DNA of 44,398 nucleotides from an uncultured Bdellovibrionales bacterium (GTDB lineage: Bacteria > Myxococcota > XYA12-FULL-58-9 > CAYHNK01). The notes under the pieces were generated by a model, which saw only the letters and a program-made list of their open reading frames with translations, had not been told where the DNA came from and did not search any database. Positions 1 to 44,398 of this stretch are shown here, piece after piece. The first letter of the stretch is position 1, and every line of letters starts with the position of its first letter. The position numbers and the translations under genes are program-made. The DNA lies in contig CAYHNK010000005.1 in NCBI GenBank assembly GCA_964357695.1, forward strand, positions 1 to 44,398, given 5' to 3'.

Positions 1-444
1 CAGCGGAGAAAGCAGCCGCCTGAACCATTCACAATCACTGTGCAGAGGTACTAGATTGTCCTCGACCATGAGAATGCGAAACGGCGCGCCGTCAGTCCGC
101 ACCGCCGGCTCGGCAAACGTGTCGAGAATTGCGCAGAGAACGCGACGACCCGTTTCGTCGAGGACTTGCAGGCCAACACCGGCCGCAGCAGCAAGCGTCG
201 AGCGGCGTTGCCAGGCAACGCGGGCGGTCAGCTCCACGGGGCGCAATAGCGCCGGGAATGACAGCCTCAGGGTCACCTCGTCGCCCACACACAGCGGCAT
301 GTCGGTTTGCACGAACAAGCCGTCGTGCGTGACGTTCTCGGTCCAGCCGCCGAGCTGCTGTTCCCCACCGGCGACCGCAACGACGAGACAGAGCTCGTGG
401 CGGGGGTGACGACGGCGCTGCCCATCTAGTGCGTGCGCGACCAT
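1..444 (-). CDS. PilZ-domain / response-regulator receiver protein (3' end outside window; absent from ORF track)
   Basis: Manual translation from ATG 444 (GGAGG RBS upstream): MVAHALDGQRRRHPRHELCLVV...GWTENVTHDGLFVQTDMPLCVGDEVTLRLSFPALLRPVELTARVAWQR...GVGL...FRILMVEDN. Has RxxxR and N-x-T-xx-G PilZ motifs, then the start of a REC domain; paralogue of 3785..4585. Confidence 0.85.
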   Translation of the reverse strand, partial: MVAHALDGQRRRHPRHELCLVVAVAGGEQQLGGWTENVTHDGLFVQTDMPLCVGDEVTLRLSFPALLRPVELTARVAWQRRSTLAAAAGVGLQVLDETGRRVLCAILDTFAEPAVRTDGAPFRILMVEDNLVPLHSDCEWFRRLLSPL

Positions 445-487
445 GCGCGCCTCCCTGGGTCGTATCGAGTATCGCGCCGTCCCTCGT

Positions 488-2206
488 CTAGAGAGGGAAT
501 CCGAACGTCGCCTCGACAAGAGCTTCGAGATCACCGCTCCCGTCCGATGGCCGCTTGGCCACCTCGAAAGCGAAGCCGACATATGCTCCCGCGCGCACAC
601 GCATACCAGCAAAAAAGACCTCGGCGAGCCCGGCGCGCAGGGGCGTGGCGATCGCCTCCTCGAATCGTTGCTGGTAGGACACAAAACCCGACAGTCGCAT
701 CCACCCGGTGCCGAGCGAAACGTCGCTGAGCTCGAGGTGCATGGCAAGGCGGCGCCGCGCAAGGATGCCGGCTCGTCGCGGTCCTTGATCGAGCGCTACG
801 GAGAAATCGATCACATCCGCAACGCGCAGGCGCCAGCGCATCGTCTGCGACATGCGCCAGCGTACGGGCTCGCGGCCAAGAGCGCGCAAGCCTTCCCACA
901 GGGGAGGCTGCGTCGAAGTCCCGCCGACGAGCAACCGATAGTCGTAGCCATACAGACCCGGTACGTAGGCCGCGTCATGCCAGTGGCCGTCGAGCTCGAC
1001 GGCCGTCTCGACGGCACCCAGACGCAGCGCGAGCATGCTCCCGGCGCTGGCGCCCAGTGCGGGTCGACCGACCATGAGACCCGCGAGCGCGCCGCGCGAC
1101 ACGACGTCCATCGAGTCACCGAGCCAAAGCGGAAGATGTGCCGTAGCGGCCATCGCCGCGCCGGTGCGCGCTTCCTGTGCGGCGCGTGGGTCGACGGCAA
1201 CCTCCAACGCTGCGCGACTGAGCCGGCCCCACTCCAGGCGCATGCCGAGGACTCGCGGCACGACGACATCGTCGGCAACGATGCTCACGCGATCACGCCC
1301 GGCTCGCCATGCCAGGCTCAACGCCGGCGCAGGTGGCACAGGCAGACCCGGCGGCGCTCGGCCGACGACTTCGGGCGTGCTCTCGCGCACCAGCTCCCCA
1401 TCGCCGAGCGTCAACCGCGCACGCCGGCTGATGCTCAGATACGCTGGACCATCTGGACGACCCGCGATGGCGGCGTCCACCAAGCGCAGGAGTGCCTGCG
1501 GTCGGTCGTAGCGCCAGAGACTCTCGTAACGCGCGCCATCCACGGCAAAGGGCGCCTCGAGACGCAGCCATACGGGCATCCGCGGCGCAACCACACTCAA
1601 GCGCGGCGCGACATACCAGAGGGAGCCCGCGGCCGCCGCGGCCCAGCCCGTGCGTAGATCGAGGGCGCTCATCTGGGGTACCGCGCTCGCTGGCATGCCC
1701 GCGACGCGCCACCGACGGCTCGGCACTCCGAGCCCCTCGGTCCGCGGGAATGTCGCAGGCTCGCCGCTCGTCGGCGCAATCTCGCCAAGGACGCGTCGGA
1801 TGGTCACCAAGCGGTCCGCGTAGTAGGCGCCGTCGAGTGCATCGATGACGATCTCGCCGCGCCCGCTCGAGGCGTGGATCATGCGCGCGCCGTCGAGCGC
1901 CAGACCCACGTGGGTGATGCGACGGCCGAATGGGGCCTCCGCGAAAAATAGCAGGTCTCCTGCCGCGAGCGCCGCCCGTTCGACGACGCGACCTACCTGC
2001 GCCTGATCGCGCGACGTGCGTGGCAACGCAATGCCATACTCCGCGTACACCGCGCGCACAAAACCCGAGCAGTCGTATCCCGAGCCATCGCTCACGCCGT
2101 ACAAGTACGAACGCCCCAGGTAGGTCTTCGCCGTCGCTGTGAGCGCCTCACTCGAGACCGAGCTCGCGAGGCCAAGGGCGACGGTGGCAGCGAAAAGTGA
2201 CGTCAC
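488..2206 (-). CDS. NlpC/P60 (C40) peptidoglycan peptidase fused to a long C-terminal, possibly beta-barrel, domain
   Basis: Signal-like N-terminus; YLG..Y.YG...GYDCSGFV, LPRTSRDQ, GDLLFF, HVGL, IHAS motifs; C-terminal ~400 aa with amphipathic strands ending ATFGFPL. Confidence 0.85.
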   Translation of the reverse strand: MTSLFAATVALGLASSVSSEALTATAKTYLGRSYLYGVSDGSGYDCSGFVRAVYAEYGIALPRTSRDQAQVGRVVERAALAAGDLLFFAEAPFGRRITHVGLALDGARMIHASSGRGEIVIDALDGAYYADRLVTIRRVLGEIAPTSGEPATFPRTEGLGVPSRRWRVAGMPASAVPQMSALDLRTGWAAAAAGSLWYVAPRLSVVAPRMPVWLRLEAPFAVDGARYESLWRYDRPQALLRLVDAAIAGRPDGPAYLSISRRARLTLGDGELVRESTPEVVGRAPPGLPVPPAPALSLAWRAGRDRVSIVADDVVVPRVLGMRLEWGRLSRAALEVAVDPRAAQEARTGAAMAATAHLPLWLGDSMDVVSRGALAGLMVGRPALGASAGSMLALRLGAVETAVELDGHWHDAAYVPGLYGYDYRLLVGGTSTQPPLWEGLRALGREPVRWRMSQTMRWRLRVADVIDFSVALDQGPRRAGILARRRLAMHLELSDVSLGTGWMRLSGFVSYQQRFEEAIATPLRAGLAEVFFAGMRVRAGAYVGFAFEVAKRPSDGSGDLEALVEATFGFPL

Positions 2207-2259
2207 AGTGAAGTGGTAGCGCAGCTTTCGTGTGTCCCCAACAATTTCGCGCTACGCGC

Positions 2260-3666
2260 TCACGTCAGCCCGTACTCCTTGATCTTGTATAGCAGCGCGC
2301 GGTGCGAAATTTCCAACAGCTCCGCTGCGCGCGTGCGGTTGCCCGAGGTCTTCTCGAGCGCCCGGCGGATGAGCTCGCGCTCGATGGTGCGCACGGCCTT
2401 TTTGACCGACAAGTTGTCACCCAAGAACGAGAGCGGCAGCTCGGCTCGGTCGTCCCGGAGACGTTCGGGGAGATCGTGCACGTCGATGTGGTTGGCATCC
2501 GCGAGCACCATGGCACGCTCAATCGTATTCTCCAGCTCGCGAATGTTGCCCGGCCAGGCGTAGTCCATGAGCGCGCGTAGCGCGTCTCGCGAAACCGTCA
2601 TGTCGTCGCGCCGCAAACGAGCCGCGTACTTCGTCACGAAGTGGTCGACGAGCAACGGGATGTCATCCTTGCGCTCGCGCAGGGGTGGAATGCGCAGTTG
2701 CAGCACGTTGAGTCGATAGTAGAGGTCTTCACGGAAGGTGCCGGCCTTGACCATCTGCGTCAGATCGCGGGCGGTCGCCGCCACAACGCGTACGTCGACC
2801 GCGATGGCGTGCGTATCCCCGACCCGACGGATCTCGTCCTCTTGCAGAAACCTGAGCAGCTTGACCTGTAGGGTCAGCGGCAGCTCACCGATCTCGTCGA
2901 GAAAGAGCGTCCCCGTGCTCGCCTCCTCGATGAGCCCGGTCTTCGTGCGCGAGGCGTCGGTGAAGGCTCCCTTGACGTGGCCAAACAGCTCGCTTTCGAG
3001 CAATGCCTCGGGGATCGCGCCGCAGTTGATGGGCACAAATGGCGCGTCACGGCGCACCGATTGATCGTGCAACGCCCGCGCGACGAGCTCCTTGCCGGTG
3101 CCAGACTCACCGACGAGCAGGACCGTGGACTTGTAGTCGGCGACCTTGCGGATCACTTTGAATATTTCAGCGACCCGCTGACTCTTGCCGACAATGCCAG
3201 AGGGCGGCTCGTCGGGGCTCTCGCCGCGCAAGCGGGCGTTTTCTGCCTGCAGGCGCGCTTTTTCCTCTTCGAGGCGGGCGCGCTCTTCTGCCATGCGGAT
3301 CTTGAGCAGCACCTCGTCGGCCTTAAATGGCTTCGACACGTAGTCCGCCGCCCCCATCTTGAGGGCCTCGACGGCGGTCTCGAGATCGACGAACGCGCTC
3401 ATCATGATCACGGTCGTCGGCACCTTGGCGGCGTGGATCTTCTTGAGCAGCCCGAGGCCATCGAGCTCCGGCATGCGCACGTCGGCGAGCACGACGTCGA
3501 TGTCGCCCCCGCAGATGCGCTCGAACGCCTCGACGCCGTTGGACGCCTCGCTGACGATGTAGCCGTGGCGCGCCAGCACGAGCCCGAGCATGTGGCGCAT
3601 GCCCTCCTCATCGTCGACGACGAGCAGGCGACGTCCCTTGACGCTTGCAGGAGTGAGCTCGGCCAT
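2260..3666 (-). CDS. Sigma-54-dependent response regulator (NtrC/AtoC family; REC-AAA+-Fis HTH)
   Basis: [50 protein letters not shown]-terminal HTH. Start placed at MAELTP (3666); the track start is 3705. Confidence 0.95.
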
Positions 3667-3784
3667 CGGGTCCGTCTTGTAGCGCGAAATCCGACACGAC
3701 ACCAACGGCCGCAGCGCGCGGGGTTCTCGGACATGCGATCCTTCAGGTTAACCGCTCGCCTCGCATGGGCCGTTGTACGCAGTG

Positions 3785-4585
3785 ATGGTGGTTGTGCCCG
3801 ACCTCGCAGCTGGCGCCAGTGCGCGCGCGCACGTGCGCCATCCCTTCGCGCTGCGCGTCGCCTACACGGACCGCAAGAGCTATCTCGGCGACTGGACGGA
3901 GAATCTTTCTAGCGGCGGGCTGTTTGTGCGCACGGAGCTGCCGTTGCGGGTGGGCAGTACGACTTCTCTCGAGCTGTCCTTTCCCGGTTTGCTCGCCGCG
4001 GTGGTGATCGAGGGCATCGTGGCTTGGAGGCGACCCGCGTCGCCGGGTGTGCCCGCTGGCGTTGGCGTGCGGGTTGAAGAAGCGACGAGTCGCCAGACGC
4101 TTGCCGACCTCGCGCTGTGGGCGACGGATGCCGCGCCGCGGATTCGGGGTCAGACCGTCGAGATCTTGGTCACCGATGACAACCCGCTTGCCGTACGCTT
4201 TTATGAGCGTGCGCTCGCGCGCCTTGGGGCACTCGGAGGAGACCAGCTGCACGTCGCCGTCACGCTCGACGGCCATCAGGCGCTGTGCCATCTCGAGACG
4301 CATCGCGTCGACCTGCTCATCACCGACCTGTACATGCCGGTGCTCGATGGCCTGACGCTCATCAAGCGCATCCGCGACAACCCTGCGCTCGCACCCTTGC
4401 CGATTCTGGTAATCACCTCGGGCGGTGCGGACGAGCGCGAGCTGTGTGCCTTTGCCGGCGTCAACGCCTATCTCGAAAAGCCCGTCCAGATCGGACAGAT
4501 CTTGTCGACCATCTTGTGCCTGCAACGCGCGCGAGCCGCAGCATCGGGTGCCGCCCCCAACGAAGAAGCCCGCTCCGACCCCTGA
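3785..4585 (+). CDS. PilZ-domain / response-regulator receiver protein
   Basis: RAHVR and NLSSGGLFV PilZ motifs; ILVTDDN, DLYMPVLDG, YLEKPV receiver motifs. Start uncertain (3773-3788). Confidence 0.88.
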   Translation: MVVVPDLAAGASARAHVRHPFALRVAYTDRKSYLGDWTENLSSGGLFVRTELPLRVGSTTSLELSFPGLLAAVVIEGIVAWRRPASPGVPAGVGVRVEEATSRQTLADLALWATDAAPRIRGQTVEILVTDDNPLAVRFYERALARLGALGGDQLHVAVTLDGHQALCHLETHRVDLLITDLYMPVLDGLTLIKRIRDNPALAPLPILVITSGGADERELCAFAGVNAYLEKPVQIGQILSTILCLQRARAAASGAAPNEEARSDP

Positions 4586-4603
4586 TGGGCGACGGAGCGG
4601 GCT
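4567..4603. terminator. GC-rich hairpin spanning the stop of the PilZ-REC gene
   Basis: agcccgctccg (4567-4577) / cggagcgggct (4593-4603) form a perfect 11-bp stem between convergent genes; no U-tract. Confidence 0.45.
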
Positions 4604-4613
4604 CGTGCGTCAA

Positions 4614-4713
4614 TGACGTACACCCCACGCCCGAGCGCTGAGGCATCTTCGGACTCGCCACCAACCATCTACCTCATCGCCGGACAGCACGCCCGAACGC
4701 GGGGTGTACGTCA
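4614..4713 (-). repeat. 100-nt element with 24-bp inverted ends (REP/MITE-like or 3'-UTR stem-loop)
   Basis: tgacgtacaccccacgcccgagcg / cgcccgaacgcggggtgtacgtca: 20/24 complementary, and all four mismatches are G-U pairs on the minus strand. Confidence 0.6.
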
Positions 4714-4736
4714 AACTGGTCGGTCCTTGGTGCTCA

Positions 4737-5141
4737 TCAATGCGTCGTCGCGTCATTCCCCTTGTCGTGCGACGCGCGCTTGTCCTCCTTCGTGCCACGC
4801 TTGGCACGCTTGCCCTTTTTGCCCAGCAGGTAGGCTTCGCTCGGCTGCCAACCGAACGAGGCGGCCTTCCACAGGCTCTCAGTGACCCCGCCGAACAGCC
4901 GCCGACCGGTTGCGGTGGCCACCATGGCGATGCCGATAAAGGGCAGGAAGATAGCGTACGTTAGGCCCAGCACCGGCGCCATGAGCAGCACACCCGCTGG
5001 CGGGATGCGGTAATAGGCGTCGCCACTGCCACCCGGCAGCGTGCCGCCTTGCGTCAGCTCGACGCGTTCCCCCGATTCCAGGTTCCAGTAGCTGCCCGCT
5101 TCGACCTTTTGGCCCCCTACTCCTTTTGCGAGTCCAAACAT
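4737..5141 (-). CDS. Small membrane protein of unknown function
   Basis: 134 aa; AGGAAGAGGAG RBS; GG.KV..G.YWN N-terminal motif, hydrophobic segment LLMAPVLGLTYAIFLPFIGIAMV, basic tail. Confidence 0.8.
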   Translation of the reverse strand: MFGLAKGVGGQKVEAGSYWNLESGERVELTQGGTLPGGSGDAYYRIPPAGVLLMAPVLGLTYAIFLPFIGIAMVATATGRRLFGGVTESLWKAASFGWQPSEAYLLGKKGKRAKRGTKEDKRASHDKGNDATTH

Positions 5142-5197
5142 GGCGAGTCTCCTCTTCCTTGTCTATGGCCCAACCAGAACATCATAGTCATTCATGA

Positions 5198-5214
5198 TGC
5201 ACAAGCAGGGCCGT
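5198..5214 (-). promoter_or_regulatory. Putative sigma-54 (-24/-12) promoter for 4737..5141
   Basis: Minus strand ACGGCCCTGCTTGTGCA = GG-N10-GC; an AT-rich tract (5221-5281) lies immediately upstream, as expected for an IHF/bending region. Confidence 0.55.
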
Positions 5215-5337
5215 GTCCGGCTTACAATAGTAAAATACCAGTGTATTATCGTTTTATCAATAGCTATTTATAATTTAATTGTCGACACACCTCCGCGCGC
5301 GATCCTGTGCCACAGCGGCTCGATGCGACTCAACGGG

Positions 5338-6246
5338 TCAGGGCTTTTCAGCGGCGTGCTGCTTGGCCAGCACCTCGCGCACGCAGGCAATCATGGCGTC
5401 ACGCGCCGGCAGCGGCGCCGGATTGTTCCAGCTGGCCCACAGCCCACGATGCAGCTCCTCGCTGGCGAAATCGAGCGCGTGCAGCTGCGCCCCGTTGGCG
5501 TCGGCGCGCAGCGCGACACTCGGCAAGAAGGCCATCGCCAAGTTGACCGCGACCATGCGGATTTGCGCCGCAATACAGGGCGTTTGCACGAGCGTGGTCA
5601 TCTTGACCTTGTGACGCGAGAGAATGCGGTCGATGAGCTTGGTCGTGGGGGCCTCCTCTTCGAAACCGACCAGCCGCTCGCCATCGAGGTCGCGCGGGCG
5701 CACATAGCGGCGGCCCCACAACCTGTGCCCGGGGCCACAGACGATGCGCAACGGGTCATCAGCCAAGAGCTGATTGTGTGCTGCCGGAGGGTTGTCCGAG
5801 CGCGCCGTGAACGCGAGGTCGAGCTCGCCGGCGGCGAGCATGTCGAGCACGTTCTCGGAATTCTCGATGCGCAAGAGGGGCCGCACGCGCTCGTAGCGCT
5901 CGGCTAGCAGCACCATCGCCTCGGGCATGGCGTAGATACCAACGCTGTGCACCGCACCCACGCGGATATCGCCGACGGGCTCGTGCACGTCCGCGCGCAG
6001 CGCGTGCTCCATTTCTTCGATGCGCGCGAGCAGATCCTGGCTAAAGCCGAGTAGACGCCGTCCAGTCTCGGTGGGTCGCACGCCACTGCGCTGCCGGTGC
6101 AACAACGGCGCGCCGACTTCCTCCTCGAGACGCGCCACCTGTACGCTGAGCGTCGGCTGCGAAAGACCGAGGCGACGTGCCGCGCGGCTGAAAGAGCCCG
6201 CCTCGGCGACGGCCTGAAAGTAGCGTAGGCGGTTGAGATCGAGCAT
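5338..6246 (-). CDS. LysR-family transcriptional regulator
   Basis: MLDLNRLRYFQAVAEAGSFSRAARRLGLSQPTLSVQVARLEEEVGAPLLHR HTH signature; 302 aa; GGGAGG RBS. Confidence 0.96.
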   Translation of the reverse strand: MLDLNRLRYFQAVAEAGSFSRAARRLGLSQPTLSVQVARLEEEVGAPLLHRQRSGVRPTETGRRLLGFSQDLLARIEEMEHALRADVHEPVGDIRVGAVHSVGIYAMPEAMVLLAERYERVRPLLRIENSENVLDMLAAGELDLAFTARSDNPPAAHNQLLADDPLRIVCGPGHRLWGRRYVRPRDLDGERLVGFEEEAPTTKLIDRILSRHKVKMTTLVQTPCIAAQIRMVAVNLAMAFLPSVALRADANGAQLHALDFASEELHRGLWASWNNPAPLPARDAMIACVREVLAKQHAAEKP

Positions 6247-6314
6247 GCAGTTCCTCCCCCCGTTCTCACGGGCTAGCGTCGCATATTATGCGGATTGTAC
6301 GTGAAAAGTGAATG

Positions 6315-6332
6315 AATATTGTCGATGCCTAT
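6315..6332. promoter_or_regulatory. Candidate LysR-type (T-N11-A) site upstream of lysR
   Basis: ATTGTCGATGCCTAT imperfect dyad ~70 bp upstream of the LysR start; the overlapping 12-mer AATATTGTCGAT recurs inverted at 7658-7669. Confidence 0.4.
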
Positions 6333-6485
6333 GAATTCTGCATCTGCTCCGGGGCGGCGAACGCCGTGATCTCGTGCACCCACACGGGCGCCCGTCCCCA
6401 CGAGAACCAGGGAGCGAGCTGGCGCCGCAACACGACGCAGGCAAGCTGTGATGGGTGGTCGATAGCTATCGATGCCGACGGAGGG

Positions 6486-7235
6486 TTAGAAAAAGCTCAG
6501 GCGGATGCGCTCCCAGGTGGCGTCGTCCATCTGGCGGTGCAGATCAGCGACGAGCGCGCCACCATCCTGCATGACCGGCGACGGGATGAGCTGCGGCGCC
6601 AGCGTCAGCTTGAGACGATCGACCTCACCACGAAACCATGCACGCGCCCGCGCCCCACGACGCAAGAGCTTGCGGTTCTCGCGCAGATTGGTCGGTGTCA
6701 CGGCCACGGCCCAACCAGCCCCGTACGGTGCCTCGTTGATGAGCGTCGGCTGCGCCAGCAGGAGGCCGTTGACGCGCGCCACGACACCATCGACCGGCGC
6801 CTTGACCTCGAGACGCCGCCCACCGTGACGCATGAGCCACAGCACTTCCCCCTGCCGTACGCGCGTGCCAATCGCCGGCAGGCTGACGTCGTCAACCGGG
6901 CCGAGAGCGCGCTGCGCCAGATCATCGACGCCGACTACCATCTCGGAGCCCTCGACCGGCCGTGTCCAAGCGTGCGCCGGATGGACGAGCTCCTCGTACG
7001 GCAGCGTCAGCCCGGCATAGCTGATGGTGGCGTCTGCCTCGCGCACGATGTAGCGCCGCAGGCGAGGGCTGGCGGCGAACGCCACGACCACCACCGCAAA
7101 CGCCGCAAGGAGCAGCATGCGAAAGACAAAGGCCAAGGTGGCCACCATCGGTAGCGTGACGATGATGAGCGCCAGCAGGCCGACAAAGATGAGGCCGTGA
7201 GCCAGATAACGAGACCATGGGGACGTGCGTGTCAT
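6486..7235 (-). CDS. Membrane-anchored glycine-cleavage-H-like protein lacking the lipoyl Lys
   Basis: ATG 7235 with GGAGG RBS; two N-terminal hydrophobic helices; HPAHAW, VGVDD, APVDGVVARVN, PYGAGW GcvH-fold motifs; RHGGRRL replaces ESVK. Confidence 0.88.
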   Translation of the reverse strand: MTRTSPWSRYLAHGLIFVGLLALIIVTLPMVATLAFVFRMLLLAAFAVVVVAFAASPRLRRYIVREADATISYAGLTLPYEELVHPAHAWTRPVEGSEMVVGVDDLAQRALGPVDDVSLPAIGTRVRQGEVLWLMRHGGRRLEVKAPVDGVVARVNGLLLAQPTLINEAPYGAGWAVAVTPTNLRENRKLLRRGARARAWFRGEVDRLKLTLAPQLIPSPVMQDGGALVADLHRQMDDATWERIRLSFF

Positions 7236-7288
7236 AGTAGCCTCCGTGTGCCCGCGCCCTGCGGGCTCAGCTTCCGCACATTCAAGCG

Positions 7289-7305
7289 TGCAAATCGCGC
7301 ACCAA
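7289..7305 (-). promoter_or_regulatory. Putative sigma-54 promoter for 6486..7235
   Basis: Minus strand TTGGTGCGCGATTTGCA (TGG-N10-GC with TTGCA), ~55 bp before the start. Confidence 0.7.
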
Positions 7306-7346
7306 ACGACACCGGGAAGGCAGCTGCGCCGGCCATGTACGCGATT

Positions 7347-7590
7347 CATCGACGGATCTCGACACGCGGGGCGCCGCATCGACGGATTTCTACACGCTGA
7401 CGCTCGCTGATTTGTGCCGCAAATCTCCACACTGCCGTTGATTTTCTCGACAGCCGATGCACACCTGCCCGTGGGCCGCGCAACCAGCGGCAACGGCCGC
7501 GTGGGACCGCCTCGCGCCCAACTCCACGCTCACGCGACTGTTGCAACAGCGTCTGTCGGCGCTCGGGCGATGTTGCATTTCTCGACAGCC
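7347..7590. promoter_or_regulatory. Cluster of repeated candidate enhancer (UAS) sites between divergent sigma-54 promoters
   Basis: catcgacggatctcgacacgc (7347-7367) / catcgacggatttctacacgc (7377-7397) are 30 bp apart; gttgattttctcgacagcc (7437-7455) / gttgcatttctcgacagcc (7572-7590) match 17/19. Confidence 0.55.
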
Positions 7591-7703
7591 ACTAGGTTGT
7601 ACCGCACGTGCTCGCGCCGCGTGGTCTCTGGGTACTCTTGCTAACTAGCTGTTTTCAATCGACAATATTTCTACTGTTGAGCATCGCCACAGCGGCGGCA
7701 AAG

Positions 7704-7719
7704 TTGGCATCAGACGTGC
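7704..7719 (+). promoter_or_regulatory. Putative sigma-54 promoter of the GcvH-like/ferredoxin/NrfD operon
   Basis: TTGGCATCAGACGTGC = GG-N10-GC; IHF-like ctaactagctgttttc at ~7641-7656 upstream. Confidence 0.7.
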
Positions 7720-7782
7720 GATAGCACGAAGGAGAATGGCAACCGGACCGACGCGGTCCCATAGACAGTGAGGTGGAAGGGC

Positions 7783-8496
7783 GTGGTCGTTTTATCAATC
7801 CTGTTGGGCATCGTGCTCTTTCTGACCGTTGACTTGATCGTGCAGCGATGGGTGTTGGCGCAGGCGCGACGCACCGCGGCCAGACGCGCGCCATCACCGG
7901 TCGTCGGGCCCAGTGCGGGACCCATCACCGACCGTCTCACCGAGGTGCCGAGTGCGGTCAGCCTCGCGCCTGGCCACGCGTGGCTACAGGCGGAGGCGGA
8001 TGGTCATTGGCGCATCGGTGCCGATGCTCTGCTCGCGACGCTGCTCGGCGCGCCTGACTTCGTCGAGCTCGCACCGCCGGGAACCTGGGTCGAGCCGCAG
8101 GACGCCCTGGCGACGCTGCGGCACGGCACGCGCGTGCTCACCGTGTATTCACCGGTGCGCGGCCGGGTCATCGACAGCAATCTACAGGTGGGCGATGATC
8201 CGCCGCGCCTCTTGCGCGACCCGTACGGCGAGGGCTGGCTCTCGCGACTCGCGGTGGCCACCCCGAACGGCGTCGCCGAGCTGCATACCGGTATGGCCGG
8301 GCGCACGTGGATGGCCGCCGAGGTGCGACGCCTGCGTGACAAGCTCGCTGAGCTCGCCGGGCGCGGCCCGGTCGGCGCGGTGGCCTTCGATGGTGGTCCA
8401 CCCGCTCCCGATTTTGCGAGTCGCCTCGACGACGACACCTGGCATGAGCTCGTCGCCAGCTTTGTCGGCCCGTCGCAAACAGGAGGTCGGCCATGA
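7783..8496 (+). CDS. Membrane-anchored glycine-cleavage-H-like protein lacking the lipoyl Lys
   Basis: N-terminal TM (VVLSILLGIVLFLTVD); GHAWL, IGAD, VYSPVRGRVIDSN, DPYGEGWL; RHGTRVL in place of ESVK; stop overlaps the next ATG. Start GTG 7783 (alternative 7768). Confidence 0.88.
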   Translation: MVVLSILLGIVLFLTVDLIVQRWVLAQARRTAARRAPSPVVGPSAGPITDRLTEVPSAVSLAPGHAWLQAEADGHWRIGADALLATLLGAPDFVELAPPGTWVEPQDALATLRHGTRVLTVYSPVRGRVIDSNLQVGDDPPRLLRDPYGEGWLSRLAVATPNGVAELHTGMAGRTWMAAEVRRLRDKLAELAGRGPVGAVAFDGGPPAPDFASRLDDDTWHELVASFVGPSQTGGRP

Positions 8497-9254
8497 GTGT
8501 GGGCATTCTCACCGATCTCACCATGTGCCAGGGTTGCGAGGCGTGCGTGGATGCGTGCAAAGAGGCCAACGGCTTGCCGCACGATGACGCGAAGCGCCTC
8601 TCGGCAACGACGTGGACAACCATCGATCGCCGCGCGGGCCTCAATGTCCGTCGGCAGTGCATGCACTGCGTCGAGCCGGCTTGCGCCTCGGTGTGCCCCG
8701 TGGGCGCCCTCTACAAGACCGAGCTGGGGCCGGTTGCGTATGACGAGAGCCGCTGCATCGGCTGTCGCTATTGCATGCTCGCCTGTCCGTTCGGCGTGCC
8801 GACCTACGACTGGTCGAGCAATCAGCCACGGGTCAAAAAATGCATCATGTGCTACGAGCAGGCCGTCTCCCGCGGCATGGCGCCGGCGTGCACCAGCGCC
8901 TGTCCCGCGGGCGCGACGATCTTCGGCGAGCGCGACAAGCTCATTCTCGAGGCGCGTCGACGTCTCGAAACCGAGCCCAGCCGCTACGTGCCGCACATCT
9001 ACGGACTCGAAGAGGTGGGTGGCACCTCGGTGCTCTACCTCTCCTCGGTACCGTTTGAGCAGCTGGGGTTCAACACGACACTGCGCCACGACCCCTACCC
9101 GATGTTGACGTGGAAGGTGCTCTCAAAGCTTCCCAACGTCGTGTCCGTCGCCGGTGCCGGCCTCCTGGGCATCTGGTGGATCACCAAGCGTCGTGACGAC
9201 GTAGCTCGCGCCGAGGGCGCAACCGCCGAAACAGCCAAGAAGGAGCACGAGTAG
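8493..9254 (+). CDS. 4x[4Fe-4S] ferredoxin subunit (HybA/FdnH/NrfC-like) with C-terminal TM helix
   Basis: CQGCEACVDAC, CMHCVEPACASVCP, CIGCRYCMLACP, KCIMC...PACTSACP, YGLEEVGGT; C-terminal hydrophobic helix followed by KRR. Confidence 0.95.
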   Translation: MSVGILTDLTMCQGCEACVDACKEANGLPHDDAKRLSATTWTTIDRRAGLNVRRQCMHCVEPACASVCPVGALYKTELGPVAYDESRCIGCRYCMLACPFGVPTYDWSSNQPRVKKCIMCYEQAVSRGMAPACTSACPAGATIFGERDKLILEARRRLETEPSRYVPHIYGLEEVGGTSVLYLSSVPFEQLGFNTTLRHDPYPMLTWKVLSKLPNVVSVAGAGLLGIWWITKRRDDVARAEGATAETAKKEHE

Positions 9255-9258
9255 CGCC

Positions 9259-10839
9259 ATGCCAGCCAAAAGACTCAATATCACGTTCTGGAAAGTTGCC
9301 CTCGTGGCCATCGTCCTTGTGGGCGCCTACGCGCTCTACCAGCGGCTCTTTTTCGGCCTCGGCGCGGCCACCCATCTCTCGGATGCCTTTCCATGGGGCA
9401 TGTGGATCGGCTTTGACGTCCTCGTCGGCGTCGCGCTCGCCGGTGGCGGCTTCACGATCGCGGCCACGGTGCATCTGTTCCACATCGAGAAGTACGAGTC
9501 GGTCGCACGACCTGCCGTACTCACAGCGTTTCTCGGCTACGCGCTCGTCGGCGTCGCCATCACGCTCGACATCGGTCTACCGTGGAGGATCTGGCACCCG
9601 ATTGTCATGTGGAATCCGCACTCGGTGATGTTCGAGGTCGCCTGGTGTGTCATGCTCTACACCTCGGTGTTGGCCCTCGAGTTCAGCCCGGTGGTCTTCG
9701 AGCGCTTTGGCCTGAAGATCCCGCTGCGCCTCGTGCGCGCCATCTACATGCCGCTCGTCATCGCTGGCGTGCTCTTGTCGATGATGCACCAGTCATCCTT
9801 GGGCTCGGTCTACCTCATCGTGCCCGACAAGCTCTACGGCCTGTGGTACACGCCGTGGTTGCCGGTGTTCTTTTTCGTCACCGCGGTGGCCGGTGGGCTC
9901 GCGATGACCATCGTCGAGTCGTACCTGTCTCATCGTGCCTTCGGCAAAAAGCTCGAAGATGAGCTGCTCGAAGGCATGGCGCGGGTGATGGTCGTCGTGT
10001 TGTCGGTCTACGCGCTCTGGAAGCTCCAAGACCTGCGCCTCAACCACCATCTGGGCTTGGCATTTCAATTGACGCCCGAGGCGGTGATGTTCTGGGGCGA
10101 GCTCGGCGTCGGCACGCTGTTGCCGGCGGGCATGCTCGCTGTCACGCGTGTACGCCGCGATCAGCACCTGCGCTTTTTCGCCGCGGTGCTGGCCGTGCTC
10201 GGCCTCATCATGGGTCGGCTGAACGTGGCGGTCACCGGCATGATGCGCTCGAGCGGCGTCGACTACTTTCCGGCGTGGCAGGAGTTCGCCGTCACGTTGA
10301 TGCTCGTCGCCGCCGGGTTCGCGGCCTTCGCCTTTGCCGTCAAGTACCTGGACCTCTTCCCGAAGCACGAGATGGTCGGCGCCCGACCACCCGCGCTCAC
10401 GCCCGCGTTTGGGCTACGCGGCATGCCCACCGCCAACACGCTGGTCGTCGGTACTCTGTGGGTGCTCGTGGCCATCGGCGCGGGACTCCTCGTCTTGGCC
10501 GACAGCCGCGAAGCGCGCTCGCGCGGCAGCGAGCCCACACAAGAGGTCGTGCTCGCACGGCCGGTGGCAACGACGATGAAGGTATCGCCACCGTACGCCT
10601 TTGCACTCGGCCAGGGGAGTCCCGGCGTCGTCACCTTCACGCACGAGAGTCATCTGGACTACGCCGACGACGGCTGCAAGACCTGCCATCGGCGCGACTT
10701 CTCGCTGCGCAGGGCCGGGCAGGCGCACAGTGGCGCGGTGACGATGGCGCGGATGGAGAAAGGTGAGCTCTGTGGCCGCTGTCACAATGACAGCATGGCT
10801 TTCGGCGTCACCGACCATTGCGACCGCTGCCACAAGTAG
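9259..10839 (+). CDS. NrfD/PsrC (HybB-like) integral membrane subunit fused to a C-terminal trihaem cytochrome c (c7-like)
   Basis: PWGMWIGFDVLVGVALAGGGF, SVMFEVAWCVMLY, MHQSSLGS HybB-type motifs, many TM helices; tail has FTHESH, CKTCH, CGRCH, CDRCH. Confidence 0.93.
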   Translation: MPAKRLNITFWKVALVAIVLVGAYALYQRLFFGLGAATHLSDAFPWGMWIGFDVLVGVALAGGGFTIAATVHLFHIEKYESVARPAVLTAFLGYALVGVAITLDIGLPWRIWHPIVMWNPHSVMFEVAWCVMLYTSVLALEFSPVVFERFGLKIPLRLVRAIYMPLVIAGVLLSMMHQSSLGSVYLIVPDKLYGLWYTPWLPVFFFVTAVAGGLAMTIVESYLSHRAFGKKLEDELLEGMARVMVVVLSVYALWKLQDLRLNHHLGLAFQLTPEAVMFWGELGVGTLLPAGMLAVTRVRRDQHLRFFAAVLAVLGLIMGRLNVAVTGMMRSSGVDYFPAWQEFAVTLMLVAAGFAAFAFAVKYLDLFPKHEMVGARPPALTPAFGLRGMPTANTLVVGTLWVLVAIGAGLLVLADSREARSRGSEPTQEVVLARPVATTMKVSPPYAFALGQGSPGVVTFTHESHLDYADDGCKTCHRRDFSLRRAGQAHSGAVTMARMEKGELCGRCHNDSMAFGVTDHCDRCHK

Positions 10840-10872
10840 CGTCGCGTGTGACGCGCCACACAAGGGGACGTC

Positions 10873-11616
10873 ATGACGTCAGCGAGCAACAAGACAGGAC
10901 GAGCGACACTGGTGCCGAACGCGGCGCCGTGCGTGTGGATGAGCGCCGGCCTCGTCGCCTACAAGCTCTGCGATCGGCAGCTCGATTGCGAGCACTGCGC
11001 CTTCGACGCCGCCCTGCGCGGCACGGCACTACACGAGAGCGTCGAGGGCGCGCCGACGCCGCGAGGCGACTGGAGCTTCCCTGACGATCGGCACTACAGC
11101 CTGCACCACCTGTGGATCCAACGCGTCGACGCGTCGCACGTACGCCTCGGCCTCGATGCCTTGGCGAGCAACCTCATCGGTGCGTCTGAGGTCGTCGAGC
11201 TGCCGGCGGTGGGTACGTGGCTGCGGGCCGACGCGCATGCCGCGACGTTCCAGAACCACGGCGCCCGAACCTCGGTTCGCACGCCGCTCGGCGGACACGT
11301 TGCGGCCATCAATGAATCGGTGCGCGCCAGCCCCGATCTGACGGCACGCGCGCCCTACGATGCTGGCTGGTTGGTCGAGCTGACACTGGCAGACTCTGGC
11401 CACCCCACGGCAGAACCCCTCATGTCGGCCCAGGAGATTGAGAAGCGCACGCGGCTCGATGTGCAACACTTTCGGCGACAGGTGGCGATGCAGCTACTGA
11501 CCGCGAGCGCCGGCGTGGGGGCGACGCTTCCCGATGGGGGCGAGCTCGTGACCGATGTGCGACAAATGCTCGGTGCCGAGCGCTACGCCACGCTCGTGCA
11601 GGAGCTCTTGGGGTAA
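10873..11616 (+). CDS. Soluble glycine-cleavage-H-like protein with N-terminal Cys4 motif, lacking the lipoyl Lys
   Basis: CVWMSAGLVAYKLCDRQLDCEHCAFD, then YSLHHLW, LGLD, TPLGGHVAAIN, PYDAGWL. Confidence 0.88.
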   Translation: MTSASNKTGRATLVPNAAPCVWMSAGLVAYKLCDRQLDCEHCAFDAALRGTALHESVEGAPTPRGDWSFPDDRHYSLHHLWIQRVDASHVRLGLDALASNLIGASEVVELPAVGTWLRADAHAATFQNHGARTSVRTPLGGHVAAINESVRASPDLTARAPYDAGWLVELTLADSGHPTAEPLMSAQEIEKRTRLDVQHFRRQVAMQLLTASAGVGATLPDGGELVTDVRQMLGAERYATLVQELLG

Positions 11617-11641
11617 GGCACGAATGGCAGGCAGCGGCAGG

Positions 11642-12049
11642 CTACCAGCCTTCGATGCGTCGCTTGTCGCCCAACGTGACTTCTCGCAGGACGTTGCCGC
11701 CCGCGTCGACGAGTCGGATCTCCCAGGGCGTCGGGCCGTTCTTGAACGCAATGCTGTACAAGTCGACGCGACGATTGAACGTGCCAGCCGCCTCACCCGG
11801 TCGCCACGCGTTGGGCGCGACGCAGGAGAGCTCGATCGTGACTTTGCGGTTGGCAAAATCGACTCGCGGCGCACCAATGGCAATCGTCTTGCTCGCATCC
11901 GCGAGCTCACCACGGATATCGAGGTAGGCCGTGCTCGCTCCCATCGTGGCATGCACGTCAACCTCGGCGATGCGGATGGGACCAGCTTTCGCCGACTCCT
12001 TGGCTGCCAAAACCTGCTGCCCCTTTTCGACTCCCGACATGGTCACCAT
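11642..12049 (-). CDS. Hypothetical protein (beta-rich), antisense to the flanking operon
   Basis: GGAGG RBS before ATG 12049; globular-looking sequence filling the gap between two plus-strand genes. Confidence 0.65.
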   Translation of the reverse strand: MVTMSGVEKGQQVLAAKESAKAGPIRIAEVDVHATMGASTAYLDIRGELADASKTIAIGAPRVDFANRKVTIELSCVAPNAWRPGEAAGTFNRRVDLYSIAFKNGPTPWEIRLVDAGGNVLREVTLGDKRRIEGW

Positions 12050-12282
12050 CGTCACAACCTCCGTGCGGCCGCGCGGCCGTGTCCGCAGTATCTTACTCGC
12101 TCCTGTGCGCCAATCAATATCGACAGGCACCGCCCAAGGGTGCGCCCAATGACAGGACGCACACGACGGGTCCTGGCCCCGACGGGCGGCGATGGTATAG
12201 TCGCCCTCGCTGCTGCGGCGCGCGCCGCCTCGAGGGTGTCGGGCTGTGACGGCGGGGGTCTCGTCACAGCGGGAAGGTAGCC

Positions 12283-13914
12283 ATGCGCGTCTCCATGAAC
12301 CGTCTTCGGCACTCGTTGAGTGTCCGTTTGCTCGTGCGTCTGATGGGCCTCATCGCCGTCGTGCTCGCCGTGCACGCGTACTTCAATGCCCGGGCCATTG
12401 GCGAGCAGTGGACCAGCATGATCCAGGCCTGTGCCAATCGCACGAGCGACCTCATCAAAGATGCGACCCACTACGGCATGCTACTCAATCGCAAAGAAGA
12501 GCTGCACCACACCATCCGCCAGATCGCCCACAGCCCGGGCGTGCGCGCCATCCGCGTCTACGACAAGCAGGGCAAGATCATGTTCTCCTCGGACGAAGAG
12601 GAGATCGGCACCCAGGTGGATACGCAGGCCGAAGCCTGCGTCATCTGCCACCAGGAAGGCCAGCTCCTGCGCGCGGTCGAGCGCTCCAAACGCCTGCGGA
12701 TCTTTCGCGCCCCCGATGGCGAGTCACTCGTCGGTCTTATCAATCCCATCGAGAACGAGGCCGCATGCGCCGCGACCGGCTGCCACGCCCCCCCGAGCGA
12801 GCAGAGCGTACTGGGCGTGCTTGATGTCATGATGTCGACACAAGCGCTCACTGAAGCGCAGCGCACGACCCAACAGAACATCGTTTGGACGACCGTCTTG
12901 CTCATTGTCTTGAGCGTGGTCGTCACGACGCTGTTCGTCGAACGCGTCGTCATGCGGCCGTTGCGTCGCCTGCGCAAAGGAACCCAGCGCGTCGCCCAAG
13001 GAGACCTGTCAACCCGCATCCGGGTCACCTCCGAGGACGAGCTCGGGCGTCTGGCGGTCGACTTCAACGCCATGGCCGAAGATCTCCAGCGTGCCCACCG
13101 CGAAGTCACCGAGTGGTCGCAAACCCTCGAACAGAAGGTCATCGCCAAAACCAACGAGCTCGGTCACATGCAGCGCCAGGTCGTGCACATGGAGAAGATG
13201 GCGTCGCTCGGCAAGCTCTCGGCCACCGTCGCCCACGAGCTCAACAACCCGCTCGCCGGCATCCTCACCTATGCCAAGCTCGTCGAGCGCGACATCGACA
13301 CGCCCCTCGACGAGAGCGCACGCGCCGAGCTCCATCGCTTTCTCAAGCTCATTCAAAAAGAGTCCAGCCGCTGCGGCGACATCGTGCGCAACCTCTTGCT
13401 CTTTGCCCGCCAGTCGGGGGTCGAGCTCGCACCGACGCCGCTCAACACGGTGATCGAGCGCGCTCTTTTGCTCGTGCGACACCACGTGGAGATGGCCAAC
13501 GTGCAGCTCACGCACCGCACGCTCGACGGCAACGACGAGGTCATCTGCGACGGCAACCAGATCCAGCAGGCGCTCGTCGCGCTACTCGTCAATGCCATCG
13601 AAGCGATGCAGGGCGGCGACGGCGGAACTCTCGAAGTGACGGTATCGGGCACCGAGGGTGAGGTGCAGATCGACGTGCGCGACAGCGGCTCGGGCATTGC
13701 GTCTGATGTGCTGCCGCACATCTTTGAGCCCTTCTTCTCGACGAAGGACAAAGAGAGCGGCGTCGGCTTGGGCCTGGCCGTCGTCTACGGCATCATTCAA
13801 CGCCACCACGGCAAGATCGACGTCACCTCCGAGCCAGGACGCGGGGCGCTCTTTAGCGTGACCCTGCCGCGCAAGCCCCCGACCGCCACCGCCGAAAACC
13901 AGGAAGCGAGGTGA
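12283..13914 (+). CDS. Sensor histidine kinase with periplasmic haem-c motifs and HAMP domain
   Basis: Two TMs flank a sensor domain with CVICH and CAATGCH; HAMP (DELGRLAVDFNAM); H-box AHELNNPL; N, G1, F, G2 boxes (NAIEAM, DSGSG, IFEPFFSTK, GLGLA). Confidence 0.96.
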   Translation: MRVSMNRLRHSLSVRLLVRLMGLIAVVLAVHAYFNARAIGEQWTSMIQACANRTSDLIKDATHYGMLLNRKEELHHTIRQIAHSPGVRAIRVYDKQGKIMFSSDEEEIGTQVDTQAEACVICHQEGQLLRAVERSKRLRIFRAPDGESLVGLINPIENEAACAATGCHAPPSEQSVLGVLDVMMSTQALTEAQRTTQQNIVWTTVLLIVLSVVVTTLFVERVVMRPLRRLRKGTQRVAQGDLSTRIRVTSEDELGRLAVDFNAMAEDLQRAHREVTEWSQTLEQKVIAKTNELGHMQRQVVHMEKMASLGKLSATVAHELNNPLAGILTYAKLVERDIDTPLDESARAELHRFLKLIQKESSRCGDIVRNLLLFARQSGVELAPTPLNTVIERALLLVRHHVEMANVQLTHRTLDGNDEVICDGNQIQQALVALLVNAIEAMQGGDGGTLEVTVSGTEGEVQIDVRDSGSGIASDVLPHIFEPFFSTKDKESGVGLGLAVVYGIIQRHHGKIDVTSEPGRGALFSVTLPRKPPTATAENQEAR

Positions 13915-13916
13915 TC

Positions 13917-15275
<1,359 letters not shown>

Positions 15276-15286
15276 GCCTGCGCACC

Positions 15287-15832
15287 ATGGCCGGCCTGCG
15301 CATCGTTCCACTCTACTTTGCCGCGCAGCTCGACTTGCTCGAACACCTGCGCGCGCGCCTCGCGCGCATCTTTGGCCTGCCGACGGCGCTGCACGCAGCC
15401 ACGTTTGATCCCGAGACGACGTTTGATGCGTCGCGGGGCCAGTACAACTCCACGGCGTTGCTCGCGGCACTGCTGGCCGAGCCGGTGCCGACCGATGAGC
15501 GCCTCCTCGCCGTCGCGAGCGTCGACCTCTTTATTCCCGTGCTCACGTACGTCTTTGGCGAAGCGCAGCTCGATGGGCGCGCAGCGGTCATCTCCACGTA
15601 TCGTCTGCGTAACGAAATCTATGGCCTGCCGGCCGACGAAGGCCTGCTCTTTGGGCGTTGTGAAAAGGAGGCCGTCCACGAGCTCGGCCACACCTATGGC
15701 CTGTTGCACTGCTCGGAGGCAAGCTGCGTCATGCTGAGCTCGACCTACGTCGGCGATATCGATCTGAAGTCCGCGCAGTTCTGCGAACGGTGCGCCGCGA
15801 CGCTTCGGCGCGCCTTGCGGGCTCGGACGTGA
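15287..15832 (+). CDS. Archaemetzincin-family Zn metalloprotease (M54)
   Basis: HELGHTYGLLHC-x4-C-x-M...FCERC zinc and Cys motif; RGQYNS and YVFGEA family motifs. Confidence 0.93.
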   Translation: MAGLRIVPLYFAAQLDLLEHLRARLARIFGLPTALHAATFDPETTFDASRGQYNSTALLAALLAEPVPTDERLLAVASVDLFIPVLTYVFGEAQLDGRAAVISTYRLRNEIYGLPADEGLLFGRCEKEAVHELGHTYGLLHCSEASCVMLSSTYVGDIDLKSAQFCERCAATLRRALRART

Positions 15833-15878
15833 CGACGTATGCACAACGACACGTGCGCCCGCGCGAAGGGGTTACCCA

Positions 15879-16847
15879 ATGCAGCTGCGACAGCTGGGAG
15901 CGACGAATCTGTGGATCACGCCCATTGGCTTGGGCTGCTGGCAGTTCTCGCAGGCGCGGGGTCTGATCGGCTCATTCTGGGGACACCTGACGCAAGAGGT
16001 GATTGACGCCATCGTCACGGCCGCGCTCCAAGGTGGCATCAATTGGTTCGACACAGCAGAGGCCTACGGCCGTGGTCGCTCGGAAACAGCGCTCGCGACC
16101 GCGCTGACACACGCAGGGCGGGTCAATGGCGACGTGCTCATCGCCACCAAGTGGTGGCCGTGGCTACGGGGCGCGTCATCCATGGCGACGAGCGCCGAGC
16201 AACGCCTCGCGCATCTCGGCGGTTTTGGCATTGATCTCTTTCAAGTGCACACCGCGAGAGGGAGCCTGTCGAGCCACCGCGCGCAGATGGAAGGCATGGC
16301 GAAGCTGCTCGAGGCAGGACGCATCAAGTCGATTGGCGTGAGCAACTTCTCGGCCACCCAGATGCGTCTGTGTCATGCGGTCTTGCGAGAGCGCAACATG
16401 GCGCTCGCCACAAACCAGGTGGCCTACAGCCTGCTCGATAGACGCATTGAATCAAACGGCGTGCTCGATGTCGCCGAGGAGCTGGGTATCACCATCATCG
16501 CCTATTCGCCGCTTGCGCAGGGCCTGCTCGCGGGCGCGTTTCACGAGGACCCCGACGCGATCAAAAAGCGGCCGGGCCCACGCCGCTACTTGCGACGCTT
16601 TCGACCGCGTGGCCTCGAGCAGAGTGCGCCCATTGTCACCGAGCTCCAGCGTCTGGCACAGAAGTACAGCGCGACGCCCAGCCAGGTGGCACTCAACTGG
16701 CTCGTGAGCTTTCACGGCGAGACCGTGGTTGCCATACCCGGCGCCACGAAGGTGCGGCATGCCATCGAGAATGCGACGGCTCTGACGTTTGAGCTTGCCG
16801 CCGCCGACATCAAAAAGCTCGACGAGCTGTCGCGGCCGTTTTTGTAG
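15879..16847 (+). CDS. Aldo/keto reductase
   Basis: IGLGCW, INWFDTAEAYG, ATK, IGVSNF, AYSPLAQGLL, IPGA motifs. Confidence 0.95.
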   Translation: MQLRQLGATNLWITPIGLGCWQFSQARGLIGSFWGHLTQEVIDAIVTAALQGGINWFDTAEAYGRGRSETALATALTHAGRVNGDVLIATKWWPWLRGASSMATSAEQRLAHLGGFGIDLFQVHTARGSLSSHRAQMEGMAKLLEAGRIKSIGVSNFSATQMRLCHAVLRERNMALATNQVAYSLLDRRIESNGVLDVAEELGITIIAYSPLAQGLLAGAFHEDPDAIKKRPGPRRYLRRFRPRGLEQSAPIVTELQRLAQKYSATPSQVALNWLVSFHGETVVAIPGATKVRHAIENATALTFELAAADIKKLDELSRPFL

Positions 16848-16854
16848 CAGCGCG

Positions 16855-18366
16855 CTATCGCCGAATCGCCGCGGCAGCAGGCTCAGGGACGAAGGTGTCC
16901 GCCGCCTCACCATCACGCGTGCGCTGATAGTCGACAAAGCGCCAGTTGTCGCGGCCGCGCGCGAGCACGTAGGGCTGACGCTCACGCGCCGGCTCGACCG
17001 CCAAGCGCAAGACGGCTGCGTCGAGCATCTCGCGGTCGGTTGCATCGACCGAGTCGCCCATCGCCACCGCGGGCCGGCCGCCCGTGAGCTGTCGCACGGC
17101 CTCGACCTTGCCGGCTCCGTAGGTGACCGGACCTTCGATCTGCGTCGTGACGATGCCGTCTTCGACACGCGTGCGAATGCCTGCGACACGCCAGGGCGGG
17201 ATACCGAGATACTCCGCGCCCACTTCCACAATCCATTGGTTGGAGGCCGACACCGCATACGGAATGAGCCCCTGCTGCCGCGCGGTCTCGAGCACATCGA
17301 GCACACCGTCAAAGACCTTCCCGTGAAAGCCGCCGTCGCCCTCGAACAGCTCGCGCGCCCACTTCTTCATCTGCGACACGGTATGACCCGCAAAGCACCA
17401 AACATTCGCCTCGTAGTAGGCACGGGTGACCTCGGCAGCGCTCATGCCACGCTCGCTGCCTCGACGCATCAGCTCGCCGCTCTCCCAGGCACGCCATAGC
17501 ACGGCGCCGTTGTCGTTGACGTCACCGGTTGCGGCAATCCCAAACGACTCGAGAAACCCGAGCAGCTTCTCGTGGGCCGCCCAGCGCAGGCGGTGCTCTT
17601 GCACGCCGCGGGCGAAGAACGCCTCGCCGATGTCGTGCTTCCAGGTGGTGCCATCGCAGTCGGTGGCGACGACCGGGGCGATCCCCGCCGCGATGAGGCG
17701 TTCGCGCGCCTTCTGTGGCTCGAGCGCCGCAAGCTCGCGCCGCAATTCATCGGCCGACAGTGTCAACTGCGCAACGTCACCCACGCCATCACCGAGCTCC
17801 GGATGCAGCGGCAATTGCATGAGTCCCGCCACATCGTGCGGTCCCTTTTCGGTTCGCCGCAACGCCTCGTACGCACCGCGCTCGCGCGCCATTTCGTCGG
17901 CCCGCGTCACCGCGAGACTTCGGGCCTGGGGGGTACCGTCACCCTCGGAGGCATACCGTTGCAGCGCTGCTTCTGCCTCTGGACCGCCCAGCCTAAAGAG
18001 CCCCTCGACCCAGGCACCCGCGAGCGCGGGATCGCGCCGAGCACGCAGCTGCAGTACATCGCTCAACAGCGCGCGCTGCTCGACCGGACGCAAGTGGGGA
18101 TACTCTTGGGCGAGATCGAGAATGTAGCGCTCAAACATCTTGCCATCACGATTGGAAAGGCGGCGTTGCCAGCGCAACATGTTCACCACGTCCACAGCCG
18201 TCAAGCTCGGCTCGGACGGCGTCGCTACGGCAGATAGATCCTGTCTCGGGAGCGATGGCGCGACGAGCTTGGCGGCTGACTTCGACCCCTGCTGCTCGCG
18301 AACGAGCTGGCCGGCCGAGGAGGTGGCGCTCGAGTGCAGCAGGCCCGCGGCGATCTGTCGCCCCAT
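16855..18366 (-). CDS. HAD-superfamily hydrolase (SerB-like subfamily IB) with long helical N-terminal extension
   Basis: Motif I DCDGT, motif II VSAS, motif III GKV, motif IV GDS...D..ML. Start uncertain (18366/18381/18399/18501). Confidence 0.85.
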   Translation of the reverse strand: MGRQIAAGLLHSSATSSAGQLVREQQGSKSAAKLVAPSLPRQDLSAVATPSEPSLTAVDVVNMLRWQRRLSNRDGKMFERYILDLAQEYPHLRPVEQRALLSDVLQLRARRDPALAGAWVEGLFRLGGPEAEAALQRYASEGDGTPQARSLAVTRADEMARERGAYEALRRTEKGPHDVAGLMQLPLHPELGDGVGDVAQLTLSADELRRELAALEPQKARERLIAAGIAPVVATDCDGTTWKHDIGEAFFARGVQEHRLRWAAHEKLLGFLESFGIAATGDVNDNGAVLWRAWESGELMRRGSERGMSAAEVTRAYYEANVWCFAGHTVSQMKKWARELFEGDGGFHGKVFDGVLDVLETARQQGLIPYAVSASNQWIVEVGAEYLGIPPWRVAGIRTRVEDGIVTTQIEGPVTYGAGKVEAVRQLTGGRPAVAMGDSVDATDREMLDAAVLRLAVEPARERQPYVLARGRDNWRFVDYQRTRDGEAADTFVPEPAAAAIRR

Positions 18367-18628
18367 GCTGGCGTTGCGCATGCGTGCCGCTCTCCCCATG
18401 GTTGGCGTCGCGACACCCCGTGCGTATCGCTTGACGCGGTCGATCGAGGTTATCGACCTGCGACCGCGGAAGTTGCCCAACGCGCAGACGTCGCCTATCA
18501 CCGCGTGGTCACAGCAACTCCGCGATCGTGCTTGAGTGCGCGCTGGAAACCTGGCACGAATTTGGAAAGAAACCGCCCTTCCATGCTCTCGCGCTCACCG
18601 GGGCCCGAGACCTACGAGGAGAGACTGC

Positions 18629-19630
18629 ATGCTTCGTCACGCTTCCTTCATGGTCGCCACACTCCTGCTCGCGACGACGGCTTGTTCCACCGTGCACGTG
18701 CGCGTTCCCATCATGCGCCCGGCCGAGATCAACCTGCGCGGCAAGAGCGAGCTCGTCATCGGCGCCATCGACGGGCCGGCCTCTTCCGAAATCAACAGCA
18801 TGCTCAAGGATTCCATCGTCAGCTCGGGCCGGTTCAAGCTCGTTGACCGTCAGCACCTCGACAAGGTGATGCAAGAGCTGTCGCTGAGCCAATCCGATCT
18901 CGCAAGCACCGACTCGCGCCGCAAGCTCGGCAAGCTCATGACCGGCTCCATCATGCTGGTCGGCCGCGTCGAGCGTGACGACTACGACGAGCAGACGTCC
19001 GTGAACAAAGAGACCTGTAGCAAGCAGGTCAACAAGAAGTCCGTGCAGTACCCGTGTACGCGCCGCACCCGCGCGGGCAACGCCAATTTCGCCGTCGGCT
19101 TTGACGTCATCGACATCGAGACCGGCGAGAATCTCAAGCCCAAGCGCTTGAGCTGCAAGCGCAGCGACAGCAAGAGCGCCGTCGACGGCACGCCGGCGGC
19201 CATCGATGGGCGCAGCCTGCTCGATAGCTGCCATCGTGAGGCGGTGACGAGCTTTATGAAGGCCATCGCGCCGTGGCAGGACTTCGTCAACGCGCCCTTC
19301 CTCAAGGACGGTGACGTGCCACCGCTCGAGCAGGGCATCAACTACGCACAGCGCGGCGAGTGGACGGACGCGATCGAGAAGTTCCGCTCGGCCGTGGAAT
19401 TTGTCGGCTCCAAGCCTGGGCTCGAAGCGGACATCATCGCCAAGGCGCACTGGGACCTCGGTCTCGCGTACGAGTACACGTTCCGTTTTCCGGAGGCGAT
19501 CGAGGAGATCAAGAAGGCCTATGACATGACCTCGAACACGCAGTTCCTCGCTGAGATCGACAACGTCAAGCGTCTGCAGCAAGAGCAAGAGAAGCTCAAA
19601 GAGCAGACCGGCGAAGGTGGAGAGAGCTGA
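18629..19630 (+). CDS. Lipoprotein, CsgG/TolB-N-like domain plus TPR
   Basis: GAGGAG RBS; lipobox-like ATTAC; SGRFKLVDRQHLDKVMQEL CsgG-like motif; C-terminal TPR-like helices (AHWDLGLAYEY...EAIEEIKKA). Confidence 0.85.
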   Translation: MLRHASFMVATLLLATTACSTVHVRVPIMRPAEINLRGKSELVIGAIDGPASSEINSMLKDSIVSSGRFKLVDRQHLDKVMQELSLSQSDLASTDSRRKLGKLMTGSIMLVGRVERDDYDEQTSVNKETCSKQVNKKSVQYPCTRRTRAGNANFAVGFDVIDIETGENLKPKRLSCKRSDSKSAVDGTPAAIDGRSLLDSCHREAVTSFMKAIAPWQDFVNAPFLKDGDVPPLEQGINYAQRGEWTDAIEKFRSAVEFVGSKPGLEADIIAKAHWDLGLAYEYTFRFPEAIEEIKKAYDMTSNTQFLAEIDNVKRLQQEQEKLKEQTGEGGES

Positions 19631-20712
19631 TGCGCCGCGCGCTCCGAAGTTCTTTGCTCTTGGCGCTCGCCGCGTGCGGCGGGGCGCAGCAGCAAATCAA
19701 GATCGAGCCCTCGTCACCCACGCGCCCCGCGTGGATCTCAAAGCTGCCAGACAAGGCTGGCTTCGCCTTCGTCGTCGGTGCCGCCACACGCACCAAGACG
19801 CTCGAAGACGGCAAGGCACGCGCCAATCAAAGCGCCACGGTGCAGATCTCCAACATCGTGGGCACCCAGATCCGCTCGGAGGCTGAGTCACGCAGCTCGA
19901 CGGACGCGCCCGAGTACGCCAAAGAGCAGGTCGAGGCGCAGACCGCGGCCTTCGTCAAGAGCCTCCAGCTCGTCGACGAATACTCGGAGAAGACCACCAA
20001 GATGGTGGGCTCCTATTACGAGGAGTCGTACGACACCTGGGTGCTCGGTCGCTTTCCCTTGAATGCCGCCGACGAAGAGCGCAAGCGCCAGGCCGCCGAG
20101 CAGGCGGAGATGACACGCGACGCCCTCAAACGCTTTGAGGACGCGAGCGGTGAGAACAACAGCGGTCATCGGCGCGAGGCGTGGATCCTCTTGGCGCAGG
20201 CGAAAAAGACGCTTGCCAAGGTGCCACCGCTCACCGAAGTGCACAGCGGCGGCTTTGACACCGCGGCCGATCTCGTGCGGGCCATCGACAAGGTCAACCG
20301 CGGCCTCGACGAGCTCGCGCGCAGCCTGCGCCTCGACACGCAAGGTGGCGATGAGGGCGGTAAGAGCGCCGCGTCGGGTCTGAAGGCGTCGTTGGCCAAA
20401 GGTTTCGGCAAGCGCGGCCTCAACCTACGCACGAGCGGTGATGCCCGTTTTGTCATCACCGTGGAGCTCACGAGTGAGTTTCCCGCGCAGATGGTGATGG
20501 GCCAGAAGGTGGCCCACCTCACCTACACGGCCAACGTGCGCGACAGCTGGAGTGGCGCCGATCTCGCCGGGTCCAATGGCGACGCGAAGGGCTTTGGCAA
20601 GGGTCGCGACGCCGCCATCGCCGAGGCGGTCGGCGAGGTCGCGAAAAAGGTCGCCGACGAGGTTGCGAAGTCGCTGCTCGCGACCCTCGCGCGGGAGCTC
20701 GAGAGCACCTAG
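19630..20712 (+). CDS. Lipoprotein with LPP20-like N-terminal domain
   Basis: Lipobox LAAC; RPAWI...FVVG......A...A...I pattern; start overlaps the upstream stop (TGATG). Confidence 0.82.
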   Translation: MRRALRSSLLLALAACGGAQQQIKIEPSSPTRPAWISKLPDKAGFAFVVGAATRTKTLEDGKARANQSATVQISNIVGTQIRSEAESRSSTDAPEYAKEQVEAQTAAFVKSLQLVDEYSEKTTKMVGSYYEESYDTWVLGRFPLNAADEERKRQAAEQAEMTRDALKRFEDASGENNSGHRREAWILLAQAKKTLAKVPPLTEVHSGGFDTAADLVRAIDKVNRGLDELARSLRLDTQGGDEGGKSAASGLKASLAKGFGKRGLNLRTSGDARFVITVELTSEFPAQMVMGQKVAHLTYTANVRDSWSGADLAGSNGDAKGFGKGRDAAIAEAVGEVAKKVADEVAKSLLATLARELEST

Positions 20713-20745
20713 CGCCTGCGGCACACGACGCGACGAACGAGAGCC

Positions 20746-21423
20746 TTACCGCGCGCCCGAAAAGACGAGCGCCTGCGCCCTGAGCTCGCGATAGGTACGC
20801 ACGTTGGCGCGTGCCTTGGCCGAGAGCAACGTCCCACCGATGCCGAGACCCGCGGCAATACCCGCGAAGGCAACGCCACCCGCGCGTAGACCCCGACGTG
20901 CGCCGGGCTCGGGCGACTCGTGGAACATGTCCTGCCACTCGCTGTGGGTACGCGTGCCCAGATACAAGGCGTTCGCCGAAATCACGGCGGAGAACAAGCC
21001 GCCGCCCCACAGGGCGCCCGTGATCACCCAGTCGACGATGCCCCAAACGAGATAGTGCGCCTTGCCATGGCCGTCGAGGGTGGGCTTTCCCCCCGGACCC
21101 CGCTGCGGGCGCTTGCTACACTCGCAGTCGCAGTCGCAGCTGGGCTCGCTCTGAGCCCGGTCGTAGCGCTCAAACGCCTCACGGTATTCGCCGTGATGAT
21201 GGTCTGCGTGCTCATGCCCCGCCTGATCGTGCGCCGGGGGCGGCTCGCCGACAACGCGACGGTGCGCTTTGTCCATGTCCTCTTCGAGCGCCTTCTCCTC
21301 GTCCGCGTCCGGGGCTTGAGCGAGGGTAAGCACCGCGCGAGGCTGCACCTCTGCGTCCGCCATCAGGACCTGTGCCGGGGTCGGCACAACGCCGAGCATC
21401 ATCGCCGTCGGGAGCCACAACAT
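20746..21423 (-). CDS. Hypothetical exported/membrane protein with His- and Cys-rich linker
   Basis: AGGTGAGG RBS just after the PLD stop; HEHADHHH, CDCDCEC, two C-terminal hydrophobic segments. Confidence 0.7.
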   Translation of the reverse strand: MLWLPTAMMLGVVPTPAQVLMADAEVQPRAVLTLAQAPDADEEKALEEDMDKAHRRVVGEPPPAHDQAGHEHADHHHGEYREAFERYDRAQSEPSCDCDCECSKRPQRGPGGKPTLDGHGKAHYLVWGIVDWVITGALWGGGLFSAVISANALYLGTRTHSEWQDMFHESPEPGARRGLRAGGVAFAGIAAGLGIGGTLLSAKARANVRTYRELRAQALVFSGAR

Positions 21424-21436
21424 CGCGACACCTCAC

Positions 21437-24235
21437 CTATCTCAGGTTAGCGAATACCTCAATGATAACATCTTTGTAGCCAAGCTCGCGTTGGAACAGC
21501 GGATGCTTGGAGCTGTCGATGCGCACCGCATGCTCCAGGCCCTTGTTCCAACGCGCCTTCTGGGCATCCGCAGTCATCGCATCGACGATGACGTTGGCAA
21601 TCTCGCGCTCCAGGGTTTCCGAGCGCTCGTGCCAGTTCTCGGTCATCACAGCCACGGTGTTGCCGACGATGGTGACCTTGTCGTGCACGGTGTTGGTATC
21701 GTCGAGCGCCGGCATGTAGATCGTGAGCTTGCCCGCGACATCGCCCTTCTCGCCCTTGATCCGTTCGGCAACGCGCAGCGTGGCCTGCATGCTGTCCAGA
21801 ATGGCGCCCGCGATCGTCGGCTCATCGATGCTCTTGGGTGAGTTGCCAAAGATTTCGACGTTGACGCCGCGACCGAGTGCGCGCGCCAGCACCGGCTCGA
21901 ACAGATCGGACAACGTGTAGTAGGCGTTCTTGATGTACACCGTTTCGCCGGCCCGGGCGCCTTCGACCATCTTGACGGTGGCGAGCAAAATGCGACGCTC
22001 GTCATCGCTCGGCAAGCCCTCGAGCACGGCCACGGATGCGCTCGCTCCAGGCGGCGCCGCGGCGGTCGGGACCTTACGCTCGGGCGCCTTGAGGCCAAAC
22101 TCCGCCAACACCGAATCGAACATGGCGAAGTAGGTGTCGATGACCGGTCCTTGCATGTGCACGTTGGTGTCCGACCACTTGGGCGTCTCGGGTGGCCCAG
22201 CGTGCGTGTACACATCGCCTGCGTTGCTGCCGCCGCCGACCACGCCCAGCGGCGTCACGACATACTTCTCGTGCGTACCGAGCGCGGCGCGCGTCGGATC
22301 GGGATCTTGCCACAGCACCACCGGGATGCCAGCGGCGCGCAGGATCGGCAATGCCTCTTTTGCCCCGTGGGTCATCGAGGTCTTGCCGTCGACGATGACG
22401 CGCACATCAAAGCCCTCACGTTGCTTTTCGGCGAGTAGCCCGGCCAGCTCTTTGCCCGAGACATCGTCGTAGATGGCCCAGTAGTTGACGTCGATGGGCC
22501 CCGGCTTGGGCGTGTCGTTGATGAGCTTTTTCACCGCGGCAAAGAACGCGGGCCCATCGGCAAGCGACTCTACCTTGTTGCCTTCGACGAATGGCATCCC
22601 GGTCAGCGTCTCGAGCTCGCGCTTCCACGCATCCGTGCCAGCGACAGTGCGCGCGGCGTCGCTCTGGGCCACCTGCGCGACGAGCTTCTCGCCAAGCGCC
22701 TTCCACGGCATGTAGCTCGGTTGCTGCTTGATCCAGATGGCGGCGCGAATCGAGCCGACCGCCATACCGACGAACTGCTCCTTCTGGGCGGCCATCTCCT
22801 TTGGGATCTTGCCCGCCTCGATGAGGCCATCGAAGATCATGCCCATTAGGGCCTCGGCCTTACCGTTCGGCTCCATGCCGCCGATGCCGACAAACAACGC
22901 TGCGAGCTCCGCTTTGGCCTGCTCAAACTGCGCTTCCCCCCGAACGGCCACTTCGGGCGCCTCGGCGTGCATCAGCTCAAAGCCCTCGAGAAGACTCGAC
23001 ACCGAGCGCTGTGCCGCAAGCGCAGGGCCGCGCATGGCCGGGTCTTTCATCGCCGCCAGCACCATGGGGTGGGTGAGCGCGAGACCCACCCTGTGCTGCA
23101 TCTTGGCGCTGATCGTCAGCTCGGCGACATGCGGGCTGCGCTCACCGGACTCGATCTTCTGTAACAGCTCGGGCCCCACGAGCTGCAACACGCTGACGTC
23201 GAGCTTACCGCCGCGATCCACATCCAGCCGCAGCCCGTCGAACGCCTGGCCGCCCTGGGGGAGCACGTTGCCATCGACGGTGAGCTTGTCCACCGTGAGA
23301 TGGACGGGCTTGTCCTCGACCGGCACCTCGAGCTGCACGTCGTGCAAGACGCTATCGCCCAGTGAGAAGGTGCAGCGTTCGTCAGCAAGACCCAGTACCA
23401 CGCGCAGATTGACTTCCGAGGGACCGCTCGTCAATGCGCCGTCTCGCGCTCGCAGCTCGAGACCTGCCCGGCCCGACACTTCGAGCAGCGAGCTCTTGCC
23501 GTCCCCCGCCAATCGTACGCGGCTGTCACTGTCCGCCAGCACGAGGCGCGAGTCACCGAAAAGCGGCACCAACCCGGCTGCCAGACGAACGTCAGTGGCC
23601 TCGTAGCGCGCCGCATCGCTCGTGGCCACAATGGGCCGCGCGTGGGGCTTATGCGGCAGGCGGCCGAGCAGCAACGCGGCGAGCTCCGCGGGCGCGGTGG
23701 GCAATTCGGCGACACCCAACAAAGCACGGGTGATGTCGTTGCGGCTCATCACGAGCTGTGCATGCAAGCGACCGCTGCCATCGACGGTGACGTCCTGCTC
23801 GCCGGGCGCGCCAGGTCCATCGAGCTTGATCGGTGCGCCCTGTGCGTTGACAAAACGCACGCGACTCTTCTCGAAGCCGACCTTGCCATCAGCGACGGCG
23901 ATGTCGAGCTGCAAAAACGTGCCTTTGGGCACGACCACGGGGCCGAGCTTGGCACCCGCGCGCAACGGCACTGTCAACGCGAGCTGTCCGCTGACGATAT
24001 GCTCGGCCAGGCGCACGGGGTCGAGCGCCCCTGCTTCGATGCGTGCGGTGGCGGACGTGGCGGTCGTGAGCTTGCGCGCATCGGCGCTCGCGAGGCGCTC
24101 GCCAAGCGCGTCGATGCCGTGGGCGGCGTCGAATCCAACGGGTCTCGAGCGCTTCTTCCCGGTGACGAGCCTTCCCTCCACGCGCTGCTCAGCGAGGGTA
24201 ACGGTTCGCTCGCCGATTGCCTTGGTGTCGCCCAC
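21437..24235 (-). CDS. Phospholipase D/cardiolipin-synthase-like protein with ~540-aa N-terminal extension
   Basis: GNKVESLADGPAFF, VRVIVDG, HEKYVVT...GGSN, WSDT..HMQGP, NAYY, HDKVTIVG; 932 aa. Confidence 0.85.
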   Translation of the reverse strand: MGDTKAIGERTVTLAEQRVEGRLVTGKKRSRPVGFDAAHGIDALGERLASADARKLTTATSATARIEAGALDPVRLAEHIVSGQLALTVPLRAGAKLGPVVVPKGTFLQLDIAVADGKVGFEKSRVRFVNAQGAPIKLDGPGAPGEQDVTVDGSGRLHAQLVMSRNDITRALLGVAELPTAPAELAALLLGRLPHKPHARPIVATSDAARYEATDVRLAAGLVPLFGDSRLVLADSDSRVRLAGDGKSSLLEVSGRAGLELRARDGALTSGPSEVNLRVVLGLADERCTFSLGDSVLHDVQLEVPVEDKPVHLTVDKLTVDGNVLPQGGQAFDGLRLDVDRGGKLDVSVLQLVGPELLQKIESGERSPHVAELTISAKMQHRVGLALTHPMVLAAMKDPAMRGPALAAQRSVSSLLEGFELMHAEAPEVAVRGEAQFEQAKAELAALFVGIGGMEPNGKAEALMGMIFDGLIEAGKIPKEMAAQKEQFVGMAVGSIRAAIWIKQQPSYMPWKALGEKLVAQVAQSDAARTVAGTDAWKRELETLTGMPFVEGNKVESLADGPAFFAAVKKLINDTPKPGPIDVNYWAIYDDVSGKELAGLLAEKQREGFDVRVIVDGKTSMTHGAKEALPILRAAGIPVVLWQDPDPTRAALGTHEKYVVTPLGVVGGGSNAGDVYTHAGPPETPKWSDTNVHMQGPVIDTYFAMFDSVLAEFGLKAPERKVPTAAAPPGASASVAVLEGLPSDDERRILLATVKMVEGARAGETVYIKNAYYTLSDLFEPVLARALGRGVNVEIFGNSPKSIDEPTIAGAILDSMQATLRVAERIKGEKGDVAGKLTIYMPALDDTNTVHDKVTIVGNTVAVMTENWHERSETLEREIANVIVDAMTADAQKARWNKGLEHAVRIDSSKHPLFQRELGYKDVIIEVFANLR

Positions 24236-24308
24236 GGTGACCCCCAGTCGATTCTATTGGCCCTGGCTCAGGGCGTGTCTAGGCATCCTAGCGGCTTGCG
24301 CGAGAACG

Positions 24309-27300
24309 TCAAGCGTCTATCTTTGACGCACGGCGTTTCGCCACGATCAGCACCACTCCGAGAAGCCAGGCGAACGCGTCCGGGCCCGCCGACGCGCAGC
24401 CGCAGCTCGGACTCGAAGGCGCACCGACTACGTATGGTGGCGTGCAGTCGCTGTCGTCGACCGGGCAGCCACAGGTGCTGGCGCTGAGGGCGAGGTCCCC
24501 CATGTCGCTTGGGTCAAACCAACCATCGCCGCTGCCGTAAAGCACGAGCTGGCTCTCGCGGCTGTCACCACCGTCGTCATCGTCATTGAGCGCGATGTCG
24601 AAGCCGATGAGACGGCTTGGTGACGGGCTGCCTCCGAGAGCCGTCCAGGGGACGGCGTATTCAATCACGTAGCCCGCGGCGCTCTGACTGCTAGCGTGAG
24701 CATAGATGAGCTCGTCGGCGCGCACGCCGTCAGCGCTGTTGCCGACGTCGACCGTGAGCTGAAAGTCGTTGGTGTCGTAGCTGGTTGCCGCATCGTGGCC
24801 GCCATCGAGGTAGAGCTCGACACCGTCGTCGAGATGCGCCGGCGCCGTGGAATCGTCGATCACCTGATCATCAATCACCTCCACGAGCACATAGAGGTTG
24901 GTCGCATCCCAGGCCGATCGCACCATCGCACGACAGTCGGCGTCGCTCGTCGCCACCTCTGGCTCGCTCGCCAACGACCGCGAGGCAGGCAAGGCGATGC
25001 CTGCAACATTCTGCCAATCCGCGGCGTCGCCATCGACCGTGATCGACGTCGTCGCGTGGCAAGCGCTCGCGCCCGTGGATGTCGTCGGGCAGGCGCCGCA
25101 GTCCGCAGGGCAGCTGGTACAGCTCTCGCCAGTTTCACAGAGAGCATTGGGGCAGGCCTCTCCCGCGCTCGTACAGTCTTGTGGGCACGACAGCACGGTC
25201 TCGTCAGGGATGTCACACTGGTCATCGCCGCACACCGTCGTGACGCCAGGGGGCGTGTGCTTCCAGATCCCCATGCAGCCTCCGGTCACCCATAGATAGC
25301 GGGTCACGGGGTGAACGCGGATGACCCCGGTCTCGCGGCCGCCACCGTCGATGCCGATATCTCCCGGTCGCAGCGTCAGCGAGGTCCAGGTGACGCCCGC
25401 GTCGAGGGATCGCATCACGGCGGCATCGGTGAGGTAGTCCCAGCGCGAGCCGCCAGCATAGACCACGTCCGGGTCGACGGGATCGACTGCCACGGTTTGC
25501 GCTTCCCGGGTGTCTCTCTGGTCGGCGGGAAGGCGACCTGTGATCTCCGTGAGCGTGTCGGCCTGCCACTGGTAGAGCTGCGTGCTCGTATCTCCCCGGT
25601 CGCCCATCGTCACATAAAAGCGATTGCGGACGTGGTCGAAGGCGAGGTCCCAGATGATGTTGGGTGTCGTGAACACGGGCGTCCAAGTGACACCGTGATC
25701 GCTCGACGTCACAACCGTGTTGCCGGTGCCCGGCGGATACTGGCCACCCGCGACGCCATACAGCTCCATGGCGTTCACGGGGTTGTACGTGAACACCCGA
25801 TCGCATCCCGACATCGTTTGCCAGGAGTCGCCCTGATCGTCGGTGCGCCAATAGCTCCAAAAGGCGACGTTCGCGTCCGTCGGATCTCCCACCACCGCAG
25901 GATCGGTATCGTCACTCGTGGCGCCGGGCTCGCTCCAGATCGCGCCACCGTCGACAGACAGCTTGAGCGTGCGTGGGCCGGACCAGCCGCCAGCGCCGAT
26001 GAAGAGTCGGGTCGCTGAGAAGGCATAGGCGCCGTAGCCGCCATCCCCGAAGTTGGGGAAGTTGACCCACGTCCAGCCGCCGTCGGTGCTCAAGGACGAG
26101 ATCCAGTCTTGGATCCCAAAGGCGACGAGGTCGGGGTCGTGCGGATTGAAGCTCCAGTGCGCGACCACGAGCGTGCCGTTGTTACCGTCGTTGCTCATGG
26201 CGACGTGCGCGCCGCCGTCCGTGCTCTTCATGATCCAATCGGTGGTGATGAACAGTACGTCGGGGTTGGTGGGGTGCCACACTCGGCCCTTGCCACTGAA
26301 GTCATCCTGATCGATGGGGCTGTAGTACACGTCGGAGTCGTCGACGATGGGGCGCTGCCAGGAGTCGCCGCCGTCGTGGGAGTACCACATGTTCTGGTCC
26401 CACCAGTATCCGGCGGGGCCGTTGTAGGCGATCATCATACGGGTCGGATCGGCCGGGCTGATGCGAATGCCGTAGGGCCCGGTGCCATAGGTGGGGATGC
26501 CCGTCCCAGCACGCTGACTGAAATGGGCACCGCCGTCGGTCGACACGAAGATGCCCGTGGTGCCCGACACGGCGACGAGATCGGGAGCGGTGCTTACGGC
26601 GCTGACGCCCCGCAGCGGTTCCGTGAGGATCTGCGTAAAGTTGGCACCGCCGTCCGTGCTGCGGAAAAAGCCGGTGCTCTTGGCGACGTAGACGTAGCCG
26701 AGGGTGGGATGCACGGCGACCGAGCCGTAGGCATACTCGGTCCCCGTTTGAATTCTGTTCCACGTTGAGCCGGCGTCGGTGGTCTTGTACAGACCCTGGT
26801 CAAACTCGCCGCTCGTCGACCAATACGCCACTTGGCTCATGCCGTCCGAGACGCTCGACGGATCCCAGGCGAGCTCGTTGATGTCAAACCAGTTGGGGGT
26901 GACCACCTGCAAACGTTGACTCCACGTCCGCGCGCGGTCGGTGGACAGGTAGATGCCGCCTGCGGAAAGGTACGAGAGGTTGGCATCGGCGTCCGTAGCA
27001 ACAGCGAGCACCCGATCGGAGTTGTTGGGATCGATGGCGATGCTGTGCGTTCCGGTCCCGTCCATACCGATGTTGGCGGGCTCCCAGTGCGTGCCGCCGT
27101 CGAGACTGCGGTAGTAGCCGGCAACATCGTTGCCGTACACCAAGAAATCCCCCGTCGAATCGATGGCGATCGCTCGCGAGTTCTGCCCGCCCTCGCCGCC
27201 GGAGTGACCCCGCGCGCGACTCTCAGCGGTGACGAGCGGCACCGCGACCCAGCCAGCCCGAGACGTCGCGGCCGCGCCCAACAACAGACCCAGAACCAAG

Positions 27301-27311
27301 AGCTGCTTCAT
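24309..27311 (-). CDS. Secreted BNR/Asp-box beta-propeller protein (GH74/sialidase-like fold) with CBM9-like domain and MYXO-CTERM tail
   Basis: Signal peptide MKQLLVLGLLLG; about a dozen S/T-x-D-x-G-x-x-W/F boxes; Cys-rich linker; VDGDAADW, WDATNLYV, DDGVELYLD, IGFDIALNDDD (CBM9/DOMON-like); SCGCASAGPD-TM-KRR. Confidence 0.9.
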   Translation of the reverse strand: MKQLLVLGLLLGAAATSRAGWVAVPLVTAESRARGHSGGEGGQNSRAIAIDSTGDFLVYGNDVAGYYRSLDGGTHWEPANIGMDGTGTHSIAIDPNNSDRVLAVATDADANLSYLSAGGIYLSTDRARTWSQRLQVVTPNWFDINELAWDPSSVSDGMSQVAYWSTSGEFDQGLYKTTDAGSTWNRIQTGTEYAYGSVAVHPTLGYVYVAKSTGFFRSTDGGANFTQILTEPLRGVSAVSTAPDLVAVSGTTGIFVSTDGGAHFSQRAGTGIPTYGTGPYGIRISPADPTRMMIAYNGPAGYWWDQNMWYSHDGGDSWQRPIVDDSDVYYSPIDQDDFSGKGRVWHPTNPDVLFITTDWIMKSTDGGAHVAMSNDGNNGTLVVAHWSFNPHDPDLVAFGIQDWISSLSTDGGWTWVNFPNFGDGGYGAYAFSATRLFIGAGGWSGPRTLKLSVDGGAIWSEPGATSDDTDPAVVGDPTDANVAFWSYWRTDDQGDSWQTMSGCDRVFTYNPVNAMELYGVAGGQYPPGTGNTVVTSSDHGVTWTPVFTTPNIIWDLAFDHVRNRFYVTMGDRGDTSTQLYQWQADTLTEITGRLPADQRDTREAQTVAVDPVDPDVVYAGGSRWDYLTDAAVMRSLDAGVTWTSLTLRPGDIGIDGGGRETGVIRVHPVTRYLWVTGGCMGIWKHTPPGVTTVCGDDQCDIPDETVLSCPQDCTSAGEACPNALCETGESCTSCPADCGACPTTSTGASACHATTSITVDGDAADWQNVAGIALPASRSLASEPEVATSDADCRAMVRSAWDATNLYVLVEVIDDQVIDDSTAPAHLDDGVELYLDGGHDAATSYDTNDFQLTVDVGNSADGVRADELIYAHASSQSAAGYVIEYAVPWTALGGSPSPSRLIGFDIALNDDDDGGDSRESQLVLYGSGDGWFDPSDMGDLALSASTCGCPVDDSDCTPPYVVGAPSSPSCGCASAGPDAFAWLLGVVLIVAKRRASKIDA

Positions 27312-27616
27312 CGCATGTCTCCTCTGATGGCGATTCGCGACAGCGCCGCGAGGACCGCAGCTGCTGCTCTGTTCGGCGAAGTGGTGGGCGCTGGCGTGGT
27401 CGTTTGCAGCACGCACACCCCGTCCCGGCGGTTAAGGACAGGATGCTCGCGTCGCTGTGGGGCTTGAAGTAGGCGACGACGTAGGTACCCGATGCCAGCG
27501 CTTGCTTCGGAGCTGTCACACTGCGTGCCGGCCGGCCTCCAGCCGGACATCACCGGGGTCCAGTCGGTGTCGCCGAGAGAGAAGAACGGCGTATCCTGGG
27601 TGGCCGGCTCTACCAT
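27308..27616 (-). other. Possible small ORF or gene relic bridging two large genes
   Basis: 102-aa ORF overlapping the upstream stop (ATGGTAG) and the downstream start (ATGA); no recognisable motif. Confidence 0.3.
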
Positions 27617-29682
27617 CGCTCAGCTCGATTCGGCAGCTGCATGGCTCGCACGCTGTCCCCCGAGAGCCAAGTCACATAGACCGTGTCGTCCGCGCCCGCG
27701 ATGAGTCGGGCCTGCGTCACCGCCTCGCTCGCCTCCTCCAGCGGCACCGGGCTGGCCGTCGTTGCCCCGTCCTGCCAGCGCATGATCGCCGGGCGGCCGC
27801 GGTACATGGCGCAACTGCCGTCGGGAATGCCCGTCATGAAGTCGCCAAAGCTCGCGCCCGAGCCCAAGCAGACCAGCGCCACGATGAGGCCGTCAGGCCA
27901 CATGTGCGCATCGAGAAGCTGGATCTGACTGTTTGCCCAGCCCGTGTAGAGCTCCACCGGATCGTCCACAACGGTCTCACCCGCGTCGGATGAGCGATAC
28001 TGCACGAGCCGCGCCCAACCCGTGAGCGCGTCCAGCGTGCCGCCGATGAGCGAGACACGCCCGGCGCCATCGGCGACCAGGGCAACCCCCGTCCCGTAGG
28101 CGTTGGACGGGGTGAGCTCTTGCCGCGCGCTCCACAGCGTGCCGTTGACTGACGTCGCGTAGTGGAAGGCGACCGCATTGCGCGCCGCCATGGACGCGAG
28201 CGCCACGCGACCTGAGCCCGTGCGCACCGCTCGGGTGTGCCCGGATCCGATGTCGCTCGGTGCGTGGTCGCTCCACGACAGACCGGCGGTCGTCGAGCGA
28301 TAGCTGTGCGCCTGCGACTTGGGCACAGGAAAGGTGATGCCAAATTCCTGCCACTGGATGCTCTGCACCGGCATCACGACGACGAACGGGCCCGCGGCAG
28401 TCGGCAGCCAGATCGGTGTCGCCGGCAGCACGAGATCGATGCCGTCGTTGGTGCCCACACCGACGTCGCGCGCGTCCCAGGTCACGCCGAGGTCGGCCGT
28501 CGCGGCACTTCTCGTGCGCGCCGTCGTCGTCGAGATGTCGGCCGGGATCGGATTGGTGCACGTGCCGGTGTACACGCGCCGACGGCCCTGCGTGTAGAGC
28601 AGCGCGAGCTCAGCTCCAACAAACCCGAATGCCATGCGCGCGCCGTCGTAGGTCGTCAACGACAGCGTGCCGCCCGCGCCATCGGCGCAGGTCGTCGGCG
28701 TCAGCTCTCCCCGCGTGTCCACCCGCCGGTCGAGGTGCCAAGAATCGGCGCCGTCAGCGGACGCCGCAAGGTACACCGACGCTGCGCGCCAGACCGCACT
28801 CACCTGCGGCGTCAGACTGCCGCCGTGCACGAAGCCGAACACGACATCGTCGCCCGAGCTCGCCCCGCTGAGGCTCGTCAGGCGACTTCCTCCCGACCAG
28901 GTCTCGAGCGCGCTGAGGGGCACCGCGGCGGACGGCGCGTCACCCACCCCGTCCAGCGTGCGCACCAAGAGCTCCGGGTACCCGTAGTACTCGTCGACGT
29001 ACGCAACCACCAGTCGACCGCCGCTGCCGCGCGCCACCGCCGCGTACGACGAGGACGTCGAGCCCGAGACCCGCGATAGGGTCGCGACGGTGAGCGGGGC
29101 GATGCGGCAGGCCGCGCAGCCGTCAGCCAGATCGCCATCCCCATCGTCACAGACCTCGTCGCCGTCGAGCAGCCCGTCGCCGCAGACCTCTTCCCCGAGG
29201 CAGTCCGCCCGGCAGCCATCACCGGAGAGCGTGTTCTCGTCGTCGCAGGCTTCGTCGACATCGACGAGCCCGTCGCCACACACCTCTTCCCCAAGGCAGT
29301 CCGCCCGGCAGCCATCACCGGAGAGTGTGTTTTCATCGTCGCACGCCTCGCCCCCATCCACGAGCCCGTCGCCACACACCTCGAACCCCAGGCAGTCCCC
29401 CCGGCAACCGTCACCGGAGAGCGTGTTCTCGTCGTCGCACTTTTCGCCCGCGTCGACGGCGCCGTCGCCGCACGTACCGCTCGTCGCGACGCAGAGATGC
29501 TCGATACAGTGAAAGCCGACGACGCAGTCGGCGTGCCGGTTGCACACCTCACGACACACACCGCGGTCACAATACTCGCCGGGACCACAGCTCGGGCTGC
29601 ACGCGCGACTCGGCGACGAGGACTCGCCACCGCACCCAACCATGACGCTGACGCCCAATACCCACGCTGCTCTTTGCCACAT
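27610..29682 (-). CDS. Lipoprotein with Myxococcus Cys-rich (DUF4215-type) repeats and a C-terminal propeller-like domain
   Basis: GAGGTG RBS; MWQRAAWVLGVSVMVGC lipobox; four CGDG..D..E.CDD repeats; Asp-box-like SADGADSW, TADLGVTW, SSDAGET. The track ORF extends spuriously to 30255. Confidence 0.88.
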   Translation of the reverse strand: MWQRAAWVLGVSVMVGCGGESSSPSRACSPSCGPGEYCDRGVCREVCNRHADCVVGFHCIEHLCVATSGTCGDGAVDAGEKCDDENTLSGDGCRGDCLGFEVCGDGLVDGGEACDDENTLSGDGCRADCLGEEVCGDGLVDVDEACDDENTLSGDGCRADCLGEEVCGDGLLDGDEVCDDGDGDLADGCAACRIAPLTVATLSRVSGSTSSSYAAVARGSGGRLVVAYVDEYYGYPELLVRTLDGVGDAPSAAVPLSALETWSGGSRLTSLSGASSGDDVVFGFVHGGSLTPQVSAVWRAASVYLAASADGADSWHLDRRVDTRGELTPTTCADGAGGTLSLTTYDGARMAFGFVGAELALLYTQGRRRVYTGTCTNPIPADISTTTARTRSAATADLGVTWDARDVGVGTNDGIDLVLPATPIWLPTAAGPFVVVMPVQSIQWQEFGITFPVPKSQAHSYRSTTAGLSWSDHAPSDIGSGHTRAVRTGSGRVALASMAARNAVAFHYATSVNGTLWSARQELTPSNAYGTGVALVADGAGRVSLIGGTLDALTGWARLVQYRSSDAGETVVDDPVELYTGWANSQIQLLDAHMWPDGLIVALVCLGSGASFGDFMTGIPDGSCAMYRGRPAIMRWQDGATTASPVPLEEASEAVTQARLIAGADDTVYVTWLSGDSVRAMQLPNRAERW
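29107..29472 (-). repeat. Intragenic 96-bp tandem repeats (about 4 copies)
   Basis: 32-aa unit CGDGLVDGGEACDDENTLSGDGCRADCLGEEV; the last copy is degenerate. Confidence 0.9.
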
Positions 29683-29714
29683 GCTACACCTCACCGTTGA
29701 AACGTCGCGGTCGC

Positions 29715-31493
29715 TCAGTAGGGCGCCACCTCGTCGTTGATGCCGATCCCCGGCCGCGACCCCAGCGGCACCCCGCCCATGTTCTCGGCGCGGCAGAAGC
29801 CGTACTCCGGGGCGCTCTCGTGCACCGTGGCGTAGGGAATGCACACCTGCTCCGGTGCGGTGCGCAGCTTGCGGTAGAAACAGTACGGGCCGCGGATGGC
29901 CTGCCAGGTCACCGAGCCATCGGTGACGGTGCAGCCGGGCGCAGTGCACCAGGTGGGAGCTGAGCCGCCGCTCGTTCCCCCCACTGCGGCCGCATAGAGG
30001 AAGCAGTCGGCGTCGTCGGGTGCCGCGCACTGCGTCACCGGATCTGTGGTCGCACGCACGACGGCGCCAGCGCCATAGCCCGTGGAGCCAGCGCGAGTGC
30101 TCATCGGCGTACTGATCGCGGAGGGCTCGTCGAGATTGCCGCTCGTGCCGTAGTAGACATTGGCGCCTTCTTCCGCGCCGCTCTGCGCCCCGTCCTGGCT
30201 CTCGCCGCCGTCGATGACCACGTTGCAGCGCAGATCGCCACCCGAGCTCCACCACGCCACCCAGCCGCGTGACAGGTGGTGAGCCGTGGAACGATTCGTC
30301 GCAATGAGAGTATTGAGGTAGACGTCCGTCGTGTCAGCGCTCACATCGATCGCGTAGGTACCGGAGCTAACGCCCTTCATGTCGTAGATGAGATTGCCCG
30401 CGATCGACCAGCGGCTGGGCGTGAAGTTGGGTGTCGTGATCGCTTGCGTGCCGTCAAACAGAATGTTGTCGTGCACGAGGCCGTAGTCCGTGAACCCTCC
30501 TGAGAATGTGTGGAAAACGATCGACTCGCCGTAGGATCCATCAGCACAGGTGCCATCGGTGACTCGCTGGCCCCAGATACGATTGTGCACGACACGCACT
30601 GGGTCACTCGATGTGCCCCCGCCTTTCATGTCGATACCGTTCTCGGCGCAGGCGTAGTCGCCGCTCGGCGTGAGGTTGCCGCTGCCGTCCGAATAGTAGG
30701 CGGACGTGAGATAGATGTCGTTGTTCTCGATCACCGTACCGGCGAAGTCTTCCTGCGAGGCCAACTGCAGCAGCACGCCATCGGAACAGTTGTGCATCTC
30801 GTTGCTGACGACGCGATTGTGCTTCGCTGCGTAGTCCGCGACCACACAGGGGTGATCACCAACACCGAGAGGCCCCAGGCTCTTCATCAACGAGCCTTGC
30901 AGTGTCGAGCGCTGGCTGCCGCCCGCAAAGACGACGTTCCAGCCCTCCCGATTCTCGACCCAAACGCGTGAGAAGATGTTGTCGTTGCCGTTGCCAGAGC
31001 CATCCCCAGCGACGACCAGCTCATCCTGCGCGCTGCTCACCTTCAGGCGATGAATCACCCAAAAGTCCCCATGGACATGCAGCACGGCCAACAGCGCCTG
31101 GTTCACCGCGCTCTGCTGCCACGGCTGATCGTCGCTATCGCCGCTGCGAACGTAACGCAGCACCTTGCGGGTGTCGGCCGTGCCGCTCGACCCGAGCGTG
31201 AGCGTGCCGCGTCCAGTGTGGTCCCCCGCCTCGATGCAGATGACGCGGTTCGCCCAGTCGATCGCCGACCAATCATTCGTCGGCGCCGTGCTCGTGGTGA
31301 TGATCTGCTCGCACGCAAGCGCCGCAAGCCCCGCCACATCCACGTCACAGCGCGGGTTTCCGGCCTTGCACTCGTAGAGACTACAGTAGCAATTGGCGTC
31401 GGGCGTCTGCCACGACTCGGCGCAGGGTGGACATTGCGCCGACGCCACGCGTGCACTCGCCACGACGACAAGAATCGCAAACGCCCACTTCAT
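29715..31493 (-). CDS. Secreted Cys-capped right-handed beta-helix-like protein, paralogue A
   Basis: GGAGG RBS, MKWAFAILVVVASARVASA signal; N-cap CPPCAESWQTPDANCYC; Asn-ladder core (SNEMHNC, ENNDIY, HNRIWG, DNILFD, GNLIYD, LNTLI, CNVVID); C-cap AIRGPYC...DEVAPY. Confidence 0.9.
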   Translation of the reverse strand: MKWAFAILVVVASARVASAQCPPCAESWQTPDANCYCSLYECKAGNPRCDVDVAGLAALACEQIITTSTAPTNDWSAIDWANRVICIEAGDHTGRGTLTLGSSGTADTRKVLRYVRSGDSDDQPWQQSAVNQALLAVLHVHGDFWVIHRLKVSSAQDELVVAGDGSGNGNDNIFSRVWVENREGWNVVFAGGSQRSTLQGSLMKSLGPLGVGDHPCVVADYAAKHNRVVSNEMHNCSDGVLLQLASQEDFAGTVIENNDIYLTSAYYSDGSGNLTPSGDYACAENGIDMKGGGTSSDPVRVVHNRIWGQRVTDGTCADGSYGESIVFHTFSGGFTDYGLVHDNILFDGTQAITTPNFTPSRWSIAGNLIYDMKGVSSGTYAIDVSADTTDVYLNTLIATNRSTAHHLSRGWVAWWSSGGDLRCNVVIDGGESQDGAQSGAEEGANVYYGTSGNLDEPSAISTPMSTRAGSTGYGAGAVVRATTDPVTQCAAPDDADCFLYAAAVGGTSGGSAPTWCTAPGCTVTDGSVTWQAIRGPYCFYRKLRTAPEQVCIPYATVHESAPEYGFCRAENMGGVPLGSRPGIGINDEVAPY

Positions 31494-31565
31494 GACCGCA
31501 CCTCCGTCGATACCTTGCTCGCGCTCGAGGTGGACGAGTCGTCCCGCAAGAGCTACGTTGTACCT

Positions 31566-32153
31566 ATGCCGCCCGGACCCGCCCGCCGTCGTGCCACCTA
31601 CAACGATCTCCGCGCCGTCCCCGACACCCTGATCGCCGAGATCGTCGACGGCGAGCTCATCACGAGCCCACGACCCGCCGTCCCTCACGCCCACACGAGC
31701 TCCGCGCTTGGTATCGACGTCGGCGGCCCTTTTCAGCGCGGCCGCGGTGGCCCGGGCGGCTGGTGGATCCTCGACGAGCCCGAGCTGCACCTGGGTGCCG
31801 ACGTGCTCGTCCCCGATCTTGCCGGCTGGCGCCGCGAGAAGATGCCCGCGCTGCCCGACGAGCCCTTCATGTCCGTGGCTCCCGACTGGGTGTGCGAGGT
31901 GCTCTCTCCCTCGACCGCCAGCTTGGATCGCATCCGCAAGCTCCACATCTATGCCGCAAGCCGCGTCAGCCATGCCTGGCTCGTCGATCCGGCCGCGCAG
32001 ACTCTCGAGATCTTTCGGCACCATGAGACGGCCTGGCTGCTCGTCGCGGTGCACGGCGGCGACGAGAAGGTGCACGCCGAGCCGTTCGATGCCGTGGAGA
32101 TCGATCTCGCAGGTCTGTGGCTCGCCCCACGGTCTGCTCCTGCGCGCGAGTAG
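31566..32153 (+). CDS. Uma2-family (DUF820) PD-(D/E)XK putative endonuclease
   Basis: AEIVDGEL..SPRP...H, GGPGGWWILDEPELHLG, VPDLAGWR, PDWVCEVLSPST, K..IYA...V.HAWLVDP. Confidence 0.93.
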   Translation: MPPGPARRRATYNDLRAVPDTLIAEIVDGELITSPRPAVPHAHTSSALGIDVGGPFQRGRGGPGGWWILDEPELHLGADVLVPDLAGWRREKMPALPDEPFMSVAPDWVCEVLSPSTASLDRIRKLHIYAASRVSHAWLVDPAAQTLEIFRHHETAWLLVAVHGGDEKVHAEPFDAVEIDLAGLWLAPRSAPARE

Positions 32154-32158
32154 CGGCC

Positions 32159-33904
32159 TCACCACGGCGCCACCTCGTCGTTGATGCCGATACCGGGTCG
32201 CGAGCCGAGCGGCACCCCACCCATGTTCTCGGCCCGACAGAAGCCATACTCCGGCGCGCTCTCGTGCGGCACCGCGTAGGGGATACACACCTGCTCGGGG
32301 GCGGTGCGGAGCTTTCGCCAGAAGCAGTAGGGACCGCGAATGGCTTGCCAAGTGATGGTGCCGTCCGTCACGGACGCGCCCAACGTCGGTGCTATGGGGC
32401 GGACCGACCCCGTCGTTCCGGCCTGCGTGCAGCGCAAAATCGTGCCGCTGGTGCCGTCTTTGACGTGATTGCCGACGCTCATCACCGCCGCCGCACTCCA
32501 CGGGCGCAGATCGAGCGGCAGGTTCACGCCGGGGCTCTCGGTCGTATCGGCGCTGGTACCATAGAAGACGTTGTGGTCCAGCATCGTCCCGGGGCCAAGC
32601 CCGGCGAGCGAGTCGAGCGCAAGGGCATCGATGATGACGTTGCAGCGCACGTCGTCGTCGCTCGGTCCCCAGCTCGCCTGCAGCCAGTTGTCACCTTCCA
32701 CGATGGTGTTGAGGTAGAGCTCGGTGGTGTCGAAGCCGCCGTAGGTATTCCAGGTCGCCGGCGCCTCCGGGTCGCGCGTGCTCTCGGCCATGTCCCAGAA
32801 CAGATTGCCGACCACCGATAGGTGCTCGTTGCGCGGGAAGCCCGCACCGAGGCCAATGCCGCAGTCCCAGGCGATGTTGTCGCGAAACGACACCCAGTCC
32901 CCGCCCTGATGCCCGACGATCTCGGGCGCGTCGGGATTGCCGGACATACCGACGCTCATGGCGCTGCCGTCGCCGTTGAGCGCCAGCCCGACATTGGGAT
33001 CGCCCGTACGCGCTCCCCACAGACGATTGTGCACGATCAGCATCGCATCGCTCGCGTCGCCCCCTGCCTTGATCGAAATCAGATCCTCGGTCGCCGCGCA
33101 GGGGCCGACGCCGTTGTAGTTGCCGCTGCAATCCGTGTAGACGTCGAGCGATGCGTAGATGTCGTTGTTGTCGACAACGAGACCCGGATGTGAGTATGGG
33201 CCATTGCCGTTCGATACGCCTTTTTGGCAGTCGTAGATCTCGTTGTTGACGACGTGAAAGCGCGGGCCCTCGCCCACCTCGATGCACTGTGCTTCGAAGA
33301 AGGTGTTGGCGACGCTGCGGCGCACGACGCTGTTTTGCAGCGTGTTGTCGGGATTGCCGCTGCGCACCTGGATGAAATGGGCGACGGCATCCTGAAAGAG
33401 CAGCCGGTCAAAGACGAGGTTCGCGTTGCCGCCATCGGGCTCGCCCCACCCGCCGAAGGTGATCGCCGAGTTGATGTTGTCGCCTTGCGCATCGAAGGTG
33501 AGGCGATGCAACACCCAGTGGCTCGCTTGCCCGAAGACGATGGCCTGTAGCCGCGCGCGCGCCGACGGCTGCTGCCGCGCGGGATCGGCGCCATCGTCCC
33601 CGGCGCACGTGTACCTAAGCCAACGCGGCGCCAATGCAGTGCCAGAGGACGTGATCCAAAGTCTCCCTTTTCCGTAATGATCACCGCACTCGAGGCAGAT
33701 GACGCGCGCGCTGGGCTGGCCTTCGATAGCAGACCAGTCGGGGTCACTCGGGCGAACGGTCACCTCGCACGCCGGTGGCGTGCCGACATTCACCTCGTAC
33801 GCCGAGCAGTAGCCGTTGGCATCCGGGATTTGCCAGCTCTCGCACGGCGCGGCCCCCACACGCGCCGACGTCAGGGCTATGAACAAGGCACCCGTTCGCT
33901 TCAT
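32159..33904 (-). CDS. Secreted Cys-capped beta-helix-like protein, paralogue B (shorter, more divergent N-cap)
   Basis: Signal peptide; CESWQIPDANGYC, DWSAI, RVICLECGDH; same Asn-ladder core; C-cap AIRGPYCFWRKLRT...DEVAPW. Confidence 0.9.
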   Translation of the reverse strand: MKRTGALFIALTSARVGAAPCESWQIPDANGYCSAYEVNVGTPPACEVTVRPSDPDWSAIEGQPSARVICLECGDHYGKGRLWITSSGTALAPRWLRYTCAGDDGADPARQQPSARARLQAIVFGQASHWVLHRLTFDAQGDNINSAITFGGWGEPDGGNANLVFDRLLFQDAVAHFIQVRSGNPDNTLQNSVVRRSVANTFFEAQCIEVGEGPRFHVVNNEIYDCQKGVSNGNGPYSHPGLVVDNNDIYASLDVYTDCSGNYNGVGPCAATEDLISIKAGGDASDAMLIVHNRLWGARTGDPNVGLALNGDGSAMSVGMSGNPDAPEIVGHQGGDWVSFRDNIAWDCGIGLGAGFPRNEHLSVVGNLFWDMAESTRDPEAPATWNTYGGFDTTELYLNTIVEGDNWLQASWGPSDDDVRCNVIIDALALDSLAGLGPGTMLDHNVFYGTSADTTESPGVNLPLDLRPWSAAAVMSVGNHVKDGTSGTILRCTQAGTTGSVRPIAPTLGASVTDGTITWQAIRGPYCFWRKLRTAPEQVCIPYAVPHESAPEYGFCRAENMGGVPLGSRPGIGINDEVAPW

Positions 33905-33980
33905 GACCGCACCTCAGCTTGGCTTTGACGCCACGCCCCCACCATCTTGGTTGTTGTCGTCGCCCTCGCCGCCACACACG
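33905..33980 (-). pseudogene. Relic of the 3' end of a MYXO-CTERM partner gene
   Basis: Reads VCGGEGDDNNQDGGGVASKPS* against GGGNGDDRDGGGGVSKVSCGC in 43863..44398, and is joined directly to gaggtgcggtcatga. Confidence 0.6.
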
Positions 33981-33983
33981 CTA

Positions 33984-34002
33984 TCCGGCGCTTCGCGCCG
34001 GA
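33984..34002 (-). other. Perfect 8-bp GC stem with GAA loop downstream of paralogue C
   Basis: Plus strand tccggcgc-ttc-gcgccgga. Confidence 0.55.
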
Positions 34003-34044
34003 GGAGCCCATCAGCGGCCTGTCCACCCCGTGAGCTCGCGGGCG

Positions 34045-35835
34045 TCACCACGGCGCCACCTCGTCGTTGACGCCGATGCCAGGGCGCGACCCGAGCGGCA
34101 CCCCGCCCATATTGTCGGAGCGACAGAAGCCGTACTCCGGCGCGCTCTCGTGGGGCACGGCGTAGGGGATGCACACCTGCTCGGGTGTGGTGCGCAGCTT
34201 GCGATAGAAACAGTAGGGGCCGCGGATGGCCTGCCAGGTGACACCGCCGTCGGCGAAGGTACAGCCGAGGGTGGCGCAAGGCGTTGGCTGTGAGCTGGCA
34301 GAGGTCCCCGAATCGGTGACCTTGTACAAATAGCACTCAGGGTCTGTTGCGGCGATACACGCGGCGGCGGAAGTCGCGAGTCGCATCACGTCGTTCGCGG
34401 CGTACGCCGTCGAGTTGGCGCGCAGGTTCAGTGACTTGCTGACCCAGTCGACTTCCCCCGATGCGGGAGTGCCGTAGTAGACGGAGTGGTCGATCTCTGA
34501 GGACCCGCCGCCAAGCCCGGTCGCCTGGGGCGCGTCGATCGCCACGTTGCAGCGCACATCCAGGTTCGAGTTGCCTCCAAAGCTTCCCCATTCCTCGTCC
34601 GCCCCCGCGATGTCGACGAAGGTATTCAGGTAGATTTCGCTGCTCTCGACCGTCCCCTCCAGGATGATGCCAGCACCGGCGTCGTTCCCGTGCCGCTTGA
34701 TGTTGTAGATGACGTTGCCGGCGACAGAGACGTTGCTGGTGGTATGGTCGTAGGCGAACCAGCCAGCTCCGCTCGTGGCGTCGGAGATGATGTTATTCTG
34801 CAGCAGTACATAGTCGACCGGCGCTGACGCGTTGCCGTCCAGCGTGAGGGCCATGCCTCCCGTTCCGCCTCCGTCGCAGCACAGGGCGGTGTCCGTCGGG
34901 CGCTGACCCCAGATCCGGTTGCCGATGATCCGGTAGGGCGCGGACGGTGATCCCCCAGCTTTCGTACCCGCGCCTCCGTCTTCCGCCGCCGCGCAGGGAC
35001 CGCTGCCATTGAAGTTGCCCGCGCAGTCCGTGTAAACCGCGGTCGTGAGGTAGCTGTCGTTGTTCTCCACCACGGTGCCGGCTGCGCCGACCCCGGTCGC
35101 ATAGGTCCACATGCCGATGTTACAGTCGTACACCTCGTTGTTGACCGCACGCGCGTTCGGGCCGGCGCCCAGAATGATGCCGGAGTGGCTATTGCCATAC
35201 GAGTGTCGGCAGTTGCGAAGTAGCGAGCTCTGTATGGTTACGTCGACACCGCCAAGGCTGGCGGAAGCACCCGAGCCCCAGCTCGCGCCATAGTTCTCCA
35301 CCAGCACCCGGGAGAGGATGCTGTACGCGCCGCTGAGCGCCACGTGGTAGTCCTGGTCGGAGGATGAGTCGAAGGTGAGGCGGTGGACAACCCAGTAGTC
35401 CCCGAGCACATTGAGCTGCTGGAACTTCGCTTGGCTTGTGCCCGCTTGGCGCCACGGATCGTCATCGGCGTCTCCCTGTCGGTAGTAGCGCAGGATCTTG
35501 CGCGCTCCGGAGGTGCCGCTCGACCCGAGCGTGAGCGTGCCGCGTCCGGTGTGATCCCCCGCCTCGATGCAGATGACGCGGTGGGCCCAATCATCGATCG
35601 CCGACCAATCATTCGTCGGCGCTGTGCTCGTCGTGATGATCTGGTCACATGGCAACGCCGCCAGCCCGTCGACGTCGACATCACATCGTGGATTCCCCGC
35701 CTTGCACTCGTAGAGGGCGCAGTAGCAGTTGGCGTCCGGCGTCTGCCAAGACTCGGCGCACGGGGGACATTGCGCCGTGGCCACGCGCGCTATGGCTAGC
35801 ACCGCGATGGCAAGAAACGCCGACGCCCAGTTCAT
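34045..35835 (-). CDS. Secreted Cys-capped beta-helix-like protein, paralogue C
   Basis: MNWASAFLAIAVLAIARVATA signal; N-cap nearly identical to A and D; C-cap ends DEVAPW; ATG overlaps the stop of 35832..36857. Confidence 0.9.
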   Translation of the reverse strand: MNWASAFLAIAVLAIARVATAQCPPCAESWQTPDANCYCALYECKAGNPRCDVDVDGLAALPCDQIITTSTAPTNDWSAIDDWAHRVICIEAGDHTGRGTLTLGSSGTSGARKILRYYRQGDADDDPWRQAGTSQAKFQQLNVLGDYWVVHRLTFDSSSDQDYHVALSGAYSILSRVLVENYGASWGSGASASLGGVDVTIQSSLLRNCRHSYGNSHSGIILGAGPNARAVNNEVYDCNIGMWTYATGVGAAGTVVENNDSYLTTAVYTDCAGNFNGSGPCAAAEDGGAGTKAGGSPSAPYRIIGNRIWGQRPTDTALCCDGGGTGGMALTLDGNASAPVDYVLLQNNIISDATSGAGWFAYDHTTSNVSVAGNVIYNIKRHGNDAGAGIILEGTVESSEIYLNTFVDIAGADEEWGSFGGNSNLDVRCNVAIDAPQATGLGGGSSEIDHSVYYGTPASGEVDWVSKSLNLRANSTAYAANDVMRLATSAAACIAATDPECYLYKVTDSGTSASSQPTPCATLGCTFADGGVTWQAIRGPYCFYRKLRTTPEQVCIPYAVPHESAPEYGFCRSDNMGGVPLGSRPGIGVNDEVAPW

Positions 35836-36857
35836 GACCGCATGTCCCGGCGCCGACGTAGCGTCAACGCCAGCACCACACCCGCGAGCCACACGAGCAC
35901 GTCCGGGCCCGCCGATTGGCAGCCACAGCTCGGCTGCGACGGCGACCCACCCGTGCGCGTGCACCCAGGAAGAGCCACGTGCACGCAGGTCCCACCACAA
36001 CCATCCGCCTCGCCGCCGCAGGTCGACGCGCACACCGGCAGACACGGCGCCGTGCACATCACATGCAGCGCCATCGACGACCCCTGGTCGAACCGATCGA
36101 TGCCCGCGAACGTATCCGTCCCGGTCTCGTCGTCCATCATCACCGCCAGCGCGAAGCTCGTACCCCCGTCGCGCGCCGCCTCGAGATCTGCGAACGACGA
36201 CGAGGAGAGTGTGAAGGTCTTGACCCCCGTCGTGCGAAGGTCCGTCGTCGCCGCGACGTAGTTGTCGCTCGACACGTCACACGCGGCGTACATGGCGCTG
36301 CCGCTGTCGGTCTCGGGGTCACCGAGTCCGTCGCCACCGTAGGGACCTATCGACCAGGTCTTGGTACCGAGGCCCGCGGACACGTACGAGACGTTGAACG
36401 ACAGCTCGGCCGTCGCCACCTCTTGGTCCGCAGGCAAGGCGGAGATATCAAAGCGCATGCCGACCCGTAGGATGGTGCTCTGCGGCCCGGCCGAGTGCGC
36501 GGTCCAGCTGCCTTTGGTGCCGGTGTCCTCGACGTCGTTGCTGTAGGTGGCCGGCAACATGACATCACACGCGGACACGGTCGGAGTCTCGCAGGTGCCG
36601 CCTCCCGTGCAGCAGAGCGAGGCGCAGTCGGAGCCGCTCCCCAGGGTGCCACCCGTGCAGGTCTGACCGCTCGTGCAACAGACGCCGCTCTGCTCCGCGC
36701 AGGTCTGGCTCGGCACCGTGGCGGCACCGGCTTCGAGCGCGCCCGGCGTACCGGTGCGCGTTGTGCCGGCGAGATCGTAGTCGAAGATGTTGGCCAGCGC
36801 CGAGACGGGCGACAGCAGCGGGAGTGAACAAAGGCACAGCGCGACCTTGCGGTTCAT
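35832..36857 (-). CDS. Secreted MYXO-CTERM protein with Cys-rich linkers and a beta-sandwich (DNRLRE-like) domain; partner 1
   Basis: Signal MNRKVALCLCSLPLLSPVSALA; MRFDISALP....VATAELSF; SCGCQSAGPD-TM-RRRR. Confidence 0.85.
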   Translation of the reverse strand: MNRKVALCLCSLPLLSPVSALANIFDYDLAGTTRTGTPGALEAGAATVPSQTCAEQSGVCCTSGQTCTGGTLGSGSDCASLCCTGGGTCETPTVSACDVMLPATYSNDVEDTGTKGSWTAHSAGPQSTILRVGMRFDISALPADQEVATAELSFNVSYVSAGLGTKTWSIGPYGGDGLGDPETDSGSAMYAACDVSSDNYVAATTDLRTTGVKTFTLSSSSFADLEAARDGGTSFALAVMMDDETGTDTFAGIDRFDQGSSMALHVMCTAPCLPVCASTCGGEADGCGGTCVHVALPGCTRTGGSPSQPSCGCQSAGPDVLVWLAGVVLALTLRRRRDMRS

Positions 36858-36899
36858 CGGCAGCCTCACATGCTGGTTGCGGTCCATCTGACGTAGCGT

Positions 36900-36916
36900 A
36901 GCAGGAACGATGCCGT
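36900..36916 (-). promoter_or_regulatory. Putative sigma-54 promoter for partner 1 / paralogue C
   Basis: Minus strand ACGGCATCGTTCCTGCT = GG-N10-GC, ~43 bp upstream of the ATG; TGTAG-N8-CTACA dyad at ~36989-37006. Confidence 0.55.
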
Positions 36917-37032
36917 CCGGCCGCTCGTGCAATGTCGCGGGGTTACACTGTCGCACCGTGGGCGTTGCTGGGGCCTGCCGGCTACAGCTGTAGGGTCGCG
37001 GCTACAAGCGATGAGGTTCCCCGGGTGCGCCG

Positions 37033-40000
37033 CTAACGCCACACGACGCGAGTGCGAATATCCGCCCCCAACACTGTCACCGGCGCCGGTCCAACCACCG
37101 CGCTTGCGGTTACGTGCTCTTGTGGGATGAGCTCCAGCTGGAAGGCGTTGTCGTAGCCGGAGCGACTGCACGCGGCGACGCCGAGCGCCAGTGTTGTCAT
37201 GATGAGCGCCGAGCGCAGCCACCGTTGGCGCGAGGTGAGCCCCCCGGTAACGATCAGCACCAGCAGCCACACCGAGCTGTCCGGCGCTGCGGCGCAACCG
37301 CGCACGGCCGTGGGCGAGACAAAGTGCGCGACGAGCAGCCAATGCTCACCGACCGTCGCGGCGATGGTCGCGTTGGGCGCAAAGCGCCAGAGCGCGCCAT
37401 CGGTCTCGTCGGTGGCATCACCAAGGAGCACGTCCGCGGCGCTGAGACTGCCGTCCGCGTCGACGTCTCGATACAGCTCGATGCGTGCGGGAAGGCGAGC
37501 TGGCGGCATGGGATAGAGCCTTCGCCAGCGCATCGACTCGACGCGCACATCCAGCGGTACCTGACCGCTCACTTCGAGGCGCACAATGCCGAGGATGAGC
37601 GACTCGGATCCGCGGGCGCGCACGGCGTCGAGCTGCGCCCCCGACGTGACGCGCAACGCCGAATCATCGCCACTGCCGCCACAGGACGCGAGCGGCGCCC
37701 CGGCAAGGCAGACACCGGCGTCATCACAGCGCTCTTCACCGTTGCACGGATCGGCATCGCTGCACGACGTATCCACCGGAGCAGGTGGGTACACGCACGC
37801 ACCGGTGCCGGTGTCGCAGACACCGACCGCCACGCGGCACGCGCCGGGAGCGCTGTCGCAAACCACCGCGACGCCGTTGCCGCAATCACCCACCGCGTCG
37901 CAGATCTCACCCTCGGTACAGAGATCCCCGTCGTCGCAGTCTTCGCCCAGGCCCAGTCCGACGCACGGCTCGGGCGCGCCCGAGAGCACCTCGCTCGTGA
38001 GCAGCGGCACGCTCGCCGTGCTCATGTCACCCGACTCGAGCGCCAGCTCGAGAGTACGTGAGGCGGGCGTGACCACGTCGACCCACCACTCGAGGCGCAC
38101 GCGGTCGCCCGGCGGCAACGTCGTCGACGCACAGGGCACGGTGGCGCTCGGACACGCAACCGAATCCACGGACCGCGCCGGCACCACGATTCGCAATTCC
38201 GCCATCGTCGTCGCCGTGGTCGGCAACGTCGCCACATTGAGCGACGTGAGACGCTCGCTCTGAAAGATGAGCGCGCCGTCGCTATGCCGTTTGACCCGCG
38301 CAAAGAGGTAGGCTTCACCAGTGCCGGAGCCACCACTACTCTGACGTACGTCGGCGCGCAGCGTCCAGGTCCCACTCACGGCGGTGGGCGAAACAAAGCC
38401 TGCCGGCGTATAGACGTACTCAGCTGCCTGCCCCGGGCCGGGGCACAACAACTCGACTCTCGCGGCACCGGCTGCGCCAAGCGCCCGGCAGACGATCGTA
38501 TCGCGCTCGGACGCTACGTGACCACCCGCCGTACCACTCGGATGCTGGGTCGTCATGTCCCGCGTGGCGCCGCCGAGCGTGCTCTCGCGGTGCAGATACA
38601 GCTGCTCATGCGACCTGGCGATGCGCACGACCCGCGGGGCCGACATCTCGCCACCAACGAGCGCCTGCACCGCGTAGTAGCCTGCCGCGACCCCCGCGTC
38701 ACCGGGCACCGTGAACGTGACTCGATCCGCACCGAAGTCGCGGGCGTGCGTGAGCCGCCCGTCCCATACGCGGCCATCGGTGAGCGAGCGCAGCACGATG
38801 CGCGGCACGTCCCCCGGCGAGGCCGAGGTCGCGCCGCCGCTGCCCTCGGAGCAACCCAGCAACCGCGCGCCATAGGCCACGACAGTCGCCCCGGAAGGCC
38901 AAGGGTCAACCGGGAGCCCACGTCCGAGGAGCCCCAACACCGGCACACAGGCCGCGGGCGCAGTCGGGGCGGCCGACCACACCGAGACCGCGGCACTGCT
39001 ATCGCCGCCGGTGACATTGCCGCCGGCAAGCCACGCCCGGCCGTCGACGAGCACCTTGCCCCAAAGGTCGTAGCGCGGCACGGTGAGGATGCCCTGCTGC
39101 TGCCACGCGTCCGTCGCCGGGTCCCAGACATCGAGCGGCGCGACGTCGTAGGTGACGGAGGAGTCGTACCCGCCGCCGATGAGCATCCGGCCGTCCGGGA
39201 GCAGCATGGCGACATGATTGGTGCGCAGCTCCGCGGGAAGCGCCAGCGTGCTCCAGGTCCCTGTGGCCGGGCTCCATACTTCGGGCGGGTCACTGTTCAT
39301 GTAGTTGCCGACCGTCACCGCGCGCCCGTCGGCAAGCAATATCAGCGTGCCCCCCGTGTAGCTGCGGTCGCCGCTCGTGCTCCAGCGGCCCGAGCCGTCG
39401 TTGGCGCGCGGGTCCCACAGCTCAGTGCTCACGGGATTCGTGGCGACGCCATCCCAGCCGCCGGTGATGAGCACCCGACCGTCGTAGAGCAGCACGCTGG
39501 CGTGCTCCACGCGCGCCGCCGACATGGCGCCGGCGTCGCTGAAGCTGCCGACACCGCCCGCACCCTGAGGATCCCAGACCTCTGCTGATGCGAGCGCGGG
39601 CGCCGCACCGGTGCCGCCCACGACGAGCACGCGACCGTCGTGCAAAAGCACGCCAACCGCCGCCCCGCGCCCTTCGGCGAGCGACCCCGTGGCGCTCCAG
39701 GCCCCGGCGCCCGCGTTCGCCGAGGGGTCGAAGACCTCTGCCGAGCCGAGCTCTCCCGACGACCCGAGTCCTCCCGCCACCAGCACGCGGCCGTCCGCGA
39801 GCAGCACCACGGTGCCGCCGACCCGCCCCACGGACATCGACGGCAGGGCTGTCGCGATCTCGGAGGCCGGATCCCAAGCCTCCGCGGTGGCGAGCCGAGC
39901 GCCGCTCTGCGTGCTCGCACCGCCTGGGATCATCACCCGACCGTCGGGCAGCAGCGCCGCCTCCGTGCCGATCCAAGTGTCACGCGGCTCTGTCAAGCTG

Positions 40001-41133
40001 CCGCCCGCGGTCACCGTGGCGTCGTCGGCCGTCCACAGCTCGGCCGTAGCCGCAACACTCCCCGCGGCGCCGCCCCCAATGACCAGCACGCGCCCGCCCG
40101 GAAGCGTCGTTACCGTATGCTCTGAACGGGCGCTCACCACCGGCGTCTCTGGCGCAAAGTCACTCGTGCCGAGCCGCCACCGCTCGACGGCGGTCAGCGC
40201 GCCGCTGGCGTTGCGACCCCCGATGACCAGCACATCGCCGCCCGAGACAACACCCAGCGCATGCTCCCAGCGACCGACCGACAAGGCAGCCGCTGTTCCC
40301 CAGTTGCCGCTCGTGGGATCGCGAAGCTCCGCGGCGAGCACCGGCTGGCCGGCGCCGTCGACACCCCCCACGACCAGCGCGCGACCATCTCCCAGCAGCA
40401 CGCCGCCGTGGCGTGTGCGTGCGACCTGCAAGGATGGCGCCGCCTGCCAGGCGTTGCCCGTCACGTCCCAAAGCTCTACGCGATTGCTCGGTGACCCGAG
40501 CGCCCCACCTCCGGTGACCACCACGCGACCGTCCGCGAGGCGTATCGCCGCGGCACCCGGCTGGCGCTCGACCATTGGCCAGCTCGAGGTGGGACCGCCG
40601 CGCCCACCGTTAGCGAGCGGGTCCCAGATCTCGCTCCCAGCGCCGCTTCCTTCACCGCCAGCGAGCAACACCCGCCCATCTGGGAGGCGCGTCGCCGTAT
40701 GCGCATACCGGGCACCTCCAAGCGCGTCGGGCCCGAGGCTCCATGCGCCGATGCCAGGATCCCACAGCTCGTAGCTCGTGGCACTCGCGCCACTGGCGCC
40801 GTCTCCGCCGGCAACCAGAACACGCCCGTCGTAGAGCACAGTGGCCGTGTGCCAGCGCCGCGCCAGCGACATGGCGCCGGTGGGCAAAAATTGCCCCGTC
40901 GACGGACTCCAGAGCTCGCAGGTCGCGAGAACCGTGTCAGGCAGGCCCGGCACGTAGCCCCCGGCGATGAGAATACGCCCATCCGACAAGGCTGTTCCCG
41001 TATGCCCGCGCCGGCTCGCGCGCAAATTGCCGCTCGGCGCCCAGCTCCCCTGCCCCCGCGCAGTATCCGCAAGAGTACCTGCTACGGCGAGCGCCGCTAG
41101 GATATACGCTGCGCTTTGTCGCCCGCGCGTCAT
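37033..41133 (-). CDS. Large secreted Kelch-repeat (galactose-oxidase-like propeller) protein with Cys-rich repeats and an internal MYXO-CTERM-like segment
   Basis: More than 12 repeats of R..HTAT.L.DGRVLV.GG...E.WDP; CDDGDLCT...C repeats; RGCAAAPDSSVWLL near the C-terminus. Start MTRGRQ at 41133. Confidence 0.92.
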   Translation of the reverse strand: MTRGRQSAAYILAALAVAGTLADTARGQGSWAPSGNLRASRRGHTGTALSDGRILIAGGYVPGLPDTVLATCELWSPSTGQFLPTGAMSLARRWHTATVLYDGRVLVAGGDGASGASATSYELWDPGIGAWSLGPDALGGARYAHTATRLPDGRVLLAGGEGSGAGSEIWDPLANGGRGGPTSSWPMVERQPGAAAIRLADGRVVVTGGGALGSPSNRVELWDVTGNAWQAAPSLQVARTRHGGVLLGDGRALVVGGVDGAGQPVLAAELRDPTSGNWGTAAALSVGRWEHALGVVSGGDVLVIGGRNASGALTAVERWRLGTSDFAPETPVVSARSEHTVTTLPGGRVLVIGGGAAGSVAATAELWTADDATVTAGGSLTEPRDTWIGTEAALLPDGRVMIPGGASTQSGARLATAEAWDPASEIATALPSMSVGRVGGTVVLLADGRVLVAGGLGSSGELGSAEVFDPSANAGAGAWSATGSLAEGRGAAVGVLLHDGRVLVVGGTGAAPALASAEVWDPQGAGGVGSFSDAGAMSAARVEHASVLLYDGRVLITGGWDGVATNPVSTELWDPRANDGSGRWSTSGDRSYTGGTLILLADGRAVTVGNYMNSDPPEVWSPATGTWSTLALPAELRTNHVAMLLPDGRMLIGGGYDSSVTYDVAPLDVWDPATDAWQQQGILTVPRYDLWGKVLVDGRAWLAGGNVTGGDSSAAVSVWSAAPTAPAACVPVLGLLGRGLPVDPWPSGATVVAYGARLLGCSEGSGGATSASPGDVPRIVLRSLTDGRVWDGRLTHARDFGADRVTFTVPGDAGVAAGYYAVQALVGGEMSAPRVVRIARSHEQLYLHRESTLGGATRDMTTQHPSGTAGGHVASERDTIVCRALGAAGAARVELLCPGPGQAAEYVYTPAGFVSPTAVSGTWTLRADVRQSSGGSGTGEAYLFARVKRHSDGALIFQSERLTSLNVATLPTTATTMAELRIVVPARSVDSVACPSATVPCASTTLPPGDRVRLEWWVDVVTPASRTLELALESGDMSTASVPLLTSEVLSGAPEPCVGLGLGEDCDDGDLCTEGEICDAVGDCGNGVAVVCDSAPGACRVAVGVCDTGTGACVYPPAPVDTSCSDADPCNGEERCDDAGVCLAGAPLASCGGSGDDSALRVTSGAQLDAVRARGSESLILGIVRLEVSGQVPLDVRVESMRWRRLYPMPPARLPARIELYRDVDADGSLSAADVLLGDATDETDGALWRFAPNATIAATVGEHWLLVAHFVSPTAVRGCAAAPDSSVWLLVLIVTGGLTSRQRWLRSALIMTTLALGVAACSRSGYDNAFQLELIPQEHVTASAVVGPAPVTVLGADIRTRVVWR

Positions 41134-41164
41134 CGCGCTCCAATCGTACACGAAGCCGCGCCCC

Positions 41165-41183
41165 CTACCATGGCGCCACCTCG
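41165..41183 (-). repeat. Orphan copy of the paralogue 3' terminus (EVAPW-stop)
   Basis: accatggcgccacctcg (41167-41183) matches the end of paralogues B and C (accacggcgccacctcg) at 16/17, with an in-frame TAG. Confidence 0.65.
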
Positions 41184-41198
41184 CGACCCAGGCACGCC

Positions 41199-41234
41199 TT
41201 GCACATTGTGCGTTTGCCGCGTACATATTTACGT
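41199..41234 (+). promoter_or_regulatory. Putative sigma-70 promoter/operator of the TA operon (possibly leaderless)
   Basis: TTGCAC-N17-TACATA ends 7 nt before the ATG; no SD; dyads gcaca-t-tgtgc and cata-N6-tatg. Confidence 0.45.
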
Positions 41235-41495
41235 ATGCGCACGACCATAGAGCTGTCAGACGCGCTCGCTTCCCGCGTGCGTGCATTCATGAAGAAGCGG
41301 CGCACGACGCTGCGCGCCGTGGTCGAGATGGGGATCGAACGCGTGTTGGACGAGCAAGCGCCGACGCGTGGTTTCGAGCTCCGAGAGGCGTCGTTCAGTG
41401 GCAAGCCCGGGTTCGCACCAGGCGTCACGGCCGACGACGTCCCCCAGATCATTCGGGAGCTCAACGACCCTACTGCACGCCGCATCGATGCATGA
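41235..41495 (+). CDS. vapB: VapB-like antitoxin (ribbon-helix-helix)
   Basis: MRTTIELSDAL....R......TLRAVVE.GI pattern; 86 aa; ATGA overlap with the PIN toxin. Confidence 0.85.
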   Translation: MRTTIELSDALASRVRAFMKKRRTTLRAVVEMGIERVLDEQAPTRGFELREASFSGKPGFAPGVTADDVPQIIRELNDPTARRIDA

Positions 41496-41932
41496 TCGCC
41501 ATCGACACCAACATTCTGGTCTATGCCCACCGGCCCGAGTGCCCGTTCCATGCGCAGGCCAAGCGCTGCGTCGAGGGCCTCGCCCGCTCGGGTCAGCCCT
41601 TCGGTATGCCCGTTCACTGTCTCATCGAGTTTGTCGGCGTCGTCAGCCACCCGCGCGTCTGGGCACAACCGTCGTCTGCGCGCGACATCATCGAGCAGGT
41701 CGAGGCGTGGCTCGAAGTACCGGCGCTGCGTCTGCTGGCCGAAGACGCGGAGTTCTGGGGCAGCTTTCGCGACGCACTGCGCACCGCACGACCGACCGGC
41801 GGCGCTGTGCACGACGCGCGGATCGCGGCCTGCTGTCGCTACCACGGCATTCGTGAGCTGTGGAGTGCCGATCGGGACTTCAGTCGCTACGACTGGTTGC
41901 ACACGAGAAATCCACTCCTCGAGGATGGCTGA
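41492..41932 (+). CDS. vapC: VapC PIN-domain ribonuclease toxin
   Basis: MIAIDTNILVYAH, EF, VHDARIAA, SADRDF PIN acidic motifs. Confidence 0.94.
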   Translation: MIAIDTNILVYAHRPECPFHAQAKRCVEGLARSGQPFGMPVHCLIEFVGVVSHPRVWAQPSSARDIIEQVEAWLEVPALRLLAEDAEFWGSFRDALRTARPTGGAVHDARIAACCRYHGIRELWSADRDFSRYDWLHTRNPLLEDG

Positions 41933-42057
41933 CGCGCCGAGACGTGCCCGTCGGATGCGTCCCCTGCGTCGCTGGCGAAGCACGCGGTCGTGCTGTCGCG
42001 ACTCGAGCGGCGTAGAAACCGCCGGCACCGCGGCCACACGGACCGAGAGAGTCTGCC

Positions 42058-43866
42058 TCACCACGGAGCCACCTCATCGTTGATGCCGATGCCTGTTCGC
42101 GAACCGAGCGGCACACCGCCCATGTTCTCCGCCCGACAAAAGCCATACTCGGGCGCGCTCTCGTGCGGCACCGCGTAGGGGATGCACACCTGCTCGGGGT
42201 TGGTGCGTAGCTTGCGATAGAAGCAGTACGGGCCACGGATGGCTTGCACGGTCACGGTGCCGTCCTGGGTGGTGCAGCCGAGGGTGGTGCAGTAGGCGGG
42301 TGCGGAGGCCGCAGAGGTGCCGGCACTGGTGACTCGATACAAGAGGCAAGCCTGATCCCCCACGCTCGCGCAGTCGCTTTCGGGGTTGCTGCTGGTGCGA
42401 ATCACGTCGCCGACATCATACGCGTGCGCGCCGACTCTGAGGTTGAGCGCGAGGTCGCCGACCTTGTGCCCTTCACCGCTGTCGGGCGTTCCATAGTACG
42501 CGTTGTATCCGTACTCGAAGCCGTCGCCGTCTCCGCCGCTCTTTTCGCCGGAGTCGATGGCAACGTTGCAGCGTAGATCAATGTCGGCGGCAGTACTGCT
42601 CGCAAGCCAGAGCCAGTGGTCACATCTAACAATCGTGTTTAGATAGTACTCGGCCCGTTGCATGCGCCAGAAGCTGAGGCCCCCCACACCGATGGTGTTT
42701 TCGATGGAAGGGCGGATCCGGTACATCATGTTGCCGGCGAACGTGTTGTATTCCGGTCCGTTCCAATAGTTGTCGATGCCCCCGACGGAGTCGAAGCAAA
42801 CGTTGTTCTCCACTAGCAGATGCGACGTGCCGGCGCCGTCGGGAGGCTGGACACCATACGAGCCACCGGCGCTGACAGACATGCACATCGCGTCACTGGC
42901 TTGCGCAATACTGCTGTCGACGTGCCGTCCGCCCCACATCCTGTTGTACATGAAGATCATTGGATTGCCGGAGGTCGACGACCCGTCCTTTAGGCTGACA
43001 ATGGCCTCCGAAATCCCACACGGGCCGTTGGGCTGAATGTTGCCGCTGCAATCCGTATAGCGAGAGGCGTCGTCGTACAGATCATTGTTCTCGACAATCA
43101 TGCCGTCGCTGTCTTGGTCCTGCTGGGAAAACACCTCCTTGTTACACCGATAGATTTCGTTGCTGACGACATGAGAGTTGGTACTCCAGGAGCTGGTAAT
43201 GCAGTCATTCTCGAGGGTATTGCTCACTTGTGAATCCCGCAGGACACTATTCTGCATCGTGTTGCCTGACGGAGCGTCTGCGGGCCCACTCGTCCCAACG
43301 AAATAGACCAGATCGTCGGCGGCGTGCTGTACGAGTAGGCGATTGGCGATATTGTCGGCGGCGCCCGTGTCAAACCACAGCGTCGCGCCCGCGTGGTAGT
43401 TGTTGTCGAGCGTGAGGCGGTGCATCAACCAGTACTTCTGTCCATTGAGATGGATCCTCGCGATCACCGCCTGACTCGCGACGGATTGGTGCCATGGATC
43501 GTCGTCCGTGTCGCCCGCGCGATAGTAACGCAGCACGCTGCGCACGCCTGCCGTACCGCTAGCCGTAGGCGTCAGCGTGCCGCGCCCCGTGTGATCCCCC
43601 GCCTCGATGCAGATCACCCGATTCGACCAGTCGATCGCCGACCAATCGTTGCTCGGCGCCGTGCTCGTCGTGATCGTCTGGTCACACGGCAGCGCCGCCA
43701 GACCGTCGACGTCCACGTCGCACCGCGGATTCCCCGCCTTGCACTCATAGAGCGCGCAGTAGCAGTTAGCGTCCGGGGTCTGCCAGGACTCGGCGCAGGG
43801 AGGACATTGCGCCGCGGCCACACGCCCGGTTGCCAACGCCACGAAGAACGCGACTGTCCACTTCAT
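42058..43866 (-). CDS. Secreted Cys-capped beta-helix-like protein, paralogue D
   Basis: MKWTVAFFVALATGRVAAA signal; same N-cap and C-cap; ATG overlaps the stop of 43863..44398. Confidence 0.9.
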   Translation of the reverse strand: MKWTVAFFVALATGRVAAAQCPPCAESWQTPDANCYCALYECKAGNPRCDVDVDGLAALPCDQTITTSTAPSNDWSAIDWSNRVICIEAGDHTGRGTLTPTASGTAGVRSVLRYYRAGDTDDDPWHQSVASQAVIARIHLNGQKYWLMHRLTLDNNYHAGATLWFDTGAADNIANRLLVQHAADDLVYFVGTSGPADAPSGNTMQNSVLRDSQVSNTLENDCITSSWSTNSHVVSNEIYRCNKEVFSQQDQDSDGMIVENNDLYDDASRYTDCSGNIQPNGPCGISEAIVSLKDGSSTSGNPMIFMYNRMWGGRHVDSSIAQASDAMCMSVSAGGSYGVQPPDGAGTSHLLVENNVCFDSVGGIDNYWNGPEYNTFAGNMMYRIRPSIENTIGVGGLSFWRMQRAEYYLNTIVRCDHWLWLASSTAADIDLRCNVAIDSGEKSGGDGDGFEYGYNAYYGTPDSGEGHKVGDLALNLRVGAHAYDVGDVIRTSSNPESDCASVGDQACLLYRVTSAGTSAASAPAYCTTLGCTTQDGTVTVQAIRGPYCFYRKLRTNPEQVCIPYAVPHESAPEYGFCRAENMGGVPLGSRTGIGINDEVAPW

Positions 43867-44398
43867 GACCGCACCTCCCGGCGTCGCCGCAACACCATCA
43901 CGAGCGCCGCACCCGCCAGCCACACGAACGAGTCCGGACCCGCCGACGTGCAGCCGCAGCTCACCTTCGACACACCGCCGCCCCCATCGCGGTCATCACC
44001 GTTTCCGCCCCCCGTGTCACCTCCACCGTTCGCGCACGTCACATGCAGCGCCATCGACGACCCTTGATCAAATCGGTCGATGCCCGCGAACGTGTCGGTG
44101 CCCGTTTCGTCGTCCATCATGACAGCCACGGAGAAGCTCGTGCCAGCGTCTCGCGCCGCCGTCAGGTCCGCGAACGCCTGTGCCCCCAGCGTGAAGGTCT
44201 TGGCCCCCGTCGTACGCAGGTCGGTCGTGTCGCTGACATAGTTGTCGCTCGACACGTCGCACGCGGCGTACATGGCGCTGCCCGTATCGGTCTCGGGATC
44301 GGAGAGCCCGTCGCCGCCATACGCACCTATCGACCAGGTCTTGGTGTCGAGGCCCGCCGACACGTAGTTGACGTTGAACGACACCTCCGCCGTGGCGA
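43863..44398 (-). CDS. MYXO-CTERM partner 2 (5' part outside window), paralogue of 35832..36857
   Basis: ATAEVSFNVNYVSAGLDTKTWSIG...MMDDETGTDTFAGIDRFDQGSSMALHV is nearly identical to partner 1; SCGCTSAGPD-TM-RRRR. Confidence 0.88.
   Translation of the reverse strand, partial: ATAEVSFNVNYVSAGLDTKTWSIGAYGGDGLSDPETDTGSAMYAACDVSSDNYVSDTTDLRTTGAKTFTLGAQAFADLTAARDAGTSFSVAVMMDDETGTDTFAGIDRFDQGSSMALHVTCANGGGDTGGGNGDDRDGGGGVSKVSCGCTSAGPDSFVWLAGAALVMVLRRRREVRS

Follow-up and report, generated by a model that had tools for sequence, protein, structure and literature searches.

A predicted surface-anchored CBM96-like protein encoded stop-to-start with unanchored beta-helix proteins in an uncultured Bdellovibrionales bacterium: a candidate in-trans glycan-enzyme system

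In the polysaccharide utilisation loci of Bacteroidota, a lipid-anchored, non-catalytic glycan-binding protein is co-expressed with enzymes and works in trans alongside them on a single substrate. In the cohesin-dockerin cellulosome, one anchored protein serves several interchangeable enzymes that have common conserved ends. To our knowledge, little is known about MYXO-CTERM sorting beyond TraA. In the available part of the literature, TraA is presented as the prototype of MYXO-CTERM/myxosortase (MrtX) surface sorting, and the MYXO-CTERM tail is described as tripartite: a signature containing an invariant Cys is combined with a TM helix and a cytoplasmic end rich in Arg (PMC11980579). CBM96/DNRLRE modules, according to the accessible text of another report, are found on alginate, hyaluronate, and pectate lyases (PMC9971899).

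The window, the whole stretch of 44,398 nucleotides analyzed here, contains an array of beta-helix genes (A to D) interleaved with MYXO-CTERM genes, all on the minus strand; the genome has six beta-helix paralogs in total (A to F). We refer to the MYXO-CTERM proteins encoded next to C, D, and E as partners PC, PD, and PE. The main features are as follows:

29715..31493, minus strand: beta-helix paralog A, 592 aa; Sec signal peptide, no anchor, no partner gene upstream
32159..33904, minus strand: beta-helix paralog B, 581 aa; more diverged than any other copy
33905..34044, minus strand: C-B spacer, 140 nt; remnant of a deleted partner-type MYXO-CTERM gene (alignment against shuffles), with Cys-rich linker codons, 'GVASKPS', and a final EVRS-stop
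34045..35835, minus strand: beta-helix paralog C, 596 aa (AlphaFold2 model, Pfam, paralog alignment)
35832..35835, minus strand: ATGA in which the stop of PC and the start of C overlap
35832..36857, minus strand: partner PC, 341 aa; in order, signal peptide, m2, Cys-rich stretch, CBM96-like core, Cys-rich linker, MYXO-CTERM tail
35835..35927, minus strand: MYXO-CTERM sorting tail of PC (SCGCQSAGPD, TM helix, RRRRDMRS; TIGR03901, 20.7 bits)
36048..36575, minus strand: CBM96-like beta-sandwich core of PC, residues 95-270 (predicted fold)
36732..36788, minus strand: m2 motif at the mature N-terminus of PC, IFDYDLAGTTRTGTPGALE
36858..37045, minus strand: conserved leader of ~190 nt before PC
36900..36914, minus strand: sigma-54-like -24/-12 element GGCATCGTTCCTGCT within the conserved leader
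42058..43866, minus strand: beta-helix paralog D, 602 aa
43863..44398, minus strand: partner PD, of which the contig end leaves only the 3' half; ATGA overlap with the D start at 43863-43866

The arrangement is that of the Bacteroidota glycan-binding proteins, with a predicted anchored lectin beside enzymes; however, the phylum, the folds, and the anchor differ (a C-terminal MYXO-CTERM tail versus an N-terminal lipobox), and no TonB-dependent transporter is paired with the partner in the window. The logic would also resemble that of cohesin-dockerin systems, in which one anchored protein serves several enzymes with conserved ends, but here the conserved ends are family-wide rather than system-specific. 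As in the MYXO-CTERM/TraA system, the partner closes with a Cys-containing signature (SCGCQSAGPD) followed by a hydrophobic helix and a stretch rich in Arg, and processing and lipidation of its tail are predicted; unlike TraA, it carries a CBM96-like module, preceded by m2 at the N-terminus, and its gene is joined stop-to-start with the gene of an unanchored beta-helix protein.

Both overlaps described in the original prediction, which had noted two MYXO-CTERM genes running into a beta-helix start by ATGA, were confirmed: the stop codon TGA of PC (35832-35834) overlaps the ATG of C (35835-35833), and PD and D overlap in the same way. Elsewhere in the genome, an ATGA overlap joins F to the gene of a CBM6 MYXO-CTERM protein, and a TGATG overlap joins PE and E. 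In four of the six beta-helix paralogs the start codon thus overlaps a MYXO-CTERM stop codon, and each of the four pairs has the geometry of translationally coupled genes, the stop overlapping or abutting the next start on one strand. The further claim that all four starts in the window lie within the last codons of a partner stood only in part. The exact start context TGCGGTCATGAA is indeed present at all four genes (positions 31489, 33900, 35831, and 43862, all on the minus strand); it occurred on average 0.14 times in the shuffled window, four copies were reached in none of 100 shuffles, and it is absent from the rest of the 4.8-Mb genome. Because the genes are paralogs, this identity reflects common descent rather than independent events. 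At A and B, however, the common upstream context extends over only 16-17 nt (GAGGTGCGGTCATGAA) and includes a Shine-Dalgarno-like GGAGGTG, and therefore represents a ribosome-binding site and start rather than live partner codons.

Judging from alignments, B keeps a relic of the 3' end of a lost partner-type gene: the C-B spacer matches PE at 24 of 24 nt and the CBM6 MYXO-CTERM gene at 28 of 32 nt, with scores (48 and 37, respectively) that exceed those of every shuffle (maxima 30 and 34). A partner-type relic was also sought upstream of A, and none was found there. Another m2-bearing partner, PG, has no beta-helix gene downstream. The MYXO-CTERM protein upstream of F has a different body, composed of CBM6 and a domain of ~480 aa; it resembles the partner in its leader, signal peptide, Cys-rich linker, and tail, but in nothing else. 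The leader, which contains GGCAYCGTTCCTGCT, is conserved upstream of PC, PE, PG, and the CBM6 MYXO-CTERM gene; there are exactly four copies of GGCAYCGTTCCTGCT genome-wide, all upstream of MYXO-CTERM genes of this group. We take its promoter-like element to match the sigma-54 -24/-12 consensus, and sigma-54 may control an mRNA that carries both the anchor gene and the beta-helix gene.

The C-terminal ends of PC (SCGCQSAGPDVLVWLAGVVLALTLRRRRDMRS) and PD (SCGCTSAGPDSFVWLAGAALVMVLRRRREVRS) both show the tripartite organization of a MYXO-CTERM tail. In a genome search with TIGR03901 (cut-off 20 bits), PC, PE, and the CBM6 protein scored 20.7, 20.8, and 22.1 bits, respectively; whole-protein scans gave 18.5 bits for PC and 13.6 bits for the PD fragment. 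The genome holds 16 MYXO-CTERM tails and one MrtX-like CPBP protease (NF040593; G000:C264), which scored 114 bits against a cut-off of 180; control genomes likewise gave hits below this cut-off. The beta-helix proteins have a cleavable Sec-type signal peptide and end in ...GIGINDEVAPW; in agreement with the original prediction, inspection of their sequences revealed no TM segment, sorting tail, or lipobox.

The partner is strongly conserved between the two units, as had been proposed: a fixed offset of 7980 aligns positions 36061-36418 with 44041-44398, and identity is 81% over these 358 nt, whereas the remaining sequence of the units is ~30% identical at that offset, and the PC and PD proteins are 76% identical. 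Among partners, dN is 0.08-0.20 at dS of 0.5-1.1. The AlphaFold2 model of the PC core (pLDDT 96.6) has a beta-sandwich fold; its best PDB match is a chondroitinase CBM that binds chondroitin sulfate (8WAB; TM 0.70, E 1.6e-6), followed by an alginate-binding CBM96 (7VBO; TM 0.53), and its look-alikes in the Atlas are CBM96 clusters. The corresponding profiles capture the family poorly: PC and PD had no match at E<=0.1 to Pfam PF24517 (CBM96) or NCBIfam NF033679, PC is below every Pfam or NCBIfam CBM model, Pfam CBM96 is matched by 4 of 95 core-family members, and one member (P0117) matched DNRLRE_dom weakly (16.4 bits, cut-off 34). On its predicted structure, the conserved domain of the partner is a CBM96-like carbohydrate-binding module and not a scaffold fold, and the partner probably binds glycans. 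It had been likened to a cohesin/dockerin scaffold, an idea that does not fit this core: Pfam detected no cohesin or dockerin in six proteins, and no cohesin was among the fold matches listed. The beta-sandwich fold is common to the PC core and CBM96/DNRLRE modules, and the literature, as far as available, has such modules joined to beta-helix or lyase enzymes; here, however, the core belongs to a separate surface-anchored protein instead of being an appended domain.

On the predicted structure, the beta-helix proteins form a widespread, undescribed family with a polysaccharide-lyase-like fold. The model of C is a right-handed parallel beta-helix (pLDDT 90.2, pTM 0.91) with a conserved N-cap and a C-terminal domain of ~70 aa that ends in motif m1 (GSRPGIGVNDEVAPW). 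In a Foldseek comparison, the model came closest to PL6 alginate lyases and chondroitinase B, PL9, tailspike depolymerases, and AlgG; the matches also include an alginate epimerase/lyase. There are 50 PDB matches at E<=1e-3, and nearly all of those listed are beta-helix enzymes or tailspikes. These matches are generic (TM 0.3-0.5, 8-15% identity), so that a lyase, a hydrolase, an epimerase, and even an adhesin look alike at this level; we consider an enzymatic activity probable. Pfam Beta_helix (PF13229) recognizes C (27.4 bits, cut-off 25.9), gives a non-significant 13.3 bits for A, and does not match B or D. The family has the overall fold and Asn ladder of the beta-helix polysaccharide lyases (PL6, PL9, AlgG, tailspikes) and similarly carbohydrate-related genomic company, but it differs from them in its Cys-rich N-cap, ~70-aa C-terminal domain, and m1 tail. 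The sequences contain conserved NNExY, ENNDxY, and HNRxWG blocks, and one relative bears two CBM6/CBM35 modules.

Divergence of the coupled cores was borne out: identity among the six paralogs is 18-41% per 30-column window in the core (dN 0.6-0.9), compared with 59-73% in the first ~120 columns and 86-92% in the last ~65. Cap dN is 0.05-0.2 among A, C, D, E, and F, and only B has a diverged N-terminal cap (dN 0.44-0.58). These invariant caps had been interpreted as a specific dock for the partner. However, they are conserved throughout the family, including in partner-free genomes, and cap invariance is therefore no pointer to a lineage-specific dock. Nor do the two families co-occur across genomes as anticipated; they are distributed independently, with 113 beta-helix clusters, many in genomes that lack the partner, against 5 partner clusters, and the core domain is present in 286 proteins. 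Pfam and NCBIfam have no model for the beta-helix family (>100 clusters), the CBM96-like domain family (about 290 proteins), or m2.

Nevertheless, the two proteins are linked, by a fusion, by cis-anchored relatives, and by the placement of m2, a motif with the consensus (I/L)(F/A)xxDLxGxxR-x3-6-(T)(P/M)GALE. Cis-anchored relatives read ...GIGINDDVASW-PGGAG-ILSADLEGRPRLGTPGALE-linker-MYXO-CTERM, with m2 directly following the C-terminus of the beta-helix, and the predicted mature N-terminus of the partner, NIFDYDLAGTTRTGTPGALE, begins with m2. The motif is found C-terminal to the beta-helix domain in cis (three times in L029, and in L067 and P0043), N-terminal to this domain in cis, behind a lipobox and linker (P0021, P0026, and L048), and in a separate upstream lipoprotein (L019 and seven related loci); m2-only lipoproteins, consisting of an anchor and the peptide, also occur. 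Although m2 is strongly conserved at the free N-terminus of the partner, the explanation that we prefer assigns no role to it. The fusion was found on a metagenomic contig (L051), where a signal peptide, FN3, the core domain, FN3, and the beta-helix share one frame, the same association as that reported for CBM96 modules in the text available to us. Its translation is the sole protein with both domains among those searched, as none was found among 113 beta-helix matches or the 150 core-domain proteins listed.

Since relatives are anchored in cis or fused to a CBM96-like domain, the window would encode an anchored, CBM-assisted glycan-active enzyme split into parts that act in trans, with one mRNA giving both a surface lectin and enzymes that are released. 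We give this reading a probability of about one half. A conserved leader with a sigma-54-type promoter-like element would precede each anchor gene, and, with the beta-helix gene beginning on the stop codon of the anchor gene, one mRNA could yield both proteins, translation of the enzyme being coupled to that of the lectin. The lectin, lipid-anchored at the cell surface, would hold the polysaccharide, and the tail-less beta-helix enzymes, with their diverged substrate-facing cores, would cross the outer membrane and leave the cell unanchored, docking not being obligatory. A single conserved lectin could serve several enzymes, A and B included. In relatives, the cis anchor is either a C-terminal m2-linker-MYXO-CTERM tail or an N-terminal lipobox-linker-m2 segment, or else the beta-helix is fused to a CBM96-like domain. 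The unit of an anchored partner and a beta-helix protein proposed originally is thus real and recurrent, as seen in the overlaps at four of six paralogs, the relic at B, the L051 fusion, and the cis anchors; the docking mechanism attached to it did not find support. The genome also encodes other glycan-active proteins in the neighborhood (an apiosidase-like GH, the CBM6 protein, GH44, a GDSL esterase, and a BNR/CBM9 protein). The lectin does not diversify with the enzymes, as it should if they shared substrates one-to-one, and its conservation alongside diverging enzymes fits a common dock as well as a common polymer.

Such a dock might be provided by m2: we regard it as possible, though doubtful, that the N-terminal m2 of the partner binds the C-terminal domain and m1 of any paralog non-covalently, with a contact outside the CBM96-like domain replacing the covalent m1-m2 junction of the cis relatives, and with A and B using the same anchors. 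The ends of the two proteins match as the halves of a split site, m2 adjoins the beta-helix in three arrangements (cis C-terminal, cis N-terminal, and separate lipoprotein), the bare m2 lipoproteins would suit a tether, and partners and caps are under purifying selection while cores diverge. Moreover, close beta-helix homologs occur in five genomes (G000, G061, G062, G063, and G089), each of which has m2, and among 60 relatives of G000 neither m2 (0/60) nor the beta-helix (0/60) was found. On the other hand, of nine m2-positive genomes among 41 relatives of G061, seven lack the beta-helix family, which means that m2 is not dedicated to it. Only one of four m2 genes adjoins a beta-helix gene in G061, the sole m2 gene of G062 is on another contig, and 47 of 60 foreign beta-helix loci lacked m2, although many of these loci are short and flank length was unfiltered. 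The architecture of m2, Pro-rich linker, and CBM96-like core recurs in proteins with no known beta-helix link, PG carries m2 with no beta-helix gene after it, and the caps are conserved also where no m2 gene is nearby. The broader idea that m2 is a portable tether peptide on a lipid-anchored carrier (the MYXO-CTERM lectin here, a lipoprotein or a bare lipobox-linker-m2 stub elsewhere) and plugs into the beta-helix C-terminal domain seems a shade more doubtful still; if true, it would constitute a split-domain docking system for diderm surface enzymes with cohesin-dockerin-like logic, in which A to F share few anchors.

The same facts about PG, together with the coupling of F to a MYXO-CTERM protein of a different body, also speak for an unlikely alternative, in which the overlap was inherited from tandem cis-anchored units, any MYXO-CTERM gene may fill the upstream slot, and the pairing has no function beyond co-transcription. 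In L029 and L067, each anchored beta-helix unit runs directly into the next at all three junctions, and A and B are intact with no partner, the partner-type gene upstream of B having been deleted. However, the overlap and its Shine-Dalgarno-like context were kept exactly at dS of 0.4-0.9, both types of upstream protein (the partner and the CBM6 protein) are predicted carbohydrate binders, a consistent theme and not what a random occupant would give, and L051 shows that the two domains work jointly at least once. We find it improbable that the proteins act on the cell's own exopolysaccharide, with the beta-helix proteins serving as AlgG/AlgL-like epimerases or lyases, either periplasmic or surface-located, and the partner binding that polymer to the cell surface. 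AlgG and the alginate epimerase/lyase are among the fold matches, and in Sulfuricaulis (L019) and a Burkholderiales MAG (L016) the family is found amid genes for UDP-glucose dehydrogenase, a heparinase II/III-like protein, GT4 transferases, a Wzy-like polymerase, and an asparagine synthase nearest to the XrtA/PEP-CTERM amidotransferase (584 bits, cut-off 817); for these exopolysaccharide biosynthesis loci in other phyla, the context suggests that a polymer of the cell itself is modified and not degraded. In contrast, the window and contig C36 encode glycoside-hydrolase-like and CBM proteins and no glycosyltransferase, polymerase, or export gene, and six diverged paralogs suit many substrates better than one polymer.

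On our preferred reading, a surface lectin made together with released enzymes, the gene of a MYXO-CTERM lectin would be firmly joined to those of secreted enzymes that belong to a diversifying family. Relatives of the beta-helix domain are held by a MYXO-CTERM tail at the C-terminus, by a lipid anchor at the N-terminus, or by no anchor. These three solutions may form a natural series in which to study when bacteria with a predatory or saprophytic life keep a glycan enzyme on their surface and when they release it.

The window corresponds to contig C5 of a genome of 4.8 Mb assembled in 481 contigs (G+C 62-71%). It carries four paralogous beta-helix genes and two copies of a partner gene, which encodes a MYXO-CTERM-anchored protein with a CBM96-like core:

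29715-31493, minus strand, beta-helix paralog A
32159-33904, minus strand, beta-helix paralog B
34045-35835, minus strand, beta-helix paralog C
42058-43866, minus strand, beta-helix paralog D
35832-36857, upstream of C, partner copy PC
43863-44398, upstream of D, partner copy PD, cut by the contig end

The ATGA overlaps noted in the original prediction, between the PC stop and the C start and between the PD stop and the D start, were confirmed. Two further paralogs, E and F, are located on contig C36 of the same genome: E begins one base into the stop codon of PE, a third copy of the partner, and F shares an ATGA, stop to start, with the gene of a distinct MYXO-CTERM protein bearing a CBM6 module. 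Thus, four of the six beta-helix genes have their start on a MYXO-CTERM gene's stop codon. The fourth partner copy, PG, is split across contigs C252 and C376 and appears in one piece in protein P0116; no beta-helix gene is found downstream of it. The same partner sequence (ATAEVSFNVNYVSAGLD) occurs at three contig breaks, namely at 44340-44398 of the window, at the high-coordinate end of C376, and at the low-coordinate end of C252; the repeat was collapsed in the assembly, which lacks the 5' half of PD.

All four paralogs in the window share an exact start context, TGCGGTCATGAA, which occurs there in four copies against 0.14 expected (none of 100 shuffles reached four) and nowhere else in the genome. 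The claim that this context represents the last codons of the partner stands for C and D, whereas A and B share only 16-17 nt with them, a stretch that includes the Shine-Dalgarno-like GGAGGTG. In the 140-nt C-B spacer, 24/24 nt match the Cys-rich linker of PE and 28/32 nt match the "GVAPKPSCGC" segment of the CBM6 MYXO-CTERM gene, both scoring above all shuffles; therefore, B formerly had an upstream partner-type gene, which has since been deleted. No such relic exceeding shuffles was detected upstream of A or downstream of D, A, or E. A Uma2-family endonuclease gene (31050-32153, plus strand), opposite in strand and placed between A and B, and a PIN-domain gene (40967-41932, plus strand) between D and a Kelch-repeat gene seem to have been inserted into the array.

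In order, PC has a signal peptide, the motif m2 (NIFDYDLAGTTRTGTPGALE), a Cys-rich stretch, and the core (residues ~95-270), followed by a Cys-rich linker and finally a MYXO-CTERM tail, which scores 20.7 bits in a genome search and 18.5 bits in a whole-protein scan (cut-off 20). Its tripartite form is the one described for MYXO-CTERM (PMC11980579). The genome encodes 16 such tails and one MrtX-like protease, the latter below its cut-off. Strong conservation of the partner is borne out by an identity of 81% between 36061-36418 and 44041-44398, aligned at the predicted offset, and by a dN of 0.08-0.20 at a dS of 0.5-1.1 among paralogs. The partner had been proposed to be a surface scaffold; instead, for the core as modelled with AlphaFold2 (pLDDT 96.6), the top match is a chondroitin-sulfate-binding CBM (8WAB, TM 0.70), followed by an alginate-binding CBM96 (7VBO) and TGF-beta-type prodomains. 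A protein Atlas look-up leads to CBM96 clusters, Pfam CBM96 is matched by 4 of 95 core relatives, and one protein, P0117, weakly matches DNRLRE_dom, a domain related to CBM96 and reported in alginate, hyaluronate, and pectate lyases (PMC9971899). On this likeness, the conserved domain has a carbohydrate-binding-module-like fold rather than a scaffold fold. Searches of PDB sequences with the core-family profile returned only antibody light chains (E>0.6), and a PHROGs scan of the core and four relatives gave nothing meaningful. Full-length relatives of the partner form only 5 clusters and none occurs in 60 relatives of the window's genome; the core alone, used as a profile, retrieves 286 proteins, many of them stand-alone and ~200 aa long.

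Reading of the beta-helix sequences bears out that they have neither a lipobox nor a C-terminal tail; each has a Sec-type signal peptide, all three features being called by the usual rules. Across the six paralogs, per-window identity is 59-73% in the first ~120 columns, 18-41% in the core, and 86-92% in the last ~65 columns. The ends of A, C, D, E, and F have a dS of 0.4-0.9 with a low dN (0.05-0.2) and are thus maintained by purifying selection; recent gene conversion as the source of these invariant ends is rejected on the same dS, with dN at about 0.1. The N-terminal cap (conserved end) of B has diverged (dN 0.44-0.58), and the cores show a dN of 0.6-0.9. Only C passes the Pfam Beta_helix cut-off, and a PHROGs scan of C gave nothing meaningful. 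The AlphaFold2 model is a right-handed beta-helix (pLDDT 90.2), with PL6 alginate lyases, chondroitinase B, PL9, tailspike depolymerases, and AlgG as the best PDB matches, all at low identity.

The beta-helix family comprises 113 clusters at E<=1e-3 and is not lineage-specific: cluster records are labelled Sulfurifustis, Sulfuricaulis, and Patescibacteria, more homologs lie on Burkholderiales MAG contigs, and none was found in 60 relatives of the window's genome (21 of the same order and 39 of the same phylum). Foreign relatives keep both the N-cap (ADxNGYxAxYECRAGGPxCNVDV) and the C-cap (AIRGPYxFYRKLRTxPE...IPYA...GSRxGIGI), as well as the motifs NNExY, ENNDxY, and HNRxWG, and one relative carries CBM6/CBM35 modules. 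This large family has no family model and is new here.

We scanned 60 foreign beta-helix loci, 8 from genomes and 52 from metagenomes, with all flank lengths included. The core domain was found in one, L051, where a signal peptide, FN3, the core, FN3, and the beta-helix are in one frame. Its translation is the sole protein with both domains among those examined (0/113 beta-helix matches and 0/150 core-domain proteins among the matches listed). At L051:895-1000, an m1-like motif (GDRPGIGINDDIYP), usually the C-terminal tail of the beta-helix, directly follows the signal peptide of the fusion. In two other loci, L029 with three units and L067 with two, the beta-helix does not end at m1 but runs on into m2, then a linker rich in Gly, Asp, and Pro, and finally a MYXO-CTERM tail; TIGR03901 scores of these tails are over the cut-off in two cases (24.0 and 20.7) and under it in three (18.6, 17.4, and 17.3). 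Successive units share one stop-free frame (L029:2-5956 and L067:2-3700, both plus strand), and at 3/3 junctions the Arg-rich end of the tail leads into the next signal peptide with no stop codon between them. In principle, such frames could be polytopic polyproteins, cuttable into units by myxosortase and signal peptidase. Proteins P0021 and P0026 and locus L048 have a lipobox, a long linker, and m2 before the N-cap, and in L019 and seven related loci a separate lipoprotein encoded upstream carries m2 and then an FN3-like body.

Strong m2 matches were present in 13 of the 60 foreign loci, and m2 was found in 0/60 relatives of the window's genome. Among 41 genomes around genome G061, nine have m2 and two have the beta-helix family, both of these with m2; the family is absent from seven of the nine. 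Other m2 proteins are small lipoproteins, some stopping 2-6 residues past GALE, and still others have m2, a Pro-rich linker, and a CBM96-like core with no anchor. This spread makes m2 a portable module, often but not exclusively beside this beta-helix family. The anchorless proteins, found in other lineages, also weaken an origin of the partner by a split of the beta-helix gene in this lineage. Some small lipoprotein ORFs stop at TAG two residues after GALE, and the m2 model match extends across it, as read-through, a frameshift, or chance might produce; ORFs ending at TAG are G062:C14:10879-10962, G063:C72:1595-1678, G089:C1:186289-186375, and those in loci L081 and L082. By eye, m2 appears similar to the motif D..G..R...IGAYE, for which a regular expression gave 14 matches in the genome, 12 of which lie no more than about 25 residues before their open frame ends. 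About ten large open frames of the window's genome (350-823 aa) end in ...D(I/F)xGxxRPxPPAIGAYEP or alike, a canonical m2 relative (contigs with such ends: C22, C63, C99, C157, C189, C228, C374, C413, and C459).

PC, PE, PG, and the CBM6 MYXO-CTERM gene share an upstream stretch of ~190 nt (76% identity) that contains GGCAYCGTTCCTGCT, which has only four copies genome-wide. This sequence fits the sigma-54 -24/-12 spacing and is a candidate promoter element. Also in the window are genes for two sigma-54-dependent response regulators (2260-3705, minus strand; 13911-15275, plus strand). Counts of sigma-70 promoters and terminators in 29400-44398 were not above shuffles.

Neighboring genes encode an apiosidase-like GH, a CBM6 protein, GH44, a GDSL esterase, and a BNR/CBM9 MYXO-CTERM-like protein. 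Two more secreted proteins are encoded downstream of the array (24309-27416 and 27610-29600, both minus strand): a BNR/sortilin-like protein that has CBM9 and a MYXO-CTERM-like tail scoring 14.5 bits, below the cut-off, and a Cys-rich DUF4215-repeat protein. The 1417-aa Kelch-repeat ORF (37033-41286, minus strand) has near its end a MYXO-CTERM-like stretch (GCAAAPD, a hydrophobic helix, and RQR), recognized by reading alone, with no NCBIfam MYXO-CTERM match; in the same frame follow a lipoprotein-type signal (MTTLALGVAAC), ~45 more residues, and a stop.

The reading that we favor, at a probability of about 0.5, is a surface lectin with released enzymes, an in-trans version of an anchored, CBM-assisted glycan-active enzyme. 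A putative sigma-54-type promoter-like element would stand ahead of the lectin gene, and the gene of the unanchored enzyme would be translationally coupled to it. The enzyme would probably leave the cell, by analogy with TraA, which is released when its tail is lacking (PMC11980579). The neighboring genes fit a role in carbohydrate handling. Tethering of the beta-helix through m2 is less probable. In its favor, the beta-helices of the window end at the residue where cis forms continue, and the predicted mature N-terminus of the partner starts at m2; against it, m2 is also found away from the family. A complex prediction for mature C (22-596) and PC (23-305), each with an alignment, scored 0.00 and is neutral on binding.

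That the overlap is a relic junction with no present partnership seems improbable; the loss of the partner-type gene upstream of B speaks for it, and the exact retention of the overlaps and the L051 fusion speak against it. Least probable in our judgment is remodelling of the cell's own exopolysaccharide, favored by the position of the family gene within exopolysaccharide loci in Sulfuricaulis and one Burkholderiales MAG and disfavored by the carbohydrate-type genes of other kinds around the array here.

MYXO-CTERM sorting, CBM96-like modules, and beta-helix glycan enzymes were already known. The m2 motif may be counted as new here; a literature text search on m2-type motif words gave only author names and unrelated papers among the matches listed. 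Also new are the welded lectin-enzyme unit and a natural series in which anchoring is in cis, in trans, or by fusion. A single conserved lectin with diverging enzymes would fit equally a complex common polymer cut at different linkages and a common dock.
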